The notes beneath the pieces are model-generated. The model saw only the letters and a list, made by a program, of their open reading frames with translations, did no database searches and was not told where the DNA came from. From the NCBI RefSeq assembly GCF_041248615.1, contig NZ_CP158426.1: DNA of 64,000 bases. The stretch is one strand, 5' to 3'. Made by a program: the position numbers and the translations under genes. Positions 1 through 64,000 of this stretch are shown piece after piece (position 1 is the first letter of the stretch; every line of letters starts with the position of its first letter). Origin of the DNA: Escherichia coli (GTDB lineage Bacteria; Pseudomonadota; Gammaproteobacteria; Enterobacterales; Enterobacteriaceae).

Positions 1-313
1 GCATGGCTATGGATTGATAAATGATATCAAAACGTATCAGCTAGTTTCCACGGTTAGAGAAGATGGCTATTATACTTCAGAAACGGAACAACAGCGTTCC
101 GTTTCTGACGGACTGATTCTTCCGTAAATTCAGGTGTAAATCGTGGTGTGCCCATACGCTCCTCCTATGCTCAAACTATAGGGCAGGATCGTCTACCGGG
201 GTGGGGTCAGTCCACCAATGACTGAGAGGTGTCTGTTAAACCCGTGGCGATTCAGACATTACTCTTCCTATGTACACTGGAGTAGATTGAATAATCATAT
301 AATAATCAATCGG

Positions 314-342
314 TTGAAATCATTTAGGGCTTTTGTATTAAT
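314..342 (+). promoter_or_regulatory. candidate sigma70 promoter of the four-gene operon
   Basis: TTGAAA at 314-319, a 17-nt spacer, then TG-n-ATTAAT (extended -10) at 334-342. It lies about 50 nt upstream of the ATG at 390. Pattern match only. Confidence 0.4.
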
Positions 343-389
343 AGTATTGAGATGGTTTGGTCATGGTTCCAGTTCATAAGGAAATAGTT

Positions 390-1442
390 ATGGGAATTAG
401 TGTTCGAGTCTTGCAAGCAAATCATGGTGATTGTTTCTTAGTTAGTTATAAGAGCTCAGATAGTGTTTACAACTTGCTAATTGATGGTGGTAATAGCGCC
501 ACATTTATGTTTGGGGCTCAAGGGCGCTACAGTGGTGAGCTTAAATGTGTACTCGATGATTTGAAAAAAGAAGGTCAGAAAATTGACTTGGTTATCTTAA
601 CCCATATAGATGATGATCATATCGGTGGTTTGCTTAGGGCTTTTGAAACACCAGGTTATCTATGCCAAATGGCTTCTTCTATCTGGTTTAATTCTTCAAG
701 ATTTATCACCAAACATTTTAAGGTTGATGAAATTTCAGACAATGATGTCTGTCTTCAAAGTAACTCAACGCAGACAAGTGCTAGGCAAGGGAAGAAACTG
801 GAAAACTTACTTGATGAAATCAATTGCGAACGGCAACCCATAGTTATTGCGGGGCAGAAGTTTACAAGGGGTCCGTTCACATTCACGATCTTATCCCCTG
901 AAGAAGATAATCTACGTAGCCTTCTTCATAAGTGGCCAGATGAGCCAGATCCGGTTACGACATCCGGTGCTTCAAGGGATTATGGAATGAAATTTGAGGA
1001 TATTTTGTCTAATGATAAATTCCAGAGTGATCAATCTGTTTATAATGGTAGCTCAATTGCTTTCATCCTTGAAGCTGATGGTAAGGCTATGCTCTTTTTG
1101 GGCGATTCACATGATGAAAATATTGTCCGTAATTTACGATCTCTTGGTTTTAATGAAGGTAACAAGCTCAAACTCGACCTCGTGAAAATTTCTCATCATG
1201 GTAGCCAGTATAATACTAGCCCTGAATTTTTGTCGCTCATAGATGCGCAAAACTTCATTATATCCACTAATGGGAGTAAGCACGGACTTCCTGATAAGAG
1301 AACTATTGCACGGATTTTATCTTCAGGAGAAGGCAAAATCGGCTTCAATTATTCGCACATTATCCAGGAGATGCTTCACGAAAATGAGGTTCCATTGTAC
1401 TCTTCTCGCCTGGTAGCATTAAATGGAGAAATTAGGCTATAA
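390..1442 (+). CDS. metallo-beta-lactamase fold hydrolase, ComEC/Rec2-type (putative nuclease effector)
   Basis: Motifs seen: N-terminal HGDCFLV, LTHIDDDHIGG (an HxDxDH variant of HxHxDH), KISHHGSQYNTS, and STNGSKHGLP. These are typical of the ComEC MBL domain. AAGGA lies 7 nt upstream of the ATG at 390; the tracked ORF starts at TTG 357. Confidence 0.8.
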   Translation: MGISVRVLQANHGDCFLVSYKSSDSVYNLLIDGGNSATFMFGAQGRYSGELKCVLDDLKKEGQKIDLVILTHIDDDHIGGLLRAFETPGYLCQMASSIWFNSSRFITKHFKVDEISDNDVCLQSNSTQTSARQGKKLENLLDEINCERQPIVIAGQKFTRGPFTFTILSPEEDNLRSLLHKWPDEPDPVTTSGASRDYGMKFEDILSNDKFQSDQSVYNGSSIAFILEADGKAMLFLGDSHDENIVRNLRSLGFNEGNKLKLDLVKISHHGSQYNTSPEFLSLIDAQNFIISTNGSKHGLPDKRTIARILSSGEGKIGFNYSHIIQEMLHENEVPLYSSRLVALNGEIRL

Positions 1443-1443
1443 A

Positions 1444-2727
1444 ATGACCGCTTCAAATTTGATGGCTTCTAACGCAGTGATCGTGAACGAGGGCAGTGGT
1501 GTTCTTGTTAATGCGATGACTCAAGATTATTCATACGTACTCACAGCAAAACATGTGTTAGCGAAATCAGGTAGTCAAAATATCGTTACTAATCAATATG
1601 GTAACAGTCTTAGAGTGCTTGATGTATTGGTGGGTCAGGAAGAGCATTGCGACTGTGCTGTAATCAAAATTGAATATGTACCAACTGTTGCTCAGCAGTC
1701 CTTCCCTGCAATAGCATTACCCAATTCGGCTTTGCTAAAGTTTGTTGGTTTTCCGGGAACCGAGAGACTAAGCGCTACCCCGCTGAAAATCTATGATGGG
1801 CATGTAACAGATGTAAGGGAGGGGCTGATTAGCTTCACGATAGAAGGCAGTCCCTCAAAAACCGCAATCGATGGAATGTCTGGCGGTGGAATGTATTACA
1901 TAGTTAATGAACATCCCCTCCTTGTTGGTGTAGAATTTGGGATGGACAGTATTCGTCAAGATCTACAATATGGACGTATACAATGTAAAAGTTTAATTGT
2001 TTTTGAAGAGATAATTAATTTAAACAGTGCTGCTCCAATGGTTCCCGCTTATTTGGAGTGTTTTTCACGCTTAAAAGAATATATCTTCGATTTTAATGTT
2101 GTTGATAAAAATAGAGTTCTGAATCTGAAAAACGCATTAAATATTTTTGCAGATGAACTTATAGACAAAGGTATGCCACCACCATTTGAATTAATGTCCA
2201 AATACAAAACTGATTTGTTAGTAGGTCCATATCAAGTTGACGATGTTAAAAATAAAGAATTATGGGTTGCATATTTTGAATTTCTGATAATTTGCGCAAT
2301 TCTTGATAATGTAAGTATTGCCAATAGTTCTTATATAGAAAGTTTAGAGCGGCGTAGGAGAATTCTTTATACTCCGGATGGAAGTAATTGGGTCGGAAAG
2401 CTTGATGTAATCTTAAAAGTTGCTCGAAAGTTATTAGATAAAGATGGCATAGTAATTGTGGCATCTCCAGAAAATGGAGCCGAATTATTACCGGATGATT
2501 TTGAAGTCGATAGGGTTATAAGGAATATTGCGCGAATCGCTAATTCAGGTCCACTTGCTCCTATCGATCAAGTTGAAAAAGAGATGTATAAGAGTTTTGT
2601 ATTAACGCATCTTGAAGGGCTGAGAAAAAAATGTGTTATAAACAAAGAGAGAATGTATGCAGAAGTTGAAGCTGGCTTAGACCAACTTCAGACGTTTAAG
2701 GAAAGCTTTAATGAATTTATTAAATAA
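1444..2727 (+). CDS. trypsin-like (S1/Trypsin_2-type) serine peptidase with a ~230-aa non-catalytic C-terminal domain
   Basis: Catalytic triad context: TAKHV (His), CDCAVIKI (Asp), DGMSGGG (Ser). The start is ambiguous (ATG 1423 or ATG 1444). The gene abuts or overlaps the upstream stop and overlaps the next gene by 17 nt. Confidence 0.75.
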   Translation: MTASNLMASNAVIVNEGSGVLVNAMTQDYSYVLTAKHVLAKSGSQNIVTNQYGNSLRVLDVLVGQEEHCDCAVIKIEYVPTVAQQSFPAIALPNSALLKFVGFPGTERLSATPLKIYDGHVTDVREGLISFTIEGSPSKTAIDGMSGGGMYYIVNEHPLLVGVEFGMDSIRQDLQYGRIQCKSLIVFEEIINLNSAAPMVPAYLECFSRLKEYIFDFNVVDKNRVLNLKNALNIFADELIDKGMPPPFELMSKYKTDLLVGPYQVDDVKNKELWVAYFEFLIICAILDNVSIANSSYIESLERRRRILYTPDGSNWVGKLDVILKVARKLLDKDGIVIVASPENGAELLPDDFEVDRVIRNIARIANSGPLAPIDQVEKEMYKSFVLTHLEGLRKKCVINKERMYAEVEAGLDQLQTFKESFNEFIK

Positions 2728-3262
2728 AGAATTTGATTTGGAATTTCTTAAATCTAGATTTTCTGATGCAGATTTCTATTTTTTTGTTTCTAATGATGAC
2801 TCATCTTATATTTCATGCGTAGCATGCTATTGTGAGAGCGCTAATTACGTGGTTGCGAATTGGACAGCGATTCAGAATTATTTATCTGCTTACTACCAAC
2901 CGAAGGATGAATTAGCTCTTTGGAATATATATTTAGTTTTCTTTTGTTCCGAAAAATTACCGATTTGGGATAAGTACCTTATAGATAATGATAAGTATTC
3001 TGTCAGAAAATTAATTATTGACGGGTTAACTACTCTGCCAAGTATTTCCGAAACTGTAACTTTTCTGAACAATCATCTGCTAGGCGCAGACCTAGAATTA
3101 ACTGAAATAGAGGAGAAGAAGGAGATAGAGTTATCATTAATTGAGTATATAAGTGGAACTCCTTTAGATTCAAAGGTTGAGTCGAGAGATGAGCGTATGA
3201 GCAGAATTGATAAAATTATTAATCTAGTGAGTTCAAATAAAAATGAAAATAAAAAAAGTTGA
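2711..3262 (+). CDS. small hypothetical protein, possibly the middle or adaptor component of the ATPase system
   Basis: 183-aa ORF overlapping both neighbours (17 nt and 20 nt), with an acidic, coiled C-terminus. No motif recognised by eye. Confidence 0.6.
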   Translation: MNLLNKEFDLEFLKSRFSDADFYFFVSNDDSSYISCVACYCESANYVVANWTAIQNYLSAYYQPKDELALWNIYLVFFCSEKLPIWDKYLIDNDKYSVRKLIIDGLTTLPSISETVTFLNNHLLGADLELTEIEEKKEIELSLIEYISGTPLDSKVESRDERMSRIDKIINLVSSNKNENKKS

Positions 3263-6200
3263 AATAGAAGGCTTTCGAGCATACAGATTCAAGGAAGATG
3301 GTACTTTCGATTTTACAAATAAAGATGATACGCCATCCAATTTTGTAGCGATCTATGCACCCAATGGCTTTGGAAAAAGTTCATTCTATGATGCGGTTGA
3401 ATGGGCTATTACTCATAATTTAGATAGATTTGCGGGTGAATATAATAAAAAAAATTATGAGCAAGCTGCCAGGAGCACGAAAGAGGACGGTGTTGCACAA
3501 AAAATACTACGTAATAAAGATGTACCAGACAATATTCCTACTCGTGTAACAGTTTTCACTACTTTACCAACTCCATTCGAACAAAGTTTAGGAACAGTTC
3601 GTTCTGATTCTAGAGATATAAGAATCGGCGAGAATAAAAATAAAATCAATGGCTATTTTAGAAAAGTGGTTCTTAGTCAAGATGAAATAGACCGTTTTTT
3701 AAAAGAAGCAAAGCCGCAAGATCGTTATAAGATGTTTATGGAGAGTTTTGGAGGTGAATGGGAAAAGGCGAGACAAGAGCTAACTATACTATTGAATGAC
3801 AATAAGGCGGTTTTGTTAAATCTCGAAAAAAACAAAAATGAACTTCAGGAACAACTAGATCAGCCTGTTGATGCGTCAACATTCATACAATTTAATAAAA
3901 TAGCATCTGAACTTGTAGCAGAAGGTGAAAGTTTACCATTAGTAGATGAAACAACTATAGTTAATACACAGCATGAGCTTTTGGAAAAAATAATCACAAG
4001 AAGTCACGAAATAAATTTTTCCTTAAACAAGAAAAAAATATTGAGAGATTCGATTTCTGAGTATATTTTAAAATTTCCTGATATCAGTTTTCGTACAACC
4101 CAGATTATCGAGAAAAAGAATAGACTAGAAAAAATAAATAAAGGGATAGAAGATGTCGGTCGTTATAAGACATTTCAGTCTACTCTTGAAAAACTGACTA
4201 TCGAAAAGAAAAAGATAAGTCAGAGCTTAAATTTTATAGAAGAATTAGATGGTTTATCCCAAGAGTTTTTAAGCTTGGAATTTAACTTGGAATCAGCTCG
4301 AAAGAAACATAGAGAGATTTCATATAATTATGAAAATGAAAAAACTCTCCTTGATAATTTATTCCAAACAAGAAACCAAAATGATGCTGATTTATCTTCA
4401 ATTGACAAGCGATGCTTATCTATACGTTCTACGTTAGAAAACGCTACGGTTACTTATTCTAATATATCTAATATACAAAATAAAATTTTAAATATAGTTT
4501 CTACGCAAACAGAATTAGAGCACAAACTTAATCAAGTTAGATCCGAATACCAAAAAAACAAATCCGAATTAAACAAAGTATCAGATTTAACAATAACCGC
4601 CAAATCATTACTTTCATCAGACTTAAGTCTAATTGATTTATCTTCAGATTTATTAAAAGAACTAAACAACTTATCGCAAGAACTAAATATATTGGTCCTA
4701 CATGATCAATCAATTCATAACACACAAGAATCTCTTTCTGCACAAATGGGAGTTCACGAACGTCTAATTGCATCGGGCCTTGAGTACTTAAGTTTATGGC
4801 CGACTAATATATGTCCTTTATGTCACAAGCCGCATGACTCTGAGTCCTCTCTTAGAGAACAAGTAACAAATACTGACGTAATATCCATGCTTAGTAAAGA
4901 GAATGCAGCTAAGCTCGAGATATCCTCAAAACGGCGGTCAGAGTTAAATGGCAAGATAGAATCCATCGTACAGAAAGCCCTTGAAATTAAAATGAGTAAA
5001 CTTGAGGTATTAAGTAAAAAGGTCAATCAACAAGGAAATGAGATACATCGAGAAGAACAGCACTATACAGCTCTTTTAGCAGAAAAACAGTCTGTCCAAA
5101 ATCAGTTAAACGAGTTGCAGAAGGCTGTAGCTGGACTAACTAAAGATGAATTATTAGCTCGCTTAGATGCTGAACTTAAAGAATTAGAGGCCAAGAAAAA
5201 TGAAGTGATAAAAAACAAGCTGACCTTGACGAAAAATATTAACGTTAAAAGAACGTTGATTACAGAGTTAAGTGGGGCGATCAATTTACTTAATACGCAA
5301 ATTCATGAAATGATGTCATCATCTAACTATTTAAAAACAAAAGCTTACTCTGAAGAAAATGGCTTGTCATCGGAGTTTTTGAAAGAACATTATGATGATA
5401 AACGCCATTTTTACCTTAAAAATATAAATGGACTCAATTTTGAGATTAATAATATTACCAGCCAATTAAATGATCTTCAGAAAGCTATGATAGCCGATGA
5501 AATGTGGCTGGATTATGAAGAAATGATTTCTGAAAAAGAGAATTTCGAGGATTATATTTCTAAATCAGAAGCGGTTTTACAATCTTATTCATCATTATTA
5601 AAGCAGCATTTTGAACTACCAAAATATGAATCTTTAGTTGAATTGAAAGATTTCCTGATAAGCTCACTTGATAAAGAAACTAGGCTTTATAATGGTCTAG
5701 AGGAACGGCTTGGAAAATATAATTTATTATCAGAACTTTTGAAAACAGCAGAGTCGTTTGTAAAAAGTATTAAGTTGCAGAATGATATTAATGAAACCTT
5801 AGGTCTTATAGAAATAAGAAAAGAAGTTGATTTAGCTCTGACTAAGGAACGAAATCAAGTAATAGAGGAACTTAGAAACTTGATAAAATCTTTCTTTTAT
5901 GAGGAACTCATTAATTCTATTTATAAGAGAATAGATCCACATCCATCACTTAAGAAAGTGGTGTTTCGCCCAGATTTTGACTCATCAGATAAACCTGGTC
6001 TTAATATAGTTGTCAGTGATGAAAAAGGTGATATGGTATCTCCAATATTATTCTTTAGTGCAGCGCAATTAAATATTCTAAGCCTTAGTGTCTTTTTAGC
6101 AAGTGCTTTGCATGCAAAAGATGATAATGGAAATGTAATTGATGTGATTATGATTGATGATCCAATTCAATCAATGGATTCAATTAATATCCTATCCACA

Positions 6201-6380
6201 ATTGATCTTCTTAGAAGTATTACCGTTAGATTCAACAAACAAATAATAATATCAACACATGACGACAATTTCTTTGGCTTGCTCCAACGTAAAATCCCTT
6301 CGGAAATATTGGGTGCCAAGTTTCTTAAATTGGAGAAATTTGGGGTTGTAGTGCCTGTTGATGATTTAAATAATACATGA
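3243..6380 (+). CDS. Rad50/SbcC/SMC-like ABC ATPase with a long coiled-coil insert and a central CxxC hook-like motif
   Basis: N-terminal beta-strand plus Walker A (IEGFRAY...YAPNGFGKSSFYDAVEWA). Q-loop-like LSQDE. About 700 aa of E/K/L/N-rich coiled coil. CPLC at residues 524-527 of 1045. C-terminal signature-like FFSAAQLNILSLS, Walker B VIMIDDP, D-loop SMD, H-loop ISTHD. Confidence 0.85.
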   Translation: MKIKKVEIEGFRAYRFKEDGTFDFTNKDDTPSNFVAIYAPNGFGKSSFYDAVEWAITHNLDRFAGEYNKKNYEQAARSTKEDGVAQKILRNKDVPDNIPTRVTVFTTLPTPFEQSLGTVRSDSRDIRIGENKNKINGYFRKVVLSQDEIDRFLKEAKPQDRYKMFMESFGGEWEKARQELTILLNDNKAVLLNLEKNKNELQEQLDQPVDASTFIQFNKIASELVAEGESLPLVDETTIVNTQHELLEKIITRSHEINFSLNKKKILRDSISEYILKFPDISFRTTQIIEKKNRLEKINKGIEDVGRYKTFQSTLEKLTIEKKKISQSLNFIEELDGLSQEFLSLEFNLESARKKHREISYNYENEKTLLDNLFQTRNQNDADLSSIDKRCLSIRSTLENATVTYSNISNIQNKILNIVSTQTELEHKLNQVRSEYQKNKSELNKVSDLTITAKSLLSSDLSLIDLSSDLLKELNNLSQELNILVLHDQSIHNTQESLSAQMGVHERLIASGLEYLSLWPTNICPLCHKPHDSESSLREQVTNTDVISMLSKENAAKLEISSKRRSELNGKIESIVQKALEIKMSKLEVLSKKVNQQGNEIHREEQHYTALLAEKQSVQNQLNELQKAVAGLTKDELLARLDAELKELEAKKNEVIKNKLTLTKNINVKRTLITELSGAINLLNTQIHEMMSSSNYLKTKAYSEENGLSSEFLKEHYDDKRHFYLKNINGLNFEINNITSQLNDLQKAMIADEMWLDYEEMISEKENFEDYISKSEAVLQSYSSLLKQHFELPKYESLVELKDFLISSLDKETRLYNGLEERLGKYNLLSELLKTAESFVKSIKLQNDINETLGLIEIRKEVDLALTKERNQVIEELRNLIKSFFYEELINSIYKRIDPHPSLKKVVFRPDFDSSDKPGLNIVVSDEKGDMVSPILFFSAAQLNILSLSVFLASALHAKDDNGNVIDVIMIDDPIQSMDSINILSTIDLLRSITVRFNKQIIISTHDDNFFGLLQRKIPSEILGAKFLKLEKFGVVVPVDDLNNT

Positions 6381-6404
6381 TTTATTTAGTGTGTTAACCA
6401 TAAA

Positions 6405-6440
6405 ATAAGAACTGGGCCAGTGACGACCCAGTTCTTATTT
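6405..6440 (+). terminator. hairpin terminator after the ATPase gene
   Basis: Perfect 12-bp stem ATAAGAACTGGG/CCCAGTTCTTAT (6405-6416 and 6427-6438) with a 10-nt loop. It lies 25 nt after the stop codon, and the T-tract is weak. Confidence 0.55.
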
Positions 6441-6544
6441 ATAGGGGAACCTATTTTTATCGCAATAAATTAAGAGCGAAGATATGGTGAAAATTGTTAA
6501 AATATGAATTTTTTTAATTTTTTATCTAAAGCCCCTGTTTTCAT

Positions 6545-6840
6545 TATCGTATAAATCAATCTGGACGATTTGTTCTTCAGGTGCAAGGGTATCCGCAAAC
6601 TAGCGCAGGCTATCACCGCCTATAAGCTCCAGAATATGATCAAGTCCATGCCCTCCTGACAACCCAATCGCCTGTAATGACCATTCAGGAATGATTTGCT
6701 CTTTTGATGACTCAACCACAAATGTATCGAGCTCAGTCTTTGCTTAGAGCAGAATTTGAGCCCAAGACTTCCACTCGTATCATCGTAGGTCAGCGTTTCT
6801 CAGAAAATAACCCATGTAACCACGGCATCCGTCTCCGAAT
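6545..6840 (-). pseudogene. degraded gene remnant of unknown family
   Basis: My minus-strand translation gives protein-like stretches (KTELDTFVVESSKEQIIPEWSLQAIGLSGGHGLDHILELIGGDSL..LAPEEQIVQIDLYDNEN) broken by in-frame stops. No intact ORF is present. Confidence 0.3.
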
Positions 6841-6995
6841 GTTATCCTAGAAACAATATTGAGGGGGGAATGTAGAATCATAACCTCTGAATTAACGTAG
6901 ATTAAATCATTCGATCTAAATCAGAGCATTCATAGTGATGGTACACTCAGCACCAGACAAAGATCTCTAGGGGTTTGTTCTAATAAACATGGCCC

Positions 6996-7256
6996 TCATT
7001 CCTTCTGGTGAAATTCGGAATCTGATTGCGTAGGATAATTACATCCAGGAATCGGGCTAGCATTACAGCCCCCTAAGGGTGTTGTTTGCAACGGTTCATG
7101 TTTGTCTGAGTAACTATATTCCTGAATGTGTTGCTCCGAATTTACGGATTGCCTTGCAGAAAAGGGCTGTTCTGGCGTTGTGCTTTGAAAGGCGTACACC
7201 TGAGGAGCACAGAGCCACAGGAAGGGCAGTAGGGTGCAGCGGGCGAGTACATTCAT
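6996..7256 (-). CDS. small secreted hypothetical protein
   Basis: 86-aa ORF with GGAGA 6 nt upstream of the ATG. Signal-peptide-like N-terminus ending VYA-FQ. Confidence 0.5.
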   Translation of the reverse strand: MNVLARCTLLPFLWLCAPQVYAFQSTTPEQPFSARQSVNSEQHIQEYSYSDKHEPLQTTPLGGCNASPIPGCNYPTQSDSEFHQKE

Positions 7257-7696
7257 ATATTCTCCAGACAGAATTCATACCAATTATATGATATGCCAGA
7301 TTGACTCAATAAAGCGTTAACGAAGAACGAAAATATAAGACCAGGTATAGAACTCGACATGCCGATAGTCGCCGGGAAATATCGTGGCCAGATTTTTTGT
7401 TAATGCTCATAGTCAGGCAACAAGGGTCGCTGCAGTAATGACTTCTGAACCTTATAACAAATTTCGGCACGACACTTTTATCATCTTTTTCATAATAAAA
7501 CCTCCGTTTTTGTTTTAATCGTCCTCCGGATGTTTCGGACATTGGATGCCCGTAACATCCGGAGGCTGCGGGTGCGGGCGGCAAAGAGCCCGTGAAGATG
7601 CCCGGAATGAATGGCAAACCCCCTCAGGAATGAAGAAAATACGCAATCAATGCTGGGGTGCTTTGTTGATCACTTTTACTGAAGTACTTTTCTATC

Positions 7697-8416
7697 TCAG
7701 AAGTAGGTTGTCCAGAAAGAGGAAACTGGCATCGCCAGTACCAATGCAGGAAGCATACTGGCTACCGGGAAGACCTTGATACCGGAAATACGCAGGCCGG
7801 TCGCCACCATTAGAACGCCACCCACAGCTGAAAAGTCGGCCTGCATGGCAGGCGTGGTCAGGGGCAATATATATATCGCGCTGTAGGCGAGTGCTAACTG
7901 AATGATAAGCTGGGGGAAAGCGACTAATGCCACGGCGTAACCCAGGGTTGTGGCAAAAATGAGGGCGGTCAGCAAATCCAGGAACGCTTTCGCGATAAGG
8001 ATACTCGAGTCCCCGGTCATGCCTTCGTGCATCGCACCAAAAATACCGGTGCCACTGGCACAAAAAAGGACGATGATCGCCACATAGTTTTGTAAAAACT
8101 GCGCCTGTGAGTCTTTGTCTCCGGGATCGCTTTTCACGACGAGCTCCACCAACCCACGGGCTTGTCCGCCCAGGTGGCTTATCCCTTTTTCCAGATAGCA
8201 GAGCTCGCCCACCAGTGTGCCGAGAAGGACCGATAGAACCATGACGGGCATATGGCTGACACTTGTCACAAGGACGATCCCCATACACAGGGAGGCAGCA
8301 CCAAAAATGAGCGGCATTGAGGTACGTAACCTTTCAGGTAGACGTGAGCTAATGATGGCTCCTGCCATCCCGCCGATCACGACGGCAGAGCCGTTGAACC
8401 ATGGGCCTGTAATCAT
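7697..8416 (-). CDS. DUF554 (YqgA-like) inner-membrane protein
   Basis: 239-aa polytopic hydrophobic protein with an N-terminus like YqgA-family proteins (GxxxNxxAVxxGGxxG). Its start overlaps the stop of the UbiX-like gene (ATGA), so the two are co-operonic. Confidence 0.75.
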   Translation of the reverse strand: MITGPWFNGSAVVIGGMAGAIISSRLPERLRTSMPLIFGAASLCMGIVLVTSVSHMPVMVLSVLLGTLVGELCYLEKGISHLGGQARGLVELVVKSDPGDKDSQAQFLQNYVAIIVLFCASGTGIFGAMHEGMTGDSSILIAKAFLDLLTALIFATTLGYAVALVAFPQLIIQLALAYSAIYILPLTTPAMQADFSAVGGVLMVATGLRISGIKVFPVASMLPALVLAMPVSSFWTTYF

Positions 8417-9027
8417 AGCGATTTACTCCTGTTATTCAGGTTGGGAGTTTCACCCCAGCGCGGCAATGTGTCGCAATCAAGGTCGAGTAAACTCAGCGCC
8501 CGCGCAACACTATGAGCGAAGATGTTCTCAGTACTTGCAGGGCGTGCATACCAGGCAGGTACGGGTGGAAAAATGATGCCGCCGGTTTCGGTAACCTGAA
8601 GCATGTTACGAAGGTGCCCGGTATGCAGCGGCGTTTCCCGTACCATCAGAACCAGCCTCCGGCGCTCTTTCAGGGTCACATCGGCTGCCCGCACCAGCAA
8701 ACTGTTGGTTAAGCCCGCCGCAACAGCGGCGAGGGTGTTCATAGAGCAGGGGACAATCAACATCCCGGATGCCCTGAACGAACCGCTGGCGATGTCGGCT
8801 GCAATATCATCAAAGGGATAAATTACATCAGCCAGCTTATGAACGTCGTCTTCTGACAAAGTGGTTTCCAGACTGCGGGTCAGATGAGCGGCAGGAGAAA
8901 TCACAACGTGACTTTCCACGTTAAGTTGTCGCAGATAACGCAGGGCCTGCACTCCATATAAAAAACCGGATGCACCACTGATCCCAATGATGACGCGCTT
9001 GCGAGGAGAACATTCAGATGTCGACAT
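8413..9027 (-). CDS. UbiX-family flavin prenyltransferase
   Basis: 204 aa. Motifs GISGASG, VVISPAA, LIVPCSMNTLAAVAAG and LVLMVRETPLH are typical of UbiX/Pad1. Confidence 0.9.
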   Translation of the reverse strand: MSTSECSPRKRVIIGISGASGFLYGVQALRYLRQLNVESHVVISPAAHLTRSLETTLSEDDVHKLADVIYPFDDIAADIASGSFRASGMLIVPCSMNTLAAVAAGLTNSLLVRAADVTLKERRRLVLMVRETPLHTGHLRNMLQVTETGGIIFPPVPAWYARPASTENIFAHSVARALSLLDLDCDTLPRWGETPNLNNRSKSL

Positions 9028-9037
9028 TATGGCGTCC

Positions 9038-10522
9038 TCAGTACTTGAAGTTATCCGGGAGGAAACGACTGATCTCGACCTCCATGAATTCGCTGCGGCG
9101 AAACTGGCCTTTCATCGTGAACGGAACGGTACAGTCGAAAATAGTTTTACAGGCGATCCCGTGGTCGCGGACGGAGTAACTAAAAGCCGGGTCAGAGGAC
9201 GGATCGAGGGGATGGCACCTTACGCCGGGTATGAACACCGTGCTGATATCCCCCTGATAGCGTGTCGTCATTGCCCATATCACGTCATTGAGATCGAAAA
9301 TATCCACATCGTCATCAACCAGAATCACATGCTTGAGTTCCGAGAATGCGGAGAAGGCCAGAAGAGCCGCCTGGCGCTGACGACCTTCATCGTTTGGCAG
9401 ACGTTTTTTCACCTGCAATACGGCAAGATATTTTCCGGTCCCGGGTGACGGGCAGTGAACATTTTGCACAAAGCCGGGAAGGGCGCGCTCCACCAGTTGC
9501 AGAATACTGGCCTCGGTGGGGATCCCTGCCATATTGGTATGCTCGTCACTTGGACCAATGCAGGTCTGTAGAATTGGGTGACGGCGGTGGGTGATGGCTT
9601 TCACTTTTATCACTGGCACCATTTGCTGTGCCTGTCCGGTATAGCCGGGGAATTCCGGCATGGCTTTACCACTGTTGGTATTTTGATCCTCCCTGACCCG
9701 ATAGTTAGGAATGAGTTCCCCCTCGATAACGACTTCGGCGTTCGCAATGGCCCGGGCATTCACGGTCAGACACTGGCACAGCTCAACAGGCTGTTTACGC
9801 AAGCTCCCTGCCACTGACAGTTCGTCAAAACCAAGTGGAGTTGTGGGCGGTTCGAAGCAGGCACCGATTTCAATGGCTGGGTCAACACCAATGCTGATCG
9901 AGATGGGAAGTGGGGCCCCATCTTCCTCTGCTTTCTGACGGAACAAATCCAGATGCCGACCGGGAACGAAGTACATGGATATTTCATCCCTGTTTTGCAC
10001 GCACAGTCGGTGAATAGTGATGTCATGCTCGCCGGTATGTGGATCGGCGGCGTAGCACATACCGAGAGTGAAGTAAGGACCGGCATCCTCCGGCGTATTC
10101 GTGGGTGCTGGCAGGATATTGAGGATACTGAAATCCGGATCGGATGCCAGATGGACTACTTCCTGACAGACGGCATTTTCCTGCGGAATAACGACAGGAC
10201 TTATCGGGGTGCTTACCGCGTCTTTCAGTAAAAAGGCCAGCTTATCGGGTGTGGTATCCAGTAGCCGGGCCACGCGTTTTCGCGAGGCGAGAAGACCTAT
10301 CAGCACTCGCATATCGGTATAGCCTTTAATCCGGTTAAAGAGCATGGCTGGACCGATACGAGTCGGACGCATGACCGTACCGTGTGCCCCAATGTAGCGG
10401 TACACCCCTGACAGTTCTGCACTTGGATCAACGGGTTCATCGGTTTCGATAAGCTCATCATCAAACTTGCGCAGTACGGCCAGCGCACTGCGTAGGTCAG
10501 TCACTTTTTGTGTTTGAGACAT
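9038..10522 (-). CDS. UbiD-family (AroY-like) reversible aromatic-acid decarboxylase
   Basis: 494 aa with a full-length UbiD-family pattern (VDP..EL.GVYR, IHRLCVQ, EFPGY, PTEASI, ILVDDDVDIFD, WAMTTR). It sits directly upstream of the UbiX-like gene. Confidence 0.9.
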   Translation of the reverse strand: MSQTQKVTDLRSALAVLRKFDDELIETDEPVDPSAELSGVYRYIGAHGTVMRPTRIGPAMLFNRIKGYTDMRVLIGLLASRKRVARLLDTTPDKLAFLLKDAVSTPISPVVIPQENAVCQEVVHLASDPDFSILNILPAPTNTPEDAGPYFTLGMCYAADPHTGEHDITIHRLCVQNRDEISMYFVPGRHLDLFRQKAEEDGAPLPISISIGVDPAIEIGACFEPPTTPLGFDELSVAGSLRKQPVELCQCLTVNARAIANAEVVIEGELIPNYRVREDQNTNSGKAMPEFPGYTGQAQQMVPVIKVKAITHRRHPILQTCIGPSDEHTNMAGIPTEASILQLVERALPGFVQNVHCPSPGTGKYLAVLQVKKRLPNDEGRQRQAALLAFSAFSELKHVILVDDDVDIFDLNDVIWAMTTRYQGDISTVFIPGVRCHPLDPSSDPAFSYSVRDHGIACKTIFDCTVPFTMKGQFRRSEFMEVEISRFLPDNFKY

Positions 10523-10710
10523 TACGTTTTCCTCAGTAAGTCGCCGGGAGACAGCATGCCCGGTGTGCTTTTATCTTCATCCTGCAGGCAATCACAGGAC
10601 GAGCCGTTACATCACTGACAGTATGTGAGGCAACATAAATCCCCGTCTAATCACATTAACGACGTTTTTAATGTGGGATTGTTATCGAAAAATAGTGATT
10701 GGAGGAACGT

Positions 10711-11592
10711 GTGGACTATCGGTATTTGCATGCATTTGTGGTGCTTGCCAGAGAACTGCATTTTGGAAAAGCCGCACTGCGGCTCAACATCACGCAGCCA
10801 GCCTTAAGCCGTCAGATTAGAGTGCTGGAAGATCAGCTTGGCATGGTGCTATTTACGCGTGATCGTCGTCATGTGGCGCTGACTGTGGAAGGAACTCAGC
10901 TTGCAGCGGAGGCGCGGAGCGCCGTCAGTCATTACGAAAAAATGCTGAGCCGTGCGAGTAGCCTTCGAAAAGGCTATAAAGGACAACTCATACTGGGTTA
11001 TGTCGGATCTTCCATTCTTGATCCCGCCCTGACACGGTTAATCACCTGTTTTCGCGAGACTAAACCGGATGTTGAGATTGTTATTGAGGAGCACAACGTT
11101 GACGAACAGCTCACCCTCCTGCTCGACCATCAACTGGATATGGGGCTGCTCCGATCGCCTGTTCCGCATTTTGCCAACCTGGACTACGTGGATATCGCCA
11201 CCAGGTCACTCATCGCCGCAGTACCGCACACGCATCCGCAGGCAGGAGTCGGTAAAATAGAGCTGGAGACGTTGTCCGGGGATACATTTATGATCCAGAA
11301 AGATCCGCCCGGGGTCGGGCTAGGCTGGTCTGCATTACATGCCTGTGAGATGGCCAGTTTTGTCCCACCCAAAATCTATTTTACTCGCGATGTTGCGGTG
11401 GCTATTGGCATGGTGTCGATGGGAATAGGAGTTACGCTGGTGCCAGAAACCCAGCGTTCTGTAACGTTGCCTAATGTCTGCTACTGCCTGCTGCACGATC
11501 CCGAGGTCACAACGACCTTAACGCTTTGCTGGCCGAAATTCAGGAAAAGCAGGGAATTGATAGAGTTTGTACGCTCTTTAACGCTTGGTTGA
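10711..11592 (+). CDS. LysR-family transcriptional regulator, divergent from the decarboxylase operon
   Basis: N-terminal HTH YRYLHAFVVLARELHFGKAALRLNITQPALSRQIRVLE plus a LysR substrate-binding domain. GTG at 10711 gives the canonical MDYRYL start; the tracked ORF starts at TTG 10699. Confidence 0.9.
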   Translation: MDYRYLHAFVVLARELHFGKAALRLNITQPALSRQIRVLEDQLGMVLFTRDRRHVALTVEGTQLAAEARSAVSHYEKMLSRASSLRKGYKGQLILGYVGSSILDPALTRLITCFRETKPDVEIVIEEHNVDEQLTLLLDHQLDMGLLRSPVPHFANLDYVDIATRSLIAAVPHTHPQAGVGKIELETLSGDTFMIQKDPPGVGLGWSALHACEMASFVPPKIYFTRDVAVAIGMVSMGIGVTLVPETQRSVTLPNVCYCLLHDPEVTTTLTLCWPKFRKSRELIEFVRSLTLG

Positions 11593-11703
11593 ATCTTAAG
11601 AAGCTGCAGTTGAGTCATAGCCAGCGATCAAAATTGAGAAGACAAAACCGGGGAGAGGTGCCCGCAGTTTCTGCCCCAGCTCCCATCTTCAGGAAGATGT
11701 GTT

Positions 11704-11907
11704 TCAGGAATGCATTCGTGATGCTGGGGATAGCGGCAAGACGATTTTCTCATCGGGTAACTCTGCGGTATCGGAACAGTTGACGACGGCAGGGTGGTGA
11801 ATGGGAACCTCAGGATGAAGCGCTCGGGCAAGAGGGATGGACTGTGCTGAAGAGAACACTGACAGAACGAGCATGATGCTTGCAAAAAGGGGACTCTGGA
11901 TATTCAT
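11704..11907 (-). CDS. small secreted hypothetical protein
   Basis: 67-aa ORF with AGGAG upstream of the ATG and a signal-peptide-like N-terminus (LVLSVFSSAQS). Confidence 0.45.
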   Translation of the reverse strand: MNIQSPLFASIMLVLSVFSSAQSIPLARALHPEVPIHHPAVVNCSDTAELPDEKIVLPLSPASRMHS

Positions 11908-12133
11908 TGTTTATCTCCTGATGATATTCATCGCTCCAGAGAATACGCTTGCCACTCTTTTTATTTGTTTTCCTGAATTAAAAATGCCCGGTTTTATGTG
12001 GTTCTTCCGTAAACGTTATTACATTAATTAACATCTAGTTTCTATCTCCGAAATGAGGTAAAAAAATAATTGTCGTGGTTTTTATCAAACAAATTTACCG
12101 GCAGCTCAGATCCGAACTAATACCTGGAAATTC

Positions 12134-12182
12134 AAACCCCAAACCCCAAACCCCAAACCCCAAACACCAAACCCCAAACACC
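12134..12182. repeat. heptanucleotide tandem repeat: (AAACCCC)x5 plus (AAACACC)x2
   Basis: Read directly: units at 12134, 12141, 12148, 12155, 12162 (variant), 12169 and 12176 (variant). The complement is GGGGTTT, a G-quadruplex-type run. Confidence 0.95.
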
Positions 12183-12412
12183 ATTTCACCGCTGGCGTGT
12201 AAGGGGCTCTATATCTGTTTATTCAGGGATAGTTTTTTCTCCCGTGTGATTTCCGTTCATGTATCTGCTTCCGGTTAATCGTTTCCCAGCACAACCCGTC
12301 CCGCAAGGGTAAATGGCACGCCTGCTGCGCCCTTGCGGGATGGAACGATGCCGGGAAAGCGAACCGTCAGGCGATACGAAGACGAAAATCACACCACTGA
12401 CGGAGAAAAAAA

Positions 12413-13357
12413 ATGACTATGTCCCTGCATACCAAGATAAGTGCCCCTAACACGACAGCGGCGACCAGCGTATCCTCGCTGGATCTGTCAGGCTCCTCAA
12501 AAACGAAATGTTCAACAGCCAGAACCGATATTTATCAGACTGTTACCGACAGCATAATTGCGGCGCTGGAAACCGGAGTAAAACCTTGGGTGTGTCCTTG
12601 GCAGCGAGCTCCCGGTATGTCCGGTTTACCGTCCAATTACGCCACTGGTAAGGCTTACAGCGGAATGAATATCATGTTGCTTTGGTGCAGCGCGTCAAAA
12701 CAGGGATTCTGTGATTCACGCTGGATGACCTACAAACAGGCAAAAGCGGTAGGTGGGCAGGTGCGCAAGGGAGAACACGGCACTACCGCGATTTTCTATA
12801 CCACGCTGGAAAAGGAAAATGATAACGGAGAAACTGACTATATTCCTATGCTGAAAGCATTCACTGTGTTTAATGTTGAACAAATTGACGGTTTACTCCT
12901 GAGTGATGATGCCGTTTTTCCGGCAGAGATCTTTGAGCCATTACCACGTGCAGAAGCACTTTTTCGTAGTAGCGGTGCAACCATTATTGAAAAAGGACAG
13001 AATGCTTTTTTTACACCATCAACCGACGAAATTCGCTTACCTGAACGGTATCTTTTTATTGATGCTGCTAATTTCTACGCAACCGGCCTGCATGAGCTCG
13101 TTCACTGGAGTGGGGCAAAAAGTCGGCTGAACCGTGAAATGAAAGGGAAATTTGGCAGCGAGGGGTATGCGTTTGAAGAGTTGATCGCTGAGCTGGGGAG
13201 CGCATTCCTGATGGCGGATCTGGGGATAGTTGGAGAAGTTCTGCATGACAGTTATATCGCTTCCTGGCTTAAAGCACTGAGGAATGATAAACGCTATATT
13301 TTCAAGGCCGCCAGCGCGGCATCGAAAGCACATCGCTATTTGATGGATAAAAGCTGA
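12413..13357 (+). CDS. ardC: ArdC-type antirestriction protein (N-terminal ssDNA-binding domain plus zincin metalloprotease)
   Basis: N-terminal YQTVTDSIIAALETGVKPWVCPW and GMN..LL motifs of the ArdC N-domain. C-terminal HELVHW zinc-metalloprotease motif. 314 aa. Confidence 0.85.
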   Translation: MTMSLHTKISAPNTTAATSVSSLDLSGSSKTKCSTARTDIYQTVTDSIIAALETGVKPWVCPWQRAPGMSGLPSNYATGKAYSGMNIMLLWCSASKQGFCDSRWMTYKQAKAVGGQVRKGEHGTTAIFYTTLEKENDNGETDYIPMLKAFTVFNVEQIDGLLLSDDAVFPAEIFEPLPRAEALFRSSGATIIEKGQNAFFTPSTDEIRLPERYLFIDAANFYATGLHELVHWSGAKSRLNREMKGKFGSEGYAFEELIAELGSAFLMADLGIVGEVLHDSYIASWLKALRNDKRYIFKAASAASKAHRYLMDKS

Positions 13358-13365
13358 GTAGCAAA

Positions 13366-13387
13366 AAGCCGCAAAGGAATGCGGCTT
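13366..13387 (+). terminator. possible terminator hairpin after ardC
   Basis: AAGCCGCA / TGCGGCTT 8-bp stem with a 6-nt loop, 9 nt after the stop. There is no strong T-tract. Confidence 0.4.
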
Positions 13388-13479
13388 AATGGGCTGGGGG
13401 TACTAAACCAGTAAAGGTTTAGTCAGTAATATTAGTGAAGCAGAGCAAGTATCGAACAGTCATATTCCTGTAGTGGTAT

Positions 13480-13918
13480 TAAGACAACCTTAAGAAGGGA
13501 CTGATGTATAGCTACTCTTGTATACCCATCCATGGAAAATTCGGTTGTATTGCCGGGTTGATATGTGCAGGTTGGTCCCGACCCAAGAAGTTTTTACTGT
13601 GAAAATTGTCAAACTATATCAATGTGGTAACAGCTTCTCTTGTCCCTTTGGTTATTTCAAATTGGACCGGGCTATCTGTTGCAACACGGTTGCTCTGCTT
13701 GAAACAGAGTTAACATATGCAACATCAGATACTTTGAGTTTGATCAGATCATAGCCTCGTAGCTTACTGTCCAAGGTCATATTGAACAGAGTTAAATCGC
13801 GCATTTTACCTTCCATTTCAAGCCTGATTCGGATCCCCCCTGATATGAGATATCTGAAGTGGTCTTTTTGGTCAGTGATACTTACAATACGGTCTTTGTC
13901 CCACGGTGACGTGTTCAT
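13480..13918 (-). pseudogene. decayed tyrosine recombinase (small-integrase family) gene
   Basis: MNTSPWDKDR...DLTLFNMTLDSKLRGYDLIKLKVSDV matches the N-terminal half of small enterobacterial integrases. After ...RATVLQQ the frame breaks. A shifted frame continues PVQFEITKGTREAVTTLI, then a stop. Confidence 0.6.
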
Positions 13919-14200
13919 ACTCAAAGCTCCTGTAATGTTGGAGATTTGAGCATGGTTATCCCTCATGAGCGAGGAACGGACAATGTCCCTTGCGCGATCC
14001 AAGATTGATTTTTCTTATTAAATTAAGCTATGGCTGACCTACGAACGATAGGCAAAATGCTCCTAAAGCTACGGCTTATGACAGTAAAAAACATATTGAT
14101 AAAAATCTGAGCTGGTTTAGAATGCTATAATGGAATAATTATTTATTTTCGGCCTTCAGTTTGATCATTTTTAGAAATCACCCTTTTGAAGGAATCTACA

Positions 14201-14995
14201 ATGGAATCAGAAGAAACGAAAGAAGAGAGTTATCAACAGCGTTCGGAGTTTATCAGAAAAATAATTCAACAGCCTGTTGAGGGTGTCATATCTTCATGCA
14301 CTATACCAAAAAAAATAATTCAATTTTGGGATTCATCCAATACTATCCCTAATGATGTCAGACATTGCATGAAATCATGGCGTATCTTAGAACCTTTTGG
14401 GTATGAGTATTTACTATATGATTTCGTTAGCGCCCAAGAATTTATTAAACATAATTTGGGTGAAACATACAGTGAAGCTTTTGCCAAGTGTACTCATCCT
14501 GCTATGCAATCAGATTATTTCCGATTATGTTATATCTCGGTAAACGGGGGATTTTATGTTGACACTGATGATGTTTATCTGGGTAGTGAGATAAGTAGTT
14601 TTTTCACGGATGATAAGTTAAAAATACAACCTTTATGCTACGATATTTCCACCGATTCTATGATTCCACCAGAAATTTTTACAAAGGAAAATACTTATGA
14701 AGAATCTTGGATTTTTTATTTCAACAACAACCCGTTAATTGCTCCGCCTCATCATGTTATCATTGATAAGGCACTAGAGCAATCCACATACTTACTTAAT
14801 AAATCAAGCTATCCTCTCACAGATATTCAGTCAACAACTGGTCCTGGTAATCTATCTAAATCTATTTTCTCGTGTCGCGAGGAAATAGATTTATTATCCC
14901 AGATTACGGTAGTATCAAACTGGCAAGATATTGCAGAAACTAAGTGGGATTTAGAATACAGAGCTGATTCTAGAAATTGGCGCTTGATGAATTAA
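14201..14995 (+). CDS. DXD-motif glycosyltransferase (Gly_transf_sug / Och1-like sugar-binding region)
   Basis: IPKKIIQFWDS..IP, QSDYFRLCYISVNGGFYVDTDDVY (DxD). AAGGA lies 7 nt upstream of the ATG at 14201. Low GC. Confidence 0.75.
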   Translation: MESEETKEESYQQRSEFIRKIIQQPVEGVISSCTIPKKIIQFWDSSNTIPNDVRHCMKSWRILEPFGYEYLLYDFVSAQEFIKHNLGETYSEAFAKCTHPAMQSDYFRLCYISVNGGFYVDTDDVYLGSEISSFFTDDKLKIQPLCYDISTDSMIPPEIFTKENTYEESWIFYFNNNPLIAPPHHVIIDKALEQSTYLLNKSSYPLTDIQSTTGPGNLSKSIFSCREEIDLLSQITVVSNWQDIAETKWDLEYRADSRNWRLMN

Positions 14996-15010
14996 CATGG
15001 ATTTTTAATA

Positions 15011-17212
15011 ATGAACATTAAAAATAATTTGAAAGGTATTAGCCGTTTTTTTTATTCTTTTTACTTACGCTCTCGGTTACTTCTCCCAGCGCAAAAATCA
15101 TCGACCTTTAATACATTAAATCAGAATGAAGGCGTTATTAGCAGGATTTACGCTATAAACTTAGAACGGGAAGCGATTAGATGGGCAGATTTAAATAAAG
15201 AACTGGGTAAAATACTAGATAAATCTAATAAAAAATTAACGAGCCAATTAACCAGATTCTCTGCTATAAACGCCAAAGAAATGTCAGACATTCTCAATGA
15301 GGAAGAGGTTATTCCTTATTATACTTTAGCAGACCAGTTGTACGTTGACCCTCAACCAAAAATCTTACCCGATAAATTTGATCTCGATGTCCCTATAAAA
15401 ATGAGTAAAGCGGAAATTGCTGTAGCATTATCGCATCTAAATGTTATTAGGCTTGTTGCAGAAGGTTCTGATGCATATGCTTTAGTGCTTGAGGATGACG
15501 TGTATTTTGAAAGAGATTTTGCCAAAACCTTAGATGCTGCTTGGTCTGAAATGATTCAAGCTGACAGATCTTCACCTGGTTTTGATATCTTATATTTGTC
15601 ATTTAAAGAGGTTATGAATGGCGCGAAAAAGAAAATTATTTCGAAAAGCATATTTAAACCAGAGCGAGGGTTATGGTATTTTTCAGGATATGTATTATCT
15701 AAGAAAGGAGCAAATAAAATCCTCTCACTCCTCCCAACTTATGGACCAATTGACTTATGGATAAATCATCAATTTGAGAAACTCGATGTGAGGGCAGTAT
15801 ATAAGTCGATCATTTCTCAGAGGTTGGATTTTAACTCTTCAAATTCCTATTCAATATTACCTACCTTAGTGAAGATTGGTATTATTGACAATGAAAAAGC
15901 TTCCAGTTTTAATGAACTTCCAAATTATTGGCCTGTTTTTGCATTTGGTGTAAGTGGTTCGGGTATTTCTTCTTTGGGTATGGCACTATCAATGCTTGGC
16001 TATAAGTGTTGTAGTGATATTGATAGACTTCCCAATGCAGACTTAAAAAATCTATTAAGTAATTCAGAGCAGAATGAATTCAATGCTTATGTAAATGTTG
16101 GCTGTCTCAGTAAGTATATCGGCATATTAAAAAAACAATATCCAAAAGCAAAATTTATAATTACCACGAGTGAATCAAAAGAAATCGAAGATGTTATTTT
16201 TAATATAATTGAGGAGATCGTTGATACTGACTATGTTGTATTGCATTCAGATGAAAAAAACAAATGGAAGGTTATATGTGAATACCTTCAATGCCCACCA
16301 CCTATTTCAGCGTACCCAGAAATGGCTGACATTATTCCTAGGCAGATTATAGATATCACCAGTGCAGCACAAATCAATAATTCAGAAATTAACATGATAC
16401 ATGACATTTCCCCTTGGATATTAGAAAGAAAGAATTTTTCAGGAAATGGTTTTTTTATAAAAGATAATCCGAAGAGAATTGAAAAAGAGCTTGCTGATTT
16501 CTTCATTAATGATTCACTACAAAATATTAATAATAACTATTGGGAAATTCGCGATGATACTTTCCCTGGAAATCTTGGACTGTTTCGACCTCAAAATGTG
16601 ATTCAAAATGATATTAGTGGTTTAGGTCTTGTAGTTAAGGAGGAACAGTTAGGCGTTAGAGAGTTTAGTGCTGCTGCGATTTCAAGTAGAATGAAGTTCC
16701 TATATGGCCGATTTGAAGTGTCCCTACGAGCGGCAAATGTTGCAGGGATAGTAACCGGCTTCTTTTTACATAGAGATTCGCCTCGTCAAGAAATCGATAT
16801 TGAGTTTGTTGGAAATCGATCTGATCATATGTTGATCAATGTTTTTTATAATCCTGGTGATGAAGGTGCAAAGTTTGATTATGGATATCGTGGTACACCA
16901 ACTCTTATTCCTTTAGGTTTTGATGCTTCTGAAGAGTTTCATGATTACATGATTGAATGGAGTCCTGATGAGATAAAATGGTTTGTGGATGGAGTTATGG
17001 TTTATCGTAGAGGAGTTTGGGGGCCTACACCTATACCTCATTTACCCATGACCCTTCATGCTAACACTTGGCCAACCCGTTCCAAGGAACTGGCGGGACG
17101 TCTCCACACGCGTTCCTTACCCTGTATCACTTATATTAGGAAAATATGTATTGATGCAACAATGGATGTTAATAATCCAAAATTAAATGACCAGACAGTA
17201 GTGGCTGGTTAA
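15011..17212 (+). CDS. three-domain enzyme: GT25-like glycosyltransferase, then a P-loop (sulfotransferase-like) region, then a GH16 domain
   Basis: N-terminal IYAINLERE...EIAVALSH..LVLEDDV resembles the GT25 family. Middle region GVSGSGISSLGMAL is a P-loop-like motif. The C-terminus has the canonical GH16 catalytic motif EIDIEFVG and a ConA-like fold pattern. No signal peptide was seen. Confidence 0.7.
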   Translation: MNIKNNLKGISRFFYSFYLRSRLLLPAQKSSTFNTLNQNEGVISRIYAINLEREAIRWADLNKELGKILDKSNKKLTSQLTRFSAINAKEMSDILNEEEVIPYYTLADQLYVDPQPKILPDKFDLDVPIKMSKAEIAVALSHLNVIRLVAEGSDAYALVLEDDVYFERDFAKTLDAAWSEMIQADRSSPGFDILYLSFKEVMNGAKKKIISKSIFKPERGLWYFSGYVLSKKGANKILSLLPTYGPIDLWINHQFEKLDVRAVYKSIISQRLDFNSSNSYSILPTLVKIGIIDNEKASSFNELPNYWPVFAFGVSGSGISSLGMALSMLGYKCCSDIDRLPNADLKNLLSNSEQNEFNAYVNVGCLSKYIGILKKQYPKAKFIITTSESKEIEDVIFNIIEEIVDTDYVVLHSDEKNKWKVICEYLQCPPPISAYPEMADIIPRQIIDITSAAQINNSEINMIHDISPWILERKNFSGNGFFIKDNPKRIEKELADFFINDSLQNINNNYWEIRDDTFPGNLGLFRPQNVIQNDISGLGLVVKEEQLGVREFSAAAISSRMKFLYGRFEVSLRAANVAGIVTGFFLHRDSPRQEIDIEFVGNRSDHMLINVFYNPGDEGAKFDYGYRGTPTLIPLGFDASEEFHDYMIEWSPDEIKWFVDGVMVYRRGVWGPTPIPHLPMTLHANTWPTRSKELAGRLHTRSLPCITYIRKICIDATMDVNNPKLNDQTVVAG

Positions 17213-17383
17213 TCATTAGAGTGAAAAGTAAATATTAGTAAGGCACTGGTAAAAATGTAGACACTATCAGTGCCTTAGTAGTTATCCCTCTGGATGGTTT
17301 TTTGACAATAATTTCCGTTTCTGGCACGGAACGGACAGAAAGCAGGGCCACCAAATCTCTCACGAGCCAAAAACCTAAATTAT

Positions 17384-17427
17384 GATCTGACAGATACATG
17401 TATCAATGAAACTGTCGCTGTCAGATC
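17384..17427 (-). terminator. possible terminator hairpin downstream of the hchA paralog
   Basis: Perfect 10-bp inverted repeat GATCTGACAG/CTGTCAGATC with a 24-nt loop, about 65 nt after the stop. It is followed on the minus strand by a T-rich tract. Confidence 0.4.
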
Positions 17428-17490
17428 AATTACGCCTTACTATCTGAAAATTATTTGATTTTCTGCATCGTGCATTCAAATTAACAATGT

Positions 17491-18342
17491 TCAGGAGGCA
17501 TAAACTGAAAGGAGTTCTTTAGCTGCCAATTGACCAAGTGCGTTGGCTGCAAAAGGACTGTCACCTGTCAGTACCTTACGATCTTTGTATACGCTTCCTT
17601 TAATATCATCATTAACAATATTCATCCCCATTTGCTTAAGTGCATCGCCAAAATACCATGTGAGATGGCCCGGCATATAACCAATGTCAGGCGTCTGCTT
17701 ATCAGCTGAATCAGGGAAAGCGCAAATAGAATACTCTTTTAGAGGGTTTTCACCATTGCGCAGCGAAAGGAATGCTGCTGGGCCATGGCAAAGGGATATG
17801 ACGAAGCGGTCATTGTCCATGAACCAGCGAAGAGTATCGGCTACTGCGCTGCTTTCTGGCAGCCCAATCAGTGCGCCGTGGCCACCAGGAATAAACACGG
17901 CAGCATATTCACTTTGCTTGTTCAGGCTATTCAATACATCAGACAATTTTTCAGGATTTTGGAACTTGTCTCTATACCGGCTGAAAAATGGCATAACTTT
18001 CTCATCCTTGTGCGGCATGGCCCAGTATTCGAACTTTGTCATGTAACCTGAGATTGTCGCAATGTCAAAATCAAAACCAGCAGCATGCAGGTGATACATT
18101 GGAATAAGCGTTTCAACAGGATGGTTTCCCGTTGAGAACAGAGCCCCGCTATCAGTCATCAGGTAACGCTCATCCGCAGCGATGACCAGCACCTTCTTCC
18201 CTCCCATGCACTGTTTGGGATAGTCGTAGTCACTAAGGTCAGATACGGGGCTGGTAAACTGACTAAGGGAATAGTCAGAGGGGAAAAATGCGTTTTCTTC
18301 AGCATGATCCACTTTCGGATGTTTACTTTTATCATTTGTCAT
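17491..18342 (-). CDS. hchA: Hsp31/HchA-family glyoxalase III / protein deglycase (DJ-1/PfpI), a diverged paralog
   Basis: 283 aa from the internal ATG at 18342 (MTNDKSKHPKVDHAEENAFFPSDYSLSQ...). It is collinear with E. coli HchA as I recall it, including the ISLCHGPAA nucleophile elbow, but clearly diverged. The tracked ORF's 54 extra N-terminal codons run into IS2. Confidence 0.9.
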   Translation of the reverse strand: MTNDKSKHPKVDHAEENAFFPSDYSLSQFTSPVSDLSDYDYPKQCMGGKKVLVIAADERYLMTDSGALFSTGNHPVETLIPMYHLHAAGFDFDIATISGYMTKFEYWAMPHKDEKVMPFFSRYRDKFQNPEKLSDVLNSLNKQSEYAAVFIPGGHGALIGLPESSAVADTLRWFMDNDRFVISLCHGPAAFLSLRNGENPLKEYSICAFPDSADKQTPDIGYMPGHLTWYFGDALKQMGMNIVNDDIKGSVYKDRKVLTGDSPFAANALGQLAAKELLSVYAS

Positions 18343-18514
18343 TACGTATTCCTCGTTGATTGGTGTTAACTCTCTTTCTCGGGCCTGAATTCGCCTGTTA
18401 TATGGGCGACCAGGATAGCCTGATAGACTGGCCCCATGAATCTCCAGACAACCAATATCACTTAAATAAGTGATAGTCTTAATACTAGTTTTTAGACTAG
18501 TCATTGGAGAGCAG

Positions 18515-18880
18515 ATGATTGATGTCTTAGGACCGGAGAAACGCAGACGGCGTACTACACAGGAAAAGATCGCTATTGTTCAGCAGAGTTTTGAACCGGG
18601 AATGAAGGTCTCCCTTGTTGCCCGGCAACACGGTGTGGCAGCCAGCCAGTTATTTCTCTGGCGCAAGCAATACCAGGAGGGAAGTCTTACTGCTGTGGCC
18701 GCAGGAGAGCAGGTCGTTCCTGCCTCTGAACTTGCTGCTGCCATGAAGCAGATTAAAGAACTCCAGCGCCTGCTCGGCAAAAAAACGATGGAAAATGAAC
18801 TCCTTAAAGAAGCCGTTGAATACGGGCGTGCAAAAAAGTGGATAGCGCACGCGCCCTTATTGCCCGGGGATGGGGAGTAA
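18515..18880 (+). CDS. insC: IS2 transposase OrfA (InsC)
   Basis: 121 aa: [29 protein letters not shown]... matches IS2 InsC. Confidence 0.9.
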
Positions 18881-19743
18881 GCTTAGTCAGCCGTTGTCTC
18901 CGGGTGTCGCGTGCGCAGTTGCACGTAATTCTCAGACGAACCGATGACTGGAAAGATGGTCGCCGCAGCCGTCACTCAGATGATACGGATGTGCTTCTCC
19001 GTATACACCATGTTATCGGAGAGCTGCCCACGTATGGTTATCGTCGGGTATGGGCGCTGCTTCGCAGACAGGCCGAACTTGATGGTACGCCTGCGATCAA
19101 TGCCAAACGTGTTTACCGGATCATGCGCCAGAATGCGCTGTTGCTTGAGCGAAAAACCGCTGTACCGCCATCGAAACGGGCACATACTGGCAAAGTGGCC
19201 GTGAAAGAAAGCAATCAACGATGGTGCTCTGACGGGTTCGAGTTCCGCTGTGATAACGGAGAAAAACTGCGAGTCACGTTCGCGCTGGACTGCTGTGACC
19301 GTGAGGCACTGCACTGGGCAGTCACTACGGGCGGCTTCGACAGTGAAACAGTACAGGACGTCATGCTGGGAGCGGTGGAACGCCGCTTCGGCAACGAGCT
19401 TCCGGCGTCTCCAGTAGAGTGGCTGACGGATAATGGTTCATGCTACCGGGCTAATGAAACACGGCAGTTTGCCCGGATATTGGGGCTTGAACCGAAGAAC
19501 ACGGCGGTGCGGAGTCCGGAGAGTAACGGCATAGCAGAGAGCTTCGTGAAAACGATAAAGCGTGACTACATCAGTATCATGCCTAAACCAGACGGGTTAA
19601 CGGCAGCAAAGAACCTTGCAGAGGCGTTCGAGCATTATAACGAATGGCATCCGCATAGTGCACTGGGTTATCGCTCGCCACGGGAATATCTGCGGCAGCA
19701 GGCCAGTAATGGGTTAAGTGATAACAGGTGTCTGGAAATATAG
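18838..19743 (+). CDS. insD: IS2 transposase OrfB (InsD). The active enzyme is made as an InsCD fusion by -1 frameshift.
   Basis: 301 aa with the DDE/rve-domain pattern of IS2 InsD. It overlaps insC in the -1 frame. Confidence 0.9.
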
Positions 19744-19759
19744 GGGCAAATCCACCTGA

Positions 19760-19917
19760 GTAGTGGTAGTCTCTTCCATACGGTTGCGTACGTATCTCAG
19801 GTGGTTTGCTACAGCATGCGGAGATAGTCCCAGTAAACCAAGAACCACTTTAGCTTTTGATGACTCATACCCCCAATCTGAACACTCCTTTAATACCCAT
19901 ATTGCCGAATACAGGAA
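19760..19917 (-). pseudogene. remnant of a LuxR/GerE-type HTH ORF split by IS2 (its distal 58 nt lie at 18366-18423)
   Basis: With IS2 and one TSD copy removed, the minus strand reads 71 open codons ending ...LGLSPHAVANHLRYVRNRMEETTTTQAILVAHITGEFRPEKES*. This is a GerE-type recognition-helix pattern. There is no in-frame start codon. Confidence 0.3.
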
Positions 19918-20342
19918 TCATAATGTCGTGCAAAATACCACTAACAAAATTATGACAATTTAATAACTTTGAACGTGGCTTTGTGTTCCAGTTTTATGCC
20001 AGGAGAAATCATTCGATATCTTTATAAAATATCGTTCTAACTGTAAGTAATTAATATGATTTTTCTCATAAAAAAACTTAAAATCAGTTAACTTCAGCCC
20101 GGAATATGCGTTCACTGAGCGGCCTCTTCATGAACGAAACCGAGAAAAAATAGGCTACAGTCACAACCACACTGTAGAGCAACTTCTCTCACGTGCTGTT
20201 TCAGAGAATAGATCTTCTTGCATCTGAAGAATGGTATCCAGAGCTATCCTGATCACCCCTGAATGCAATAGTTGCGTATACTAGGCGCATGACAGAATCA
20301 TAAAATGAGAGCTATCCCTTATTATCATGACTTCAGTAAAAT

Positions 20343-21098
20343 TTAAATTTGCATTGAGGTAGCGATATCGAGACGTTGCAGTTCGTCAATCGTGTAGATG
20401 CGGAACACATTCCTGTGGCGGGTTTCCAGTGGGATGTGTTGATGATTCACGATGACGTACTGGATGCTGTCAAACAGCCGTTCAAGACCGAGTTTTTTTT
20501 GCGGGTCTGGCACAATATAAAAAACGTAGATCCAGTCTTTACGCGTTCGGGCCAGTAAATGACTGGCTATGATCGACTGGTAACGGGCTTTGGTTTTCAG
20601 ATGGCGCTCGGTCTCGATGGCGATCACCGTGCCGCTGGGGAGGGCAATTAGCCCGTCCGGGCGGTGACTGACCTGATAACGACTCAGGAAAGTTGTGCGA
20701 TCGCCATGTATCCAGCCGCATGCGCCTTTTTTTTCGAGGATGATCCGCGCCATCTGATTATCAAGGTGATGTTCCAGCGTCCAGCCTGTGAGTTTTGAAG
20801 GCTCAAACCGGGCCGGGAAAATTTCATCATCAGGCTGTATTACGACCGCCAGCCCGTCGTTGGTTATTCCCCACAATGAAATTTTCTTCGTACGTGATAC
20901 CAGGACGTGTTTTTGTATTAACCCCATTCCCTCAACTTTTGAAAGCAGGGAATACAGTGATTTATGATCCCTGAAGCCGAACAGCAGCATCAGTGTTGTA
21001 AAATCACTGTACGTTTCTTCTTTCAGGAAATTCAGCAGTCGTATTATCTTCTCGCGATGTCGGGTCTGGCGCTCGCGGTATGCGGTGATAAGCATCAT
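20343..21098 (-). CDS. mobC: MobC-like protein: winged-helix plus PD-(D/E)xK nuclease fold (MOBC-family relaxase candidate, CloDF13 MobC-like)
   Basis: 251 aa. N-terminal wHTH-like segment (IIRLLNFLKEE...LLSKVEGMGLIQKH). C-terminal RPDGLI...VIAIETERHLKTK fits a D..E.E/K nuclease motif. It sits immediately downstream of the coupling protein. Confidence 0.55.
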   Translation of the reverse strand: MMLITAYRERQTRHREKIIRLLNFLKEETYSDFTTLMLLFGFRDHKSLYSLLSKVEGMGLIQKHVLVSRTKKISLWGITNDGLAVVIQPDDEIFPARFEPSKLTGWTLEHHLDNQMARIILEKKGACGWIHGDRTTFLSRYQVSHRPDGLIALPSGTVIAIETERHLKTKARYQSIIASHLLARTRKDWIYVFYIVPDPQKKLGLERLFDSIQYVIVNHQHIPLETRHRNVFRIYTIDELQRLDIATSMQI

Positions 21099-21106
21099 TT
21101 CCCCTT

Positions 21107-23032
21107 CTAAAAGTTCAGTAACGAGGGATGATCCTCTTTACCTGCACCTGCACCTGCACCTGCACCTGCACTTGTTGTTGTGTGTTTCTCGTCCGGCTTG
21201 TCAAAAAAGAGATCGGGTTGTGTTGTCGTGATAACTGATGTTGATGACGGTCCGGATGACATTTCTTCCTCGTCAAAATTCAGGGCAATGTTGACTCTTG
21301 CGGCGGTGGCGGCAACAGCGGGCGATACGGCACAGATCGCCAGTTCCCTTTTTTTAACCCTGATGGGAGAAATTAGTGAAGCAGAGGGGAGGGCTTTGGT
21401 GGTGAATATAAAACTGACAAAATCAGGCAGGTTCAGCACCATATTACTGTCGATAAAGAAACGCTCGGCCTGCCTGATGGTGCGTTCACTATCGATAGTC
21501 TCTGTCAGCACCGCATCTGTTTTGGCTTTGCGGACTTCGTCATCGACTAATATGGTGCCTGACATTCTTGCCACCCAGTCAGCGGTATCAGGGTCCATGA
21601 CACGATAAACCAGCTTGAATTTGGCATTCTCCACAACTGCACCCACCACGGCATCGCTTTTCAAATCCGCCGGGCAATCTTTTAAATCGGCAATGGATTG
21701 GTGGTCCATAATAATGTGTACACCTTTATCCCGTGCCGCACCTAAGCCTTCCAGCGCAGGCTTGGATAAATGGTATTTCAGTTCGGAAAGGTAAATAGCA
21801 ATAGGGCGGGGTGTGTGGTTTACCCGATCGCGCCTTTCTGCCAGCTGGTACAGGCGAACCAGCAGCATGCGCTGAGCGGTAATAATTTTGCTGTTGCGCA
21901 TCGAGCCAATCACATAGCAGCAACCACCGTTATCAAATATTGTATTGAGGGAAAATCCTGCCGGTGCATTGATGGCATTGAGTAAGGCCAGCTCCTCAAT
22001 TTTCCCGAAAAAGGCTTTTATCTTATCAGCGATACTTTGGACGTATTCCCCGTTATACACATCCCGAATGGTTGAGGTCGTATTACGGGCGACAAATTGT
22101 GCAGCTATTCGGGCTGCTTTGCGATCGTCAATGCGATAAAAGTCAGACTCTTGTCCTTTCTCTGCCAGACTGAAACCCGCGACAAAAAGTTCTTCCAGTT
22201 CATCAGCGGTGATATCGTTAATCAGGTTTAGCTGGTATGCCTGTTTCCTCAGGTCAATTAGGGCAAAGGATTTCCCTGCATCCTCGCAGGCTTTCCGGTA
22301 AAGGTGTGGGGCCCACTCATCATCTTTGGGGTCCATAACAAATACGCCTTCACCGGCCAAAATACTCTGATAAAGTAATATCCCGGTGGCCACCCCTTTA
22401 CCGGCCCCCGTGGTCCCGATGATATCGGCATGTTGTTTTTGCCAGTCTTTTAACGGCAGGTACATCGGCTGTTTCATTCTGTTCATGCCGATAAAAATAC
22501 CTTTACTCAGGTTAATATAATCCTCCGGGTTATAGTGCAATGTTTCCGGTAGCAGCGATTTCACCGTTCGGACATCAGTACGTAATTCCCTTTCCAGAGT
22601 GGTTTTTCTGACGAACCGACTTTTTACTTTATCGAGTTCAGGTGTTAACACCCTGCGCAGAAGAATATGGAAAACAAAACCGGCTGCGGTAGAGGTAATC
22701 AGTATCAGCCAGGAGAGGACAGTATTGCTGGTGGCTATCTTTATTCGGTATATCCATTGAAATAATTCGTTCACCACGGGCGCTATTGTGCCAAACAAAA
22801 AGCACAGTATGGAAAAAACTATCACCAGCTTTTTCCATAAAGGGGCTTTGAGTCGTTCATCGCTTTTCATCGACGCGAAGAATGGCATGGTCAGCCCTGA
22901 GAATAGCGCCAAAATAGGTTGATGCTGGTGCATAAAAACGAGCAGTCCCAGCATGCCGTCCACTATCGGTGATAGTGAAACGATCAGCTTATTTAACACC
23001 ATAATGCTTCCTTTATCGGCCATTCGCCCCAC
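21107..23032 (-). CDS. mobB: type IV coupling protein (TraD/VirD4/CloDF13 MobB-like T4CP)
   Basis: N-terminal TM segments. Walker A IIGTTGAGKGV, Walker B-like VFVMDPKDDE, and a TraD/TraG C-terminal pattern. 641 aa. Confidence 0.9.
   Translation of the reverse strand: MGRMADKGSIMVLNKLIVSLSPIVDGMLGLLVFMHQHQPILALFSGLTMPFFASMKSDERLKAPLWKKLVIVFSILCFLFGTIAPVVNELFQWIYRIKIATSNTVLSWLILITSTAAGFVFHILLRRVLTPELDKVKSRFVRKTTLERELRTDVRTVKSLLPETLHYNPEDYINLSKGIFIGMNRMKQPMYLPLKDWQKQHADIIGTTGAGKGVATGILLYQSILAGEGVFVMDPKDDEWAPHLYRKACEDAGKSFALIDLRKQAYQLNLINDITADELEELFVAGFSLAEKGQESDFYRIDDRKAARIAAQFVARNTTSTIRDVYNGEYVQSIADKIKAFFGKIEELALLNAINAPAGFSLNTIFDNGGCCYVIGSMRNSKIITAQRMLLVRLYQLAERRDRVNHTPRPIAIYLSELKYHLSKPALEGLGAARDKGVHIIMDHQSIADLKDCPADLKSDAVVGAVVENAKFKLVYRVMDPDTADWVARMSGTILVDDEVRKAKTDAVLTETIDSERTIRQAERFFIDSNMVLNLPDFVSFIFTTKALPSASLISPIRVKKRELAICAVSPAVAATAARVNIALNFDEEEMSSGPSSTSVITTTQPDLFFDKPDEKHTTTSAGAGAGAGAGKEDHPSLLNF
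21140..21170. repeat. in-frame hexanucleotide repeat (ACCTGC)x5 encoding (Ala-Gly)5 in the T4CP C-terminal tail
   Basis: Read directly. It corresponds to SAGAGAGAGAGK, 11 residues before the stop. Confidence 0.9.
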
Positions 23033-23700
23033 GACATCGCCCCCTCAATTCGCCCCACGGTGTTGGGCGAAAAGCTGGGGTGAAAGCAGGGGCAAACAGA
23101 GGTGGCTGCGGTGCAGCCATGTGCCGGTAGATAGACTTTCCGGCCCGAAACGACGTGCACCAGTTCATGCGGGCTGGACGCCCTTATTGCCTGGCGCATG
23201 GGGGTAATGGCGTGGCTGTACGCCGCGCCAAAACCCCCAGGGTCAACGGCGGCACACCGTCGCCCGCTACGCGCGACCAACCCCTTTAAGACGCGCGTTT
23301 CGCCTGTTTTTTTCTCGCAAGCTCCAAAAAACGGGAACGCTGCTTTAAAGGGGTTGGTCGCGCCTGATTGGTAATATCCCCGCTGGGGCGGGAAATATTA
23401 CCTGGCTTGACGGTGTGCGGGGCAAGCCCCCCACAAAAAACGGCACGTGGGCGTGCCTTTTTGCTCGCTGGGGCGGCAAAATTTTTGCGGCTCCCCCGGC
23501 CTGCTTAATTCGCTGTGGGCGAATGTGCGCAGATGGATGCGGTACCTGAAAATTAACAATTTCTGCGAAATTGAATTTTCTGTCCGCGTTCCACTGGCTT
23601 ATTTCACGGCTTAACAATTTCTCCGAAATTGAAGCCAGAAATTAGCCAGCCTCAACCCCGCCGTCTGTCAGTCTGTGGCGCTGTGAGGCATAGTGTAATG
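23033..23700. other. non-coding repeat-rich region, candidate oriT / relaxosome assembly site
   Basis: 668 bp with no credible CDS, lying between mobB and the virB11-side operon. 19-bp perfect inverted repeat (23271-23289 / 23345-23363). TTCGCCCCACG direct repeats (about 23022 and 23047). Two 23-bp direct repeats (23553-23575 / 23611-23633, 22 of 23 identical). Several short GC hairpins. Confidence 0.5.
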
Positions 23701-23709
23701 TCCGGTGGT

Positions 23710-24015
23710 TCACACCTGTTCGCGATATATTTCAGCCCGGCATTCCTGTTCAGCCTTTAATACCTCCCGGTAGGTTTCATCATCGACTTTCGTTCCCTGA
23801 TTTTCGGCGTATCGTCTGAGTTTGTCAGCATCCTGTTCATTAAGACGCGAAAGATGATGTCGCAATAAACTGATCAGTCTACTTTCATAGATCTCATAGT
23901 AAAGGCCGCATCCCTGATTCGCTTCCTCAGAGAACTTTCTGTACACGGCTCCGACCGATATTCTGTCATGATGCATTGAGTGGATGTTGGAAATAAAAAG
24001 GTTTTCTTTATCCAT
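23710..24015 (-). CDS. hypothetical protein, last gene of the virB11-side operon next to the oriT-like region
   Basis: 101-aa ORF with a helical, charged C-terminus. No motif recognised. Confidence 0.45.
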   Translation of the reverse strand: MDKENLFISNIHSMHHDRISVGAVYRKFSEEANQGCGLYYEIYESRLISLLRHHLSRLNEQDADKLRRYAENQGTKVDDETYREVLKAEQECRAEIYREQV

Positions 24016-24063
24016 ATTTATTTCTCCCCAAAAAAAGGTACTAACATAATGGCCGGGGGGTTA

Positions 24064-24366
24064 TTATCCTCTGAGCCTACCAAATCTGGACAGGATTTTA
24101 TTCACCGCCTCTGGGTCGGCACTGGCACATTCTCCGAGGAAAGCTTTTCTGGCATTCAGTGTATGACCGGGTAAAAATCCGTGTTTATTCTTTTTGACGA
24201 TATTAAAGAAAGTTTTTTCAGCTGAATGGCACTCACTCCCTCCACTGTTTCCGGTCGCTTTCCCGTACATACAAAGCACGACTTCGCATGGGTCAGAGGC
24301 GAAGCAATAAACAGGGAGCACAATGGCAATGCACAGCATTACCGTCGCAATGGAGGCGTATTTCAT
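24064..24366 (-). CDS. TrbM-like small periplasmic conjugation protein
   Basis: 100 aa with a signal peptide. The Cys pattern (DPCEVVLCMYG...C...C) resembles TrbM-family proteins. Located in the T4SS context. Confidence 0.5.
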   Translation of the reverse strand: MKYASIATVMLCIAIVLPVYCFASDPCEVVLCMYGKATGNSGGSECHSAEKTFFNIVKKNKHGFLPGHTLNARKAFLGECASADPEAVNKILSRFGRLRG

Positions 24367-24410
24367 GATGAAGTCCTTACCATAATTTCTGTACCAGGAT
24401 ATCGGTATAT

Positions 24411-24806
24411 TTAATGTGAAAAATAAATATAGGTATCGCTACACGTCAGGCACTGAGTTGCAGGTTGATATTCAATAACACCATTTGCGCCATGCTGGCG
24501 AAGCCAGCTTGTTGCAGTAAAGAATGCTGTGCCTGATGGTGCAGCAACAACAATACGCGTCGAATGCGCAACTGCGTAAAATACGTCGGGGGTCCAAAGT
24601 GTCTCGTTAAACTGCGTTGAGTGAACGGACAATAACCACTTCCCATTAACGATTGGGGAAGGATTAATAACGGGGGTGTCATTCCATTGCGATAAATTGA
24701 TATTCACTGACTCGCCCGATTTATCCCATTCAACAGATACCGGTGGGGGTGGTGACGAACAGCCGGTAAGCACCATTAAAAATAACAGTATATTGATGGT
24801 TTTCAT
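24411..24806 (-). CDS. T4SS-associated lipoprotein
   Basis: Lipobox LTGC at residues 13-16, followed by a proline run. Its start overlaps the virB11 stop (TAATG). Confidence 0.65.
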   Translation of the reverse strand: MKTINILLFLMVLTGCSSPPPPVSVEWDKSGESVNINLSQWNDTPVINPSPIVNGKWLLSVHSTQFNETLWTPDVFYAVAHSTRIVVAAPSGTAFFTATSWLRQHGANGVIEYQPATQCLTCSDTYIYFSH

Positions 24807-25825
24807 TATGCTTTCATCTCCTCGAAGAAGGCATTACGGTGCAGTGGCCGGAAATAGATATCATTCATTCGGCGCACGTTGCCGTCTAAATCAATACTGA
24901 CAATAACATCCAGACTGTCCAGCACTTTGCGTAACATAAACGTGTAGGGCAGCCGGGCGCATTGTGGGTTTTCATAACAGCGAGTAATAAAACCGTCTAC
25001 CGCTTCTATTGCTGAACCCGCATGCAGGGAAGTCATACTGCCTTCATGGCCGGAGCCGGTTATTTTGAGAAAATCCCAGGCTTCACCACCGCGCACTTCG
25101 GTTAACAATATACGGTCGGGGTTCATGCGATAATTCCAGCGCAGAAGACTGGCTGGCGTCACAATCGAGCCTTTTTCATCTGCTGATTCGGACGGATAGA
25201 AGAGGTGGACATAGTTTTTATGAACAAAAAAGGTGATTTCCGGATTATCTTCAATGGTCGTAATACGCAAATGGCGAGGAATAAAACCAATCAGCATCTT
25301 CATGTAGGTTGTTTTCCCGGTACCGGTTTCCCCGGCCACCGCGATAGTTTTACCGTACTCCACGCACTTCTCCATAAAGCGCGGGATATCTTTGGCGGTA
25401 TACAGGCTCAACAATTCCTGATCGTGCGTCTGGGTGGTTTCTGAGCCCGTCACCCTGTTATAAAAACCGGCGTCGATATAGCTCTGGTGGGGAATTTGTA
25501 CCTGTGACGGCTTTCGGATAGTAATGGAGACGGTGTTGCGCTCACAGGCCGGAGGGACAATAACCTGACAACGTTCACCGGATTCCAGCGTGGCTGACAG
25601 CCCCGGTTTGATATCTTCAATATTGTCGCAGTGATGCTTTGCCAGGCATCTGGCGAAGTTGTAGCACCCCTCATAATCCAGCGAAACACTGTGCAGCTCC
25701 CAGATACCATTAATTTTGGTAAATAGCTCGCCCGGGCGGTTGACGGCGATTTCTGTTAGTCCAGGATGAGCAATAAAATCGCCAAAAAATCGCTGTGTAT
25801 AGCGATCGAGAGAGATGTTTTTCAT
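24806..25825 (-). CDS. virB11: VirB11 secretion ATPase
   Basis: Walker A GETGTGKTT plus VirB11/GspE-type motifs. AAGGA lies 7 nt upstream of the ATG at 25825; the tracked ORF extends to 25849 without an RBS. Confidence 0.9.
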   Translation of the reverse strand: MKNISLDRYTQRFFGDFIAHPGLTEIAVNRPGELFTKINGIWELHSVSLDYEGCYNFARCLAKHHCDNIEDIKPGLSATLESGERCQVIVPPACERNTVSITIRKPSQVQIPHQSYIDAGFYNRVTGSETTQTHDQELLSLYTAKDIPRFMEKCVEYGKTIAVAGETGTGKTTYMKMLIGFIPRHLRITTIEDNPEITFFVHKNYVHLFYPSESADEKGSIVTPASLLRWNYRMNPDRILLTEVRGGEAWDFLKITGSGHEGSMTSLHAGSAIEAVDGFITRCYENPQCARLPYTFMLRKVLDSLDVIVSIDLDGNVRRMNDIYFRPLHRNAFFEEMKA

Positions 25826-25862
25826 GTGATATCCTTGTATCGGATACATTTGTGGAGGGAGT

Positions 25863-26870
25863 ATGTCGAAGACGAAAGTACTGTTCGCTTATTGCCATGA
25901 ACTCGGGCGCTGTTTGTCCATTGATGAAGCGCGAATGGAATTTTTTTCCAGAAAGCCGGAAGAAAGGAAGCGGTTCACTTTTTCATGTAGCGATCGCAAC
26001 TGTGATGTCACCATTAGCGGTGTTAACTATCACGTCAAAGCTGAAGATGGTGAGAAATTCAAGGCTGCGCACTTCCGTTCACCTCATCCTCACAAGTTCG
26101 GATGTGAATGGCTCGAATTCACCGAGGATGCGGATCAGGACCGGCGTCCAGACGAGTCAGAGGCTGATTTCACAGAACGAAAAGCAAAGCAAAAGCTGAC
26201 GGACTATATCAACTGCTTTGACCCTTCAATAGATGATCCTGATGGCGAACCATCCGATCCCGTGAAGCTTGTTACGCCTGTTCACACAAGAAAAACTGTC
26301 GGGGATGATGATAAAACGGGTACAAATGAAGAGCCCCGCTGGAGTCGCTACACGCGAACCAACCAGCTTCAGCGACTTATCGACACATGGCAGGAAGCGA
26401 AAGAAACGCTGCCTCAGGATGAGTTCCGGGCGTTGAGACTCAGGATCATGCACCATGATCAGGTCTATCTACATGAATATATAACGCATATACAGCGTGG
26501 ATTGGCTAATCCGTATTCGGGCGTCATCTATGGTGGTGGGACCCTAATGCATCGGTATGGTCGGGGTTTTCTGATTAATTTCTTTGATAAACATGAGGGG
26601 AAGCCTGTTCGCCTGTATGTCAGTAAAGATCTGATGGCGAAAGGACGGTTTGGTCATTATATCGATGAGATTCTGGACACTAAAAACGTCAGATATTTCC
26701 GTATATTTTTACTCAATCCGGTTGTTTCCGAACGGGAAAACAGCACAGGAAAAAGCGTTATCAACCTTGAAATATCAAAGCTGCGTCAACTGGCTATTTA
26801 CTACGAACTGAACTCCAGCAGAGAAGATGAATCTTCATCGGTGGAGACGGAGGGGGAAAGTCCGGCGTAG
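25863..26870 (+). CDS. hypothetical Cys/His-rich protein, encoded antisense to the T4SS operon
   Basis: 335-aa ORF with GGAGGGA upstream of the ATG. N-terminal C..C / CSDRNC / H..H..C pattern (possible zinc ribbon) and an acidic middle region. No family recognised. Confidence 0.6.
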   Translation: MSKTKVLFAYCHELGRCLSIDEARMEFFSRKPEERKRFTFSCSDRNCDVTISGVNYHVKAEDGEKFKAAHFRSPHPHKFGCEWLEFTEDADQDRRPDESEADFTERKAKQKLTDYINCFDPSIDDPDGEPSDPVKLVTPVHTRKTVGDDDKTGTNEEPRWSRYTRTNQLQRLIDTWQEAKETLPQDEFRALRLRIMHHDQVYLHEYITHIQRGLANPYSGVIYGGGTLMHRYGRGFLINFFDKHEGKPVRLYVSKDLMAKGRFGHYIDEILDTKNVRYFRIFLLNPVVSERENSTGKSVINLEISKLRQLAIYYELNSSREDESSSVETEGESPA

Positions 26871-27187
26871 CGGGCTAATGTTGTCACAAGAATGAGTATA
26901 TCGGTGACGTCAGGCAGCGATATCTGCTTATGTGCCAGCCGGATATCGTCCGGGGAAAAAGGCGGTGCATCCAAAGGGCCTTCACTGATGGTGATACAGA
27001 ACGGTTGCTCTTCTCCTGAGTCAATACTGAGTTCTATCAATGCGCCCCCGGCACGATAGCATGTCATGACTATTCTTCTGATTCCGGTAAGGTGTGACAG
27101 TAAGTCGTTGACGACAGCGTTGCTGAAATCGTCCCTTACGATGACGTCTGTCGCCGTAACACCAAACAAAAACTTTCGATTACTCAC
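26801..27187 (-). CDS. hypothetical protein translationally coupled to virB10
   Basis: 128-aa ORF. Its GTG start overlaps the virB10 stop (GTGAGTAA). Its last ~23 codons overlap the 3' end of the convergent 335-aa gene. Confidence 0.45.
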   Translation of the reverse strand: MSNRKFLFGVTATDVIVRDDFSNAVVNDLLSHLTGIRRIVMTCYRAGGALIELSIDSGEEQPFCITISEGPLDAPPFSPDDIRLAHKQISLPDVTDILILVTTLARYAGLSPSVSTDEDSSSLLEFSS

Positions 27188-28430
27188 TCTTCATCCTCAG
27201 CGTGTAGATGCCTGAAAAATCAATATCCTGCCCTGTGACCAGGTTGATGATTTCACCCTGATTTTTGTAGAGCGTCGGTGGGATATTAATGCTGTTTTCC
27301 AGCGTGGTACGTGCCATATCCGCCATAGCCTGACGGCTGTTTTCTGTATAGTCGGTATTCCGATCTTTCTGACCGGCGCTGTTGGATGCCCATGCCCCAA
27401 TATCAGGGATCATACCGACCAGTAATGCACCTCCAAATCGCTCCCTGAAATGCGAGTCTATCCAGCCATCAACGCCAGCCTCGCCCAGTTCTCCGGCAGC
27501 ATTCGTATCGACCAGCGGAATATCAAGGAAAGGGGGCTGGCGGGTACGCAGTTTCGTGATGATGATGAATGCGCGTCCCTGTCCATGCGTCATTCCTGTT
27601 TCTGCACCAGTCTGGTACATCCCCGTGGCGGTGGTCCCTTTTTCTATCAGCTTTGTATTACCGCTGGCGCTCCAGATGTCTTCGGCGATCGTGCAGCGGA
27701 TTTTTCCAGCCCGATCTGAGACAAAACGGTAATCCAGTGAGCAGGGAATAGCGGTATTTTCCGGCACGTACAGATCGGGATTATAAGGAATTCGCCGGAC
27801 CGCTGTCGGGGACTGTTCCGGCTGTGGCGACGAGGTGTTTAGCGGCTGACCGGTATCAGAATATTGTGTCTCTGACGGCTGTCTGGCTGAGGATGCCTGC
27901 GTCATTTCCTGATACCGGGTCCGTACCGGATTTCGTACCGCTGAACCTGAACCCTCCCGGCGCACCAGAAAACGGGCTTTATCTAAGTCGGGCAGAGCCT
28001 CCGATCCGTTGGGTGTCGTACTACCAGGGTTGTTGTCCGCCGGTTCTGGTGTTTTCGCGTCGATATAGTGCGTACCCAGATCGGTACGCTGTCGAGAATC
28101 GGTCCGATCTGTCGGGGCCACAGTTTCCTGAGGCTTTTCTTTACCTGGCTGCCAAAGAAGATTGTGGTATATCCAGTTACCCCCCCACGCCAGTGCAATC
28201 AGGGCAACGGCAGCGAATGCCAGAAAAGCGGTGGCTTTCCCCTGCTGGCGCTTTTTCAGTTTATTGACAGCCGGCTGTATTGGATCGTTATTGTCATCAT
28301 CCTGCCAGGTGTGAAGCACAGCTTCACGCTTTGCGCGGGCCTCGCGCTCAAGCGCAGCAATATCATCATCCTTCTGTGTCGGACAGGACCTGGATTCATC
28401 TGGCACAGGATGCAGATGTTCGTCATTCAT
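27180..28430 (-). CDS. virB10: VirB10 (TrbI family)
   Basis: N-terminal cytoplasmic region plus a single TM, a Pro-rich linker, and a C-terminal TrbI/VirB10 beta-barrel pattern. 416 aa. Confidence 0.85.
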   Translation of the reverse strand: MNDEHLHPVPDESRSCPTQKDDDIAALEREARAKREAVLHTWQDDDNNDPIQPAVNKLKKRQQGKATAFLAFAAVALIALAWGGNWIYHNLLWQPGKEKPQETVAPTDRTDSRQRTDLGTHYIDAKTPEPADNNPGSTTPNGSEALPDLDKARFLVRREGSGSAVRNPVRTRYQEMTQASSARQPSETQYSDTGQPLNTSSPQPEQSPTAVRRIPYNPDLYVPENTAIPCSLDYRFVSDRAGKIRCTIAEDIWSASGNTKLIEKGTTATGMYQTGAETGMTHGQGRAFIIITKLRTRQPPFLDIPLVDTNAAGELGEAGVDGWIDSHFRERFGGALLVGMIPDIGAWASNSAGQKDRNTDYTENSRQAMADMARTTLENSINIPPTLYKNQGEIINLVTGQDIDFSGIYTLRMKSE

Positions 28431-28449
28431 GTGTACAGTTCCTCAGCTG

Positions 28450-29349
28450 TTAATTGGTTGCGGTTTTTACCACTCGCTCAACTTGCGGGGAGACTGTGGC
28501 ACCATCTGCGACCTGAACCCTGCCGAAACCACGATTTTCCAGGCCGACCACAGCGCCACCGGAACGGAGGACCAGACGGGGGGTAACTTCCTGAATAACC
28601 AGTACGGTGAAGTTGCCTTTCCTGCGGACACTGCTGTTAACCACATGCTCCTGGCCGTTTAGCTCTTTTGTCAAAGAGGGAATGGATTTGGCTGGGGAGA
28701 AGCCCACGAACGTAAAGCGACCATCGTCATAGGCGAAGTCCGGAACGATACGTGTGCTATTGCTCCCCGGATATTTGAGATAGTCCCAGTTTCGTGGCGT
28801 CTGCGCGGCGTTAAGAGCCTGCTGGATATCGGCCTGCTGTTGTTTCTGCTCCCGTTCCCGCGCTTTGGTTGTGACTTCACGGCCCGATTTTTCGTGTGCT
28901 TCATCGGGATAGCGATAACTCACCTGAAAAGCAGGCTGCTGCGATGATTTTTCATCGATGACGTTTAGCTCGACGTTATACAGCCGCCGAGTGGTAACGA
29001 TTAGCATGTTGGTATGCCAGTCGTGACTGTTGGGAGGAATGACCACCTGCGCTGTATTACCGTCCACTCCGGGGGCACCCTGAATCAGGGCTACCGGGCG
29101 GATACTGACCCGGTTTGCGTCTGTTGTGGCTTCCCATGCGTCCTCAAAACCTGGTTTAGCACTGATAACCGCTTCGTCATTGTCAAAGATGAGCGTGGTT
29201 ACGAAACCGGGTCGGGTATTGACGACAGTGACGTTAAACGGGTTATAGACAACCTGCTGGAGACGGGCGTCGTAGCGGCTTGCTTGTGGTATTGCAGCAC
29301 CCCAGGCTATACCGCACATCGCCAGTGCGAAAAGGATGATAATTTTCAT
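28450..29349 (-). CDS. virB9: VirB9 (CagX/TrbG family)
   Basis: Signal peptide and a VirB9-like N-domain (YDARLQQVVYNP..V..V). Synteny between virB8 and virB10. Confidence 0.85.
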   Translation of the reverse strand: MKIIILFALAMCGIAWGAAIPQASRYDARLQQVVYNPFNVTVVNTRPGFVTTLIFDNDEAVISAKPGFEDAWEATTDANRVSIRPVALIQGAPGVDGNTAQVVIPPNSHDWHTNMLIVTTRRLYNVELNVIDEKSSQQPAFQVSYRYPDEAHEKSGREVTTKAREREQKQQQADIQQALNAAQTPRNWDYLKYPGSNSTRIVPDFAYDDGRFTFVGFSPAKSIPSLTKELNGQEHVVNSSVRRKGNFTVLVIQEVTPRLVLRSGGAVVGLENRGFGRVQVADGATVSPQVERVVKTATN

Positions 29350-30032
29350 TATTCAACTCCTCTGATTTCACGATCTGCCTGCCAACTTGTCACCGTAAAA
29401 CCGAACGGGTTAACTTCCCGCTCTGTATCGCTCATTTCCTTACTTGGGTCGGAGTGGAATGTCAGGTGGGCATCCCAGTATTCTGTACGCGTACTGCTAT
29501 CAGCGAGGCGGCGGATAGTTTTTTTGTAACGGAGGGTGGCGACTTTATCGGGGGCAGTGCCTTCGGTGATCTGATTAGACAGGATGTCGATATGTACGGT
29601 GTGGGCCTCATTCTGGTACACCTTATCCGGGGCGTCTTTTCCTGAATAAAGTGCCAGATAATCATCATTAACCTGAGGGCTGTTATAGACCTGTACCGTT
29701 GAATAATCGTCCTGTAGGGCAGGGTAAATGTAACGTTCACGCACTCTGACGTAACTTGAGGTCATCGCCTTCTGATAAGCTTCTTCCGCTGTCAGACTCG
29801 TTTGTGACGCTCGGGTGACGTGTTCCAACCGTCCGGTATGATTATCAACAGCATACAGCTCAATAACTGTCTGTTTCAGCGGTAATATCAGCACCACAGT
29901 GGTGAGTGCCAGTATGGCAATGAGTAAGCCCGCGCCACCAACCATAAATCCCGCCTTCGTGGCGCGTTTGTCCCGCTCAATCATTTTCTGCTCAAAGGTG
30001 CGGGAATCAGCAATGATTGACTGTTCACTCAT
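29349..30032 (-). CDS. virB8: VirB8
   Basis: 227 aa with a single N-terminal TM, then an NTF2-like periplasmic domain pattern. Its start overlaps the virB7 stop, and its stop abuts the virB9 start. Confidence 0.85.
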   Translation of the reverse strand: MSEQSIIADSRTFEQKMIERDKRATKAGFMVGGAGLLIAILALTTVVLILPLKQTVIELYAVDNHTGRLEHVTRASQTSLTAEEAYQKAMTSSYVRVRERYIYPALQDDYSTVQVYNSPQVNDDYLALYSGKDAPDKVYQNEAHTVHIDILSNQITEGTAPDKVATLRYKKTIRRLADSSTRTEYWDAHLTFHSDPSKEMSDTEREVNPFGFTVTSWQADREIRGVE

Positions 30033-30162
30033 GATTGTTTAACTCCGCCATCATCTGAGGCGTGTTTACCGGGATGCCATTCCCACTAAAGGCCAGGGGA
30101 TGGGGTGACTGTGCACAGCCGTAAAGCGCGCACAGTAAAATCAGCGCAATCAAGCGTTTCAT
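30025..30162 (-). CDS. virB7: VirB7-like small lipoprotein (not in the ORF track)
   Basis: My translation: MKRLIALILLCALYGCAQSPHPLAFSGNGIPVNTPQMMAELNNHE (45 aa). Lipobox LYGC. Its stop overlaps the virB8 ATG (ATGAGTGA). Confidence 0.6.
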   Translation of the reverse strand: MKRLIALILLCALYGCAQSPHPLAFSGNGIPVNTPQMMAELNNHE

Positions 30163-30245
30163 GGGATGTTTCCTCAGTGGGTTGGATAGAGGGTAGTGTT
30201 AGCGCCGGGGGGATTGACGGAAATAGTATGCAAGGGATGACAAGT

Positions 30246-31310
30246 TTAACGATGAAATTTCTGAACGGTTGTTTCTCTTGATTTTGCCAGCCGTCGGGCC
30301 TCGTTCCTGGCGATCATTTGCTCAATGGCATACTTACGTGCCTGAGCAGCTCTGTATCCCGGGCCGCTGCCGGGTTTATCTGTACTGGCATCTCTCCATC
30401 CCTGAAGATTGTCCTGAATTGCGCGGTTTGTCTGCTTCCCGGCTCCTGCGGCTAATTTCCCTGCACCAAACGCCGCTGCGCCTATACCCACGGCGGACAG
30501 TCCCTGCATGGAGACAGTCGCTCCCGCCCCGGCTAGTGCTCCGGCCAGTTTTGCGGAAAGGTATACCATTATTGCCGCGCAGACCCCGGCGAGACAGACC
30601 TGAGCGCCTAGCTCCACAATATTAGATTGTGCAGATATTTGTGTGGCAATATCTAAGCGGGAGTTTAAATAATTAACGACCACTCGTAGCGACAATGCAG
30701 AAAACAGAACCGTTAATATGGCTGCGAAAATATTTTGCAGCCAGTTGTTAAACATGGGACGTAAAAAGCCATACATGAGACAAAAGATGAAAACGGGGGC
30801 TGTGATGCTGAGCAGCAAAACCATGACCTCTGCGATCATTGCAACAAAGGCTGTAATAGTCATTAAAACGAATATCCCAAGCCACACATAAAATTGAGCT
30901 GTGATGCCCTCGTCTTTTATGTACGTTGAATTATCCATGTCGTGTAACGTTTTGCCTAATACCTTCGCTTTATCCCATAAGCTATCCAGTAGTTGCCATA
31001 TATTATCGTTGCCGGAAAAGCCGTCTTTTAAGCCATTGATAGCGTCAATGACCCCGTCGAGATAACCGCTGACATTGGCCACAAAGGACAGGATGATGGC
31101 CATTCTTATGATGTCCCACATGACGTCCTCCATGGGTGCGGACAACTTACCTGCCAGGCTCTGGTATCCACGCCACATGATATAAAGTGTCGCTGACGTT
31201 GCCGCCAGTCCCAGCATCATGGCGGAGTATGACATCATCAGTCCCTTTGTTGCGTCGGTGACTCCCCCTATCAGGTGTTTTTCAACACCGATAAATACAC
31301 CACCAGGCAT
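30246..31310 (-). CDS. virB6: VirB6 (TrbL/VirB6 family polytopic membrane protein)
   Basis: 354 aa with multiple TM helices and a Gly/Ala-rich C-terminal extension. Syntenic position. Confidence 0.8.
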   Translation of the reverse strand: MPGGVFIGVEKHLIGGVTDATKGLMMSYSAMMLGLAATSATLYIMWRGYQSLAGKLSAPMEDVMWDIIRMAIILSFVANVSGYLDGVIDAINGLKDGFSGNDNIWQLLDSLWDKAKVLGKTLHDMDNSTYIKDEGITAQFYVWLGIFVLMTITAFVAMIAEVMVLLLSITAPVFIFCLMYGFLRPMFNNWLQNIFAAILTVLFSALSLRVVVNYLNSRLDIATQISAQSNIVELGAQVCLAGVCAAIMVYLSAKLAGALAGAGATVSMQGLSAVGIGAAAFGAGKLAAGAGKQTNRAIQDNLQGWRDASTDKPGSGPGYRAAQARKYAIEQMIARNEARRLAKSRETTVQKFHR

Positions 31311-31320
31311 ATTAACCTCA

Positions 31321-31548
31321 CTATGAATTCAGGTTGGGAGTGGGGGCATTTAACTGTTGAATCTGAAAATGAGCTTCATTGGCATTTTTACAGTTTTCAG
31401 AGGCATCGCCGGTTTTCAGGCATTTTTCATATACTGTTTTCAGCTCATCGGGATGATCTTTGTACCACTGGGTAGTTTTGGTTTCGTCTCTGCAGCCGCA
31501 AATGATGAGGAATAAAATGGACAGGAACGAAAGGGTTAATAAACGCAT
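31321..31548 (-). CDS. entry-exclusion-type small lipoprotein (Eex/EexN-like) between virB5 and virB6
   Basis: 75 aa from the ATG at 31548, with AAGGAG 6 nt upstream. Lipobox ICGC. It occupies the same position as eex in pKM101-type clusters. W.K.HP.E and C...C motifs. Confidence 0.6.
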   Translation of the reverse strand: MRLLTLSFLSILFLIICGCRDETKTTQWYKDHPDELKTVYEKCLKTGDASENCKNANEAHFQIQQLNAPTPNLNS

Positions 31549-31559
31549 GTGAAACTCCT

Positions 31560-32267
31560 TTAACGGTTTAAATCGGAGGTTGGTGCAGTTAACTGCTGCT
31601 GGTTCCACTGTTTGAGACGCTCATCCTCCAGCACTTTCCCGCGTTTTTCTGCCGCCTTCACACTCATTTCCCATTGATCAGTGAGCGTGTTCAGCATCAC
31701 TGATTTCAACTGAATACTGTTGGCAAGGTCCAGCGACTCCTTTGAGTCTTTAGAGAGTGCAATCCGGTTTGAAAGATTATTGATCTCACCCAATGTTTGG
31801 CTGACCTGATCCTGGATCTCGTCAGTCTGCTCAAACTGAATTGCCTTATTGATAACCTGTTGTTTGCAGATATCGGCATAGCTTCCGGACTGCGCCGCGT
31901 TGCACGTATCGAAAACCCGGTACTTTGCGTATAGCGCATCGAACTGCCCGGCGATGCCACCAGAAAGTAGCAGGTCGTTGAGTGTCTGGCCCGGCTTACG
32001 CAGTTTTTCCAGATCTGATTTAAGACTCTTCGCCTGATCAACGAAATCAACAATATTCCGTACACCGGTGGCCGTTGCTAACTGGTCTTTATATGCCTGA
32101 ATTTGGCTCTCATAATGCTGCGCTGTTTGTATCCAGCGTTGTGCCTCTTTCAGCCATTCGAGCTCACGTAGTGGGTCAGCATCCACCAGAACAGGGATAC
32201 CTGCGTGTGCCATCGGGCTGATGATCACACACGCAATAATTAATGCATGAAAACGCCGTTTCATCAT
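31560..32267 (-). CDS. virB5: VirB5 (minor pilin / TraC family)
   Basis: 235 aa from MMKRRFHALII, with AGGAG upstream. Signal peptide and a helical VirB5-like body. The tracked ORF's extra 17 N-terminal codons overlap virB4. Confidence 0.7.
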   Translation of the reverse strand: MMKRRFHALIIACVIISPMAHAGIPVLVDADPLRELEWLKEAQRWIQTAQHYESQIQAYKDQLATATGVRNIVDFVDQAKSLKSDLEKLRKPGQTLNDLLLSGGIAGQFDALYAKYRVFDTCNAAQSGSYADICKQQVINKAIQFEQTDEIQDQVSQTLGEINNLSNRIALSKDSKESLDLANSIQLKSVMLNTLTDQWEMSVKAAEKRGKVLEDERLKQWNQQQLTAPTSDLNR

Positions 32268-32284
32268 GAATCTCCTGTGGATTT

Positions 32285-35029
32285 TCAGAGTGCCTGAGCC
32301 AGGTAAGTATCCAGCCATTCATGGGGCTGCATTCCTTCCCGGTAGAGAGAGTCGAAGATTTCCAGGTTGTCGGCGCTGCCGCTCATGACTTTTGTGTACC
32401 TGCCGATCCCGGAAAGATCGAGCGTCACACGTGCAGCAAAACGCTTTATGTCGCCACGTCTAAATTGATTTTTTACCACTACGTACTGACGGGCCTGAGG
32501 ATCCAGGGCTTTCACGACGTCGAACACTTCCGGCTCAAACTTCATTCCGTCGACATAGTGTTCCCTGTCAGCACTGGGGTTGGCTGCCAGGATCTGCGTG
32601 CCGCACTGCTCAATCACGGCAGGCGCAATTTCATCCCTGATGATCTCCGCCGGGGACTGTGTTCCAACAACCAGCATCCCGTTTAGCTTGCGGATAGTTT
32701 TCAGTCGGTTATAGGCGAAATCCTTAAAAACCGGATCCCGTAGCCATTTCCAGAACTCATCCATGAAGATAACCAGTCGACGTCCGTCGAGTAGGCTGGT
32801 AATGCGGTACAGCAGATAAAAGGAGATCGGTGCGCAGATATTCGTATCGTCAAGAAACTCTGTGCCGTCAATGCCAAAGTTATCGCAGCGACTGATATCG
32901 AAGGTGTCTGATGCGTTATCAAACACCCAGCCAAACTCGCCACCCTGCGCCCACTGTGACAGGCGAATACTCAGGCCATTCTCCTGGGCTTCTCGGGTCG
33001 CAGGCTCCGGAAGATTCTCCAGTAAACGGGTGATCCCATGAATACGGTACTGTGGTTCATTACCGATCACCGCCAGTATGGCATCATTTAGACGTCGTTC
33101 ATTGCGGGGCGTGATGGTCGCACCGTTACGCGTACACAGCAGTTTCATCAGCTGACTGATAAAACTGATATTGCGTTTCGTGGGCGATAGCGAAAATGGG
33201 TTCCACCCGGTGGGCTCTCCATGTGTAATACGGTAATAACGGCCTTGCAATGCCCGGATATTCATTTCAGCGCCACGATCCTTATCCAGATAAACGGTTG
33301 TCAGTCGTTTGGTTTTTGCGTCGGGAGAAAAACTCTCCGTACGGCTATATTTCTGCTGCATGTTTTCCAGAAACGTCATGAGCATGGTTTTACCCGAACC
33401 GTTGGTACCGAGAATGCAGGTACTGGCTGGATTCTTCTCGTTGAATTCATCCTTATCCGCCAGCGTATTGTGAAGGTTCAGATAGTATCCATCCCCTGAT
33501 GGGGCACGCAGTAAGGCCATCGCATCCCCCCAGGGCGCATTATCGCGCTTGCCGGGATAGAAATTGTGTAGCGAAGCCAGCTCGACAAAATTCTGACTGC
33601 TCAGCTCACCCTTGCGGGGCCGCAAATGATAATTGCCAGGCAGTTGCGCCATATACCCGGCTGAAAGAGAAAGCGCGGCGGGAACCGATATAATGCCGAG
33701 GTTGTTCAGGGCATTGCTGATTTCGCTGGTATCGGCTACCAGACTATCCAGCGTCTGGGAAAACACCATGATGGAAAAATGGTGTTTTCCATACGCAATT
33801 TTTCCCGATGTCAGCAGGTCAAGCGCCACATCCAGATCCAGCCGCTGAGACACCGCATCATCATCTGAACTCATTAACAGACGTCGGGTGCGTTTGATGG
33901 CCTTCCGGGCTTCTTCCCGTGACATGCAGGTGTAGGACTGTGTGATGACATAATCACAGGGGGCATAAAGCAGAGAATCCATCATTCCAGTTGCTGTTTC
34001 TTCAGGGAACTCTTTAACTTCCAGACCCCGGAAATACTGGGTGCCGCCGGTATGGTTTATCTGTCCAGACTCCCCGGAGAAAAACAGCGCCGCCGATCCC
34101 ATGACGGAATATGCAGGAGCACGGGTGACGCGGATCCTGCGCCATTGGTGCGTCAAGAGATACTCGTAAAAGGATAACTGGGAGGAGAATACCGCCTGTT
34201 CTTCGCTGAAAGTACCAAGAGAGTGTGCGGCGTAGCGTGACAGAGCGGTATCGAGGGTACCTTTAATTTCCAGCATCCCCTGCAACACACCGTCAAGCTC
34301 TTTCAGTTTCTGGCCGTCTTTCATACGCCGGTGTCCGGCTTTTTCCAGACTGGCAAAAGGGCGGTAGCAGGCAGTCAGGAACAAGCGGTTACGGCGAAAC
34401 GGGTTAGCCTCCAGCGAGGCATAATACAGACGGCTGACTTCATCAGCGTAAGGGTTGCCGGATACCTTATGTAGCGAATCGGTAAATGGCTCCCTTACGT
34501 TATGGATATAGAAGGTGACCGGCATCCCCTCGAAAGAGCGGATAATTCCGTGCAACTGGTTACGGTCAATATTGAGCGTTTCTTCTGATTCACAATCGAA
34601 CGGAGTGCCCGTCAGTTCCCAGGTACAGTAGAGGTCACTATTGGGTGAGCGGACGACATGTTGATGAATATGCGATGAATACGGAATGTATTTCCTGAGC
34701 GTGGCACTCTGATTCAATTTCATGACGTTGAGAAACTCCGTGATATCAACAGCATCATGCTCAATGGGCATAAATGCTGTTGCGCCAAATAGACGGTTTG
34801 CCGCAGGTTTTCCTCTTGCCCTGAGCCAGACGGCTATCAGGCTGAACCGCATGGGTTCATTCTTGGTAAGCGATTTCATCAGCAGAAATTCAATCGGGAG
34901 TAGGGCGAGGAAAGCGACGGAGGTCCAGACAGCAATGATGATGGTGATACCCGTGACAGCCAGTAGAGGCACCATCGGCACTCCCCATAGTGCCGCCGGA
35001 CGTCTCATTGCCTTAAGCAGCTTTGCCAT
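32285..35029 (-). CDS. virB4: VirB3-VirB4 fusion ATPase
   Basis: The N-terminal ~90 aa carry two TM helices (VirB3-like). Then a VirB4/CagE domain with Walker A GTNGSGKT and Walker B VIFMDEFW. 914 aa. Confidence 0.9.
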   Translation of the reverse strand: MAKLLKAMRRPAALWGVPMVPLLAVTGITIIIAVWTSVAFLALLPIEFLLMKSLTKNEPMRFSLIAVWLRARGKPAANRLFGATAFMPIEHDAVDITEFLNVMKLNQSATLRKYIPYSSHIHQHVVRSPNSDLYCTWELTGTPFDCESEETLNIDRNQLHGIIRSFEGMPVTFYIHNVREPFTDSLHKVSGNPYADEVSRLYYASLEANPFRRNRLFLTACYRPFASLEKAGHRRMKDGQKLKELDGVLQGMLEIKGTLDTALSRYAAHSLGTFSEEQAVFSSQLSFYEYLLTHQWRRIRVTRAPAYSVMGSAALFFSGESGQINHTGGTQYFRGLEVKEFPEETATGMMDSLLYAPCDYVITQSYTCMSREEARKAIKRTRRLLMSSDDDAVSQRLDLDVALDLLTSGKIAYGKHHFSIMVFSQTLDSLVADTSEISNALNNLGIISVPAALSLSAGYMAQLPGNYHLRPRKGELSSQNFVELASLHNFYPGKRDNAPWGDAMALLRAPSGDGYYLNLHNTLADKDEFNEKNPASTCILGTNGSGKTMLMTFLENMQQKYSRTESFSPDAKTKRLTTVYLDKDRGAEMNIRALQGRYYRITHGEPTGWNPFSLSPTKRNISFISQLMKLLCTRNGATITPRNERRLNDAILAVIGNEPQYRIHGITRLLENLPEPATREAQENGLSIRLSQWAQGGEFGWVFDNASDTFDISRCDNFGIDGTEFLDDTNICAPISFYLLYRITSLLDGRRLVIFMDEFWKWLRDPVFKDFAYNRLKTIRKLNGMLVVGTQSPAEIIRDEIAPAVIEQCGTQILAANPSADREHYVDGMKFEPEVFDVVKALDPQARQYVVVKNQFRRGDIKRFAARVTLDLSGIGRYTKVMSGSADNLEIFDSLYREGMQPHEWLDTYLAQAL

Positions 35030-35039
35030 AGATAACCTC

Positions 35040-35333
35040 TCAGCTCATCAGCAGTGCGCCGATTTCACTGCCTCCACCAATCAGGATGCCGCCAATGATG
35101 ATGTAGGCGCACTGGGACAGGCTTTCGCCTTTCCAGAGTGTCTTGTAACCTACCCAGATCACGGCCACGGTAATGGTGATGGCCGCCAGGCCATTAAGGC
35201 CGGTGGCGACTTTTTCCATCACGGTATTTGCGCGTTGAAAGCCATCGGCAAAAACCGGAGGTACAGAACAAACGATGAGTGCAAATGCGGAAACATGACT
35301 GAAAGCGGCCTTAAGTTTGCAGCAAAGTGTCAT
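35040..35333 (-). CDS. virB2: VirB2/TrbC-type pilin
   Basis: 97 aa with a long signal sequence, then two hydrophobic helices, which is typical pilin topology. Confidence 0.75.
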   Translation of the reverse strand: MTLCCKLKAAFSHVSAFALIVCSVPPVFADGFQRANTVMEKVATGLNGLAAITITVAVIWVGYKTLWKGESLSQCAYIIIGGILIGGGSEIGALLMS

Positions 35334-36088
35334 TATTCTTTCTCCTCACGGGGTGACAGGGAGAGGCTCCGGCGCAATGACGGCGTAGAGATCTTTTCTA
35401 TGGCAATTTTCTTCTGGCGGAATTTTGAGGGGACGCCACGAACCACGCCCTTCGGCCAGATCACGCAGGGACGTAACTGGTCACCTGCAGGCGTAGGCTT
35501 CAGGAACGGCGGGGGTGTCAATTTATCCTCGTGGGTTCCGGGTACGGCATAGTGGGGAGCAGCAGCGTAACCGATTCGTTGCACATAGCTGGTTCCGGAA
35601 AAAGCCGCTTCCGGCTGTTCTCCGGTACGGAAATTGCCGGAGTAGTAGCAACTCAGTGCTCTTTTCAGCGAGCCGCCGCGTCGGTAACAGTCGTTGAGGA
35701 TGTGTTCGAAAACAGACAAATTGGTACAGGGATCAAGCAGCTCAGAGGCTGTCACACCGTAATGATGGAAATTGGTGCTGGTAATTTGCATCAGCCCCAC
35801 AGAATAACGGCGGCTCTGCGCCATAAGGCGACCTATGATTCGCTCGGCTCTTTCCCGGCTGGTGGGCTGATGAGAAATGATTTTATTGTGACCGAAGGTG
35901 CCTGAGCCCTTTGGGATAATTTCGGCGATCGCATAAGGGTTAAAATTGGACTCCACCCTTACGACGTCGAGTGCTGTGGACGGATGAATGCTGGTGGCAC
36001 ACTGCATGGCCACCGCCAGAAAGGCAGATGTGGAAAGCATAGTAGCCTCGGGAATGCGGGCAGCGTACATAGCCAAAGAACCATGCAT
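35333..36088 (-). CDS. virB1: VirB1 lytic transglycosylase (SLT domain)
   Basis: VRVESNFNPYAI catalytic-Glu motif plus GLMQI and a Y..Y pattern. First gene of the virB operon. The start is ambiguous, with ATGs between 36040 and 36088. Confidence 0.8.
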   Translation of the reverse strand: MHGSLAMYAARIPEATMLSTSAFLAVAMQCATSIHPSTALDVVRVESNFNPYAIAEIIPKGSGTFGHNKIISHQPTSRERAERIIGRLMAQSRRYSVGLMQITSTNFHHYGVTASELLDPCTNLSVFEHILNDCYRRGGSLKRALSCYYSGNFRTGEQPEAAFSGTSYVQRIGYAAAPHYAVPGTHEDKLTPPPFLKPTPAGDQLRPCVIWPKGVVRGVPSKFRQKKIAIEKISTPSLRRSLSLSPREEKE

Positions 36089-36625
36089 GCTGAGGGAAAC
36101 TTGAAGGGGTAATGTGTGGTTTCGAGATTGTGAGCACTTTGCGCCGGATTTCCGAAGCCATAATAAAGGGTTTCATGAGATATTCTTTACAGGGCTTTTG
36201 ATTCGGGTAAATGCGGCACTAATGTTTTTGAAGTAGATGTTTTATTTCAGCGTGTCTGTTGAAAATTCAAGACCGACAAAATGATGTCACTTGGTTTTAT
36301 CTGGATAGTCTCTAATCAAAATAATAATTAATGGGTCACATCCCAATTCTGCATTCCGATTTCAACGGGTCAGCGAGAACATTCAGCGGCACACTGAATT
36401 AAGGTTGTGTGATAGCCTGATATAAATTATTAAAGAACGGTGCTCGACCAGGCTGAATAAATGCCTAACTGTCAGGTCGATGAGCAGAAACACTATCAGG
36501 ATGGATTTAATTAATATAAATTGGAATGATAAAGTGAAAATGAAATGATAAGAGTTTTTCGGGGATGAATTTTAGTAGTGTAAGGGGAGGGGGATATAAT
36601 CGATGATTGTGTTTGTACTAATAGT

Positions 36626-36663
36626 GAAATATAAAGACGTGCGGGGTTTTAATTCCCTGCACG
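36626..36663 (-). terminator. rho-independent terminator after the traR-like gene
   Basis: On the minus strand: CGTGCAGGG-aattaaaa-CCCCGCACG (9-bp stem with one G-U pair), followed by TCTTTATATTTC. Confidence 0.55.
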
Positions 36664-36677
36664 CCTTACTGTTAACA

Positions 36678-36887
36678 TTAGCGTTTACGTCGTTCAAGCA
36701 TTTCCTGGCATTCTCTACACGTTGTTACTCCTGGCAGAGTGTGCCTCCGCTTTTCAGGAATTGGTCTACCGCAGAACTGACAGTGATACAGGGAAGGTGT
36801 TGCTGCTGGTTTGAAACGGCTTTGTTCAATCATTTCCTCCAGACGTTGCTCATTGAATTCCTGGTCGCGATCAACTTCGTCAGGCAT
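36678..36887 (-). CDS. traR: TraR/DksA-family C4 zinc-finger protein
   Basis: 69 aa from the ATG at 36887. CQFCGRPIPEKRR...TTCRECQE is the TraR/DksA C4 motif. Confidence 0.8.
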   Translation of the reverse strand: MPDEVDRDQEFNEQRLEEMIEQSRFKPAATPSLYHCQFCGRPIPEKRRHTLPGVTTCRECQEMLERRKR

Positions 36888-36888
36888 A

Positions 36889-37461
36889 TCATGTCCTCCT
36901 GTCTGTCCTTCCCTGCTCGCAAAATGTGATTCGGTTACACACAACAGTGAGTGAGGGGGGATTGGGCTCTGAGGCTAACTCTTCGGTGATCTGCATCATG
37001 ATGTTAATTGCTTCATTAGCATCAGGACTTTTCCCTTTTAACGCCTTCCATCGGCACCATATTGTGGCATCCATGGTTTCATCAGGAAGAGGTGAGCGTC
37101 CATACGGTACAGAGATGCCCTGTAATCTGCGGTTGAAACAGACATCGTTGGAAGTAAGACCAAAATAATGCTTTAGTAAGGCTATAGATCCACCTAACCG
37201 GATCGCCCGATTAATTTGCTGATGATGCTGGGTTTCAGTACGTGCTCTTTCCAGCTGTTTGCGTAAAATGTCATGGTGAATTTTGACTGTAATAAATGAT
37301 GCGGGAGAGTGGCAGATGTTCAATAATACATCAAGTGGTAACTGACTGATTTCGTTTATTTCTTCAAGAGTAAATCCAAGTGTTTCACCATAAGATAAGT
37401 CACCATCCTTCAATGCATAAATTACATCCGTGAGTACGTAATAATTCAGCAAGGGAAACAT
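36889..37461 (-). CDS. ICE-associated hypothetical protein (DUF2857-like)
   Basis: 190-aa ORF sitting between alpA and traR, as in other genomic-island backbones. The family call is from memory of similar contexts only. Confidence 0.45.
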   Translation of the reverse strand: MFPLLNYYVLTDVIYALKDGDLSYGETLGFTLEEINEISQLPLDVLLNICHSPASFITVKIHHDILRKQLERARTETQHHQQINRAIRLGGSIALLKHYFGLTSNDVCFNRRLQGISVPYGRSPLPDETMDATIWCRWKALKGKSPDANEAINIMMQITEELASEPNPPSLTVVCNRITFCEQGRTDRRT

Positions 37462-37478
37462 AAGTTATCTCTCTTATC

Positions 37479-37664
37479 TTAGCGGTTAGCTAATTTACAA
37501 TTAATCCATTCGTCAATCTCCGACTCGAGCCAGGCTACGCTGGCTGGGCCGATTTTTATTGAGAGTGGGAAACGCTTGTCTTTCATATACAGATAGATTT
37601 GTGAGCGTTTAAGACCTGTTTTTTGCTCGACCTGTCTGAGGCGTAATAATTGATGAGATGGCAT
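37479..37664 (-). CDS. alpA: AlpA-family transcriptional regulator / excisionase-like HTH
   Basis: 61 aa: LLRLRQVEQKTGLKRSQIYLYMKDKRFP..IKIGPASVAWLESEIDEWI is the AlpA/Phage_AlpA pattern. Confidence 0.85.
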   Translation of the reverse strand: MPSHQLLRLRQVEQKTGLKRSQIYLYMKDKRFPLSIKIGPASVAWLESEIDEWINCKLANR

Positions 37665-37798
37665 TTGTTCCTCCAGGGGCTTATGGCATTGCTATCATAA
37701 AGGAACACAGAATGATGTTTAGATAAAGACAGTGAACCCGTATTACGACATTATTCACCCGTAATACGGATCTCAGAGCTATATACACGAAGGATGTA

Positions 37799-38752
37799 CT
37801 ACTTCACCGTAGTTTTAAACGATAAAGGGGAGCCACGCTCCAGCGCCGTTTTTAGCGTATCACCGCTGAGATGATCGGTGATACCATCAGAGATTGCCCA
37901 TTCCTCAAATATAGACAAGAGTTTGTAGGGTTGTTTCACCAGAGGGCGTATATCATCATTATGATAACAGGCTAGCCAGAACAGCCGGGATAAGGGCGTA
38001 GATATTCTCGTCGGAGATAACTTGGGGTTTTTGTCACTGGTTAGCTTTTCTATCAATCTCTCAATTTCAACACATTTGATAACGAAAAAAGCATCTTGTG
38101 GCAAGTCATGCATTGGGAAGTAGCATGGATCCGCATAGTCCCGCTTTTCATTCCGCAAGGAAGACTCTTTTATTATAGAGGTGGTTTCATTCGATAAGTA
38201 TTTTATCTTGCTCTGAATTTGTTCTTTCCATGATATTTTATTGAAAAGTAAGAAAAGTTCATTTCCACTCGTAACAGTGATGCCAAAATTAATGGTGTCA
38301 GGATTATCAATAGGTAGTGGCATGCTGAGCGAGTCTGCTAGATATCTTTGTATGATAATGTATTCAAATCCAAATAGGTTTGTGTCCAAAATATTCCTGC
38401 GAGATGAAAAGTAATCTCCTTCAGTAGATATGATAAGGTTCCTATTATTTTTGAAACAATGTTTATCAAGAAAGCAGAGTCTCTTTAGCTCTGAATTGTC
38501 CAAGGTAGATATTTTTACTTTTTCTCCATTTTTAGTTATTTTTCGTAATGTCACCGGAGACTGGAAGTAAATGGATAGATTGATTTGCCCATACAGTGCA
38601 CAGCGATATATTGTACTTTCTGTAATTGAAGTATCGAATGTCTCATTAATCACTTGCACAGCTTCGTGTATTGTTAACCAGTTTTTTGCCATAAGCTTGA
38701 GATTGCTATTCCAGGACATAAGTGATTTTCCTTCATTTATTTTCTTTGGCAA
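37799..38752 (-). CDS. hypothetical protein with an N-terminal AlpA/MerR-like HTH
   Basis: 317-aa low-GC ORF. WLTIHEAVQVINETF...STIYR resembles a short HTH. The remainder is unrecognised. Confidence 0.5.
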   Translation of the reverse strand: MPKKINEGKSLMSWNSNLKLMAKNWLTIHEAVQVINETFDTSITESTIYRCALYGQINLSIYFQSPVTLRKITKNGEKVKISTLDNSELKRLCFLDKHCFKNNRNLIISTEGDYFSSRRNILDTNLFGFEYIIIQRYLADSLSMPLPIDNPDTINFGITVTSGNELFLLFNKISWKEQIQSKIKYLSNETTSIIKESSLRNEKRDYADPCYFPMHDLPQDAFFVIKCVEIERLIEKLTSDKNPKLSPTRISTPLSRLFWLACYHNDDIRPLVKQPYKLLSIFEEWAISDGITDHLSGDTLKTALERGSPLSFKTTVK

Positions 38753-38987
38753 TTATCTGATGCCATAAGTTAATTGATTGCTATCAATGTGAGAAATACC
38801 TCAGCGTTTATAGACATGCGAGGTTCAGAAAAATAAATTATCTTATTGATATTTCTTCTTTATAGCTTGTAAGTGGTAGTCGCCAATGATGCAAGGGAAA
38901 GGGTCTTTATGGGCATATATCCTATCCGTTAATTTCAACCATGTTCTGTTGTCCAGAGTCAGAATACATCTAACTCTGGATACGTTT

Positions 38988-40037
38988 TCACCAGTGATAA
39001 CTTATCCCTGTATCAAGTTTATCTGCACAGTCAATCCCTGCAGGGCTATTTCTGACGTTATTAAATTTATAATCTAAAAATATCTGCATATTTTTGTTGA
39101 AGTAGTAGCTAAAGCCTATTTCTTCATAATCCAGCACTCGGGTTCGTTGGCCAGCGATTGTTTGCGTCAGGTGAGTGTAACCAATGTTGGGCTGAAATCT
39201 GTCGGTCAGCATATACTTAGCCAGGGCTTCATAGCTGAAGGAGTTGGTATTATTGTTGCGAGGTTGGGGGTTGATAGCATTATTACTCTGCGTGAAAACA
39301 GTGGCCAGATAAAGTTTTTTGCTCTGGTACTTGACCCCCTCTGCGAAAGTTCGAATATTTTTTTTGTAACCGGCATTTTGTTGCTGTGAAAATGTGGTCT
39401 CGGAAGATGACGCAGCAAAAATTGCACTGAGCTTTGGCGTAAAGAACCAGGACAGCGAAGTACCAATACCATTGCCGTTCTGTTGTCTTAAGGTACGATT
39501 CTCGTTGTTACTTTTGAACTGGTATTGCATCGCTAATTTCACTGTCTGTTGAAAGACCGAAAATTTTTTTCGCCACGTAATAAGATCAAGGGCTCGGCCA
39601 CGCATGAAGTTGTCAATGTAGTTATAGGACATTTCCCTGAATAAGGGAGAGCGGTCTGTTATTGAGGTAACGTCGTACAGTACCCCCCAGTTCCGACCGA
39701 TATCAAGGCTTCCCCAGTACGGGTTGTCTACACCCAGAAACGCTAGCCGGGTTGCATTTCTGCTGGCATCTGATGCACTAACCGTATATTCCCAATGAGC
39801 GTAGGTTTGCCAGTTGTGGGTAAGTTCATGCTTCCCAATCAACCCAAAATAGAGATAGCTACGATCGCCATCATCTTTTATGTTATTACTGGTAAAACGT
39901 CTCGCAATAATAGTGCCATAAAAATCGAGACTTTTACCGTCCTGGTTCAGAACGTTGACCGCAAAAGAGTAGGGTGAGAAGAGTAGTGTGATTGATATAA
40001 AATAATAGCGTAAGTAATGCAATGTCATGATAAACAT
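38988..40037 (-). CDS. general-porin-family outer-membrane protein
   Basis: Signal peptide. DFYG, alternating beta-strand pattern, aromatic girdle residues. C-terminal ...GISYHW. 349 aa. Confidence 0.7.
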   Translation of the reverse strand: MFIMTLHYLRYYFISITLLFSPYSFAVNVLNQDGKSLDFYGTIIARRFTSNNIKDDGDRSYLYFGLIGKHELTHNWQTYAHWEYTVSASDASRNATRLAFLGVDNPYWGSLDIGRNWGVLYDVTSITDRSPLFREMSYNYIDNFMRGRALDLITWRKKFSVFQQTVKLAMQYQFKSNNENRTLRQQNGNGIGTSLSWFFTPKLSAIFAASSSETTFSQQQNAGYKKNIRTFAEGVKYQSKKLYLATVFTQSNNAINPQPRNNNTNSFSYEALAKYMLTDRFQPNIGYTHLTQTIAGQRTRVLDYEEIGFSYYFNKNMQIFLDYKFNNVRNSPAGIDCADKLDTGISYHW

Positions 40038-40133
40038 CCCTAAAGATGGCTCAGCATCTGAATGGTGGCAGGGTGGACAATTTACCGCGACATATGCTCA
40101 TTGCTTAAATCCAATGGAATGAGATTATTATCG

Positions 40134-40970
40134 TTATGCTGAAGCGTTTTGTTTATGGCTAAAATAACTGATGATGCCATTAGAAATGGCGGATGCAATT
40201 TTGTTGCGGAATGCTGTTGTGCCTAATAATTTCTCCTCCTGTGGGTTGGTGATAAAAGAGGTTTCAATCAGGACAGATGGGATATAGGGTGATTTAAGTA
40301 CGGCAAAAGCTGCCTGTTCTGTATGGTTTGAATGCATATGGTGGACAGGAGAAATATGGTGAACTATATGTGATCCCAGTAAAAGACTTTCCCTGATGGT
40401 TTCAGTCTGTTCAAGATCGAAGATGATTTTGTCGAGATACTTGTCTCTGTGAATGATTCGTTTTCCTGCAATATTATCAGCAGCATTCTCACTTTTAGAT
40501 AGATACCTTGCCATAGCGCTGCTGGCTCCCCGTGTTGAAAGTGCAAAAACGGAAGCGCCATGGGCTGCAGGACTTGCGAAACCATCGGCGTGAATGGACA
40601 TAAATAGATCGGCTTTGTGTGCGTGAGCAATCTGTACGCGATCGTATAGTGGAATAAATGTGTCATCCGATCGCGTCTGGAGTGCATTAATACCGTGGCT
40701 ATTGAGAATGGCTTTTATCTTAGAGGTAATATCCAGTACTACATGTTTTTCCAGCGATCCTTCACAACCCACTGCGCCGGAATCAATACCCCCGTGTCCA
40801 GGATCTAGCATTATCGTAAATTTGCTACGCCCATTTGTTGGGAGGGAGGAATGCTTATGACTTAGCTGAGGTCGCATATGTGCATATGTCAGCGGTATAG
40901 CCAGTGTATTGGCTGCGAGGGCCGCTAAACCAGTAAGAATAAGTTTTCGCCGGGTAATGTTGGTGTTCAA
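40134..40970 (-). CDS. N-acetylmuramoyl-L-alanine amidase (AmiA/AmiC-type, Tat signal)
   Basis: Twin-arginine-like TRRKLIL signal. Amidase_3 motifs: LDPGHGGIDSGA, SIHADG, LIETSFITN. Confidence 0.85.
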   Translation of the reverse strand: MNTNITRRKLILTGLAALAANTLAIPLTYAHMRPQLSHKHSSLPTNGRSKFTIMLDPGHGGIDSGAVGCEGSLEKHVVLDITSKIKAILNSHGINALQTRSDDTFIPLYDRVQIAHAHKADLFMSIHADGFASPAAHGASVFALSTRGASSAMARYLSKSENAADNIAGKRIIHRDKYLDKIIFDLEQTETIRESLLLGSHIVHHISPVHHMHSNHTEQAAFAVLKSPYIPSVLIETSFITNPQEEKLLGTTAFRNKIASAISNGIISYFSHKQNASA

Positions 40971-41303
40971 TGTTGACGCCTCATGCTGAATGATTTGTTA
41001 TGTTATAACGTTATGAATTATTTAAGGTCGAGGACTTGAATGTTATTTTTTGTTGCTTCGGGTTACTTAATATTAATCATTGGAAAATCACGAGGCTCCC
41101 AATGTATTGATAAATTGGATTTTTAATACCCATCACTACCTCTCATCGCTTGAATCATGATGACATCAGGCGTCCAGGTATGATCGTAATCTGCAAGAGC
41201 ACTGCTGATTAGCCTTTGTCCCATCTGTTTACTTTAAATCCTGAATTATCAAACAGGACAATGGAGTCCTGCTGGAAACATATTGATATAGATCCTTTCA
41301 AAA

Positions 41304-41322
41304 GATAATTATTCTCATTATT
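41304..41322. promoter_or_regulatory. Fur-box-like operator upstream of the MFS/ABC iron-uptake genes
   Basis: GATAATTATTCTCATTATT matches the 19-bp Fur consensus GATAATGATAATCATTATC at 15 of 19 positions. It lies 91 nt upstream of the MFS start. Confidence 0.55.
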
Positions 41323-41412
41323 ATTGGTTATGTTATAACGTAACAATTGAGGGTGTGCCGAGATTTAGAATGAGTCTATCCATTATTCGATGACTTATTC
41401 TGGGGAGGAATT

Positions 41413-42795
41413 ATGTCAACTGAACATATCAAAGAAGAAAAACTCAACATTGGTGCTGTGCTGGCTGTATCACTTAGTACAGTGATTGCGATGCTGGACA
41501 GCACTATCGCAAATGTTGCCTTACCTGTTATTGGCAAAGATTTTGCCGTCTCAGAAGCTGCATCCATCATGATAATCAATGCTTACCAGTTTGCTGTGGT
41601 CGCTTCATTGCTGGTATTCGCTGCATTGGGAGGCAAAATAGGTAACAAACGTATTTTTATTCTTGGAGTGATTTTTTTTGCGCTTTCCTCGTTAGGATGT
41701 GCACTTTCTGAAACACTGATGATGCTGACGGCTTTTCGCGTCATTCAGGGCTTTGGGGCTGCGGCCATTCTAAGTGTGAATGCGGTGTTGATTAAAGAGA
41801 TCTATCCTGCCCGGTTGTTAGGTCGTGGATTGGGGATTAATGTAATGGTGGTCTCTGTTTCCGCAGCGGCGGGCCCGTCAATTGCTTCAGCTATTATGTC
41901 AGTTGCGAACTGGAACTGGTTGTTTTCTATTAATGTACCGATCGCTTGTATTTCATTGCTGCTCTGTATTGTATCGTTCAAATCGACGCAACGTACCGAA
42001 AACCGGTTTGATAAAGCGGGTGCGTTGCTGGTTTTCCTGACGTTCGCTTCGTTTTCAACGATGATGCTGGGTCTGGCGAGGAACAACGTGTTAGACGTTA
42101 TCCCAAGCTCGATTATTCTTGTCGTGCTGGCAATCACTTTGTATCTGAATCAAAAAAGAAAGATTACTGATGCTTTGATCCCGGTTGCGATATTTCGCAA
42201 CAGGACATTTTCTCTGTCGTTATTAATGTCTTTGTTATCATATAGTACGCAGTTACTGGCATATGTCTCCTTACCATTTTATTTTCATAATGTATTAAAC
42301 CGCAATGTCGTTGAAATTGGCATGCTGTTAACGGCATGGCCGCTGGCGACAATGTTGACGTCATTGGTCGCGGGTGAACTAATCAAAAAGTTCGAGCCCA
42401 ACCTGGTAGCATTTACCGGACTATTACTACTTTTGATAGGCACTCTTTTAATGACATGGCTGCCCGTACAACCCTCGAATCTGCAGATCCTCTGGCGGAT
42501 CGCTATTTGTGGTTTTGGTTTTGGACTATTCCAGTCCCCTAATAATTTTCTCATTATGACTTCGGTCCCACATGAAAATAGCGGTATTGCCAGCGGATTA
42601 TTAGGCAGTTCACGTCTGATTGGGCAGATTATTGGTTCTGTGCTGGTGGCGTTTTTCTTTAATAACTTTGGGCGTAATGTAACAAATATTAGTCTTTTTG
42701 CCGGAGCATTGTTCTCATTTATGTCTCTGGCGGTGAGTTATCTCCGCTATAAATCTGCTTCTCATGACGTTGGTTTTGTTAAGAAAGTAATATAA
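41413..42795 (+). CDS. MFS transporter (DHA2/EmrB-like, about 14 TMS)
   Basis: 460 aa. Motifs LD.TIANVALP and the G..GGK.G.KR motif A. Hydrophobicity pattern fits 14 helices. Confidence 0.85.
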   Translation: MSTEHIKEEKLNIGAVLAVSLSTVIAMLDSTIANVALPVIGKDFAVSEAASIMIINAYQFAVVASLLVFAALGGKIGNKRIFILGVIFFALSSLGCALSETLMMLTAFRVIQGFGAAAILSVNAVLIKEIYPARLLGRGLGINVMVVSVSAAAGPSIASAIMSVANWNWLFSINVPIACISLLLCIVSFKSTQRTENRFDKAGALLVFLTFASFSTMMLGLARNNVLDVIPSSIILVVLAITLYLNQKRKITDALIPVAIFRNRTFSLSLLMSLLSYSTQLLAYVSLPFYFHNVLNRNVVEIGMLLTAWPLATMLTSLVAGELIKKFEPNLVAFTGLLLLLIGTLLMTWLPVQPSNLQILWRIAICGFGFGLFQSPNNFLIMTSVPHENSGIASGLLGSSRLIGQIIGSVLVAFFFNNFGRNVTNISLFAGALFSFMSLAVSYLRYKSASHDVGFVKKVI

Positions 42796-42863
42796 GTCTT
42801 TCAATAAAATAATCATGTGATGCTATTAAATTACAATTCATTTAACTCATTGAGGTGCTAAGT

Positions 42864-43943
42864 ATGCTTAATGGAAAAATATTATTCTCATTATTCATAT
42901 CATCGATAATATTATTATCAACGGCAAGCTATGCCAATAGTAGTGAGGTGAGTAAGACGATAAATGACCAAAATATGAAAAATACTGAAGAAATACCCAT
43001 AAAATTCAACCGTATTATTATCACCGGCAATTGCCCCTTTGGTGTAATTATGGCAAATGATTTGGCATATAAACATGTTGTGGGCGTAGGACCTTGGGCT
43101 TTTCTGCATTCAAACATGAAACTTCTCAAGGATATGAAGCCAGATATCGACCGTATCACTACTGACTTTATTAATAAAGACTATGTTGTAAATATGGAAT
43201 CCTTACTAAATTTACAACCAGATATTATTTACTATTATGGTAAAAGTCAGAATGATAATCTGCAGCGGGCAGGGATCCCAACTATTAATCTTGATGCTGG
43301 TGGTGACACGAAATTTGAGCCAGTAGTAACGCAAACGTATTGGGAAAACGAATTTAACCAGACGCTTGGTTTACCTCACAGTCACAAATTTTCGGATGCA
43401 TGGAAGAGAAGCCTCAATGAGGCAAAACCATATGCCGAGAAGATCAAATCACAACATATTCGGGCATTATATCTTGAGCAGAGTGATGGGAAAGAGCTCA
43501 AGGTGAGTGGGCCGAAAACATATGGTGATACCTATCTTAAGATGGCGGGGATGGAAAATGTAGCAAGTGATCTGGTGGTAAAAGGGGATGCTGGCAGGTA
43601 CATTAATGTTTCAATGGAGCAAATAATTCAGTGGGATCCCGATGTTGTATTTGTGGTCTTTGGTAGCGCGAAGGATATTCTTAATAATAAAAATCCCGGG
43701 CAAGATTGGCATAATGTTAAAGCATTCAAAGATGGGAAAATATTTTCTACACCCGTAGGACTACATAATTGGGGAGGATTGTCTGCTGAGACTTCGCTAT
43801 TACCATTGTTTATGATTAATAAATTTAACCCTGACTATATAACAGATGCAGAATTGAAAGTTGCAACGCGGTTACACTATAAAAAAGTGTTTGATTATGA
43901 AATTCCGGACGCGCTATTAACCGATGAGTTAAGACAGCGGTAA
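42864..43943 (+). CDS. periplasmic iron-siderophore/cobalamin-type substrate-binding protein (FecB/BtuF class)
   Basis: Signal peptide and the class III SBP pattern (PDIIYYYG, WDPDVVFV). GAGG lies 8 nt upstream of the ATG at 42864. It is followed by the permease and ATPase genes. Confidence 0.8.
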   Translation: MLNGKILFSLFISSIILLSTASYANSSEVSKTINDQNMKNTEEIPIKFNRIIITGNCPFGVIMANDLAYKHVVGVGPWAFLHSNMKLLKDMKPDIDRITTDFINKDYVVNMESLLNLQPDIIYYYGKSQNDNLQRAGIPTINLDAGGDTKFEPVVTQTYWENEFNQTLGLPHSHKFSDAWKRSLNEAKPYAEKIKSQHIRALYLEQSDGKELKVSGPKTYGDTYLKMAGMENVASDLVVKGDAGRYINVSMEQIIQWDPDVVFVVFGSAKDILNNKNPGQDWHNVKAFKDGKIFSTPVGLHNWGGLSAETSLLPLFMINKFNPDYITDAELKVATRLHYKKVFDYEIPDALLTDELRQR

Positions 43944-43986
43944 TAAAGTAATTCGGCGAATAGGTTTTTATTTTTAAAGGTTAGTT

Positions 43987-45000
43987 ATGCAGGAAAGACA
44001 AAAATACCGCATGCTGATGTGGATTTCAATCGTATTGTTACTGATTGTGGCTATGATTTCTTTGTTCATAGGTCGCTATACATTATCTATCCCCGAAATA
44101 ATGACGGAGGTATTACATGATAATGGTCACCGTTGTTTGAGCGCAGGATTCTCGGTTATATGCAATCTACGGTTGCCAAGGATTATTGCCGTCATGATGG
44201 TAGGGGCAGGGCTATCAGTAGCAGGCGTGACGTATCAAGCGGTGTTGCGAAATGCACTGGCTAGCCCGGATGTGCTCGGTACATCTTCCGCCGCAGCGTT
44301 CGGCGCAGCACTTGGGATACTGCTAGGTTTTCCACTACAACTCAGCGCTTTTTCCTCTTTCTTCTTTGGCATTGTCAGCCTTTTATGCGTGATGGGACTT
44401 TGCCATTTCAAGAAAAACAATGGGGAGCTCACGACTATCCTGTCGGGCATCATAGTGGCTTCGGTGTTTATGTCTTTTGTATCAATCATTAAATATGTTG
44501 CCGATCCACAGGACGAACTCCCGGCTATCGTCTTCTGGCTTATGGGGAGTTTCGCTTCTCTGGTCAAAGAGCAGGTTTATGGACTCATCCCGCTATACAT
44601 CATTTGTTATCTGGCTATTTACAAACTTCGATGGAAAATCAATGTGTTGTCTTTGGGAAATGATGAGGCCAAAATTGCTGGAATGAACCCACAATTGTTG
44701 AATACAGTTTTGCTAATCACAGCCTCAATTTTGGTGGCAGCATCAGTCACCATCGCTGGCGTGGTGGGCTGGGTTGGTCTGGTTATCCCGCATCTGGTTA
44801 GAACGCTGGTCGGGTACAACCATAGCAAGCTGATCCCGGCTTCGGCTGTATGTGGTGCGTTGTTTTTATTGGTCATCGACAACATTGCCAGGACCCTGAC
44901 TTACGCAGAGATCCCCATTGGAATACTTACTGCTCTGGTTGGTGCGCCTTTATTTGCTGTACTGTTCATCATGAGTAACCGATATGATCGAAGTGAATAA
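43987..45000 (+). CDS. FecCD-family ABC permease
   Basis: 337 aa: RLPRI..A...GA.LS.AG...Q...RN.LA.P..LG plus the C-terminal GAPLF motif. Confidence 0.85.
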   Translation: MQERQKYRMLMWISIVLLLIVAMISLFIGRYTLSIPEIMTEVLHDNGHRCLSAGFSVICNLRLPRIIAVMMVGAGLSVAGVTYQAVLRNALASPDVLGTSSAAAFGAALGILLGFPLQLSAFSSFFFGIVSLLCVMGLCHFKKNNGELTTILSGIIVASVFMSFVSIIKYVADPQDELPAIVFWLMGSFASLVKEQVYGLIPLYIICYLAIYKLRWKINVLSLGNDEAKIAGMNPQLLNTVLLITASILVAASVTIAGVVGWVGLVIPHLVRTLVGYNHSKLIPASAVCGALFLLVIDNIARTLTYAEIPIGILTALVGAPLFAVLFIMSNRYDRSE

Positions 45001-45739
45001 TCTGACGTTCGCATTCAAAAAGAGTAAAACTGCCTTTAACAATATCAGCTTCTCCATTGATGAAGGTGAGGTACTGTGCGTATTAGGACCGAATGGTGTT
45101 GGCAAAACAACATTGCTTAAAACGGTTACCGGTCTGTATCAACCGGTTAGTGGCTCATGTCATATTGGCCGAGTGGGAAACCGGAAAGCTCGTATGGCGT
45201 ATGTCCCGCAGGCCAAACGTGTTCACTTTTCTTACAATGTACTCGATTTCATCTCCTTTGGGTGCCCATTACGGGGCGGAATGCTGGCATCTCCTGGGGC
45301 GAGGGACATCGAAAAAGCGGCGCGAATATTGTCGGGACTTGGCGCTTCATATCTTGCAACCAAAGACGTTAACCAGATAAGTGGAGGTGAACTACAGATG
45401 TGCTACATCGCGAAGGCGCTGGTCTCAGAGCCGGACATCCTTGTGCTTGATGAACCTGAATCAAATCTTGATTTTAATAATCAGTCTCTCATTATCAATT
45501 GGTTGCACACGTTGTCGCGAGAGAAAAAAGTTACTATTATCCTGAATACGCACTTCATCAATCATGCAAATAACATTGCAGATAAATGTTTGCTAATGGG
45601 AAAAGATAGTTACTGTTTTGGAACAACACAGAGTGTCTTACAAGAGTCTCTCCTCGCCGATTATTTCCATGTTCCCGTTAAACGCTGTCATTTTGAACAC
45701 AAAGGAATACAGAAAGAATCATTTATTGTTGCAGTGTGA
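44984..45739 (+). CDS. ABC transporter ATP-binding protein (FecE/FepC class)
   Basis: Walker A GPNGVGKTT, signature ISGGELQ, Walker B ILVLDEP. Overlaps the permease gene by 17 nt. Confidence 0.85.
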   Translation: MIEVNNLTFAFKKSKTAFNNISFSIDEGEVLCVLGPNGVGKTTLLKTVTGLYQPVSGSCHIGRVGNRKARMAYVPQAKRVHFSYNVLDFISFGCPLRGGMLASPGARDIEKAARILSGLGASYLATKDVNQISGGELQMCYIAKALVSEPDILVLDEPESNLDFNNQSLIINWLHTLSREKKVTIILNTHFINHANNIADKCLLMGKDSYCFGTTQSVLQESLLADYFHVPVKRCHFEHKGIQKESFIVAV

Positions 45740-45934
45740 TAGGTAGCCAATATCGCAGAGAAAATAAGAATTGAGGAATTGTTTATTGCGAAACCGTGCG
45801 AGTAGATGGTAATTCTGGTAGGAATATCATTTACGATTGATCAATTTTCCCACGGACTATATGCGATAAAATAACTTTGTCGATGCATGAAATAGCAGCT
45901 TCATTTTGTTAAAAGTAATAATAAAGGTGTAATT

Positions 45935-46552
45935 ATGATTAAAAAATTCGTTGAAGAATATCTTAATCAGATCTACATAAAAAAATACTCAATTATTACT
46001 ATTAATTCTCTTGATGAAGCTTCAATTATATCTAATATGCCTCATTGTTGGGAGCGTGATTTTCTGAAAAGAGAGCTGCATCTTCGAAGTGATATTGTAT
46101 TGAAAGCTAGAAGTAAAATAACCCCCTTCAAATGGTCTTCTGTAAATGGTAATAATGAAGATCTTAAGGCTTTATCCAATAGGTATAATATTAGCAATGG
46201 GGTGACTTTTGTTATAAAAATAAAACATGATGTCGTGATCTTCACGATGTACTACAATGAGGATGATGAGGATTTCATAAGATACTACTCTAGAAAGAAA
46301 CATAAAATATTGTATGATGTTATGAGTCTTTTTGAATCCCATTATGAACAAACACCCAAACATGTATTCACTGTACGAGAAAAGGAAGTTATGAATTTGC
46401 TGAAGTTTGGAAAAACTTATATTGAAATAGCATTTATTCTTGGTGTAAGTGAAAGGACCGTCAGATTTCATATCAATAATATTCTTGATAAATTGAATGT
46501 GACATCAGTTCGTTATGCGATCTTTAAAGCAGCTTCCGAAGGTTTGATCTGA
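45935..46552 (+). CDS. LuxR-family regulator (solo; N-terminal ligand-binding-like domain plus GerE HTH)
   Basis: C-terminal FTVREKEVMNLLKFGKTYIEIAFILGVSERTVRFHINNILDKLNV. 205 aa, very low GC. No luxI-type gene is nearby. Confidence 0.8.
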   Translation: MIKKFVEEYLNQIYIKKYSIITINSLDEASIISNMPHCWERDFLKRELHLRSDIVLKARSKITPFKWSSVNGNNEDLKALSNRYNISNGVTFVIKIKHDVVIFTMYYNEDDEDFIRYYSRKKHKILYDVMSLFESHYEQTPKHVFTVREKEVMNLLKFGKTYIEIAFILGVSERTVRFHINNILDKLNVTSVRYAIFKAASEGLI

Positions 46553-46883
46553 CAAGGTTTTCCTTGTCAGATCATCTATCAATGACGATAGAATTCTGAA
46601 AGGCGTAATCTCAAGCCATCGGTATCAAATCCATGCGCCCGAATGTGTTCTTCTGGGGTCCAAAATTGTCTGAGCTCCTTTGGTTTTGCACCAATGGACA
46701 AGATTCTGTGAGGTATATCGGACAATGCCTCACCTATAGCATGAATTGTCGTTCCTTCTAGGTATGGTTAACCTAGCCGGTTTATTACTACATGTCGTGG
46801 CAACTCCAGCGGAGTACATAATAGTCCATTCAGCATTGTTACTTTTTGTGAACTAGACTGGAAAAGAACTGGGTCAAATCACA

Positions 46884-48158
46884 TTAAATGAAGATACGTA
46901 GGCCGACCGCCGCCAGATGATCTGATACATTATATGACGCATCAGTGTTACCGCTTGCTTTCTCATAACCGTATTCAATATAGGTCACTGCGTTTTTCCC
47001 CAGCCAGTAATCGGTACCCAGCGTGGTGGACTGGAAGTGTTGACCGTCCATCGCATCACCGCCTTCGGTCCAGTCAAAGTTGGCATAGACGCTCCACTCA
47101 GGGGTAATTTTGAACTGTGAGGCATATTCCAGACCCAGAATCGTTTCTTGGTCGTTAGTCTGTTTGCTGGCGCCGCTGGTTGCTGCCTGAACGTCATCAA
47201 CTTTGTTGATATAGTAAGTCGCTTGCGCGCCGTTATACCAGGTGAAACTATCAAAGCTGGTTGTGTACTTAGCGTTCATCCCCATCGAATAGGTATTACC
47301 GTCATATGAAGGGCCGGTCACCGTTGTAACTGGAACAGTACCACCGTGCGGACCTATGGGCACATCCGTGGTTATGGTACCCTGATTGACAGAATAGTTG
47401 TTATAAGCTGCCGTACCGGAAAGTGAGAAACCATTATCGAAGCGATATTGTGCTGCTAACGCAGCGCCGCCGTGAACAGTCGCGGAACCATCGTGGTACG
47501 CATCATGCATATCCGGTCCGTTGCCGTAACCGCTGCCAAAACCAATTTTATCGACATCGTCATTCCCTTGGCCCATTACACCCACCGTGAAGGCCTTGGT
47601 GTTGTAATAATAAATAACAGCCGAGTTAATAATATCGGTCGACATACCAGTGGTATCATGTTTGGCTTTGCCACCGTATGCATAGGTGGTATCAATTCCC
47701 AGCCCCCAGTCGGTTGGGGAATATTGCTTACCGAAAGTCACCACCCCATATTCATCATTACCTATCCCCGCATACGCCTGACGGGTATAAACATCGTTAC
47801 CCTGATTATCAGTTGCGGAATCCAGACCGTGTATGCCAGTTTCATAATAACCTGCTGCGTAATAGCCTTTGTCATTAATATTGTGTCGTAGTGCGACACC
47901 CAGACGTGAGTCGTTGTTTTGTATATTATGTTCTACACTGTGCGCTGAATCGTTCTTTGCCATGAGACGTAAGGATCCCATAACTGAAATGGCTGTATCA
48001 TCATTTTGATAAATCATCTCCCCCTTGGTCTGTGTAGCAGTATATGCTGGAGCCGTATGTTCCCCGCTACTCACCTGTGCACAGGCAGGTGCGACTATTG
48101 CTGCAGTAATAAGCGGAGCAACAATAAATGGTTTAAGTCTTATATATTTTACGTGCAT
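46884..48158 (-). CDS. porin-like outer-membrane beta-barrel protein
   Basis: Signal peptide from MHVKYIRLKPF...APACAQ. Gly/Tyr/Asp-rich alternating strands. Terminal ...AAVGLRIFI. The family assignment is tentative. Confidence 0.6.
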   Translation of the reverse strand: MHVKYIRLKPFIVAPLITAAIVAPACAQVSSGEHTAPAYTATQTKGEMIYQNDDTAISVMGSLRLMAKNDSAHSVEHNIQNNDSRLGVALRHNINDKGYYAAGYYETGIHGLDSATDNQGNDVYTRQAYAGIGNDEYGVVTFGKQYSPTDWGLGIDTTYAYGGKAKHDTTGMSTDIINSAVIYYYNTKAFTVGVMGQGNDDVDKIGFGSGYGNGPDMHDAYHDGSATVHGGAALAAQYRFDNGFSLSGTAAYNNYSVNQGTITTDVPIGPHGGTVPVTTVTGPSYDGNTYSMGMNAKYTTSFDSFTWYNGAQATYYINKVDDVQAATSGASKQTNDQETILGLEYASQFKITPEWSVYANFDWTEGGDAMDGQHFQSTTLGTDYWLGKNAVTYIEYGYEKASGNTDASYNVSDHLAAVGLRIFI

Positions 48159-48422
48159 AGAAACCCCATGATCATTGTTTAAGTTCATTTTTAGAGTGTT
48201 TTTTAAATATGGAGAGTCTATTAAAAGCTTTTGAATATAAAATAAAACTGTCAGTTCTGACAGGAGTGTTTTTTATTTTCAATTAAATTATTAAGCATTT
48301 TTTCGGAGATGTGGGTTTTTTACACGGTATTAGCGAAACGGTTTGCCATGTAGTTTGGACAAAGTAAAAAGCCGCATCAGTCTGCACTGATGCGGCTTTG
48401 ATTTGTCAGGGTGACTAAATCA

Positions 48423-49694
48423 CTAGCCAGCTTGAAGCGTCGTTTTTCCTCTCCCCAGTATGTAGGGCGGTACATAGGATTTGCGGCAAGTATCCAGATA
48501 ATCCGACCACCACTGCATCATTGCCTTTCTTGCTTCCAGATGCTCTGCTCTGTGAATATATGCCTGGCGTACGGAGTTACGTTCCTGGTGGCTCATTTGC
48601 CGTTCAACAGCATCCTGTGACCATATACTGGATTCCATAAGGGCACTGCATGCCATTGTCCTGAAACCGTGACCACAGATTTCCATTTTCGTATCCCAGC
48701 CCATCAGGCGTAGCGCCTTGTTCACCGTATTTTCACACATGGGTTTATACGGATTATGGTCCCCGGGGAACACGAGTGCATTATCTCCTGAGATATCCTT
48801 AATCTTTTTCAAGATCGCGATCGACTGTTGTGAGAGGGGTACGATATGAGGCCTGCGCATTTTGGCACCACGACCAGAGTAACGCACGCCTTCAATAGCT
48901 TCGCGCGTGGCGGGTATTGTCCAGACCTGGTTTCCGAAATCAATTTCATGCCAGCGGGCAAAACGCAATTCACTCGAGCGAATGAACAGATGCAGTGTTA
49001 GCAGGATGGCAAGGCGAGTGAGTTCACGGCACTGCTGAAAACTCTCAATGCTCTCAAGCAGTTCTGGAAGACGCTCCAGTGGTAGAGCGGGGTAGTGTCG
49101 TTTTACTGGTGGAGCCGTCACTCCGTCAAGGTTTGCTGCCGGATTAAAATCGATTAATCCATGATGCACGGCGTAGCGCATGATATTCCGGAGGTGCTGG
49201 CGTGTACGGGATGCAACTTCCAGGAGACCCTTTTCCTCAATTCCTTTTAATAAAGTGATGAAATGGCGGGGTTTCAGTTCTGAAACTGACATGGTGCCAA
49301 TGACTGGGAAGATATGATTATTCATGCTGGCGAGCAAACGGTCGGCGGTGTTCTCTGACCATTTTTTATTGCTCTTGTGCCATGCAAGTGCAACGTTTCT
49401 AAACACTTTCTTTGGCATGCGAGAACTGCGTTCGGCTGCTCGCTGCTCTGCTGGATTGATGTTCAGTACCAGCATTTTGCGAATACCTTCACGTTGACTA
49501 CGGGCGTCTGAGAGGGAGATGACTGGGTAGGCACCGAGTGCAATACGTGATTCTTTACCCTTAATACGGTACTTGAGATACCAGTGACGTGAACCGCCAG
49601 GTTTGACCAAGAGATACAGACCGTGGGAATCGGAAACTTTAAAGGGTTTATCAGATGGTTTGAGACTGCGGATTTTGGTGTCGGTAAGAGACAT
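48423..49694 (-). CDS. int: P4-type tyrosine integrase
   Basis: N-terminal LTDTKIRSLKPSDKPFKVSDSHGLYLLVKPGGSRHWYLKYR. C-terminal R...H.(F)R...Y catalytic pattern. It lies 161 bp from the tRNA-Asn 3' end. Confidence 0.9.
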   Translation of the reverse strand: MSLTDTKIRSLKPSDKPFKVSDSHGLYLLVKPGGSRHWYLKYRIKGKESRIALGAYPVISLSDARSQREGIRKMLVLNINPAEQRAAERSSRMPKKVFRNVALAWHKSNKKWSENTADRLLASMNNHIFPVIGTMSVSELKPRHFITLLKGIEEKGLLEVASRTRQHLRNIMRYAVHHGLIDFNPAANLDGVTAPPVKRHYPALPLERLPELLESIESFQQCRELTRLAILLTLHLFIRSSELRFARWHEIDFGNQVWTIPATREAIEGVRYSGRGAKMRRPHIVPLSQQSIAILKKIKDISGDNALVFPGDHNPYKPMCENTVNKALRLMGWDTKMEICGHGFRTMACSALMESSIWSQDAVERQMSHQERNSVRQAYIHRAEHLEARKAMMQWWSDYLDTCRKSYVPPYILGRGKTTLQAG

Positions 49695-49855
49695 ATGGGG
49701 TCACTCCATAATAGAACGAACCGGACCCCAGATTTGACCACCAATTTTTCCCGATGCGGAGGATAAAATCAAAATGCATCAGGAGAAGTTTTCACGCTAA
49801 GCTGTTGTATTAAAACCATAGAGGCATTAATGAATGCTGCACGAAAACAAGAATT

Positions 49856-49931
49856 TGGCTCCTCTGACTGGACTCGAACCAGTGACATACGGATTAACAG
49901 TCCGCCGTTCTACCGACTGAACTACAGAGGA
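49856..49931 (-). tRNA. asnT: tRNA-Asn (GUU)
   Basis: The reverse complement reads TCCTCTGTAGTTCAGTCGGTAGAACGGCGGACTGTTAATCCGTATGTCACTGGTTCGAGTCCAGTCAGAGGAGCCA, which is the E. coli tRNA-Asn sequence. The asnT name is inferred from adjacency to mtfA. Confidence 0.95.
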
Positions 49932-50031
49932 ATCGTGTGAACGGGGCGCATATTACTTAGCGGTACCTTGTCTGTCAACACTAAATTTCATAAGCCATTT
50001 CAATTGGTTAATTAATCTGCAAAGTTGTTAA

Positions 50032-50829
50032 TTAATGAACATTCGTCGCCGAAAACGAGTCTGTATCATTAGCGTGATGCAGTCTCTGCAAAGGATCTTG
50101 TTGATAAAATTGGCAGAAACGTTGCCACAATGAAGGGAAACGAGGAGCAAAAAGTTCTGGGGCGCTAAAGAAATATTCAGAAAGTACGGCAAAACACTCA
50201 GCAGGATCACTGGCAGCATAAGCATCGATGCTCGCCGCATTCTCGCCAACTAATTCGATTTCTTCCTGAATGTTGTTCATTGCAGCATGAAGATCGTGTT
50301 CCCAGCTAGCAACCTCACGCAACGGAATAAAGGGAACTCCGCTGGCGCGATCGCCGTTACGGGTGTCCAGCTTATGAGCGACTTCATGAATAATCAGGTT
50401 AAAACCAGAAGCATCAAAAGAATCTTGTATATCCAACCAGTTCAAAACGATAGGCCCTTGCTGCCAGCTCTGACCTGACTGAACAATACGTTGGTTATGC
50501 ACCAGACCGATATCGTCTTCCCATTCGTCATCGACCACAAATGGCGCAGGATAAATTAAGACTTCATGAAAACCATCCAGCCATTCCAGTCCTAACTCCA
50601 GAACGGGCAGGCAAAATAGAAGTGCTATCCGGCAGCTTCTTAATGAATCCAGTTCAAAGCCCTGTAAAGGAACAAGCCGCTTTTGCTGTAAAAAACGTTC
50701 GGCAAGAGTGACTAATTTGCTTTGTTCCTGTTCCGTCAGACACGTTAAAAGGGGGATCGATAGTGCTTCCTGCCAGGGAAGGGCAGTTTGATGTGCTGAT
50801 TCTTGTACTTTCCAGGGCCACTTAATCAT
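50032..50829 (-). CDS. mtfA: Mlc titration factor A (MtfA/YeeI), zinc aminopeptidase
   Basis: 265 aa from [13 protein letters not shown]..., with the HEVAHKLD zinc motif. Matches E. coli MtfA. Confidence 0.9.
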
Positions 50830-50922
50830 CGTTTTGCTCGCAAACTCGTCACTTGAACAAAATTGCACGGACAGGGACTGTTAAAATGCCAAATTTCCTG
50901 GCATCATGGCAACCATCTGAAC

Positions 50923-51012
50923 GGAGAGATGCCGGAGCGGCTGAACGGACCGGTCTCGAAAACCGGAGTGGGGGCAACTCCACCGGGGGTTCAAATCCCC
51001 CTCTCTCCGCCA
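50923..51012 (+). tRNA. serU: tRNA-Ser (CGA)
   Basis: GGAGAGATGCCGGAGCGGCTGAACGGACCGGTCTCGAAAACCGG...GGTTCAAATCCCCCTCTCTCCGCCA. It has a long variable arm and anticodon CGA. Its position next to mtfA matches E. coli serU. Confidence 0.9.
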
Positions 51013-51064
51013 AAATTCAATCACTTACACATCATTAAGTCAGTGACAAAAATCACACTTGGAA

Positions 51065-52090
51065 TTACTTGGAATATTTTCTTGGAATATTTTCAGGTAA
51101 CGGGACATCAAGTGTTGGTGAAACTTTAACCTTCCTGTCATAGATTAGCACTTGCCCTTCGGTTTTGTGACCAGAGAAAAGTTGCTTATCCCGGCTGCTT
51201 CCTTCATAGTCTGAAATTCCTTTCGCCTTCAGATCATGAAAGGTGAAGTCGGTTAAAATACCTGAAATTTTTCCAGCACGATTTCTTGCATCTACCCACA
51301 TTTCGTTAAAGCCTTTGTACATATATCGGTTGCCGTATTGATTGCTGATCACATAGGCAGATTTTGGTAACTGTTTTGCTTTTTCGATCGCTGCCTGTAA
51401 TCGTGGACTCCATGCTTTTATCTGTTTTTTTCCGGTTTTCCCTTGCTGGATGAATATCCCGTCGTTTCCAATCTGTTCCCATTTCAGCGATAACACATCG
51501 GAAACCCTCGCTGCACACAGATAGGCAATTTCCATTGCGATAAAAACAGGAAGAGGTGCAACGCTTAATACTGCCTGGTATTCTTTGTCGGTTACATATC
51601 GTTCGCGGTTTTTGGCCTTGAATTTACTTACACCTGCACATGGGTTAGCCTTCACGTACCCTCGCTCATACCCCCAACTGTAAACACGGGACATACTGCT
51701 TTTTTCATGGTTGGCTTGCGTTTTACTCTGCTCCCCTCTTTTGTCCATGTATCGACGGATGTGTTCTGGTTTTATGGAATCCGCTGGTACCTTACCGAAT
51801 ACGGCAAGCAACTTTTTTTGATGTTGCAGATAATCTTTTTGTGTTCTTGGACTAAGGTCACTGTAATAGGCGCTGGCGAGGAATTTTTCCCACAAGCGAC
51901 CGAATGTCATTGCACGATCGCGATTATTTACAGTTTCCTCATACTTTTTCCATAAAGCAGCTAAACCATCCTTGATGGCGGTTAGTGTGACAGATTCTCT
52001 GGATGTTGGTTTCCATACATAACTATATTTATTTGGGTATACATTTGGAGGTAATTTTTCGTGTTCAGGATTTTTCCTTCGTCTTCCCAT
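51065..52090 (-). CDS. int: phage integrase (lambda-type tyrosine recombinase)
   Basis: 341 aa with an arm-binding-type N-terminus, then a core-binding and catalytic domain (AARVSDVL, HDLKA, Y near the C-terminus). It lies 53 bp from serU. Confidence 0.9.
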   Translation of the reverse strand: MGRRRKNPEHEKLPPNVYPNKYSYVWKPTSRESVTLTAIKDGLAALWKKYEETVNNRDRAMTFGRLWEKFLASAYYSDLSPRTQKDYLQHQKKLLAVFGKVPADSIKPEHIRRYMDKRGEQSKTQANHEKSSMSRVYSWGYERGYVKANPCAGVSKFKAKNRERYVTDKEYQAVLSVAPLPVFIAMEIAYLCAARVSDVLSLKWEQIGNDGIFIQQGKTGKKQIKAWSPRLQAAIEKAKQLPKSAYVISNQYGNRYMYKGFNEMWVDARNRAGKISGILTDFTFHDLKAKGISDYEGSSRDKQLFSGHKTEGQVLIYDRKVKVSPTLDVPLPENIPRKYSK

Positions 52091-52293
52091 CAGATCGCAC
52101 CAAAATTCGGCTCTACCTCGCGTGGTGGTAAAGTTTTATTGCAGGTAAATAGATCCCGGCTGACAATCGGTTTGCCACTACGATTGGTATAGAACGGAAG
52201 CCCGTTTTCCATTAACCATTTTCGCTGGTGGCTTGCATATTTGCAGCCCGTTAATATTAGCAATTCATCTTCGGTTAAAAATAAGCTGCTCAT
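52090..52293 (-). CDS. excisionase-like small protein (DUF4224-type)
   Basis: 67 aa: LTEDELLILTGCKYASHQRKWLMENGLPF. Its stop abuts the int start. Confidence 0.6.
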   Translation of the reverse strand: MSSLFLTEDELLILTGCKYASHQRKWLMENGLPFYTNRSGKPIVSRDLFTCNKTLPPREVEPNFGAI

Positions 52294-52351
52294 AGCTATA
52301 TCTCATAACCGCCGCTAACTATATACGGTTAGCGGCAATTAGGGTTGAACA

Positions 52352-54793
52352 TTAAAAATCAGCCTGACTCGGGATCAGTTTTTGCCAGATAGCTGAAACG
52401 TATTTTGCCTGGTAACGAGCGTCATCAAGTGCATTATGGCGCTCACCTTCGAATGGAATAGCCGTTCTGGCATCGAAGTCTATGGCTTTCCCCAGCTCAA
52501 CGATTGTGCGTACATCGCGATCGTTGTAGTAACGCCACGGGCAGGGGATCCCCTGCCGTTCGTATGAACGGCGCAAAATCGTGTTGTCGAAGTTGGCTCC
52601 ATTTCCCCAAACCTGAACAAAAAATTCACCGGAGTTTTCGTCGATAAATTCCCGCAATTGTAACAGTGCATCATCTAACGGGATTTCATCGGTCATAATG
52701 GCAGATTGCGCTTCGCGTGATTGCTTAAGCCACCATTTAATGGTGTCCCGATCAATGACTCCGCCAGCAGTTTCCAGATCGATAGTCTTACTAAATTCCG
52801 GTCCCATATCTCCGGTTTGCGGATCGAAAAATATTGCACCTATTGAGATGATCGGGGCATCAGGATTTTTTCCCATGGTTTCAAGGTCGATCATTAGATG
52901 GTCACACGTCCTGCTGGTGGATGTGATTTCGTGATGACCGTTCACCTTAATTGGGTGATCTGCCGTCTCGCCAGTTTTATTATCGCTGGCGTGATGCTGA
53001 TTGCCGCCAGGGTTCTCCTTGTGTGGATGTTCAGCGCCTTCCATTTCCTCCGGATCATTTTCCTGAACTTCAACCTGATTCTCTTCATCGAATGTTTCCT
53101 GGTATGTTGCGTCGCCCATCACCGCGCCACAATCAGGGCAGTTGCCGCCACCGCTCTGACCGCAGGCGGTGCAGACTTTTTCCGGTTCCTGTTGCGCTAC
53201 TGGTTCGGATTGTTTCGTTTCTGGCTCGTTTTGTAACGCATTTGGGCTGTTTTGTTCCGCTTTTTGGTCGTTCCGTTCCGATTCATGCTGGTTCTGGTTC
53301 ACAGAATCGCGAGTCTGGATCCCCTTGACCCATTTCGGATCATTAGGGTCGCTAATCCCCTCAACAAATTCACCACGCGATACAGCAAGTAACTTATCGG
53401 CGTCAGGCTGGCTGATATTGGCTGCCTGCATAATTTTGTTTACTTCGTCAGCGGTGACTTTTACTTGGTTAGCGGAACTCACCTGCGACTGAGCATCCAG
53501 CGACTGCGCGTTCTGGCCATGTTCAGTTGTATCCGGTTCCATTGTTTCAGTTGTTGCCTGTTCACCTGCCATTGCGTCAGATGGTTGTGGTTTTTCTTCT
53601 TCTGTTTCACGCTCAGTAACCACCTCGCGGTTAATTTCTTCCAGGATATCTTTTTCCGGCGTATGCCGGGCAGCTGTGAGAGTTTCCTTGCTGGGGTTCT
53701 CGTGATCAGTTTCCGTCAAATAGGCGTTGATATACCCCTGAAGGCGTCCCGGGTAGTGATAAAATTCAGGGTGTGCGCTTCGGATAAGTGCAAAAATAGC
53801 GGCGCGGGAATAGTCCAGAATACCCGGGGTTGCACGAAGTGCTGCGGACCATTCTTTGAACGGACTTTCTTTGTTCAGGACTACTTCTTTTGCGCGACGA
53901 TAAACGCTGCCCGGAATTTCATAAATATTAAAATCCATCGGAAGTGTGGCTGCTGCAATCTCCACATCCAGTGTGTCGAGGGTGTGTACTAAATTCGGAT
54001 TGCGATCGGTTTTGTTCCCACCGCCAGCATTAGCACCGGAAGCCGTGCGGGTGATGCGTGAAACACGATTTCCTTTCATCCACTCTTTTGTCAGCAGACC
54101 CCGATCAGTGTAGTCAGCGTCCAGGTATGCTTCGAAAAAAGCAGTTATTAGTCCCAGGTCTGAATTACCAGGATTAGGGAAAACTTTGTCAGTGTCACGA
54201 ACCAGTTTGTGGAGGTCGCGAATCTCCAGCGAGTCGAGCAGACTGGTTTTATGCGAAATAGCCAGGGCAGTAACAGCCGGTAGTTCTTCAGCCCGTGCAA
54301 TGTGTAATGCCTGGAGTTCGTCGCGTGAAACGTGCGTTACTGGTTTTTCGCTGCCGTGTTGAGCAAGCCAACGAATGGGCAGTTCCTGACCGGAGACAGG
54401 CAGAAGCATGCTCTCCTCAATCTCAGTCATGTCTTCGCCGTTGATGTTGGTATTGTCAGTGCTGGCTGGTTTGTCCTGAACAGAGGGGGAAGGGCCGATA
54501 AATGTCATTGTGATGCCATCTTTCCCGCCTTTTTCATAGCGGTTGCAGAATTCAGTATCAAACACGCCTTCTGGCGGAAGGTCGTCAACAACGGGCAAAT
54601 TGACGCGGACGGGTTTTTTAAAGTCGTCTTCATCATAATCGTTGTCATCCATTGCGGTAATGCAGCGGGAGATTGCAACAGATAATTTTTTTGCTGTAGT
54701 CCAGTAAAAACCACCTTTAATTCCCAGGCGTTTTCTTACTTTGTCATTTTTTGCTTCGCAATATAGTGCAAATTCTTCTTTATCAGTGCTCAT
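52352..54793 (-). CDS. large phage exonuclease-family protein (YdfE-like N-terminus, C-terminal DEDD 3'-5' exonuclease domain)
   Basis: 813 aa with an acidic, low-complexity middle and a CxxC..CxxC element. C-terminal LMIDLETMG...GANFDN..L...H.ALDDA is DnaQ-like. Confidence 0.7.
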
Positions 54794-54886
54794 TATTGGT
54801 AAACCTCATCACAGATTTAAGGGTGAACAAATCTCTGCCATTGCTGACATATAAGAATGAAACTGGATATTTATTACGGTGCTGTT

Positions 54887-55078
54887 TTAAAATCCTGCCG
54901 GGATTTCGTTATTATCCTGGTGAATAACTTTATCGACCGGATAACAGTTGCCTGGAATTTTCTGTTCGGTTGCTGCTGCCATACATTCCTGCTTTGTTCT
55001 GTGAACACTGACTGCAATATCAACTGGCCCTCCGGAAACAAGAAAAACCGTCAGAATAAGTGCAAATACTGGATTCAT
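54887..55078 (-). CDS. ydfD: YdfD-like small membrane/lysis protein (DUF1482)
   Basis: 63 aa from MNPVFALILTVFLVSGGPVDIAVSVHRTKQECMAAATEQKIPGNCYPVDKV.... Close to Qin YdfD as I recall it. Its start overlaps the dicB stop. Confidence 0.75.
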   Translation of the reverse strand: MNPVFALILTVFLVSGGPVDIAVSVHRTKQECMAAATEQKIPGNCYPVDKVIHQDNNEIPAGF

Positions 55079-55263
55079 TGTGCACATCCTTTTGGCATCA
55101 GACGTAAACGGGCCAGCATTGAAACAATGCATACTTTATTTAATAACTCCCGTTCGTGTTTTCTTTTGTTAATGGCATCTTCAGTAAATACAGGATTACT
55201 GATAGTGACACCAATTTCAAAACAACCTTCAGACGTATTAACGTTTGGTAATAACGTTTTCAT
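55075..55263 (-). CDS. dicB: cell-division inhibitor DicB
   Basis: 62 aa: MKTLLPNVNTSEGCFEIGVTISNPVFTEDAINKRKHERELLNKVCIVSMLARLRLMPKGCAQ. Nearly identical to Qin DicB. Confidence 0.85.
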   Translation of the reverse strand: MKTLLPNVNTSEGCFEIGVTISNPVFTEDAINKRKHERELLNKVCIVSMLARLRLMPKGCAQ

Positions 55264-55431
55264 TATCGCGCCCTCAACAATGAGTTTTGTGATGCGGTGC
55301 CTGGTGCCTCCAGGTGACGTTAACCAGTTAACAATTAACGCCGGATACAGAGAATCCACCCATAACACTGTTTTTGGTTTTAACTGTTCCGCGTGCGCTT
55401 AGCCGCATTCACCGCATCACAAAATTCACTT

Positions 55432-55490
55432 TAAAAAGGGCGGCAGAGCAGTCACGGAGTAAAACTGATACCGCCAAACGTCACCAGAAA
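55432..55490 (-). ncRNA. dicF: DicF small regulatory RNA (targets ftsZ and others) with its terminator
   Basis: The reverse complement of 55438-55490 is TTTCTGGTGACGTTTGGCGGTATCAGTTTTACTCCGTGACTGCTCTGCCGCCC, followed by a T-run. This is the DicF sequence. Confidence 0.85.
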
Positions 55491-55830
55491 ATTGATAACA
55501 GAGGGCGTTGCAGCGGGGTTGTCACTTAAGCGTATGGTCAACCTGACAACCCGGTGTCCTCAACGGGGAAGGAATAACCCCGCCATACTTACCGCCGCGC
55601 CATTTCGCGGAGTGCCACAACCGGAAGCGCACGGTCGACGAAAATTTAACGACAGGCTATCTATGAACCAGCTACCTCGCCGTGCGCTTTCGCGTTATGG
55701 TCTGACTTTTCAGGGAAATATCCTTTCAGTAAACTGTCAGTGCCGGATGCTCACCCGTGTCCGGCGCACGCACTCCACCTCACCCGTGGAGAACTCCTTA
55801 ATTACCAACCTTAGCTTCGTTGGTTAGCTA

Positions 55831-56049
55831 TTAACGCGGGTATGTAATCATTCTGGCAATGCTTAATGCCGCTGCTTTTTCCAGATTGGTGATATCCTGC
55901 TCCAGAGCGGACAGATTTTCAGCCTGCTTAGCCCTGGCTTCATTAGCCCATTTCAGATCCTGCGCTGCATTAATTTTCTGGCGCATCCACTCATAAAGTT
56001 CATCATCGGTATAGTCTGGCGCGATTATGACGGGTTCTCGTTTCTGCAT
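55831..56049 (-). CDS. ydfC: YdfC-like phage early protein
   Basis: 72-aa ORF in the same position as ydfC in the Qin ydfABC-dicF-dicB operon. Confidence 0.65.
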   Translation of the reverse strand: MQKREPVIIAPDYTDDELYEWMRQKINAAQDLKWANEARAKQAENLSALEQDITNLEKAAALSIARMITYPR

Positions 56050-56078
56050 ACTGATTCCTCGCGGTGCTACTTCGCTTA

Positions 56079-56207
56079 TCAGCCGTTAGATTTTGCCGAG
56101 CTGGAAAGCGCCTGTTTAAACTCACTGAAGCTGAGAGCTTCTTCGCCTTCGGCAAGGTCTTCGAAGTATTCTTCGTAAGCCTTTTCCATGATTGTGTCGA
56201 AATCCAT
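56079..56207 (-). CDS. ydfB: YdfB-like 42-aa protein (not in the ORF track)
   Basis: My translation: MDFDTIMEKAYEEYFEDLAEGEEALSFSEFKQALSSSAKSNG. The ATG lies 1 nt after the ydfA stop. The tracked 56003-56212 ORF is in another frame. Confidence 0.65.
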   Translation of the reverse strand: MDFDTIMEKAYEEYFEDLAEGEEALSFSEFKQALSSSAKSNG

Positions 56208-56208
56208 A

Positions 56209-56364
56209 TCACTCACCTGAGTTTCTTTCCAGCCAGCGACGGGCACCATTTTCGGTTTTAAACGTTTTGCTTTTGGTATACGTCATCGCGGTGAACGTGC
56301 CGTCCTGGTTGGGAAACACGCCGTACACCAGAGATTCGTTGTTGCCAAGATCGATAGTATCCAT
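56209..56364 (-). CDS. ydfA: YdfA-like 51-aa protein
   Basis: MDTIDLGNNESLVYGVFPNQDGTFTAMTYTKSKTFKTENGARRWLERNSGE, read from the internal ATG at 56364. Confidence 0.75.
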   Translation of the reverse strand: MDTIDLGNNESLVYGVFPNQDGTFTAMTYTKSKTFKTENGARRWLERNSGE

Positions 56365-56550
56365 GCTGACCTCATTTCCCCTTAACGCCGGGGTAGCGGA
56401 ACAAAAACCTGCTGCATAGTTATTAAAGTTGAACCCTGCCGTCATGTTCTTACGCCTCGGGCTGGCTACTTAACCCCTGACCACTGCCTGGTAACTCGAA
56501 GTATTGCCCTGCATTCTGTGGGGCGGGGTGGGTTGGTATGAAAAGAAGGA

Positions 56551-56587
56551 TACCCATAGGTATTTAAAAAGTAAATACCCATGGGTA
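56551..56587. promoter_or_regulatory. two operator-like palindromes (OL-type) upstream of the ydfA operon
   Basis: TACCCATAGGTA (56551-56562) and the perfect palindrome TACCCATGGGTA (56576-56587). Confidence 0.5.
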
Positions 56588-56629
56588 ACTTTTTGCGGTG
56601 TCTTAACTGGTGACTAGTTGTTTGGTGAG

Positions 56630-57049
56630 CTATGATGCGTTTTGTGCTTTCTTTTTACGGATTTCTTCGTAGATCATATTGTAATACTGTTTTTTCTCTT
56701 CAAGAGTTTTTAATAAGTTATCCGCTTCACTTTCTGGCAGTTCGTCTAAGAGATCTAAAAAAATACGTTGTCGTGGCGTTAGAACCCTTGTTTCATAACT
56801 GGAGGCTGTGTTCGTTGATGATGAAACGATACCATCCATCCATCCCCGGGGTAACCCAAAGGACTCTTCGATAATCTCCACCATATCATCAGCGATCCGT
56901 TTTTTTCCCTTTTTCCCCTCTGGGTACAACATTCTTGATACATAAGAAGGCTCGCGCCCGATCTTTCTGGCCACGTTAACCGCTTTACCATCGCATTTCT
57001 CATCACGAATTTTGATGAGTTGCTGTCGTCTAAATTCATATTTGTCCAT
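56630..57049 (-). CDS. CI/DicA-type prophage repressor
   Basis: 139 aa with an N-terminal HTH (AVNVARKIGREPSYVSRML). It is divergent from the cro-like gene and flanked by operator repeats. Confidence 0.7.
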   Translation of the reverse strand: MDKYEFRRQQLIKIRDEKCDGKAVNVARKIGREPSYVSRMLYPEGKKGKKRIADDMVEIIEESFGLPRGWMDGIVSSSTNTASSYETRVLTPRQRIFLDLLDELPESEADNLLKTLEEKKQYYNMIYEEIRKKKAQNAS

Positions 57050-57069
57050 AGGTAAATAATAGATGCGAT

Positions 57070-57120
57070 TACCGCAAGGTAAACAACCTGTGGGTATTGA
57101 CTTTTGTTTACCTGCGGGTA
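57070..57120. promoter_or_regulatory. three operator-like sites (OR-type) in the divergent repressor/cro intergenic region
   Basis: TACCGCAAGGTA (57070-57081), AACCTGTGGGTA (57085-57096), TACCTGCGGGTA (57109-57120). They share TACC-N4-GGTA half-sites with the 56551/56576 sites. Confidence 0.55.
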
Positions 57121-57149
57121 TTCTTTACTGTGTTTACTAAGGAGTAGCT

Positions 57150-57431
57150 ATGGAAGAATTAAGAATATTTCTCAATTCTCTTTCGTCAGATGAACAGCGT
57201 ATGTTTGCATGCGAGTGTGGTACCAGCATCGGTTATCTAAGAAAGGCATTGAGTAAAGGTCAAGTGTTAGGGGCATCGTTATGTGTCCTTATTGAGCGAG
57301 CCAGTAATGGTGAAGTTACACGTCAGCAACTAAGGCCTTTTGATTGGATGAATATTTGGCCCGAGCTGGAAGATACCAAAACGTTAACACAACCACTTTC
57401 TAGGAGCTTGATTCATGAAAATCAAGCATGA
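57150..57431 (+). CDS. Cro/YdaS-like HTH protein
   Basis: 93 aa with GGAG upstream. CGTSIGYLRKALSKGQ HTH-like segment. First gene of the rightward early operon. Confidence 0.65.
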   Translation: MEELRIFLNSLSSDEQRMFACECGTSIGYLRKALSKGQVLGASLCVLIERASNGEVTRQQLRPFDWMNIWPELEDTKTLTQPLSRSLIHENQA

Positions 57432-57840
57432 ACACATCCGCATGGCGATGAATGCCTGGGCGCATCCGGACGGTGAAAAAGTTCCGGCAGCTGAAATAAC
57501 CAGGGCTTATTTTGAACTGGGTATGACGTTCCCAGAACTGTATGACGACAGCCATCCGGAAGCCCTGGCTCGCAATACCCAGAAAATTTTCCGCTGGGTA
57601 GAGAAAGACACCCCTGATGCAGTTGAAAAAATTCAGGCGTTGTTACCAGCGATCGAAAAGGCAATGCCACCTTTGCTGGTGGCCAGAATGCGCAGCCACA
57701 GTTCAGCTTATTTTCGGGAACTGGTGGAGACGCGGGAGCGACTGGTGAGAGACGCTGATGATTTTGTCGCAGTGGCAATCGCCGGTTTCAATCAGATGAA
57801 CCGTGGTGGCCCGGCAGGAAATGCTGTGGCAGTACATTGA
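57415..57840 (+). CDS. YdaT-family protein (CII-position regulator)
   Basis: 141 aa: MKIKHEHIRMAMNAWAHPDGEKVPAAEITRAYFELG.... This matches the Rac YdaT family as I recall it. Overlaps the upstream gene by 17 nt. Confidence 0.7.
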   Translation: MKIKHEHIRMAMNAWAHPDGEKVPAAEITRAYFELGMTFPELYDDSHPEALARNTQKIFRWVEKDTPDAVEKIQALLPAIEKAMPPLLVARMRSHSSAYFRELVETRERLVRDADDFVAVAIAGFNQMNRGGPAGNAVAVH

Positions 57841-57911
57841 CTGACAATAGCCATATCGAATCGCTTCCGGCAACTCGTGAGGAAAAAGATTCGGTATCAG
57901 AAGAGGTGAGT

Positions 57912-59000
57912 ATGGCTAACGCCTGGCTCAGATTATGGCATGACATGCCAAATGACCCTAAGTGGCGAACAATTGCCAGGGTGTCAGGGCAGCCAATTGC
58001 AACAGTGATGGCAGTGTATATCCACCTCCTGGTGAGCGCGTCACGAAATGTCACGCGAGGTCACATTGATGTCACGACAGAAGATTTGGCAAGTGCGCTC
58101 GACGTGACAGAAGAGGTAATTGATTCAATTTTGCAGACGATGCAGGGGCGGGTACTTGATGGTGATTTAATCACTGGATGGGAAAAACGCCAGGTGCTTA
58201 AAGAGGACAACGGCAATATTTCGCAAACCGCAAAATCTCCTGCAGAGCGCAAGAGGGCGCAGCGAGAGAGGGAAAGAAAGCGGGAACAAAATGGCGATTG
58301 TCACGGCGCGTCACGAAATGTCACGCACATGTCACGACGAGTCACGACAGATAAAGATACAGATAAAGATACAGATAAAGATACAGATACAGATCAAGAA
58401 GATCAAAACACTATGGTCCATGGCGTAAAAAACGCCACGAACCAGGCAGGGGATGTTCAGACCGTCAATCTTGGTCAGCCAGCAGGCACGACACCGGAAG
58501 CCGATTCAGCGTATGCGCTGAAAGCCGATTCGGGCGCTGTGCAGCAGGTGATGACCGCAAGGCCGGAGCAATCACACCAACTGCAGCAGCCTGAAGCCGA
58601 TTCCGCCATTCAGCGGGAAGCCGATCGGGTAGTCCCGGAAAACACCGGGCAGCCTGTGGGACGAGTAGATTATCCGGATGTGTTCGAACAGGTCTGGCGG
58701 GAATACCCGTTGCGTGCTGGGGCAAACCCGAAGAAATCCGCTTTCAGTGCTTGGAAGGCCAGATTACGCGAGGGGGTGCCACCAGAGGCCATGCTGGATG
58801 GTGTGAGGCGTTACGCAAGATACCTGGCGGCTACCGGGAAAACGGGAACGGAATTTGTTCAGCGAGCGACGACGTTTTTTGGACCGGACCGGAATTTTGA
58901 AAACCCCTGGTTTCTCCCGGTAAGCAGTACGAACAACCAGCGTTGTGTGAATCATATTTCTGAACCGGATACCGAAATTCCACCGGGCTTCAGGGGGTAA
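57912..59000 (+). CDS. phage replication initiation / replisome-organiser protein (O-like) containing the putative origin
   Basis: MANAWLRLWHDMPNDPKWRTIA... is an N-terminal organiser-type winged helix. GAGGTG lies upstream of the ATG at 57912; the tracked ORF starts at TTG 57837. Internal iterons are present. Confidence 0.7.
   Translation: MANAWLRLWHDMPNDPKWRTIARVSGQPIATVMAVYIHLLVSASRNVTRGHIDVTTEDLASALDVTEEVIDSILQTMQGRVLDGDLITGWEKRQVLKEDNGNISQTAKSPAERKRAQRERERKREQNGDCHGASRNVTHMSRRVTTDKDTDKDTDKDTDTDQEDQNTMVHGVKNATNQAGDVQTVNLGQPAGTTPEADSAYALKADSGAVQQVMTARPEQSHQLQQPEADSAIQREADRVVPENTGQPVGRVDYPDVFEQVWREYPLRAGANPKKSAFSAWKARLREGVPPEAMLDGVRRYARYLAATGKTGTEFVQRATTFFGPDRNFENPWFLPVSSTNNQRCVNHISEPDTEIPPGFRG
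58036..58390. repeat. iteron clusters plus an AT-rich 12-bp tandem repeat inside the replication gene (putative ori)
   Basis: Nine GTCAC(G/A) motifs in two clusters (58040-58076 and 58300-58346). An identical 21-mer GCGCGTCACGAAATGTCACGC occurs at 58036 and at 58306. (AGATAAAGATAC)x3 plus AGATAC at 58349-58390. Confidence 0.6.
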
Positions 59001-59040
59001 GTGTGTATTTCTGGTCATGAGGTAATTTTCAGGAGGGCTT

Positions 59041-59463
59041 GTGGCAAAAGTTTTTACACAAGAAGAGCGGGAAAAAATTAAAGGGCAGGTTCTTGAACTC
59101 GTACGCCAGAGTGGGCGCGAGACGTTACGACAACTGGAAGCTAAAACTGGGGCAACAAGATATCTGATGAGCGTTCTGGCCAGAGAGCTGGTTGCCAGTG
59201 GCGATGTATACAACTCTGGTTACGGGTTATTCCCGTCTGAACAGGCGCGTAAGGACTGGCAAAATGCCCGTAAAAAGCTCTCAAGGGCAAAGCTGAAGAA
59301 ACCATCTGCGGTTGATCCGGACCTTATCTGGTCATTACCTGATGGAGAAATACGTCGTTACGACAGGCGTCATAATATAATTTGTACTGAGTGTCGTAAA
59401 AGCGAAGTTATGCAGCGGATATTGTCGTTTTATCAGGGGGATGTTCGGTATTTTTTGAAGTGA
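59041..59463 (+). CDS. hypothetical phage protein (possible winged-helix)
   Basis: 140-aa ORF with AGGAGG 5 nt upstream of a GTG start. No family recognised. Confidence 0.55.
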   Translation: MAKVFTQEEREKIKGQVLELVRQSGRETLRQLEAKTGATRYLMSVLARELVASGDVYNSGYGLFPSEQARKDWQNARKKLSRAKLKKPSAVDPDLIWSLPDGEIRRYDRRHNIICTECRKSEVMQRILSFYQGDVRYFLK

Positions 59464-59701
59464 CGAGATTAAAGTGCATTAGTTCAGATGTAAATTGACA
59501 TTTTGTGGCACAGGGTAGAGCTAGCGTGGTTGTCCGCTTTGTGCCAAAAGCAGACATTGATAACATTGAGATATGTTAATTTATAGGGAGCAGCTCAAGG
59601 CCCACTGGAACTTCCAGTTTTTGCCCCTGAAACCGTTCCCAATGAGCACTTCCATCTGAAGACTGCGCAGTCTTAGTTTTCGTTGCCTTTAGTTTATCCC
59701 T

Positions 59702-61036
59702 TTATGATACCGATAAAAACTTTGTTGCAATTTCTGCTGCCGTTTTCTCCATGCTGGGATATACAGTGCTTTCGGATATATTAAGCTGCGCCAGCTCTTC
59801 CAGAATTTTATTTTTGTTCGCTATCTCCACTCTGTTAAGAGGAAACTCAGCATCTGTTTCCGGTAAAATGGGATCAAGTCCGAACAGAAGAAAAGCTCCT
59901 GCCTGAGATTGTATGCGTTCATTATTTATTTTAGCCTTAAGGAAAACAACTTTCCTTAAGTCATCAGGAATTATTCTGTTTCTGAAATATGATTTTTCAT
60001 TCTGTATAAGGTCTGCAAGTTTATCCGTGAGTTCAGATAACTCCATATTACCTTTTCTGGAATCAGAGGAGGACAATTTTTCCAACTCTTCGTAAGATAA
60101 AAGTGATAAGTTTGCTATACAGCTCACTGTATCTGAGTCGAAATATTTAATTTTCTTTCTATTTGTTGAAAACGAAATCACCTGTCCGTTTTCATCGGGG
60201 TTCGAACAGCAAGCAAAATATAATGCTATCAGTGGGTTAGATGTAATGTCTAAGAGTCTTGTAGGCAAGCCATAATGCTGCATGCGGACAAGTTTATCAA
60301 TCGTAAATTTATCCTCCTTAAATTCATTTGGTCTTGCGCTGAGTATTTCACGTACTAAATCAGATTCTGAAGCAAGATGCCTGTACGTCCCGTTTTGATT
60401 TTTTCTGTAAAGAGAGGGGACAAGCTCATATGAGCTTTTAGAGTGTCCACGATAAAAGGTAATGAGACCATCACGAAAGTTTTTCTTTATGAAATTAAGA
60501 TAATCTATAATATTCTCGACTACTGGGTATGTTTGTTTTTTTAATTTGATTGTACCTTTCAGTTGGCTATTTTGTTTGTTTAAACCAAGTGATTCCAGAA
60601 CAATATTTAAATCCTTATTTTTTACTGCCCAATGTGTACGACTTAACCCGAAAGATCCTAGCCCTAGGGTTTCTTTATATAATGTCGTTTGGGGATTCGT
60701 TATTTCTCCAAAATTATGATTAATCTTGAAAGAAAATAAAATATCGCCACCATCTTTACGTAAGTTTCTTATTTCCCCAAGTCTGATCCTGATGTACTTG
60801 TTTGTATCATATTCATCATCTTTTGTATAAGTTTCGGTCATGAACAATACTGGTAGCTTGGCGAGTTCTCTTAAGGTATCGGGTCTTATTGGTGTTAATT
60901 TACTGTAAATATCGCTTGGGGTGCCTTCCAGCATGCGGGACATCGAGAATCTTTCCTCGCCTTCTTTAAGCCCAGGGTCCATACACGGCCAGCGGTCAAA
61001 AACGTCCGGTTCTCCGGCCATGATTAAGCTAAACAT
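59702..61036 (-). CDS. FRG-domain protein with an unrecognised ~190-aa N-terminal domain
   Basis: The TFYRGHSKSSYELVPSLYR and MQHYGLPTRLLDITSNPLIALYFAC motifs are diagnostic of the FRG domain. 444 aa, low GC, antisense to the phage early operon. Confidence 0.8.
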   Translation of the reverse strand: MFSLIMAGEPDVFDRWPCMDPGLKEGEERFSMSRMLEGTPSDIYSKLTPIRPDTLRELAKLPVLFMTETYTKDDEYDTNKYIRIRLGEIRNLRKDGGDILFSFKINHNFGEITNPQTTLYKETLGLGSFGLSRTHWAVKNKDLNIVLESLGLNKQNSQLKGTIKLKKQTYPVVENIIDYLNFIKKNFRDGLITFYRGHSKSSYELVPSLYRKNQNGTYRHLASESDLVREILSARPNEFKEDKFTIDKLVRMQHYGLPTRLLDITSNPLIALYFACCSNPDENGQVISFSTNRKKIKYFDSDTVSCIANLSLLSYEELEKLSSSDSRKGNMELSELTDKLADLIQNEKSYFRNRIIPDDLRKVVFLKAKINNERIQSQAGAFLLFGLDPILPETDAEFPLNRVEIANKNKILEELAQLNISESTVYPSMEKTAAEIATKFLSVS

Positions 61037-61830
61037 CGCAATCTCCTAAATTTACTTGCTAAAGTCAGTGTACTTTTATCATGTTGCTTCATTGTGTATG
61101 AAAGTAACATTGGTTGTCCATGCTCGTTTGTCTCTCATAATTCACAAATTTGCGAATATTTTTTATAAAAAATTCAAAACAGATAGGTTGACACAATCAA
61201 AATTCACAAAGGGCACCTGCTTCTAATGTGGTTACGGCCCGATCATACGGGCAATGTCTTTCCATTATTGAAAACTCCGGGATCAACCATGATATATGAA
61301 GTCTCTTGCTATCCAGTTAAGTAAATGTCTGCTTCTCGCTCAAAGCGGGCTAGAAGGTTAGCTTGCGTCGGACTTGGCGTATTTAAAGAAGTGCTGGTGG
61401 TGACAGGTTATTATGTTCCATTTCTACAGAACAAAATCACAGAAACTATACCCAATAGTTGTATTGAATCACTGACGAGACATCCTCATATTTATCAGGA
61501 CTGGTGTACGTCCAATACAGGAGGTTGTGGTGCTGGTTCTCAAATGTGCGCTGGCTATTGCTGCTGTAATGGCAATTTATTGCCTTGCTGTTGTTCTTAT
61601 GGATCGCCTTTCTGATTGATTTTATATTGGCGAGGTGACGTGAGTTAAGTAGAATTGCTGCGGGTGCTTGAGGCTATCTGCCTCAGGCATGAACACCAAA
61701 GGCAGATAGAGAAAAGCCCCAGTTAACATTACGCGTCCTGCAAGACGCTTAACATTAATCTGAGGCTCAATCTATGAACGGCAAATCTAGGTTAGCCTCT
61801 TACGTGCCGAAAGGCAAGGAGAAGCAGGCT

Positions 61831-61986
61831 ATGAAGCAGCAAAAGGCGATGTTAATCGCCCTGATCGTCATCTGTTTAACCGTCATTGTGACGGCACTGG
61901 TAACGAGGAAAGACCTCTGCGAGGTACGAATCCGAACCGGCCAGACGGAGGTCGCTGTCTTCACAGCTTACGAACCTGAGGAGTAA
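61831..61986 (+). CDS. hok: Hok-family type I toxin; the overlapping in-frame mok-like reading frame starts at 61774
   Basis: MKQQKAMLIALIVICLTVIVTALVTRKDLCEVRIRTGQTEVAVFTAYEPEE (51 aa). The upstream leader resembles the hok mRNA 5' region. Confidence 0.85.
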   Translation: MKQQKAMLIALIVICLTVIVTALVTRKDLCEVRIRTGQTEVAVFTAYEPEE

Positions 61987-62129
61987 GAGACCTGGCGGGG
62001 GAGAAATCCCTCGCCACCTCTGATGTGTCAGGCATCCTCAACGCACCCGCACTTAACCCGCTTCGGCGTTTTTTCCGTTGATTAACTCTAGTTATTAGAG
62101 AACCGAACTTTTATTGATGGGGCAGGGAG

Positions 62130-62522
62130 ATGAAGAAACTTGTTTTAGTCGCAGGTGTAATGATTGCAACAGTAATGTTGGGAGGGTGTGCAGCAAAGGT
62201 CGATCCAGCGTTGAAAGCAGAAGCAATGAAGCCACTAACATGTAATGATGAAAAGCAATGTGACTTTTATTGGAAACGAGCGCAATTCTGGTTGGCTAAT
62301 AATTCCTCATGGAAAATTCAAACGGCGACAGACACGCTAATTTCCACTTATAATCCCTCTCCAAATAGTCCATTCCTCGCTTATCAAGTGAGTAAAATGC
62401 CAAATGAAGATGGATCCTCAAGAATTTTCATCAAGCCTTTTTGCGATAATATGTTTGGCTGTCAACCAAACCCCTATCAGGCAGTTGTTTCCTTTAAAAA
62501 CTTCGTTAAAACAGGGCAGTAG
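62130..62522 (+). CDS. prophage-encoded lipoprotein (moron)
   Basis: Lipobox LGGC at residues 17-20. GGGAGA upstream of the ATG. 130 aa with four further Cys residues. Confidence 0.7.
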   Translation: MKKLVLVAGVMIATVMLGGCAAKVDPALKAEAMKPLTCNDEKQCDFYWKRAQFWLANNSSWKIQTATDTLISTYNPSPNSPFLAYQVSKMPNEDGSSRIFIKPFCDNMFGCQPNPYQAVVSFKNFVKTGQ

Positions 62523-62720
62523 TGTATAGCTTGGACGATAAATTATTAGTGAAAACGCCGTAAACCCTCACCCAATGTGGACTAAGCCTATCAAACATGA
62601 CTGTGATGATTAGTCCGTAGTTGTTGCCTATGAAATCTGGATTGAGTCAGGGTTTAATCCAATAATTATTCTATCGTTCCTTTACAAGTCTGGTATATTA
62701 CTTTCAGTTTGTTTTAGCAT

Positions 62721-62746
62721 ACCCGCTTCGGCGGGTTTTGTTTTTT
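62721..62746 (+). terminator. rho-independent terminator
   Basis: ACCCGC-ttcg-GCGGGT stem-loop, followed by TTTTGTTTTTT. Confidence 0.7.
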
Positions 62747-62818
62747 CCTGGCATTCTGGTTTACAATTCGCACGCCAGCCTGAACAACTGGCACCTGCTG
62801 CGCCAGCAGAGACAACCG

Positions 62819-63097
62819 ATGGCGCACGATACCAAATTACACAATTCTGATGATTCTGCCGTCTTTGCCAGCAGGCACGGGCGACGTTCCCGCACTTTCA
62901 AATCTGACTGGTTCCAGCATGATCCATGTACTGAAGAACAGGCCGAATGGCTAATTCATAACTATCGCAGACGCGGATACGAGATTAAGAAAGCCCTCAG
63001 CCTCGATTATCGTCACTGGATAATCTATGTCAGGCTCCCTTATTCCGAACGCCCACCGCGCCCATCCCGCACATACCAGCAACGGATCTGGAGGTAA
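62819..63097 (+). CDS. hypothetical phage protein
   Basis: 92 aa from MAHDTKLHNS.... The tracked ORF starts at 62738, inside the terminator. Its stop abuts the next gene's GTG. Confidence 0.45.
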   Translation: MAHDTKLHNSDDSAVFASRHGRRSRTFKSDWFQHDPCTEEQAEWLIHNYRRRGYEIKKALSLDYRHWIIYVRLPYSERPPRPSRTYQQRIWR

Positions 63098-63098
63098 C

Positions 63099-64000
63099 GT
63101 GCGGATATTACTTCGACCTGTTCTGGTACCGGAACTCGGGCTGGTGGTCCTTAGGCCGGGCCGTGAATCCATGCAAGTATTTCATAACCCTCGAGTGCTG
63201 GTGGAGCCTGAACCGAAAAGCATGCGCGGTCTGCCGTCCGGAGTCGTCCCTGCCGTTCGCCAGCCGCTGGCGGAGGATAAATCATTACTGCCATTTTTCA
63301 GCGATGAGCGGGTGATTCGTGCTGCTGGCGGCGCTGGGGCACTGTCTGACTGGCTGTTGCGTCATGTCAAATCCTGCCAGTGGCCTCATGGTGACTATCA
63401 TCACAGTGAAATCGTCATACATCGTTACGGTACCGGCGCGATGGTGTTGTGCTGGCACTGCGACAACCAGTTGCGTGACCAGACATCCGAATCACTCGGG
63501 CAACTTGCTCATCAAAACCTGTCAGCATGGATGATTGACGTCATACGCCATGCAATGAATGGCACGCAGGAGCGGGAATTGTCGCTGGCTGAATTATCCT
63601 GGTGGGCGGTCTGCAATCAGGTGGCGGACGCGCTTCCGGAGGCAGTATTACGTCGTTCTCTGGGGTTACGTGCGGAAAAAATCCGCTCCTTGTACCGCGA
63701 AAGCGACATCGTACTGGGAGAGCAGACCGCCACCAGCATACTGAAGCAGCGCACAAAAAATCTTGCGCCGTTGCCTCATGCCCACCAGCAAAACCCGCCA
63801 CAGGAAAAGACGGTGGTCAGCATTGCCGTTGATCCGGAGTCACCGGCTCAGTATCTCCAGCGCCAGAAACCACAACGGGAAGAGATGCCTGTATACACGC
63901 GTTGGGTAAAAACGCAGAAATGCATGACGTGCGGTAATCAGGCAGATGATCCGCATCACATCATTGGTCATGGACTGGGAGGGATGGGAACAAAGGCTGA
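63099..64000 (+). CDS. ydfU: DUF968 (YdfU-like) protein, 5' part; it runs off the window and is absent from the ORF track
   Basis: The frame is open from GTG 63099 (GGAGG upstream) to position 64000. It reads VRILLRPVLVPELG...CQWPHGDYHHSEIVIHRYGTGAMVLCWHCDNQL...KCMTCGNQADDPHHIIGHGLGGMGTKA, the DUF968 Cys/His pattern. Confidence 0.75.
   Translation, partial: MRILLRPVLVPELGLVVLRPGRESMQVFHNPRVLVEPEPKSMRGLPSGVVPAVRQPLAEDKSLLPFFSDERVIRAAGGAGALSDWLLRHVKSCQWPHGDYHHSEIVIHRYGTGAMVLCWHCDNQLRDQTSESLGQLAHQNLSAWMIDVIRHAMNGTQERELSLAELSWWAVCNQVADALPEAVLRRSLGLRAEKIRSLYRESDIVLGEQTATSILKQRTKNLAPLPHAHQQNPPQEKTVVSIAVDPESPAQYLQRQKPQREEMPVYTRWVKTQKCMTCGNQADDPHHIIGHGLGGMGTKA

Follow-up and report, generated by a model that had tools for sequence, protein, structure and literature searches.

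What does a GH16 domain do when it is built into an intracellular glycosyltransferase? This question is raised by two adjacent genes in the 64,000-nucleotide stretch of Escherichia coli DNA analyzed here (the window), the first encoding a glycosyltransferase and the second a protein that joins another glycosyltransferase to a GH16 domain. We propose that these genes form a self-contained, mobile operon for glycan assembly or remodeling in the cytoplasm, probably serving conflict with phages or mobile elements, and we assign this reading a probability of roughly 45%.

Both open reading frames were confirmed, at 14201 to 14995 and 15011 to 17212. The gap between them is exactly 15 nt, as an earlier note on this DNA had described, and its observation that the module is low in GC also holds (0.352, versus 0.508 in the left flank and 0.478 in the right). 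The locus contains the following features.

13517 to 14002, minus strand: decayed gene for a tyrosine recombinase of ~200 amino acids, 82% identical to both integrase copies of a Klebsiella IncFII plasmid locus (L002)
13966 to 17327, plus strand: transferable cassette block, given by the extent of DNA homology with the Klebsiella IncFII plasmid copy
14096 to 14123, plus strand: promoter-like site 5' of the GT32 gene (TTGATA-16-TAGAAT), weak, with 10 of 12 consensus positions
14201 to 14995, plus strand: GT32-family (Och1-like, DXD) glycosyltransferase, 264 amino acids (PF04488; RefSeq name "glycosyltransferase family 32 protein")
15011 to 17212, plus strand: GT25/pseudo-sulfotransferase/GH16 fusion, 733 amino acids (open reading frame, Pfam, homologs, and AF2 model)
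15017 to 15082, plus strand: N-terminal cationic amphipathic helix, amino acids 3 to 24 (AF2), not a signal peptide
15137 to 15820, plus strand: GT25 domain of GT-A fold, amino acids 43 to 270 (PF01755), with DXD motif E161-D162-D163 at 15491 to 15499
15923 to 16300, plus strand: shortened sulfotransferase-fold domain, amino acids 305 to 430
16490 to 17167, plus strand: GH16 β-sandwich domain, amino acids 494 to 719 (PF00722), with catalytic E594-I-D596-I-E598 at 16790 to 16804
17236 to 17302, plus strand: probable operon terminator, a hairpin with a 13-bp stem followed by a T-run (inverted repeat I5 and RNA fold)

The GT32 gene starts at the ATG used by RefSeq, with an AAGGAA Shine-Dalgarno sequence 7 nt upstream and an alternative TTG start at 14186. 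Promoter-like sites show no enrichment in the region relative to shuffles of it. The terminator hairpin begins 24 nt past the stop codon and folds with −26.8 kcal/mol (z = −3.1 versus shuffles). The cassette block is 84% identical to positions 9958 to 13328 of L002, and the interval from 14136 to 17232 is 79% identical to Serratia proteamaculans; the recombinase gene at its left edge carries a frameshift and internal stops.

The joining of transferase and GH16 domain in one protein is genuine and not an assembly artifact: hundreds of full-length homologs at ~50% identity are fused rather than split. The family comprises ~40 full-length clusters at 50% identity, and the best 120 database matches all measure ~714 to 764 amino acids with both Pfam domains, except for one protein of 560 amino acids. 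The reported lack of an export signal was likewise borne out. Judged by Kyte-Doolittle hydropathy, neither protein has a signal peptide or transmembrane segment (19-residue maxima of 1.37 for the fusion and 0.68 for the GT32 protein), and the N terminus of the fusion is an amphipathic helix with no hydrophobic core. Across homologs this helix has a net charge of +3 to +6 and a mean hydropathy of ~0, and R22, P26, and F33 of the N terminus are invariant. The AF2 model of the fusion has a pTM of 0.45, at which the arrangement of its domains relative to one another is unreliable.

The GT25 assignment made by the earlier note is upheld by a match to Glyco_transf_25 (PF01755) over amino acids 45 to 242 (E = 7e−15; 55.8 bits, above the curated Pfam cutoff of 24) and by the EDD motif at amino acids 161 to 163, which is invariant in 30 of 30 diverse homologs. 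AF2 predicts an alternating β/α domain over amino acids 43 to 270, so that CAZy GT25 membership follows both from the family HMM and from a GT-A fold with DXD. PDB matches are to procollagen galactosyltransferase 1 (E ~4e−6), and those in BFVD are viral GT25 proteins. GT25 enzymes are inverting transferases that use UDP-sugars and form β-Gal or β-Glc linkages. With the LOS/LPS-core enzymes of the Lic2A/LgtB/LpsA type and with ColGalT1, the fusion has PF01755 membership and the DXD motif in common; in contrast to the fusion, these enzymes consist of one domain or carry modules of other kinds, and they come from LOS loci or from eukaryotic endoplasmic reticulum pathways. To our knowledge, none of the known LOS/LPS-core GT25 enzymes nor ColGalT1 is joined to GH16 or to a sulfotransferase fold.

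The middle of the fusion had been described as a P-loop region reminiscent of PAPS binding, and here only the fold survived scrutiny. The region has a nucleotide-binding fold of the sulfotransferase/P-loop kinase type, but it lacks the basic residues by which a PAPS-binding or Walker-A loop is recognized. Its degenerate loop, GVSGSGISS (amino acids 313 to 321; 15947 to 15973), is F-G-x-x-G-S-G-L-S-S across the clade, with no conserved basic residue; a conserved R/K-C-C-S-D motif lies at 16004 to 16018, and the residues that follow strand 4 (AKFIVT) vary within the E. coli clade. The match to Sulfotransfer_4 (PF17784) over amino acids 309 to 353 stays under the cutoff of 22.8 (E = 2e−3; 18.6 bits) and extends over no more than the initial 50 of the profile's 215 positions. 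The divergent relative P0159, in contrast, passes PF17784 with 97.6 bits and retains the canonical PAPS motifs GLRKTGTTSL and LTTRDVEDWLRS. Schistosome SULT-OR (5tiv/5tiz) and Streptomyces Cpz8 (9kf2), both Sulfotransfer_4 enzymes, have the same fold and detectable sequence homology to the central domain; relative to them, the E. coli clade has lost the 5'-PSB Lys/Arg, the 3'-PB Arg, and ~35 to 40 residues of the substrate lid, a deletion also seen relative to P0159. By its sequence, the domain is a decayed sulfotransferase, predicted to be no longer a canonical PAPS binder in the E. coli clade, and the same losses leave the suggestion of a sulfated glycan unsupported for this clade.

The assignment of the C-terminal domain to GH16 with an intact EIDIE motif is secure. 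Glyco_hydro_16 (PF00722) matches amino acids 544 to 694 (E = 4e−31; 108 bits versus a Pfam cutoff of 22), Foldseek aligns the domain to the lichenases 1mac, 3i4i, and 1gbg with a TM score of 0.86 (range, 0.83 to 0.87), and all of 30 diverse homologs retain E594, D596, and E598; family HMM, jelly-roll fold, and E-x-D-x-(x)-E motif thus agree with CAZy GH16. The best NCBIfam match is the BglS β-glucanase (E = 2e−30; 106 bits versus an equivalog cutoff of 300), and the ExoK equivalog scores 59 bits versus a cutoff of 350. On these scores the domain is a GH16 member predicted to be neither a BglS nor an ExoK equivalog. With the Bacillus lichenases (1mac, 1gbg, BglS) it shares the fold (TM score, 0.86) and a catalytic strand, E-I-D-I-E-F, that has no β-bulge; it differs from them in being intracellular and fused, in its 25 to 30% identity, and in a conserved 10-residue insertion beside the cleft. 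A family-specific, near-invariant insertion, YNPGDEGAKFDYGYRGTP (16847 to 16900), lies at the cleft and speaks against mixed-linkage glucan as the substrate.

The GH16 domains nearest to this clade belong to fusions with GT2 synthases of the processive type. These GT2-multiTM-GH16 proteins (P0201, P0204, P0219, P0224, and P0238), which are uncharacterized, belong to the same GH16 clade with 43 to 46% identity and the same catalytic motif, and the ~18-residue cleft insertion is homologous (YNPGDEGAKFDYGYRGTP in the E. coli fusion, YNPGDAGDRYNYGYRGTP in P0201). Unlike the E. coli fusion, they have as transferase a GT2 synthase embedded in the membrane.

The upstream gene encodes a GT32 enzyme: its product matches Gly_transf_sug/DXD (PF04488; E = 1e−8, 36.2 bits versus a Pfam cutoff of 23) and has Och1-type motifs that place it in CAZy GT32. 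It carries DTDD at amino acids 121 to 124, and the HP, DYFR, DxDD (14561 to 14572), and TGPG (14837 to 14848) motifs are among those at least 95% conserved in 75 GT32 homologs. The nearest PDB chain by sequence is the Och1 α-1,6-mannosyltransferase, with a weak E value of 0.023. GT32 enzymes are retaining and form α-linkages. In 79 of 82 loci the gene immediately upstream of the fusion encodes a GT32 homolog, with a spacing of −4 to +35 nt in most; in all three remaining loci the fusion gene is at a contig end. Pairwise identities of the GT32 protein and the fusion correlate in a mirror-tree comparison (r = 0.90). The GT32 gene is thus an obligate, co-inherited partner of the fusion gene, and judged from conserved motifs the two genes encode three modules that appear catalytically intact: GT32, GT25, and GH16.

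The cassette is rare and spreads horizontally. The fusion is present in 224 of 185,579 species across more than 12 phyla, with a flat identity of ~48 to 59%, and the cassette in 4 of 5,426 complete E. coli genomes. Its hosts, monoderm and diderm, are mostly free-living bacteria of soil, sediment, and water; in monoderm hosts without LPS (Desulfosporosinus, Clostridia, Actinomycetota, and Chloroflexota) the degree of conservation is the same (~50% identity). A NodU/CmcH-type O-carbamoyltransferase joins as third member in 46 of the 82 loci, its arrangement differing by clade, and is lacking from the E. coli cassette. Among the 82 loci there is no other conserved neighbor, the commonest occurring in 6. 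We considered and rejected an O-antigen, capsule, or LOS biosynthesis locus: the conserved neighbors are only the GT32 gene and the carbamoyltransferase, and the flanks consist of integrases, IS elements, and defense genes. The ~260 flanking genes of 70 loci include no flippase, polymerase, or exporter family, and the commonest flanking Pfam families, which are integrases and defense ATPases, include no further glycosyltransferase. A surface-glycan locus is not borne out by these flanks, nor is the previously suggested host- or competitor-directed effector by the mostly free-living hosts and the lack of secretion-system linkage.

The cassette is instead cargo of ICEs, plasmids (nine with full-length copies), and prophages, and its GC is foreign in Enterobacterales and host-like elsewhere. 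The E. coli copy lies in a tRNA-Asn ICE with a VirB type IV secretion system, adjoining ardC; the Klebsiella copy lies in the IncFII ssb-psiB-psiA leading region between duplicated integrase genes, direct repeats that are 94% identical to each other. INPHARED phage genomes lack the cassette. Phage_integrase, AAA_15, AAA_21, SMC_N, and UvrD are the Pfam families most often seen in 139 immediate neighbors.

Several of these positions have defense genes nearby. A P2-like prophage copy sits directly beyond the portal gene, a cos-proximal position that has been published as the gpA-gpQ defense hotspot (PMC9122126; PMC13586616). One prophage copy adjoins a Lit-like Peptidase_U49 gene, and plasmid copies have nearby Lit, Shedu, and patatin (Aliarcobacter), DUF262 (Citrobacter IncC), or Abi (R. 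wittichii). Neighbors at single loci include a TCAD9 system with SIR2 and PIN, BrxR with Mrr, and SNF2-PLD with Eco57I, and in E. coli an ABC-three-component system lies 8 to 14 kb upstream. Recurrent neighbor clusters are GajA/GajB of Gabija (E = 1e−295 and 1e−238), BilD of Bil (1e−145), SIR2 (1e−93), an MkoA-like helicase as in Mokosh, and serine and tyrosine recombinases. At least one of five recurrent defense clusters occurs within 8 kb in only 11 of ~56 well-flanked loci by raw count, and two-component regulators recur as often as defense clusters (5 loci). The defense link is guilt by location, as any accessory cargo gathers in variable regions.

How might such a cassette work? Assembly would be cytoplasmic and would probably occur on the inward-facing side of the membrane. 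GT32 and GT25 would add sugars from nucleotide-sugar donors to an acceptor that monoderms and diderms both possess, which could be a precursor linked to undecaprenyl or a molecule of the cytoplasm. The GH16 domain, a predicted retaining β-glycanase of the lichenase/XET/Crh type, would then trim the β-linked product or transfer it en bloc. The decayed sulfotransferase-fold domain may serve as the central scaffold, and the N-terminal helix, by its cationic, amphipathic composition, may dock the enzyme on the membrane or on a partner. The benefit could be exclusion through remodeling of receptor or envelope glycans, or another glycan-based defense or anti-defense function. Transglycosylation is the most economical reading of GH16; the domain could be purely hydrolytic. 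This portion of the earlier proposal still stands. Because the cassette travels alone as ICE, plasmid, or prophage cargo into defense or moron hotspots, its selective value most likely lies in phage or mobile-element conflict.

The closest functional analogy may be with cyclic β-glucan synthases, in which NdvB combines GT2 with GH17, and Cgs combines GT84 with a cyclase and GH94. There, as in the fusion, one intracellular polypeptide combines a glycosyltransferase with a glycoside-hydrolase or transglycosylase domain of the retaining kind, an architecture which suggests that the hydrolase-fold domain remodels the transferase product. The cassette draws on other families, with GT25 and GT32 substituting for GT2 or GT84 and GH16 for GH17 or GH94; the fusion lacks a transmembrane channel, has an additional pseudo-sulfotransferase domain, and needs a separate GT32 partner. 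NdvB and Cgs are chromosomal housekeeping or symbiosis genes, whereas the cassette is mobile cargo. In that respect it resembles morons of the gtrABC type, small glycosyltransferase cassettes at mobile-element cargo hotspots that plausibly give exclusion. Seroconversion by gtrABC employs a bactoprenol-linked sugar, a flippase, and a periplasmic GT-C enzyme, in one lineage and on one O-antigen; the present cassette is wholly cytoplasmic, encodes no membrane proteins, and occurs in many phyla.

Other explanations fit part of this evidence. It is rather unlikely that both proteins tailor a surface polysaccharide by extending or branching LPS-core, LOS, O-antigen, or capsule units in the cytoplasm for export by a host flippase and ligase, with serotype change or immune evasion as the result. 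GT25 is the LOS/LPS-core family in Pfam, the JGI name is [quoted passage not shown] the GT32 protein has a sub-threshold match to PF05704 (Caps_synth), the N-terminal helix would suit a peripheral membrane glycosyltransferase, and surface-glycan modification by prophages and plasmids is a known category. Yet the commonest families of the ~260 flanking open reading frames include no Wzx, Wzy, ABC exporter, or further glycosyltransferase, the ~50% identity is kept in monoderm lineages, and GH16 and the carbamoyltransferase are foreign to known LOS and O-antigen tailoring modules. The carbamoyltransferase, related to NodU, CmcH, and TobZ and suggestive of natural-product-like tailoring, would suit a soluble glycoside or oligosaccharide that many lineages carbamoylate and a few sulfate, and that acts as a diffusible natural product (chemical defense, signal, or osmoprotectant). 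The enzyme set is minimal and self-sufficient, polymerase and lipid-carrier genes are absent, and the Sulfotransfer_4 domain of P0159 is canonical and akin to Cpz8 from the caprazamycin pathway. We nevertheless consider this improbable: genes for export, regulation, or resistance do not accompany the cassette in any conserved way, both tailoring activities are missing from the E. coli clade, and GH16 enzymes work on polymers or oligomers rather than small aglycones.

Location in defense hotspots would suit an abortive-infection or anti-defense system whose transferase glycosylates a phage or host protein or nucleic acid in the manner of toxin-type GT-A enzymes, with GH16 reversing or sensing the modification. 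Both enterobacterial copies adjoin leading-region or anti-restriction genes on the same strand (ardC; ssb-psiB-psiA), leading regions are reported to be rich in anti-defense genes (PMC11541004), and the PHROG match is a "moron/host takeover" glucosyltransferase. GH16 enzymes, however, are endo-glycanases or transglycosylases with a long, lichenase-like cleft for glycan chains, not single-sugar protein or DNA deglycosylases; no sensor, nuclease, or toxin-antitoxin-like partner is present, and matches to the toxin glycosyltransferases YeGT and MavL are insignificant (E ~1). We regard this explanation as quite unlikely. Least credible is a secreted effector or catabolic β-glucanase, with GH16 degrading external or imported β-glucan or the protein being delivered into other cells. 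GH16 enzymes are usually extracellular, BglS is the best NCBIfam match (though far under its cutoff), and the E. coli copy is on an element encoding a type IV secretion system. Against this, no signal peptide or transmembrane segment is seen by hydropathy, GH16 is in every case joined to a nucleotide-sugar-dependent transferase and has a second such enzyme as partner, no sugar-uptake or catabolic genes are linked, no secretion genes are conserved, many cassette-bearing lineages and contexts have no secretion system at all, and the cleft insertion argues against mixed-linkage glucan as the substrate.

Returning to the mobile operon for cytoplasmic glycan assembly, we tentatively suggest, as a broader idea that is more doubtful than the operon itself, that GT32 and the fusion, with or without the carbamoyltransferase, may represent an unrecognized, phylum-spanning immune or counter-immune system of mobile elements based on glycan chemistry. 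If so, a glycan built or rerouted on a carrier found universally, for example a precursor linked to undecaprenyl, could exclude phages or incoming DNA. PADLOC-DB v2 models gave no match at E ≤ 1 to the GT32 protein, the fusion, or the carbamoyltransferase, and a literature search found no description of this architecture or function. The obligate GT32 partner, the frequent carbamoyltransferase, and the occurrence as mobile cargo in defense hotspots are observations that go beyond the earlier note.

The two open reading frames that an earlier note, made from the sequence alone, placed 15 nt apart are both present in the window and are followed by a hairpin:

14201-14995, + strand: gene 1, 264 aa, with an ATG start and AAGGAA upstream
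15011-17212, + strand: gene 2, 733 aa
24 nt past the gene 2 stop: probable terminator hairpin, a 13-bp stem and then a T-run (dG, -26.8 kcal/mol; z = -3.1)

A TTG at 14186 provides an alternative upstream start for gene 1, and the operon probably ends at the hairpin and T-run downstream of gene 2. The low GC content remarked on in the note was confirmed, at 35.2% for the module versus 51% in the left flank and 48% in the right. The gene 1 product matches Pfam Gly_transf_sug/DXD (36.2 bits; cutoff, 23), and the gene 2 product (the fusion) matches Glyco_transf_25 at aa 45-242 (55.8 bits) and Glyco_hydro_16 at aa 544-694 (108 bits), bearing out the proposed GT25 and GH16 assignments; a Sulfotransfer_4 match at aa 309-353 falls below threshold. 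The motifs quoted in the note, GVSGSGISS and EIDIE, occur at aa 313-321 and aa 594-598, respectively. RefSeq labels the genes "glycosyltransferase family 32 protein" and "family 16 glycosylhydrolase," and by family membership the cassette belongs to GT32, GT25, and GH16. NCBIfam gave the fusion no named enzyme, only sub-threshold matches to GH16 equivalogs, and the protein does not belong with the characterized lichenase equivalogs. Rfam gave nothing near threshold for a cis-regulatory RNA at the cassette, and a look for terminal repeats around the window copy turned up only short ones at chance level.

Searched against 5.8 billion proteins, the fusion had 1,736 matches; among the best 120 of these, 119 are 714 to 764 aa long and carry both Pfam domains, at 49 to 100% identity. 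When 50%-identity cluster representatives were scanned exhaustively with HMMER, 183 matched at E ≤ 1e-30, about 40 full-length clusters among them. Full-length fusions are thus the rule, which rules out an assembly artifact or homologues that are always split. Relatives occur in 224 of 185,579 species (one genome scanned per species), at 48 to 59% identity to the E. coli fusion with the single exception of an enterobacterial copy (80%). Their hosts include, among others, Pseudomonadota, Acidobacteriota, Nitrospirota, Planctomycetota, Chloroflexota, Bacteroidota, Omnitrophota, Actinomycetota, Bacillota, Verrucomicrobiota, Gemmatimonadota, and Desulfobacterota.

The GT32 gene is an obligate partner of the fusion gene. 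A GT32 homologue (44 to 83% identity) lies immediately upstream in 79 of 82 loci, and in the other 3 the fusion gene stands at a contig end; spacing is typically -4 to +35 nt, and pairwise identities of the two proteins correlate across 75 loci (r = 0.90). All-against-all clustering of 1,128 flanking ORFs from the 82 loci identified only one further conserved neighbor family, a NodU/CmcH-type carbamoyltransferase (Carbam_trans_N/C, E ~1e-55) present in 46 loci; every other family occurs in 6 loci or fewer. Its position tracks the fusion phylogeny, being directly downstream in one clade and divergent upstream in another, and several clades lack it, including the Enterobacterales/Pseudomonas clade that holds the window copy. 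The two cassette genes are strictly co-inherited, and the carbamoyltransferase is optional.

We built an AlphaFold2 model of the fusion on 30 homologues (pLDDT, 75), with the following parts:

aa 3-24: N-terminal helix
aa 43-270: GT-A domain, followed by a disordered linker
aa 305-430: five-stranded alpha/beta domain, followed by a second disordered linker
aa 494-719: beta-sandwich (GH16)

The beta-sandwich superposes on Bacillus lichenases (TM, 0.83 to 0.87; E ~1e-19). Among 30 diverse homologues, with a mean column identity of 64%, residues E161-D162-D163 of the GT25 domain and E594, D596, and E598 of the GH16 domain are invariant, and the cassette is predicted to hold three catalytically intact carbohydrate-active modules (GT32, GT25, and GH16). 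Among homologues the net charge of the amphipathic N-terminal helix ranges from +3 to +6. A hydropathy scan found no signal-peptide-like or TM-helix-like hydrophobic segment in either protein (19-residue hydropathy peaks at 1.37 for the fusion and at 0.68 for the GT32 protein), in agreement with the earlier remark that the fusion lacks a signal peptide; export signals are absent from the cassette. Viral structure libraries yielded only single-domain GT25 or GH16 relatives, none with the full architecture.

The note had likened the P-loop of the middle region to the PAPS-binding loop of sulfotransferases and raised a possibly sulfated glycan; sulfation was not supported. The loop consensus in the 30 homologues is F-G-x-x-G-S-G-L-S-S, with G318 invariant; these proteins share no conserved Lys or Arg at any position of this loop and no conserved Arg after strand 4 (AKFIVT, then variable residues). 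The divergent metagenomic relative P0159 (797 aa; 35% identity) scores 97.6 bits against Sulfotransfer_4 and carries a canonical 5'-PSB loop, GLRKTGTTSL, and a 3'-PB motif, LTTRDVEDWLRS (motif pattern, RKTGTT and TTRD...W..S). Two other metagenomic relatives, P0147 and P0142, have intermediate loops (SRRTATT and DRRGADL, respectively). The sequences read as an evolutionary series that begins with canonical P0159, passes through the P0147 and P0142 intermediates, and ends in the main clade with its degenerate GSGLSS loop. Approximately 35 to 40 residues are missing from the E. coli clade when it is aligned with P0159. Because the motifs are lost and these residues are deleted, we consider the middle domain a shortened pseudo-sulfotransferase; the degenerate loop and the deletion rule out an active PAPS-binding P-loop in this clade, and the fusion does not belong among active sulfotransferases. 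The domain keeps invariant residues of its own (R/K332-C333-C334-S-D336, W419, and C423), and in its decayed state it is a scaffold. The ancestral enzyme probably sulfated its product, and the E. coli fusion probably does not.

The exhaustive HMMER scan also found the same GH16 clade in the uncharacterized proteins P0201, P0204, P0219, P0224, and P0238 (808 to 929 aa), where it follows a multi-TM GT2 synthase of the processive type; they are 43 to 46% identical to the query GH16 domain. A homologous insertion of ~18 residues lies beside the cleft (YNPGDEGAKFDYGYRGTP in the E. coli fusion and YNPGDAGDRYNYGYRGTP in P0201). Crude hydropathy counts on these GT2-GH16 proteins are inconsistent as to the membrane side of GH16. 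This GH16 lineage is thus recurrently joined to glycosyltransferases, which argues against a free glucanase and for an enzyme that works on what its attached transferase makes; the GT2-GH16 proteins may make and process beta-glucan. NdvB (GT2 plus GH17) and Cgs perform equivalent trimming or transglycosylation for cyclic glucans, and the putative role of GH16 in the fusion may be likened to this GH-type processing of a transferase product.

Four of 5,426 complete E. coli genomes carry the cassette. The window copy is cargo on an ICE, which encodes MobC, a coupling protein, and a VirB-type T4SS:

12413-13357, + strand: ArdC-family anti-restriction gene, the immediate upstream neighbor of the cassette, same strand
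~48423-49694: ICE integrase, next to tRNA-Asn
49856-49931, - strand: tRNA-Asn, the ICE integration site

A copy with 84% identity is carried on a Klebsiella michiganensis IncFII plasmid (L002), where it lies within the leading region, after ssb-parB-psiB-psiA and on the same strand as those genes. Positions next to ardC and after ssb-parB-psiB-psiA may reflect leading-region placement. On the Klebsiella plasmid the bracketing repeat is a duplicated integrase gene, seen as direct, 94%-identical copies of a 200-aa tyrosine recombinase gene (L002 positions 8697-9299 and 13356-13958), and the window holds one decayed, frameshifted copy at 13517-14002; this duplication suggests recombinase-associated movement of the cassette among enterobacterial elements. 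Eight more plasmids carry full-length homologues. The GC content of the cassette is foreign in Enterobacterales and host-like elsewhere. On R. wittichii pSWIT02 (L096, 9001-13781) the cassette is broken up, with the fusion gene annotated from its GH16 half only and an IS4 transposase between it and a truncated carbamoyltransferase; this is decay of the cassette on a catabolic plasmid.

Elsewhere, defense genes turn up again and again in the annotated neighborhoods. One contains a TCAD9/AAA system, SIR2, an integrase, and PIN; others contain BrxR and Mrr, SNF2-PLD and Eco57I, or HicAB, DUF932, and ParA. The cassette is accompanied by Lit, Shedu, and patatin on Aliarcobacter plasmids, by DUF262 and IS21 on a Citrobacter IncC plasmid, and by an Abi protein on pSWIT02. 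Phage_integrase, AAA_15, AAA_21, SMC_N, and UvrD are the commonest Pfam families among the 139 immediate flanking ORFs. Neighbor clusters recurring in at least three loci include large serine recombinases (6 loci) and tyrosine integrases (4); the defense-type MkoA-like helicase (4), BilD (3; E = 1e-145), SIR2 (3; E = 1e-93), and GajA/GajB (3; E = 1e-295 and 1e-238); and a two-component pair (5) and UmuD-like proteins (3). At least one of the five recurrent defense clusters is found in 11 of ~56 well-flanked loci, as a raw count. PADLOC gave no match to the cassette as a known defense system. Two of the compared loci, L043 and L044, are identical 28,293-bp contigs deposited as Gallionella sp. 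and Methylobacter sp. MAGs, so one binning assignment must be wrong.

No copy of the cassette was found in INPHARED phage genomes, and only three IMG/VR contigs carry it, two of which are genuine prophages. In a P2-like prophage (GPO, terminase, and portal), the cassette and a Dam methylase lie directly beyond the portal gene; in the second prophage, a Lit-like Peptidase_U49 gene adjoins the cassette. The cos-proximal gpA-gpQ region of P2-like phages is a documented defense hotspot (PMC9122126; PMC13586616), and the cassette in the P2-like prophage occupies it. The distribution of the cassette is sporadic and driven by horizontal transfer; it sits on mobile elements and apparently in defense or moron hotspots.

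GT32 is a retaining family, and GT25 is an inverting family that forms beta-Gal or beta-Glc linkages. We propose that the GT32 protein and the GT25 domain would use cytoplasmic nucleotide sugars to assemble a short glycan inside the cell, that the retaining GH16 domain would trim or transglycosylate the beta-linked product, and that the cationic amphipathic helix may dock the fusion on the membrane or a partner. The acceptor would have to be universal, since the cassette would work in monoderm and diderm hosts alike. Where the cassette sits makes a role in phage or mobile-element conflict its most likely selective value, and the effect could be exclusion via envelope-glycan remodeling or another defense or anti-defense mechanism. 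We assign this composite, cytoplasmic glycan building with GH16 remodeling in the service of such conflict, a tentative probability of about 0.45.

Conventional surface-glycan tailoring would use the same transferases and is unlikely: flanking-ORF clustering and Pfam found no flippase, polymerase, exporter, sugar-nucleotide gene, or extra glycosyltransferase among the conserved neighbors and the commonest flanking families, and the cassette does not belong with surface-glycan loci. A soluble carbamoylated or sulfated glycoside natural product, to which the carbamoyltransferase points and against which the E. coli clade lacks both tailoring activities, is less likely still. Behind it comes an abortive-infection or anti-defense system that glycosylates a macromolecule, an improbable reading that would suit the defense-type neighbors. 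A secreted effector or catabolic glucanase is very improbable given the missing export signals and the recurrent union with glycosyltransferases.

Returning to the composite of cytoplasmic glycan building and conflict, the link of the cassette to bacterial immunity is credible but unproven, and we regard it as possible, with the odds against it, that mobile elements carry here a new immune or counter-immune system based on glycan chemistry. Every domain of the cassette comes from a known family, and the whole would be a fused GT-plus-GH glycan-building enzyme. Full-text literature on GT25, GH16, carbamoyltransferase, defense, and the leading region yielded no description of this architecture or gene pair. 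Should the cassette influence how phages or plasmids fare, carbohydrate-active enzymes would join the bacterial conflict repertoire, in which no glycan-building system was found among the described defense systems searched, and a conserved pair in hundreds of genomes and metagenomes, labeled in databases only "family 16 glycosylhydrolase," would be explained. Independent of any ecological role, the cassette couples a cytoplasmic GH16 domain to two glycosyltransferases in a compact, naturally occurring form, and within its family the evolution of the sulfotransferase domain can be followed from the active to the decayed state. Both the GT-GH16 coupling and the sulfotransferase decay are directly testable and relevant to glycoengineering by en-bloc transglycosylation. 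Clinically relevant carriers are the E. coli ICE and the IncFII and IncC plasmids of Klebsiella and Citrobacter.

The window also holds the following features:

390-6380, + strand: low-GC (0.31-0.34) block, a ComEC/Rec2-family protein and then an "ABC-three component system" (RefSeq)
7697-11592: metabolic cargo island on the ICE (GC, ~0.53), with DUF554, UbiX flavin prenyltransferase, and UbiD-family decarboxylase genes on the - strand and a divergent LysR regulator
17491-18342, - strand: extra glyoxalase III (hchA) gene, directly after the cassette
18515-19743, + strand: IS3-family element with a programmed frameshift, after hchA
21107-23032, - strand: type IV coupling protein ORF, with a C-terminal (Ala-Gly)5 repeat, AGAGAGAGAG, before an acidic tail
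~43300-48160: further ICE cargo near the integrase end (RefSeq annotation of L087), with two porin genes, amiA, an MFS transporter, and a FecCD-type ABC uptake system

The ABC-three-component system, 8 to 14 kb from the cassette, comprises an ABC-3C protein, middle component 1, and a 1045-aa AAA ATPase (RefSeq) and is a conflict system on the same ICE. The longest hchA ORF (17491-18504) extends 54 codons upstream of the annotated start. Beyond tRNA-Asn lie mtfA and then tRNA-Ser (50923-51012). From ~51040 there follows a lambdoid prophage, which carries a frameshifted integrase together with exonuclease, dicB, and ydfABC; the ICE and this prophage are therefore two mobile elements at adjacent tRNA genes.

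Follow-up and report, generated by a model that had tools for sequence, protein, structure and literature searches.

The window analysed here is a 64,000-nt stretch of Escherichia coli DNA whose host element is an ICE at tRNA-Asn, and the genes under study lie in its VirB-type transfer operon, between virB10 and virB11. The upstream transfer-operon gene is virB10 (27180-28430, minus strand; 416 aa), which matches NF041422 (VirB10_subf, E 4e-170) and PF03743 (TrbI), while virB11 (24806-25825, minus strand; TIGR02788 VirB11, E 7e-88), encoding 339 aa from the ATG at 25825, is the first transfer gene downstream of the insert. Two genes separate them: orf128 (26801-27187, minus strand; 128 aa), on the T4SS-operon strand, is the last gene before orf335 (25863-26870, plus strand; 335 aa), which is antisense to the operon path leading from orf128 to virB11. 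The two overlap tail to tail by 70 bp (26801-26870), a segment that encodes the Ser/Asp/Glu-rich C-terminal tails of both products, and the divergent spacer between orf335 and virB11 (25826-25862; 37 bp) contains both Shine-Dalgarno sequences.

The 3' end of virB10 reads ...AGT GAG TAA and its stop codon overlaps the GTG start of orf128 (27185-27187) within GTGAGTAA; AGGA is found 6 nt upstream of the GTG and, judging from the sequence, orf128 is translationally coupled to virB10 through this overlap. The ATG of orf335 is preceded by the Shine-Dalgarno sequence GGAGGGAGT on the plus strand and that of virB11 (25823-25825) by AAGGATATCAC on the minus strand; the latter ATG, also chosen by PGAP, is most likely the virB11 start, giving the 37-bp divergent gap. 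The longest-ORF start of virB11, at 25849, is devoid of a Shine-Dalgarno sequence. The coordinates, the 70-bp overlap, the 37-bp gap and the GTGAGTAA coupling proposed in a first-pass annotation of this DNA were each confirmed from the sequence. A similar 37-bp spacer with its Shine-Dalgarno-ATG (GAGGTTATCACATG) is located ahead of a traH-like gene in Pantoea pAPP145_3. Both AT and GC skew change sign over orf335, as expected for a plus-strand gene among minus-strand genes.

Transcription must reach virB11 either across orf335, in the antisense direction, or from an internal promoter. The earlier conclusion that the virB11 promoter must lie inside or next to orf335 does not follow; a consensus scan of the minus strand at 24.7-27.5 kb detected neither a sigma-70-like promoter nor a terminator. 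In particular, no terminator-like site is present between orf128 and orf335 and no promoter-like site in the 37-bp spacer, which is too short to accommodate a complete promoter and a leader. That transcripts of the virB operon continue through orf335 is no less likely than a nearby virB11 promoter, and such read-through is plausible given that no terminator- or promoter-like site lies close to the pair and that the divergent starts are just 37 bp apart. No promoter was found for orf335, and the upstream sequences of 18 loci, compared by eye, have none in common; a sliding conservation profile of nine ICE loci did not reveal any conserved non-coding peak, no conserved operator-like repeat was detected around the pair, and the Rfam search of 22.5-29 kb gave nothing relevant. 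The idea that convergent transcription could set the expression of orf335 inversely to that of the T4SS gains weight, the tail-to-tail layout being conserved in several unrelated T4SS types.

Insertion, conservation and distribution of the pair

Among insert-free relatives, pMET-1 and one E. coli ICE (L039) were read directly and in both virB10 and virB11 overlap by 11 bp; the other E. coli ICEs were assessed by annotation and, among the matches listed, in most chromosomal entries with about 78% identity the annotated virB10 directly adjoins the start of virB11. The direct overlap in close relatives identifies the pair as a precise insert, in agreement with the first view that it interrupts an otherwise direct virB10-virB11 junction. 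It is absent from pMET-1, from other IncX-like plasmids and from the listed E. coli ICEs with a virB11 about 78% identical, and is thus not a core component of the VirB/D4 T4SS; only 7 of the 5426 E. coli genomes carry it. A transposon-like insertion was rejected, as no direct or inverted repeats flank the pair, and other cargo at the junction, a 106-aa ORF in NZ_OZ465017, is unrelated to orf128.

The substitution pattern indicates that both ORFs are real genes under purifying selection. The dN/dS of orf335 is 0.12 in the N-terminal domain, 0.15 in the C-terminal domain and 0.38 in the linker, and that of orf128 ranges from 0.26 to 0.43, including codons 1-40 upstream of the internal ATG used by PGAP. 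The possibility, raised at the outset, that the two ORFs lack conservation and show a dN/dS near 1 is therefore answered by values of 0.12-0.43 and by many homologues of each. The orf335 linker has the lowest nucleotide conservation of the region, and the 37-bp spacer is also among the least conserved stretches. In the PGAP annotation the small ORF is modelled as 88 aa only, from the internal ATG; the 128-aa model is the better one and the automatic annotation needs correcting. The 70-bp overlap and the position of the orf128 start are conserved at 10 loci with identities as low as 59%, the start codon being ATG in four of them (L007, L008, L011 and L012) and GTG in the others, while the overlap measures 64-67 bp in Vibrio and 46 bp in Aliivibrio. 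At all loci read with a partner the genes are convergent, with a spacing that varies from a 110-bp overlap to a 6-bp gap.

The order virB10-pair-virB11, with the pair convergent, recurs in nine enterobacterial loci having the same VirB gene order (L001-L008 and L012). Elsewhere, the pair separates traF from trbB in an F-type Providencia plasmid (L020) and is placed among ORFs read as F-type transfer genes (named from N-terminal sequences only) in Pantoea pAPP145_3 and after traI in Serratia pE13; it adjoins hns and T4SS genes in pVA1-type Vibrio plasmids, is found beside a T4SS ATPase in V. vulnificus and Aliivibrio, and is present at 22% identity in Beijerinckia pBIND01, typed MPF_I. Metagenomic contigs with the pair also carry RadC, toxin-antitoxin genes or VirB8/SSB/CagX. 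The transfer systems concerned comprise VirB-type and F-type systems, an MPF_I-typed plasmid and pVA1-like elements. The pair, treated at first as a peculiarity of one ICE, is instead a widespread mobile two-gene cassette of conjugative elements with a co-evolving partner family, and its embedding, in the same manner, in transfer operons of numerous unrelated plasmids and ICEs suggests that its function is connected with conjugation.

A comparable arrangement is known from the F plasmid (L021), where the order is traF, trbA (plus strand, 115 aa), artA (minus strand, 104 aa), traQ and trbB; as with trbA/artA, the Providencia pair is located between traF and trbB with its second gene opposite to the transfer strand. 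Unlike orf335, ArtA is a third of the size, and trbA and artA abut without overlapping. Homology was rejected because hhalign gave a probability of 0.4% when TrbA was aligned with the orf128 family and of 0.2% when ArtA was aligned with the orf335 family. Insertions in F trbA and artA reportedly have no transfer phenotype, a warning that such genes can be dispensable. In PMC5102898, trbA and artA are given as co-occurring as an accessory pair, and in its reference list the insertions in F appear only as constructed mutants.

The position of a putative DNA-binding gene antisense inside an operon that it could control is compatible with a regulatory switch, in which orf335 would repress or activate the T4SS operon, orf128 would act as an anti-regulator and convergent transcription would give bistability, as for prgX/prgQ of pCF10. 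The partner would be produced only when the operon is on, a positive-feedback layout, and no terminator separates the two genes. However, the closest relatives have essentially the same T4SS without the pair, which is therefore not a core regulator, and the same cassette occurs in VirB-type, F-type and other transfer clusters whose promoters and regulators differ. An OB fold with a metal site is not the usual architecture of bacterial operator-binding proteins, the search for a conserved operator-like repeat was negative, and solo copies of orf335 exist away from any T4SS; altogether the switch is considered unlikely. Like prgX/prgQ and the finP antisense RNA of F, the cassette has a gene opposite to the transfer strand, with transcription opposing the transfer operon; those systems act at the 5' control region of the operon via known regulators or RNAs, whereas this pair is found mid-operon or at the operon end, encodes two proteins and has no Rfam match.

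Some copies of orf335 occur without the partner. In Rahnella, one is flanked by a TerY-P system and a Type IIG restriction-modification enzyme, and a second occupies the third position in an E2/E1 conflict-type operon; L009, an ICE remnant, and L030, a plain chromosomal orphan, are two others. The solo copies hint at a host-side role, the defence-island argument coming from two loci, and they fit a binder that would work alone in the host, an antidote being needed only on an element that transfers ssDNA.

Features of the two proteins

The orf335 family is large, with 59 close homologues and 380 clusters at 50% identity in an exhaustive profile search. The statement that no family could be recognised for the 335-aa protein stands, since searches of Pfam, NCBIfam, PADLOC, PHROG and PDB sequences gave no match, and Pfam scans of 62 family members and 23 partners yielded single chance-level matches only. 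A match of the family profile to eIF5 among PDB sequences (E 0.11) was taken as noise. The labels 'ATPase' and 'Bacteriophage protein' are isolated names, unsupported by family scans.

The protein is divided into four parts. The N-terminal domain (aa 1-118; 25863-26216, plus strand) contains a putative metal site and is followed by an acidic, variable and disordered linker (aa 119-160; 26217-26342, plus strand; pI 4.3), with pLDDT < 50 over residues 124-165. The C-terminal domain (aa 161-315; 26343-26807, plus strand) is basic (pI 9.6), contains 19 aromatic residues and is predicted to adopt an OB fold, whereas the acidic C-terminal tail (aa 316-335; 26808-26867, plus strand), encoded within the overlap, is missing from some distant homologues.

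Across 62 diverse family members (20-63% identity) the only invariant residues are C11, C42, C47, H77 and C81, and H70 is invariant among close homologues. The N-terminal Cys/His pattern described in the first-pass annotation is thus conserved at C11, C42, C47, H70, H77 and C81 but not at C18, H12 and H75; likewise, the protein, with 6 Cys in 335 aa, is not Cys-rich overall as had been claimed, although a conserved Cys/His cluster does exist in its N-terminal domain. Metal binding is putative and is suggested by the invariant Cys/His residues. Zinc-finger models of Pfam do not match the family beyond single chance-level hits, and the N-terminal domain is modelled with low to moderate confidence (pLDDT 50-80); the zinc-ribbon-like character first suggested for it is accordingly no more than a possibility. 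The motif may resemble a CoiA-type zinc finger (C..C...HFxH...C), which serves as a lead only. Since the five Cys/His are the only invariant residues, orf335 has no catalytic constellation.

The C-terminal domain is modelled with pLDDT > 90 and consistently matches OB folds, with a resemblance to SSB/RPA/MCM10, the best structural matches of the predicted domain being SSB, T4 gp32, RPA70 and the internal domain of MCM10. As in these OB-fold binders, one polypeptide combines acidic disordered segments and a Cys/His site with a basic surface rich in aromatic residues, and orf335 is probably a DNA-binding protein with a putative zinc site and a predicted OB fold. At the sequence level, hmmscan did not find SSB (PF00436) in orf335 at E up to 1 or in the 62 members at E up to 0.1, and the family profile retrieved no SSB among PDB sequences.

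The product of orf128 (128 aa) is acidic, with a pI of 4.4, and its predicted model is poor (pLDDT 54). It has no Pfam, NCBIfam, PADLOC or PHROG match, and none of its homologues (33 found, plus 40 by profile search) has a Pfam or functional name, one UniRef cluster name aside. This name, 'Immunity protein 10', was rejected because hmmscan of 23 members did not give an Imm10 hit at E up to 10. Nearly all the orf335-family members examined are accompanied by a convergent gene, either overlapping or abutting, for a partner of about 115-165 aa, and the gammaproteobacterial and alphaproteobacterial partners form one family; in fact, jackhmmer on 1588 background ORFs recovered the partner ORFs, the sole additional match being a small-family paralogue in L015. 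At most loci the partner starts inside the preceding gene or no more than 14 nt from it; it closes a run of same-strand genes, and the transfer genes, where annotated, are on its strand. The orf335 and orf128 families co-diverge, with a Spearman coefficient of 0.88 between their pairwise distances that is reached by 0 of 5000 Mantel permutations. No description of either family turned up in the literature, searched by protein accession and topic.

Such a tightly linked, co-diverging gene pair on mobile elements recalls an addiction module of the toxin-antitoxin type, in which one protein would be toxic and the other its antidote, the antisense overlap would set their ratio and the element would be stabilised. 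Toxin-antitoxin genes, such as ParE, RelB and Hok, are often neighbours, and the overlapping 3' ends could serve as mutual antisense RNAs. This explanation is nonetheless very improbable: neither protein matches toxin or antitoxin families in Pfam or PADLOC, and orf335 is without a catalytic motif and persists alone in several genomes, and is therefore not a lethal toxin, while a toxin encoded among the transfer genes would poison the donor cells. Known type II toxin-antitoxin systems are co-directional operons; here, no family match was found and the pair is convergent at every partnered locus read.

The resemblance to SSB could also indicate a cooperative pair, in which orf335 would serve as an accessory protein for ssDNA coating or establishment, like plasmid SSB, ArdC-N and VirE2, and orf128 an acidic chaperone. 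The former would protect or process the transferred strand, being possibly exported or active early in the recipient, and the latter would keep it soluble and off DNA in the donor, as VirE1 does for VirE2. This proposal agrees with a predicted SSB-like OB fold whose linker and tail are acidic, a combination also seen in SSB, gp32 and gp2.5, with a small acidic co-diverging partner made together with the T4SS, and with residence almost exclusively on conjugative elements, near SSB, RadC, TopB, H-NS and ArdC-type establishment genes. In Agrobacterium, VirE2 is a T4SS-exported ssDNA-binding substrate and virE1-virE2 are co-directional; the likeness is conceptual and consists of a nucleic-acid binder, a small acidic protein and a link to a VirB-type T4SS, whereas no sequence or fold match was seen and the present pair is convergent and overlapping. 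A client and its chaperone are normally co-transcribed, virE1-virE2 being an operon, but at every locus read with a partner the client would be placed head-on to the operon that makes its chaperone. In addition, the solo copies in a defence island and in the E2/E1 operon do not fit a transfer helper, orf335 has no sequence match to the SSB, gp32, VirE2 or ArdC families, and here it is outside a leading region; on balance, the cooperative relation is rather doubtful.

Proposed role of the cassette

The explanation preferred here, offered tentatively, is that the cassette combines a nucleic-acid binder, orf335, with an antidote supplied by the transfer operon, orf128, and that the two are expressed reciprocally via convergent transcription. 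The orf335 product would be a non-enzymatic nucleic-acid binder in which an acidic linker joins a Cys/His metal site to a basic OB fold, the latter most likely directed to single-stranded DNA, and the small acidic protein encoded by orf128 would be its cognate partner. As long as the transfer operon is silent, orf335 would be expressed and its product would act on DNA; when the operon fires, RNA polymerase would pass through orf128 and then through orf335 in the antisense direction, to virB11 and the downstream genes. This read-through would lower the expression of orf335 by collision and antisense pairing and would also yield the acidic partner, which could bind and neutralise the orf335 protein already present, so that the binder would be inactive at the very time at which the element produces single-stranded transfer DNA of its own. 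The most probable benefit would be interference with foreign ssDNA, from competing conjugative elements or ssDNA phages, and the role would thus be fertility-inhibition or defence-like, with a self-antidote.

This proposal is built on observations of the anatomy of the locus and its conservation, of the parallel divergence of both families, and of fold class and charges, while DNA binding, physical contact between orf335 and orf128, reciprocal expression and the target are inferred from them. The convergent layout is not in itself proof of antagonism because cooperative pairs can also be convergent. Like the fertility-inhibition and defence passengers of transfer regions (Osa, FipA, PifC) and genes of defence islands, the pair is accessory, patchy and located within or next to transfer genes; unlike them, it has no PADLOC or Pfam family match, and scanning both proteins against PADLOC-DB 2.0 with E up to 1 returned 0 families. 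A conjugation-gated immunity, itself a rather unlikely proposition, would have the zinc/OB-fold protein capture the incoming or replicating ssDNA of rivals (plasmids, ICEs and ssDNA phages), the own element escaping through the head-on silencing of orf335 and the acidic anti-binder encoded by orf128; the solo copies in defence islands would then represent this effector, retained by hosts that do without the antidote.

Antibiotic resistance is carried chiefly by conjugative elements, whose transfer operons tend to be considered fully catalogued. The gene pair described here has no family assignment. Its large protein forms 380 clusters at 50% identity, neither product is represented in Pfam, and the pair has been inserted repeatedly, with the same unusual head-on overlapping geometry, in transfer operons of different secretion-system types of gamma- and alphaproteobacteria. 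It provides a tangible entry point to the long-standing question posed by genes opposite to the transfer strand, as artA in F, and both families merit naming and a profile even if their role turns out to be modest. Should the pair couple DNA binding to whether transfer is on or off, it would represent a new layer of control or conflict in conjugation, with a bearing on fertility inhibition, on defence or on the protection of the transferred strand, and it would be a natural case of regulation by convergent overlap, conserved over large evolutionary distances.

The virB10-virB11 junction in the window

In the window, virB10 (27180-28430, - strand) and virB11 (24806-25849/25825, - strand), both matched by NCBIfam and Pfam in agreement with the first-pass annotation, are separated by two ORFs: a small gene of 128 aa on the same strand (orf128, 26801-27187) and a large gene of 335 aa on the + strand (orf335, 25863-26870), which converge and share 70 bp (26801-26870). 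The ORF table and the sequence bear out these coordinates, the coupling of virB10 to orf128, the 70-bp overlap and the 37-bp gap, all proposed in that annotation. In particular, the transfer strand reads ...CTG AGG ATG AAG AGT GAG TAA at the virB10/orf128 junction, the GTG of orf128 lies within AGTGAGTAA with AGGA 6 nt upstream, and GGAGGGAGT precedes orf335. The start of virB11 is most plausibly the ATG at 25825 (AAGGATATCAC-ATG), also chosen by PGAP, which leaves the divergent gap of 37 bp to orf335. Base skews change sign across orf335, as expected of a + strand gene among - strand genes.

Close homologues of orf335 number 59 (47-98% identity, in Enterobacterales and Vibrio) and those of orf128 number 33. 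Pairwise Nei-Gojobori estimates from ten loci gave dN/dS values for orf335 of 0.12 (N-domain), 0.38 (linker), 0.15 (C-domain) and 0.39 (tail), and for orf128 of 0.43 (codons 2-40), 0.32 (codons 41-105) and 0.26 (tail); this range of 0.12-0.43 and the conservation of both ORFs differ from the value near 1 and the lack of conservation that had been named beforehand as signs against coding. The PGAP/RefSeq model of orf128 has 88 aa and begins at an internal ATG (26801-27067). The 128-aa model of the first-pass annotation, coupled to virB10, is the better one because codons 1-40 are open and aligned in distant homologues too, codons 2-40 show the dN/dS reported here, and four loci have an ATG as the upstream start codon where the others have a GTG.

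The chromosome of E. coli NRZ14408 matches the window at 100% identity. The element, an ICE of ~50 kb that has inserted at tRNA-Asn beside mtfA, encodes a tyrosine integrase, AlpA, a VirB-type T4SS, a coupling protein and MobC; its right end is marked by the integrase and tRNA-Asn (48423-49931) with mtfA beyond, and a lambdoid prophage at tRNA-Ser follows directly (beyond 51000), with a frameshifted integrase, DicB, YdaT, Q, lysis and HK97-type head genes. The cargo includes ArdC and an ABC-3C system (390-6380: a ComEC/Rec2-like protein, an ABC-3C protein, middle component 1 and a 1045-aa AAA ATPase); one distant member of the orf335 family has a weak Pfam match (E 0.009), probably a chance one, to middle component 3 of such systems. 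A stretch of ~680 bp with raised G+C (23032-23710, 0.58-0.60), flanked by the coupling-protein gene and a 101-aa gene, holds only short mechanical ORFs and no PGAP gene, and represents a candidate oriT region.

The pair is carried by 7 of 5426 complete E. coli genomes. That virB11 normally follows virB10 directly, as had been claimed, is confirmed by pMET-1 and by an insert-free E. coli ICE with virB11 ~78% identical (L039, 4014-4024), in which the two genes overlap by 11 bp, the condition of most relatives; a virB11 search returned 205 chromosomal matches in all, and in most of those listed at ~78% identity the annotated virB10 adjoins the start of virB11. Compared with the insert-free junction (...CTGAGGTTGAAAAATGACCGCTAAG), the end of virB10 in the window is coupled to orf128, while virB11 has its own Shine-Dalgarno and is shorn of its first residues (MTAKNISL to MKNISL), and the pair is a precise insert; no flanking repeats were found around it. 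The junction serves as a slot for cargo: in another E. coli ICE (L037, 4514-4834) it is occupied by a 106-aa membrane ORF, unrelated to the pair, and in plasmid pNORD1_2 (L038, 4514-4705) by a 63-aa ORF, both on the transfer strand, coupled to virB11 and ending in ...DDR*.

Distribution and co-divergence of the two families

In a genome scan, eight loci sharing this VirB gene order proved to hold the pair at the virB10-virB11 junction; they come from Klebsiella, Kosakonia, Brenneria, Erwinia, Pectobacterium, Symbiopectobacterium, Winslowiella and an unclassified enterobacterium. The convergent pair also occurs between traF and trbB in a Providencia F-type plasmid, in Pantoea pAPP145_3 among ORFs read as F-type transfer genes (named from N-terminal sequences only), after traI in Serratia pE13, between hns and the T4SS genes in pVA1-type Vibrio plasmids, adjoining the T4SS ATPase in V. 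vulnificus and Aliivibrio, in Beijerinckia pBIND01, typed MPF_I (22% identity), and in a Rhizobium megaplasmid. In every annotated plasmid or ICE locus the large gene is opposite in strand to the neighbouring transfer genes and the small gene lies on their strand, close behind the preceding gene; in all loci read, the start of the small gene usually overlaps this gene or lies within 14 nt of it, one exception being L025, where 105 nt separate it from RadC. The pair is a mobile cassette that occurs in transfer operons of many kinds, and the finding is more general than the first-pass annotation supposed. In V. vulnificus pVv_GCU-01-3 (L024, 7986-8974) a frameshift or stop breaks the orf335 homologue into two ORFs beside an intact convergent partner and may be decaying; in Aliivibrio (L015, 5519-5869) a second small-family paralogue of 116 aa lies across the large gene from the convergent partner.

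An exhaustive profile search (inclusion at E of at most 1e-3) gathered 380 clusters of the orf335 family at 50% identity, nearly all of 305-340 aa. Distant members on metagenomic contigs face a convergent ORF of ~134-148 aa (as called), with an overlap of 55-94 bp or exact abutment, and have as neighbours RadC, toxin-antitoxin genes or integrase/VirB8/SSB/CagX. A jackhmmer search seeded with intermediate partners joined the enterobacterial, Vibrio, Providencia, Rhizobium and metagenomic partners in one family, matching only partner ORFs and one paralogue among the 1588 ORFs of the compared loci; it gave no link to the small family for the partners in Beijerinckia, L042 (a metagenomic contig) and L028 (a further compared locus). 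A profile search with diverse partners found no Pfam domain or functional name among small-family relatives, and the UniRef label 'Immunity protein 10' was not reproducible. A spurious-ORF reading is excluded by dN/dS, the homologues, recurrence in many transfer operons and family depth.

Pairwise distances in the two families are strongly correlated (Spearman 0.88; 0 of 5000 Mantel permutations as high). Solo copies of the large gene also occur. In Pantoea sp. Mb-10 (L009, 5890-6000 and 7419-8252) one lies downstream of a degraded virB11 5' remnant, with mtfA adjoining, and is probably the remnant of a decayed ICE; in Rahnella victoriana (L010, 1817-12720) the surroundings are a defence island, with TerY/PP2C/STK_OB (TerY-P) and a PDC-M14A-like zinc-ribbon gene on one side and a Type IIG RM enzyme, a helicase and a T5orf172 gene on the other. 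In L042 (2312-5566) the homologue comes third in a Ub-E2/E1 operon, as an overlapping, translationally coupled gene; the operon also specifies a Multi_ubiq/Prok-E2 protein and an E1 of the ThiF type, an M78 peptidase and an HTH gene lie alongside, and the context is conflict-system-like. One further copy is a plain chromosomal orphan. The large protein is thus tolerated without its partner; that the linked, co-diverging genes form an addiction module is very improbable.

Predicted features of the two proteins

As the first-pass annotation had recognised for the 335-aa protein, no family could be assigned: neither orf335 nor orf128 matched Pfam, NCBIfam, PADLOC, PHROGs or PDB sequences, and no description of either family was found in the literature. 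The predicted structure of orf335 (mean pLDDT 71) comprises an N-terminal domain (pLDDT 50-80), a disordered stretch (residues 124-165) and a C-terminal domain mostly above 90; the model of orf128 (pLDDT 54) was too poor for use. The first Foldseek match of the C-domain in the PDB is E. coli SSB (E 3e-3, probability 0.97) and those in BFVD are phage SSBs (E 7.5e-4); since these scores are modest, the predicted OB fold is claimed as a fold class only, not as family membership. This domain contains 19 aromatic residues and is basic, with a pI of 9.6; acidic values were obtained for the linker (pI 4.3) and tail (pI 4.05) of orf335 and for orf128 as a whole (pI 4.4). Hydrophobic segments are absent from both proteins. 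Across 62 family members (20-63% identity) only C11, C42, C47, H77 and C81 are invariant, a pattern that suggests a structural metal site rather than an enzymatic centre. The large protein is described as a non-enzymatic OB-fold protein with a Cys/His site that probably binds nucleic acids. With such a fold, it could be a cooperative ssDNA-coating protein and the small one its chaperone, an explanation considered doubtful.

Expression and possible role of the cassette

Between 24.7 and 27.5 kb no sigma-70-like promoter on either relevant strand and no intrinsic terminator were detectable, and the 37-bp spacer is among the region's least conserved stretches; a search of 22.5-29 kb gave no relevant Rfam family. 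Hence transcription of virB11, cag12, trbM, the coupling-protein gene and mobC must either cross orf335 antisense or start from an unrecognised promoter inside it, and the orf335 promoter must lie within the virB11 5' end. The cassette's left edge appears to supply the SD and the ATG start of whichever transfer gene comes after it: AAGGATATCACATG precedes virB11 (25812-25862) and GAGGTTATCACATG the traH-like gene of Pantoea pAPP145_3 (L011, 5950-6000), with 37 bp to the orf335 ATG in both, a lead from two contexts. A regulatory switch for the transfer genes is also conceivable in this arrangement, and is judged unlikely.

The two genes constitute a conserved, co-diverging, convergent cassette of conjugative elements, in which the small, acidic protein is encoded on the strand of the preceding gene, usually tight against it. 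From this geometry we infer reciprocal expression of the two genes, and the small protein would antagonise the large one. In the tentatively preferred reading, the orf335 binder would be active while transfer is off, probably against foreign ssDNA; when the element produces its own ssDNA, the transfer operon would silence and neutralise it. The observation itself is real.

The trbA/artA genes of the F plasmid, which co-occur as an accessory pair (PMC5102898), equal orf128/orf335 in position and orientation, although they share no homology with them. Accessory genes embedded in transfer operons are a category already known, to which the cassette adds a new, unnamed pair of families in an unusual conserved arrangement.
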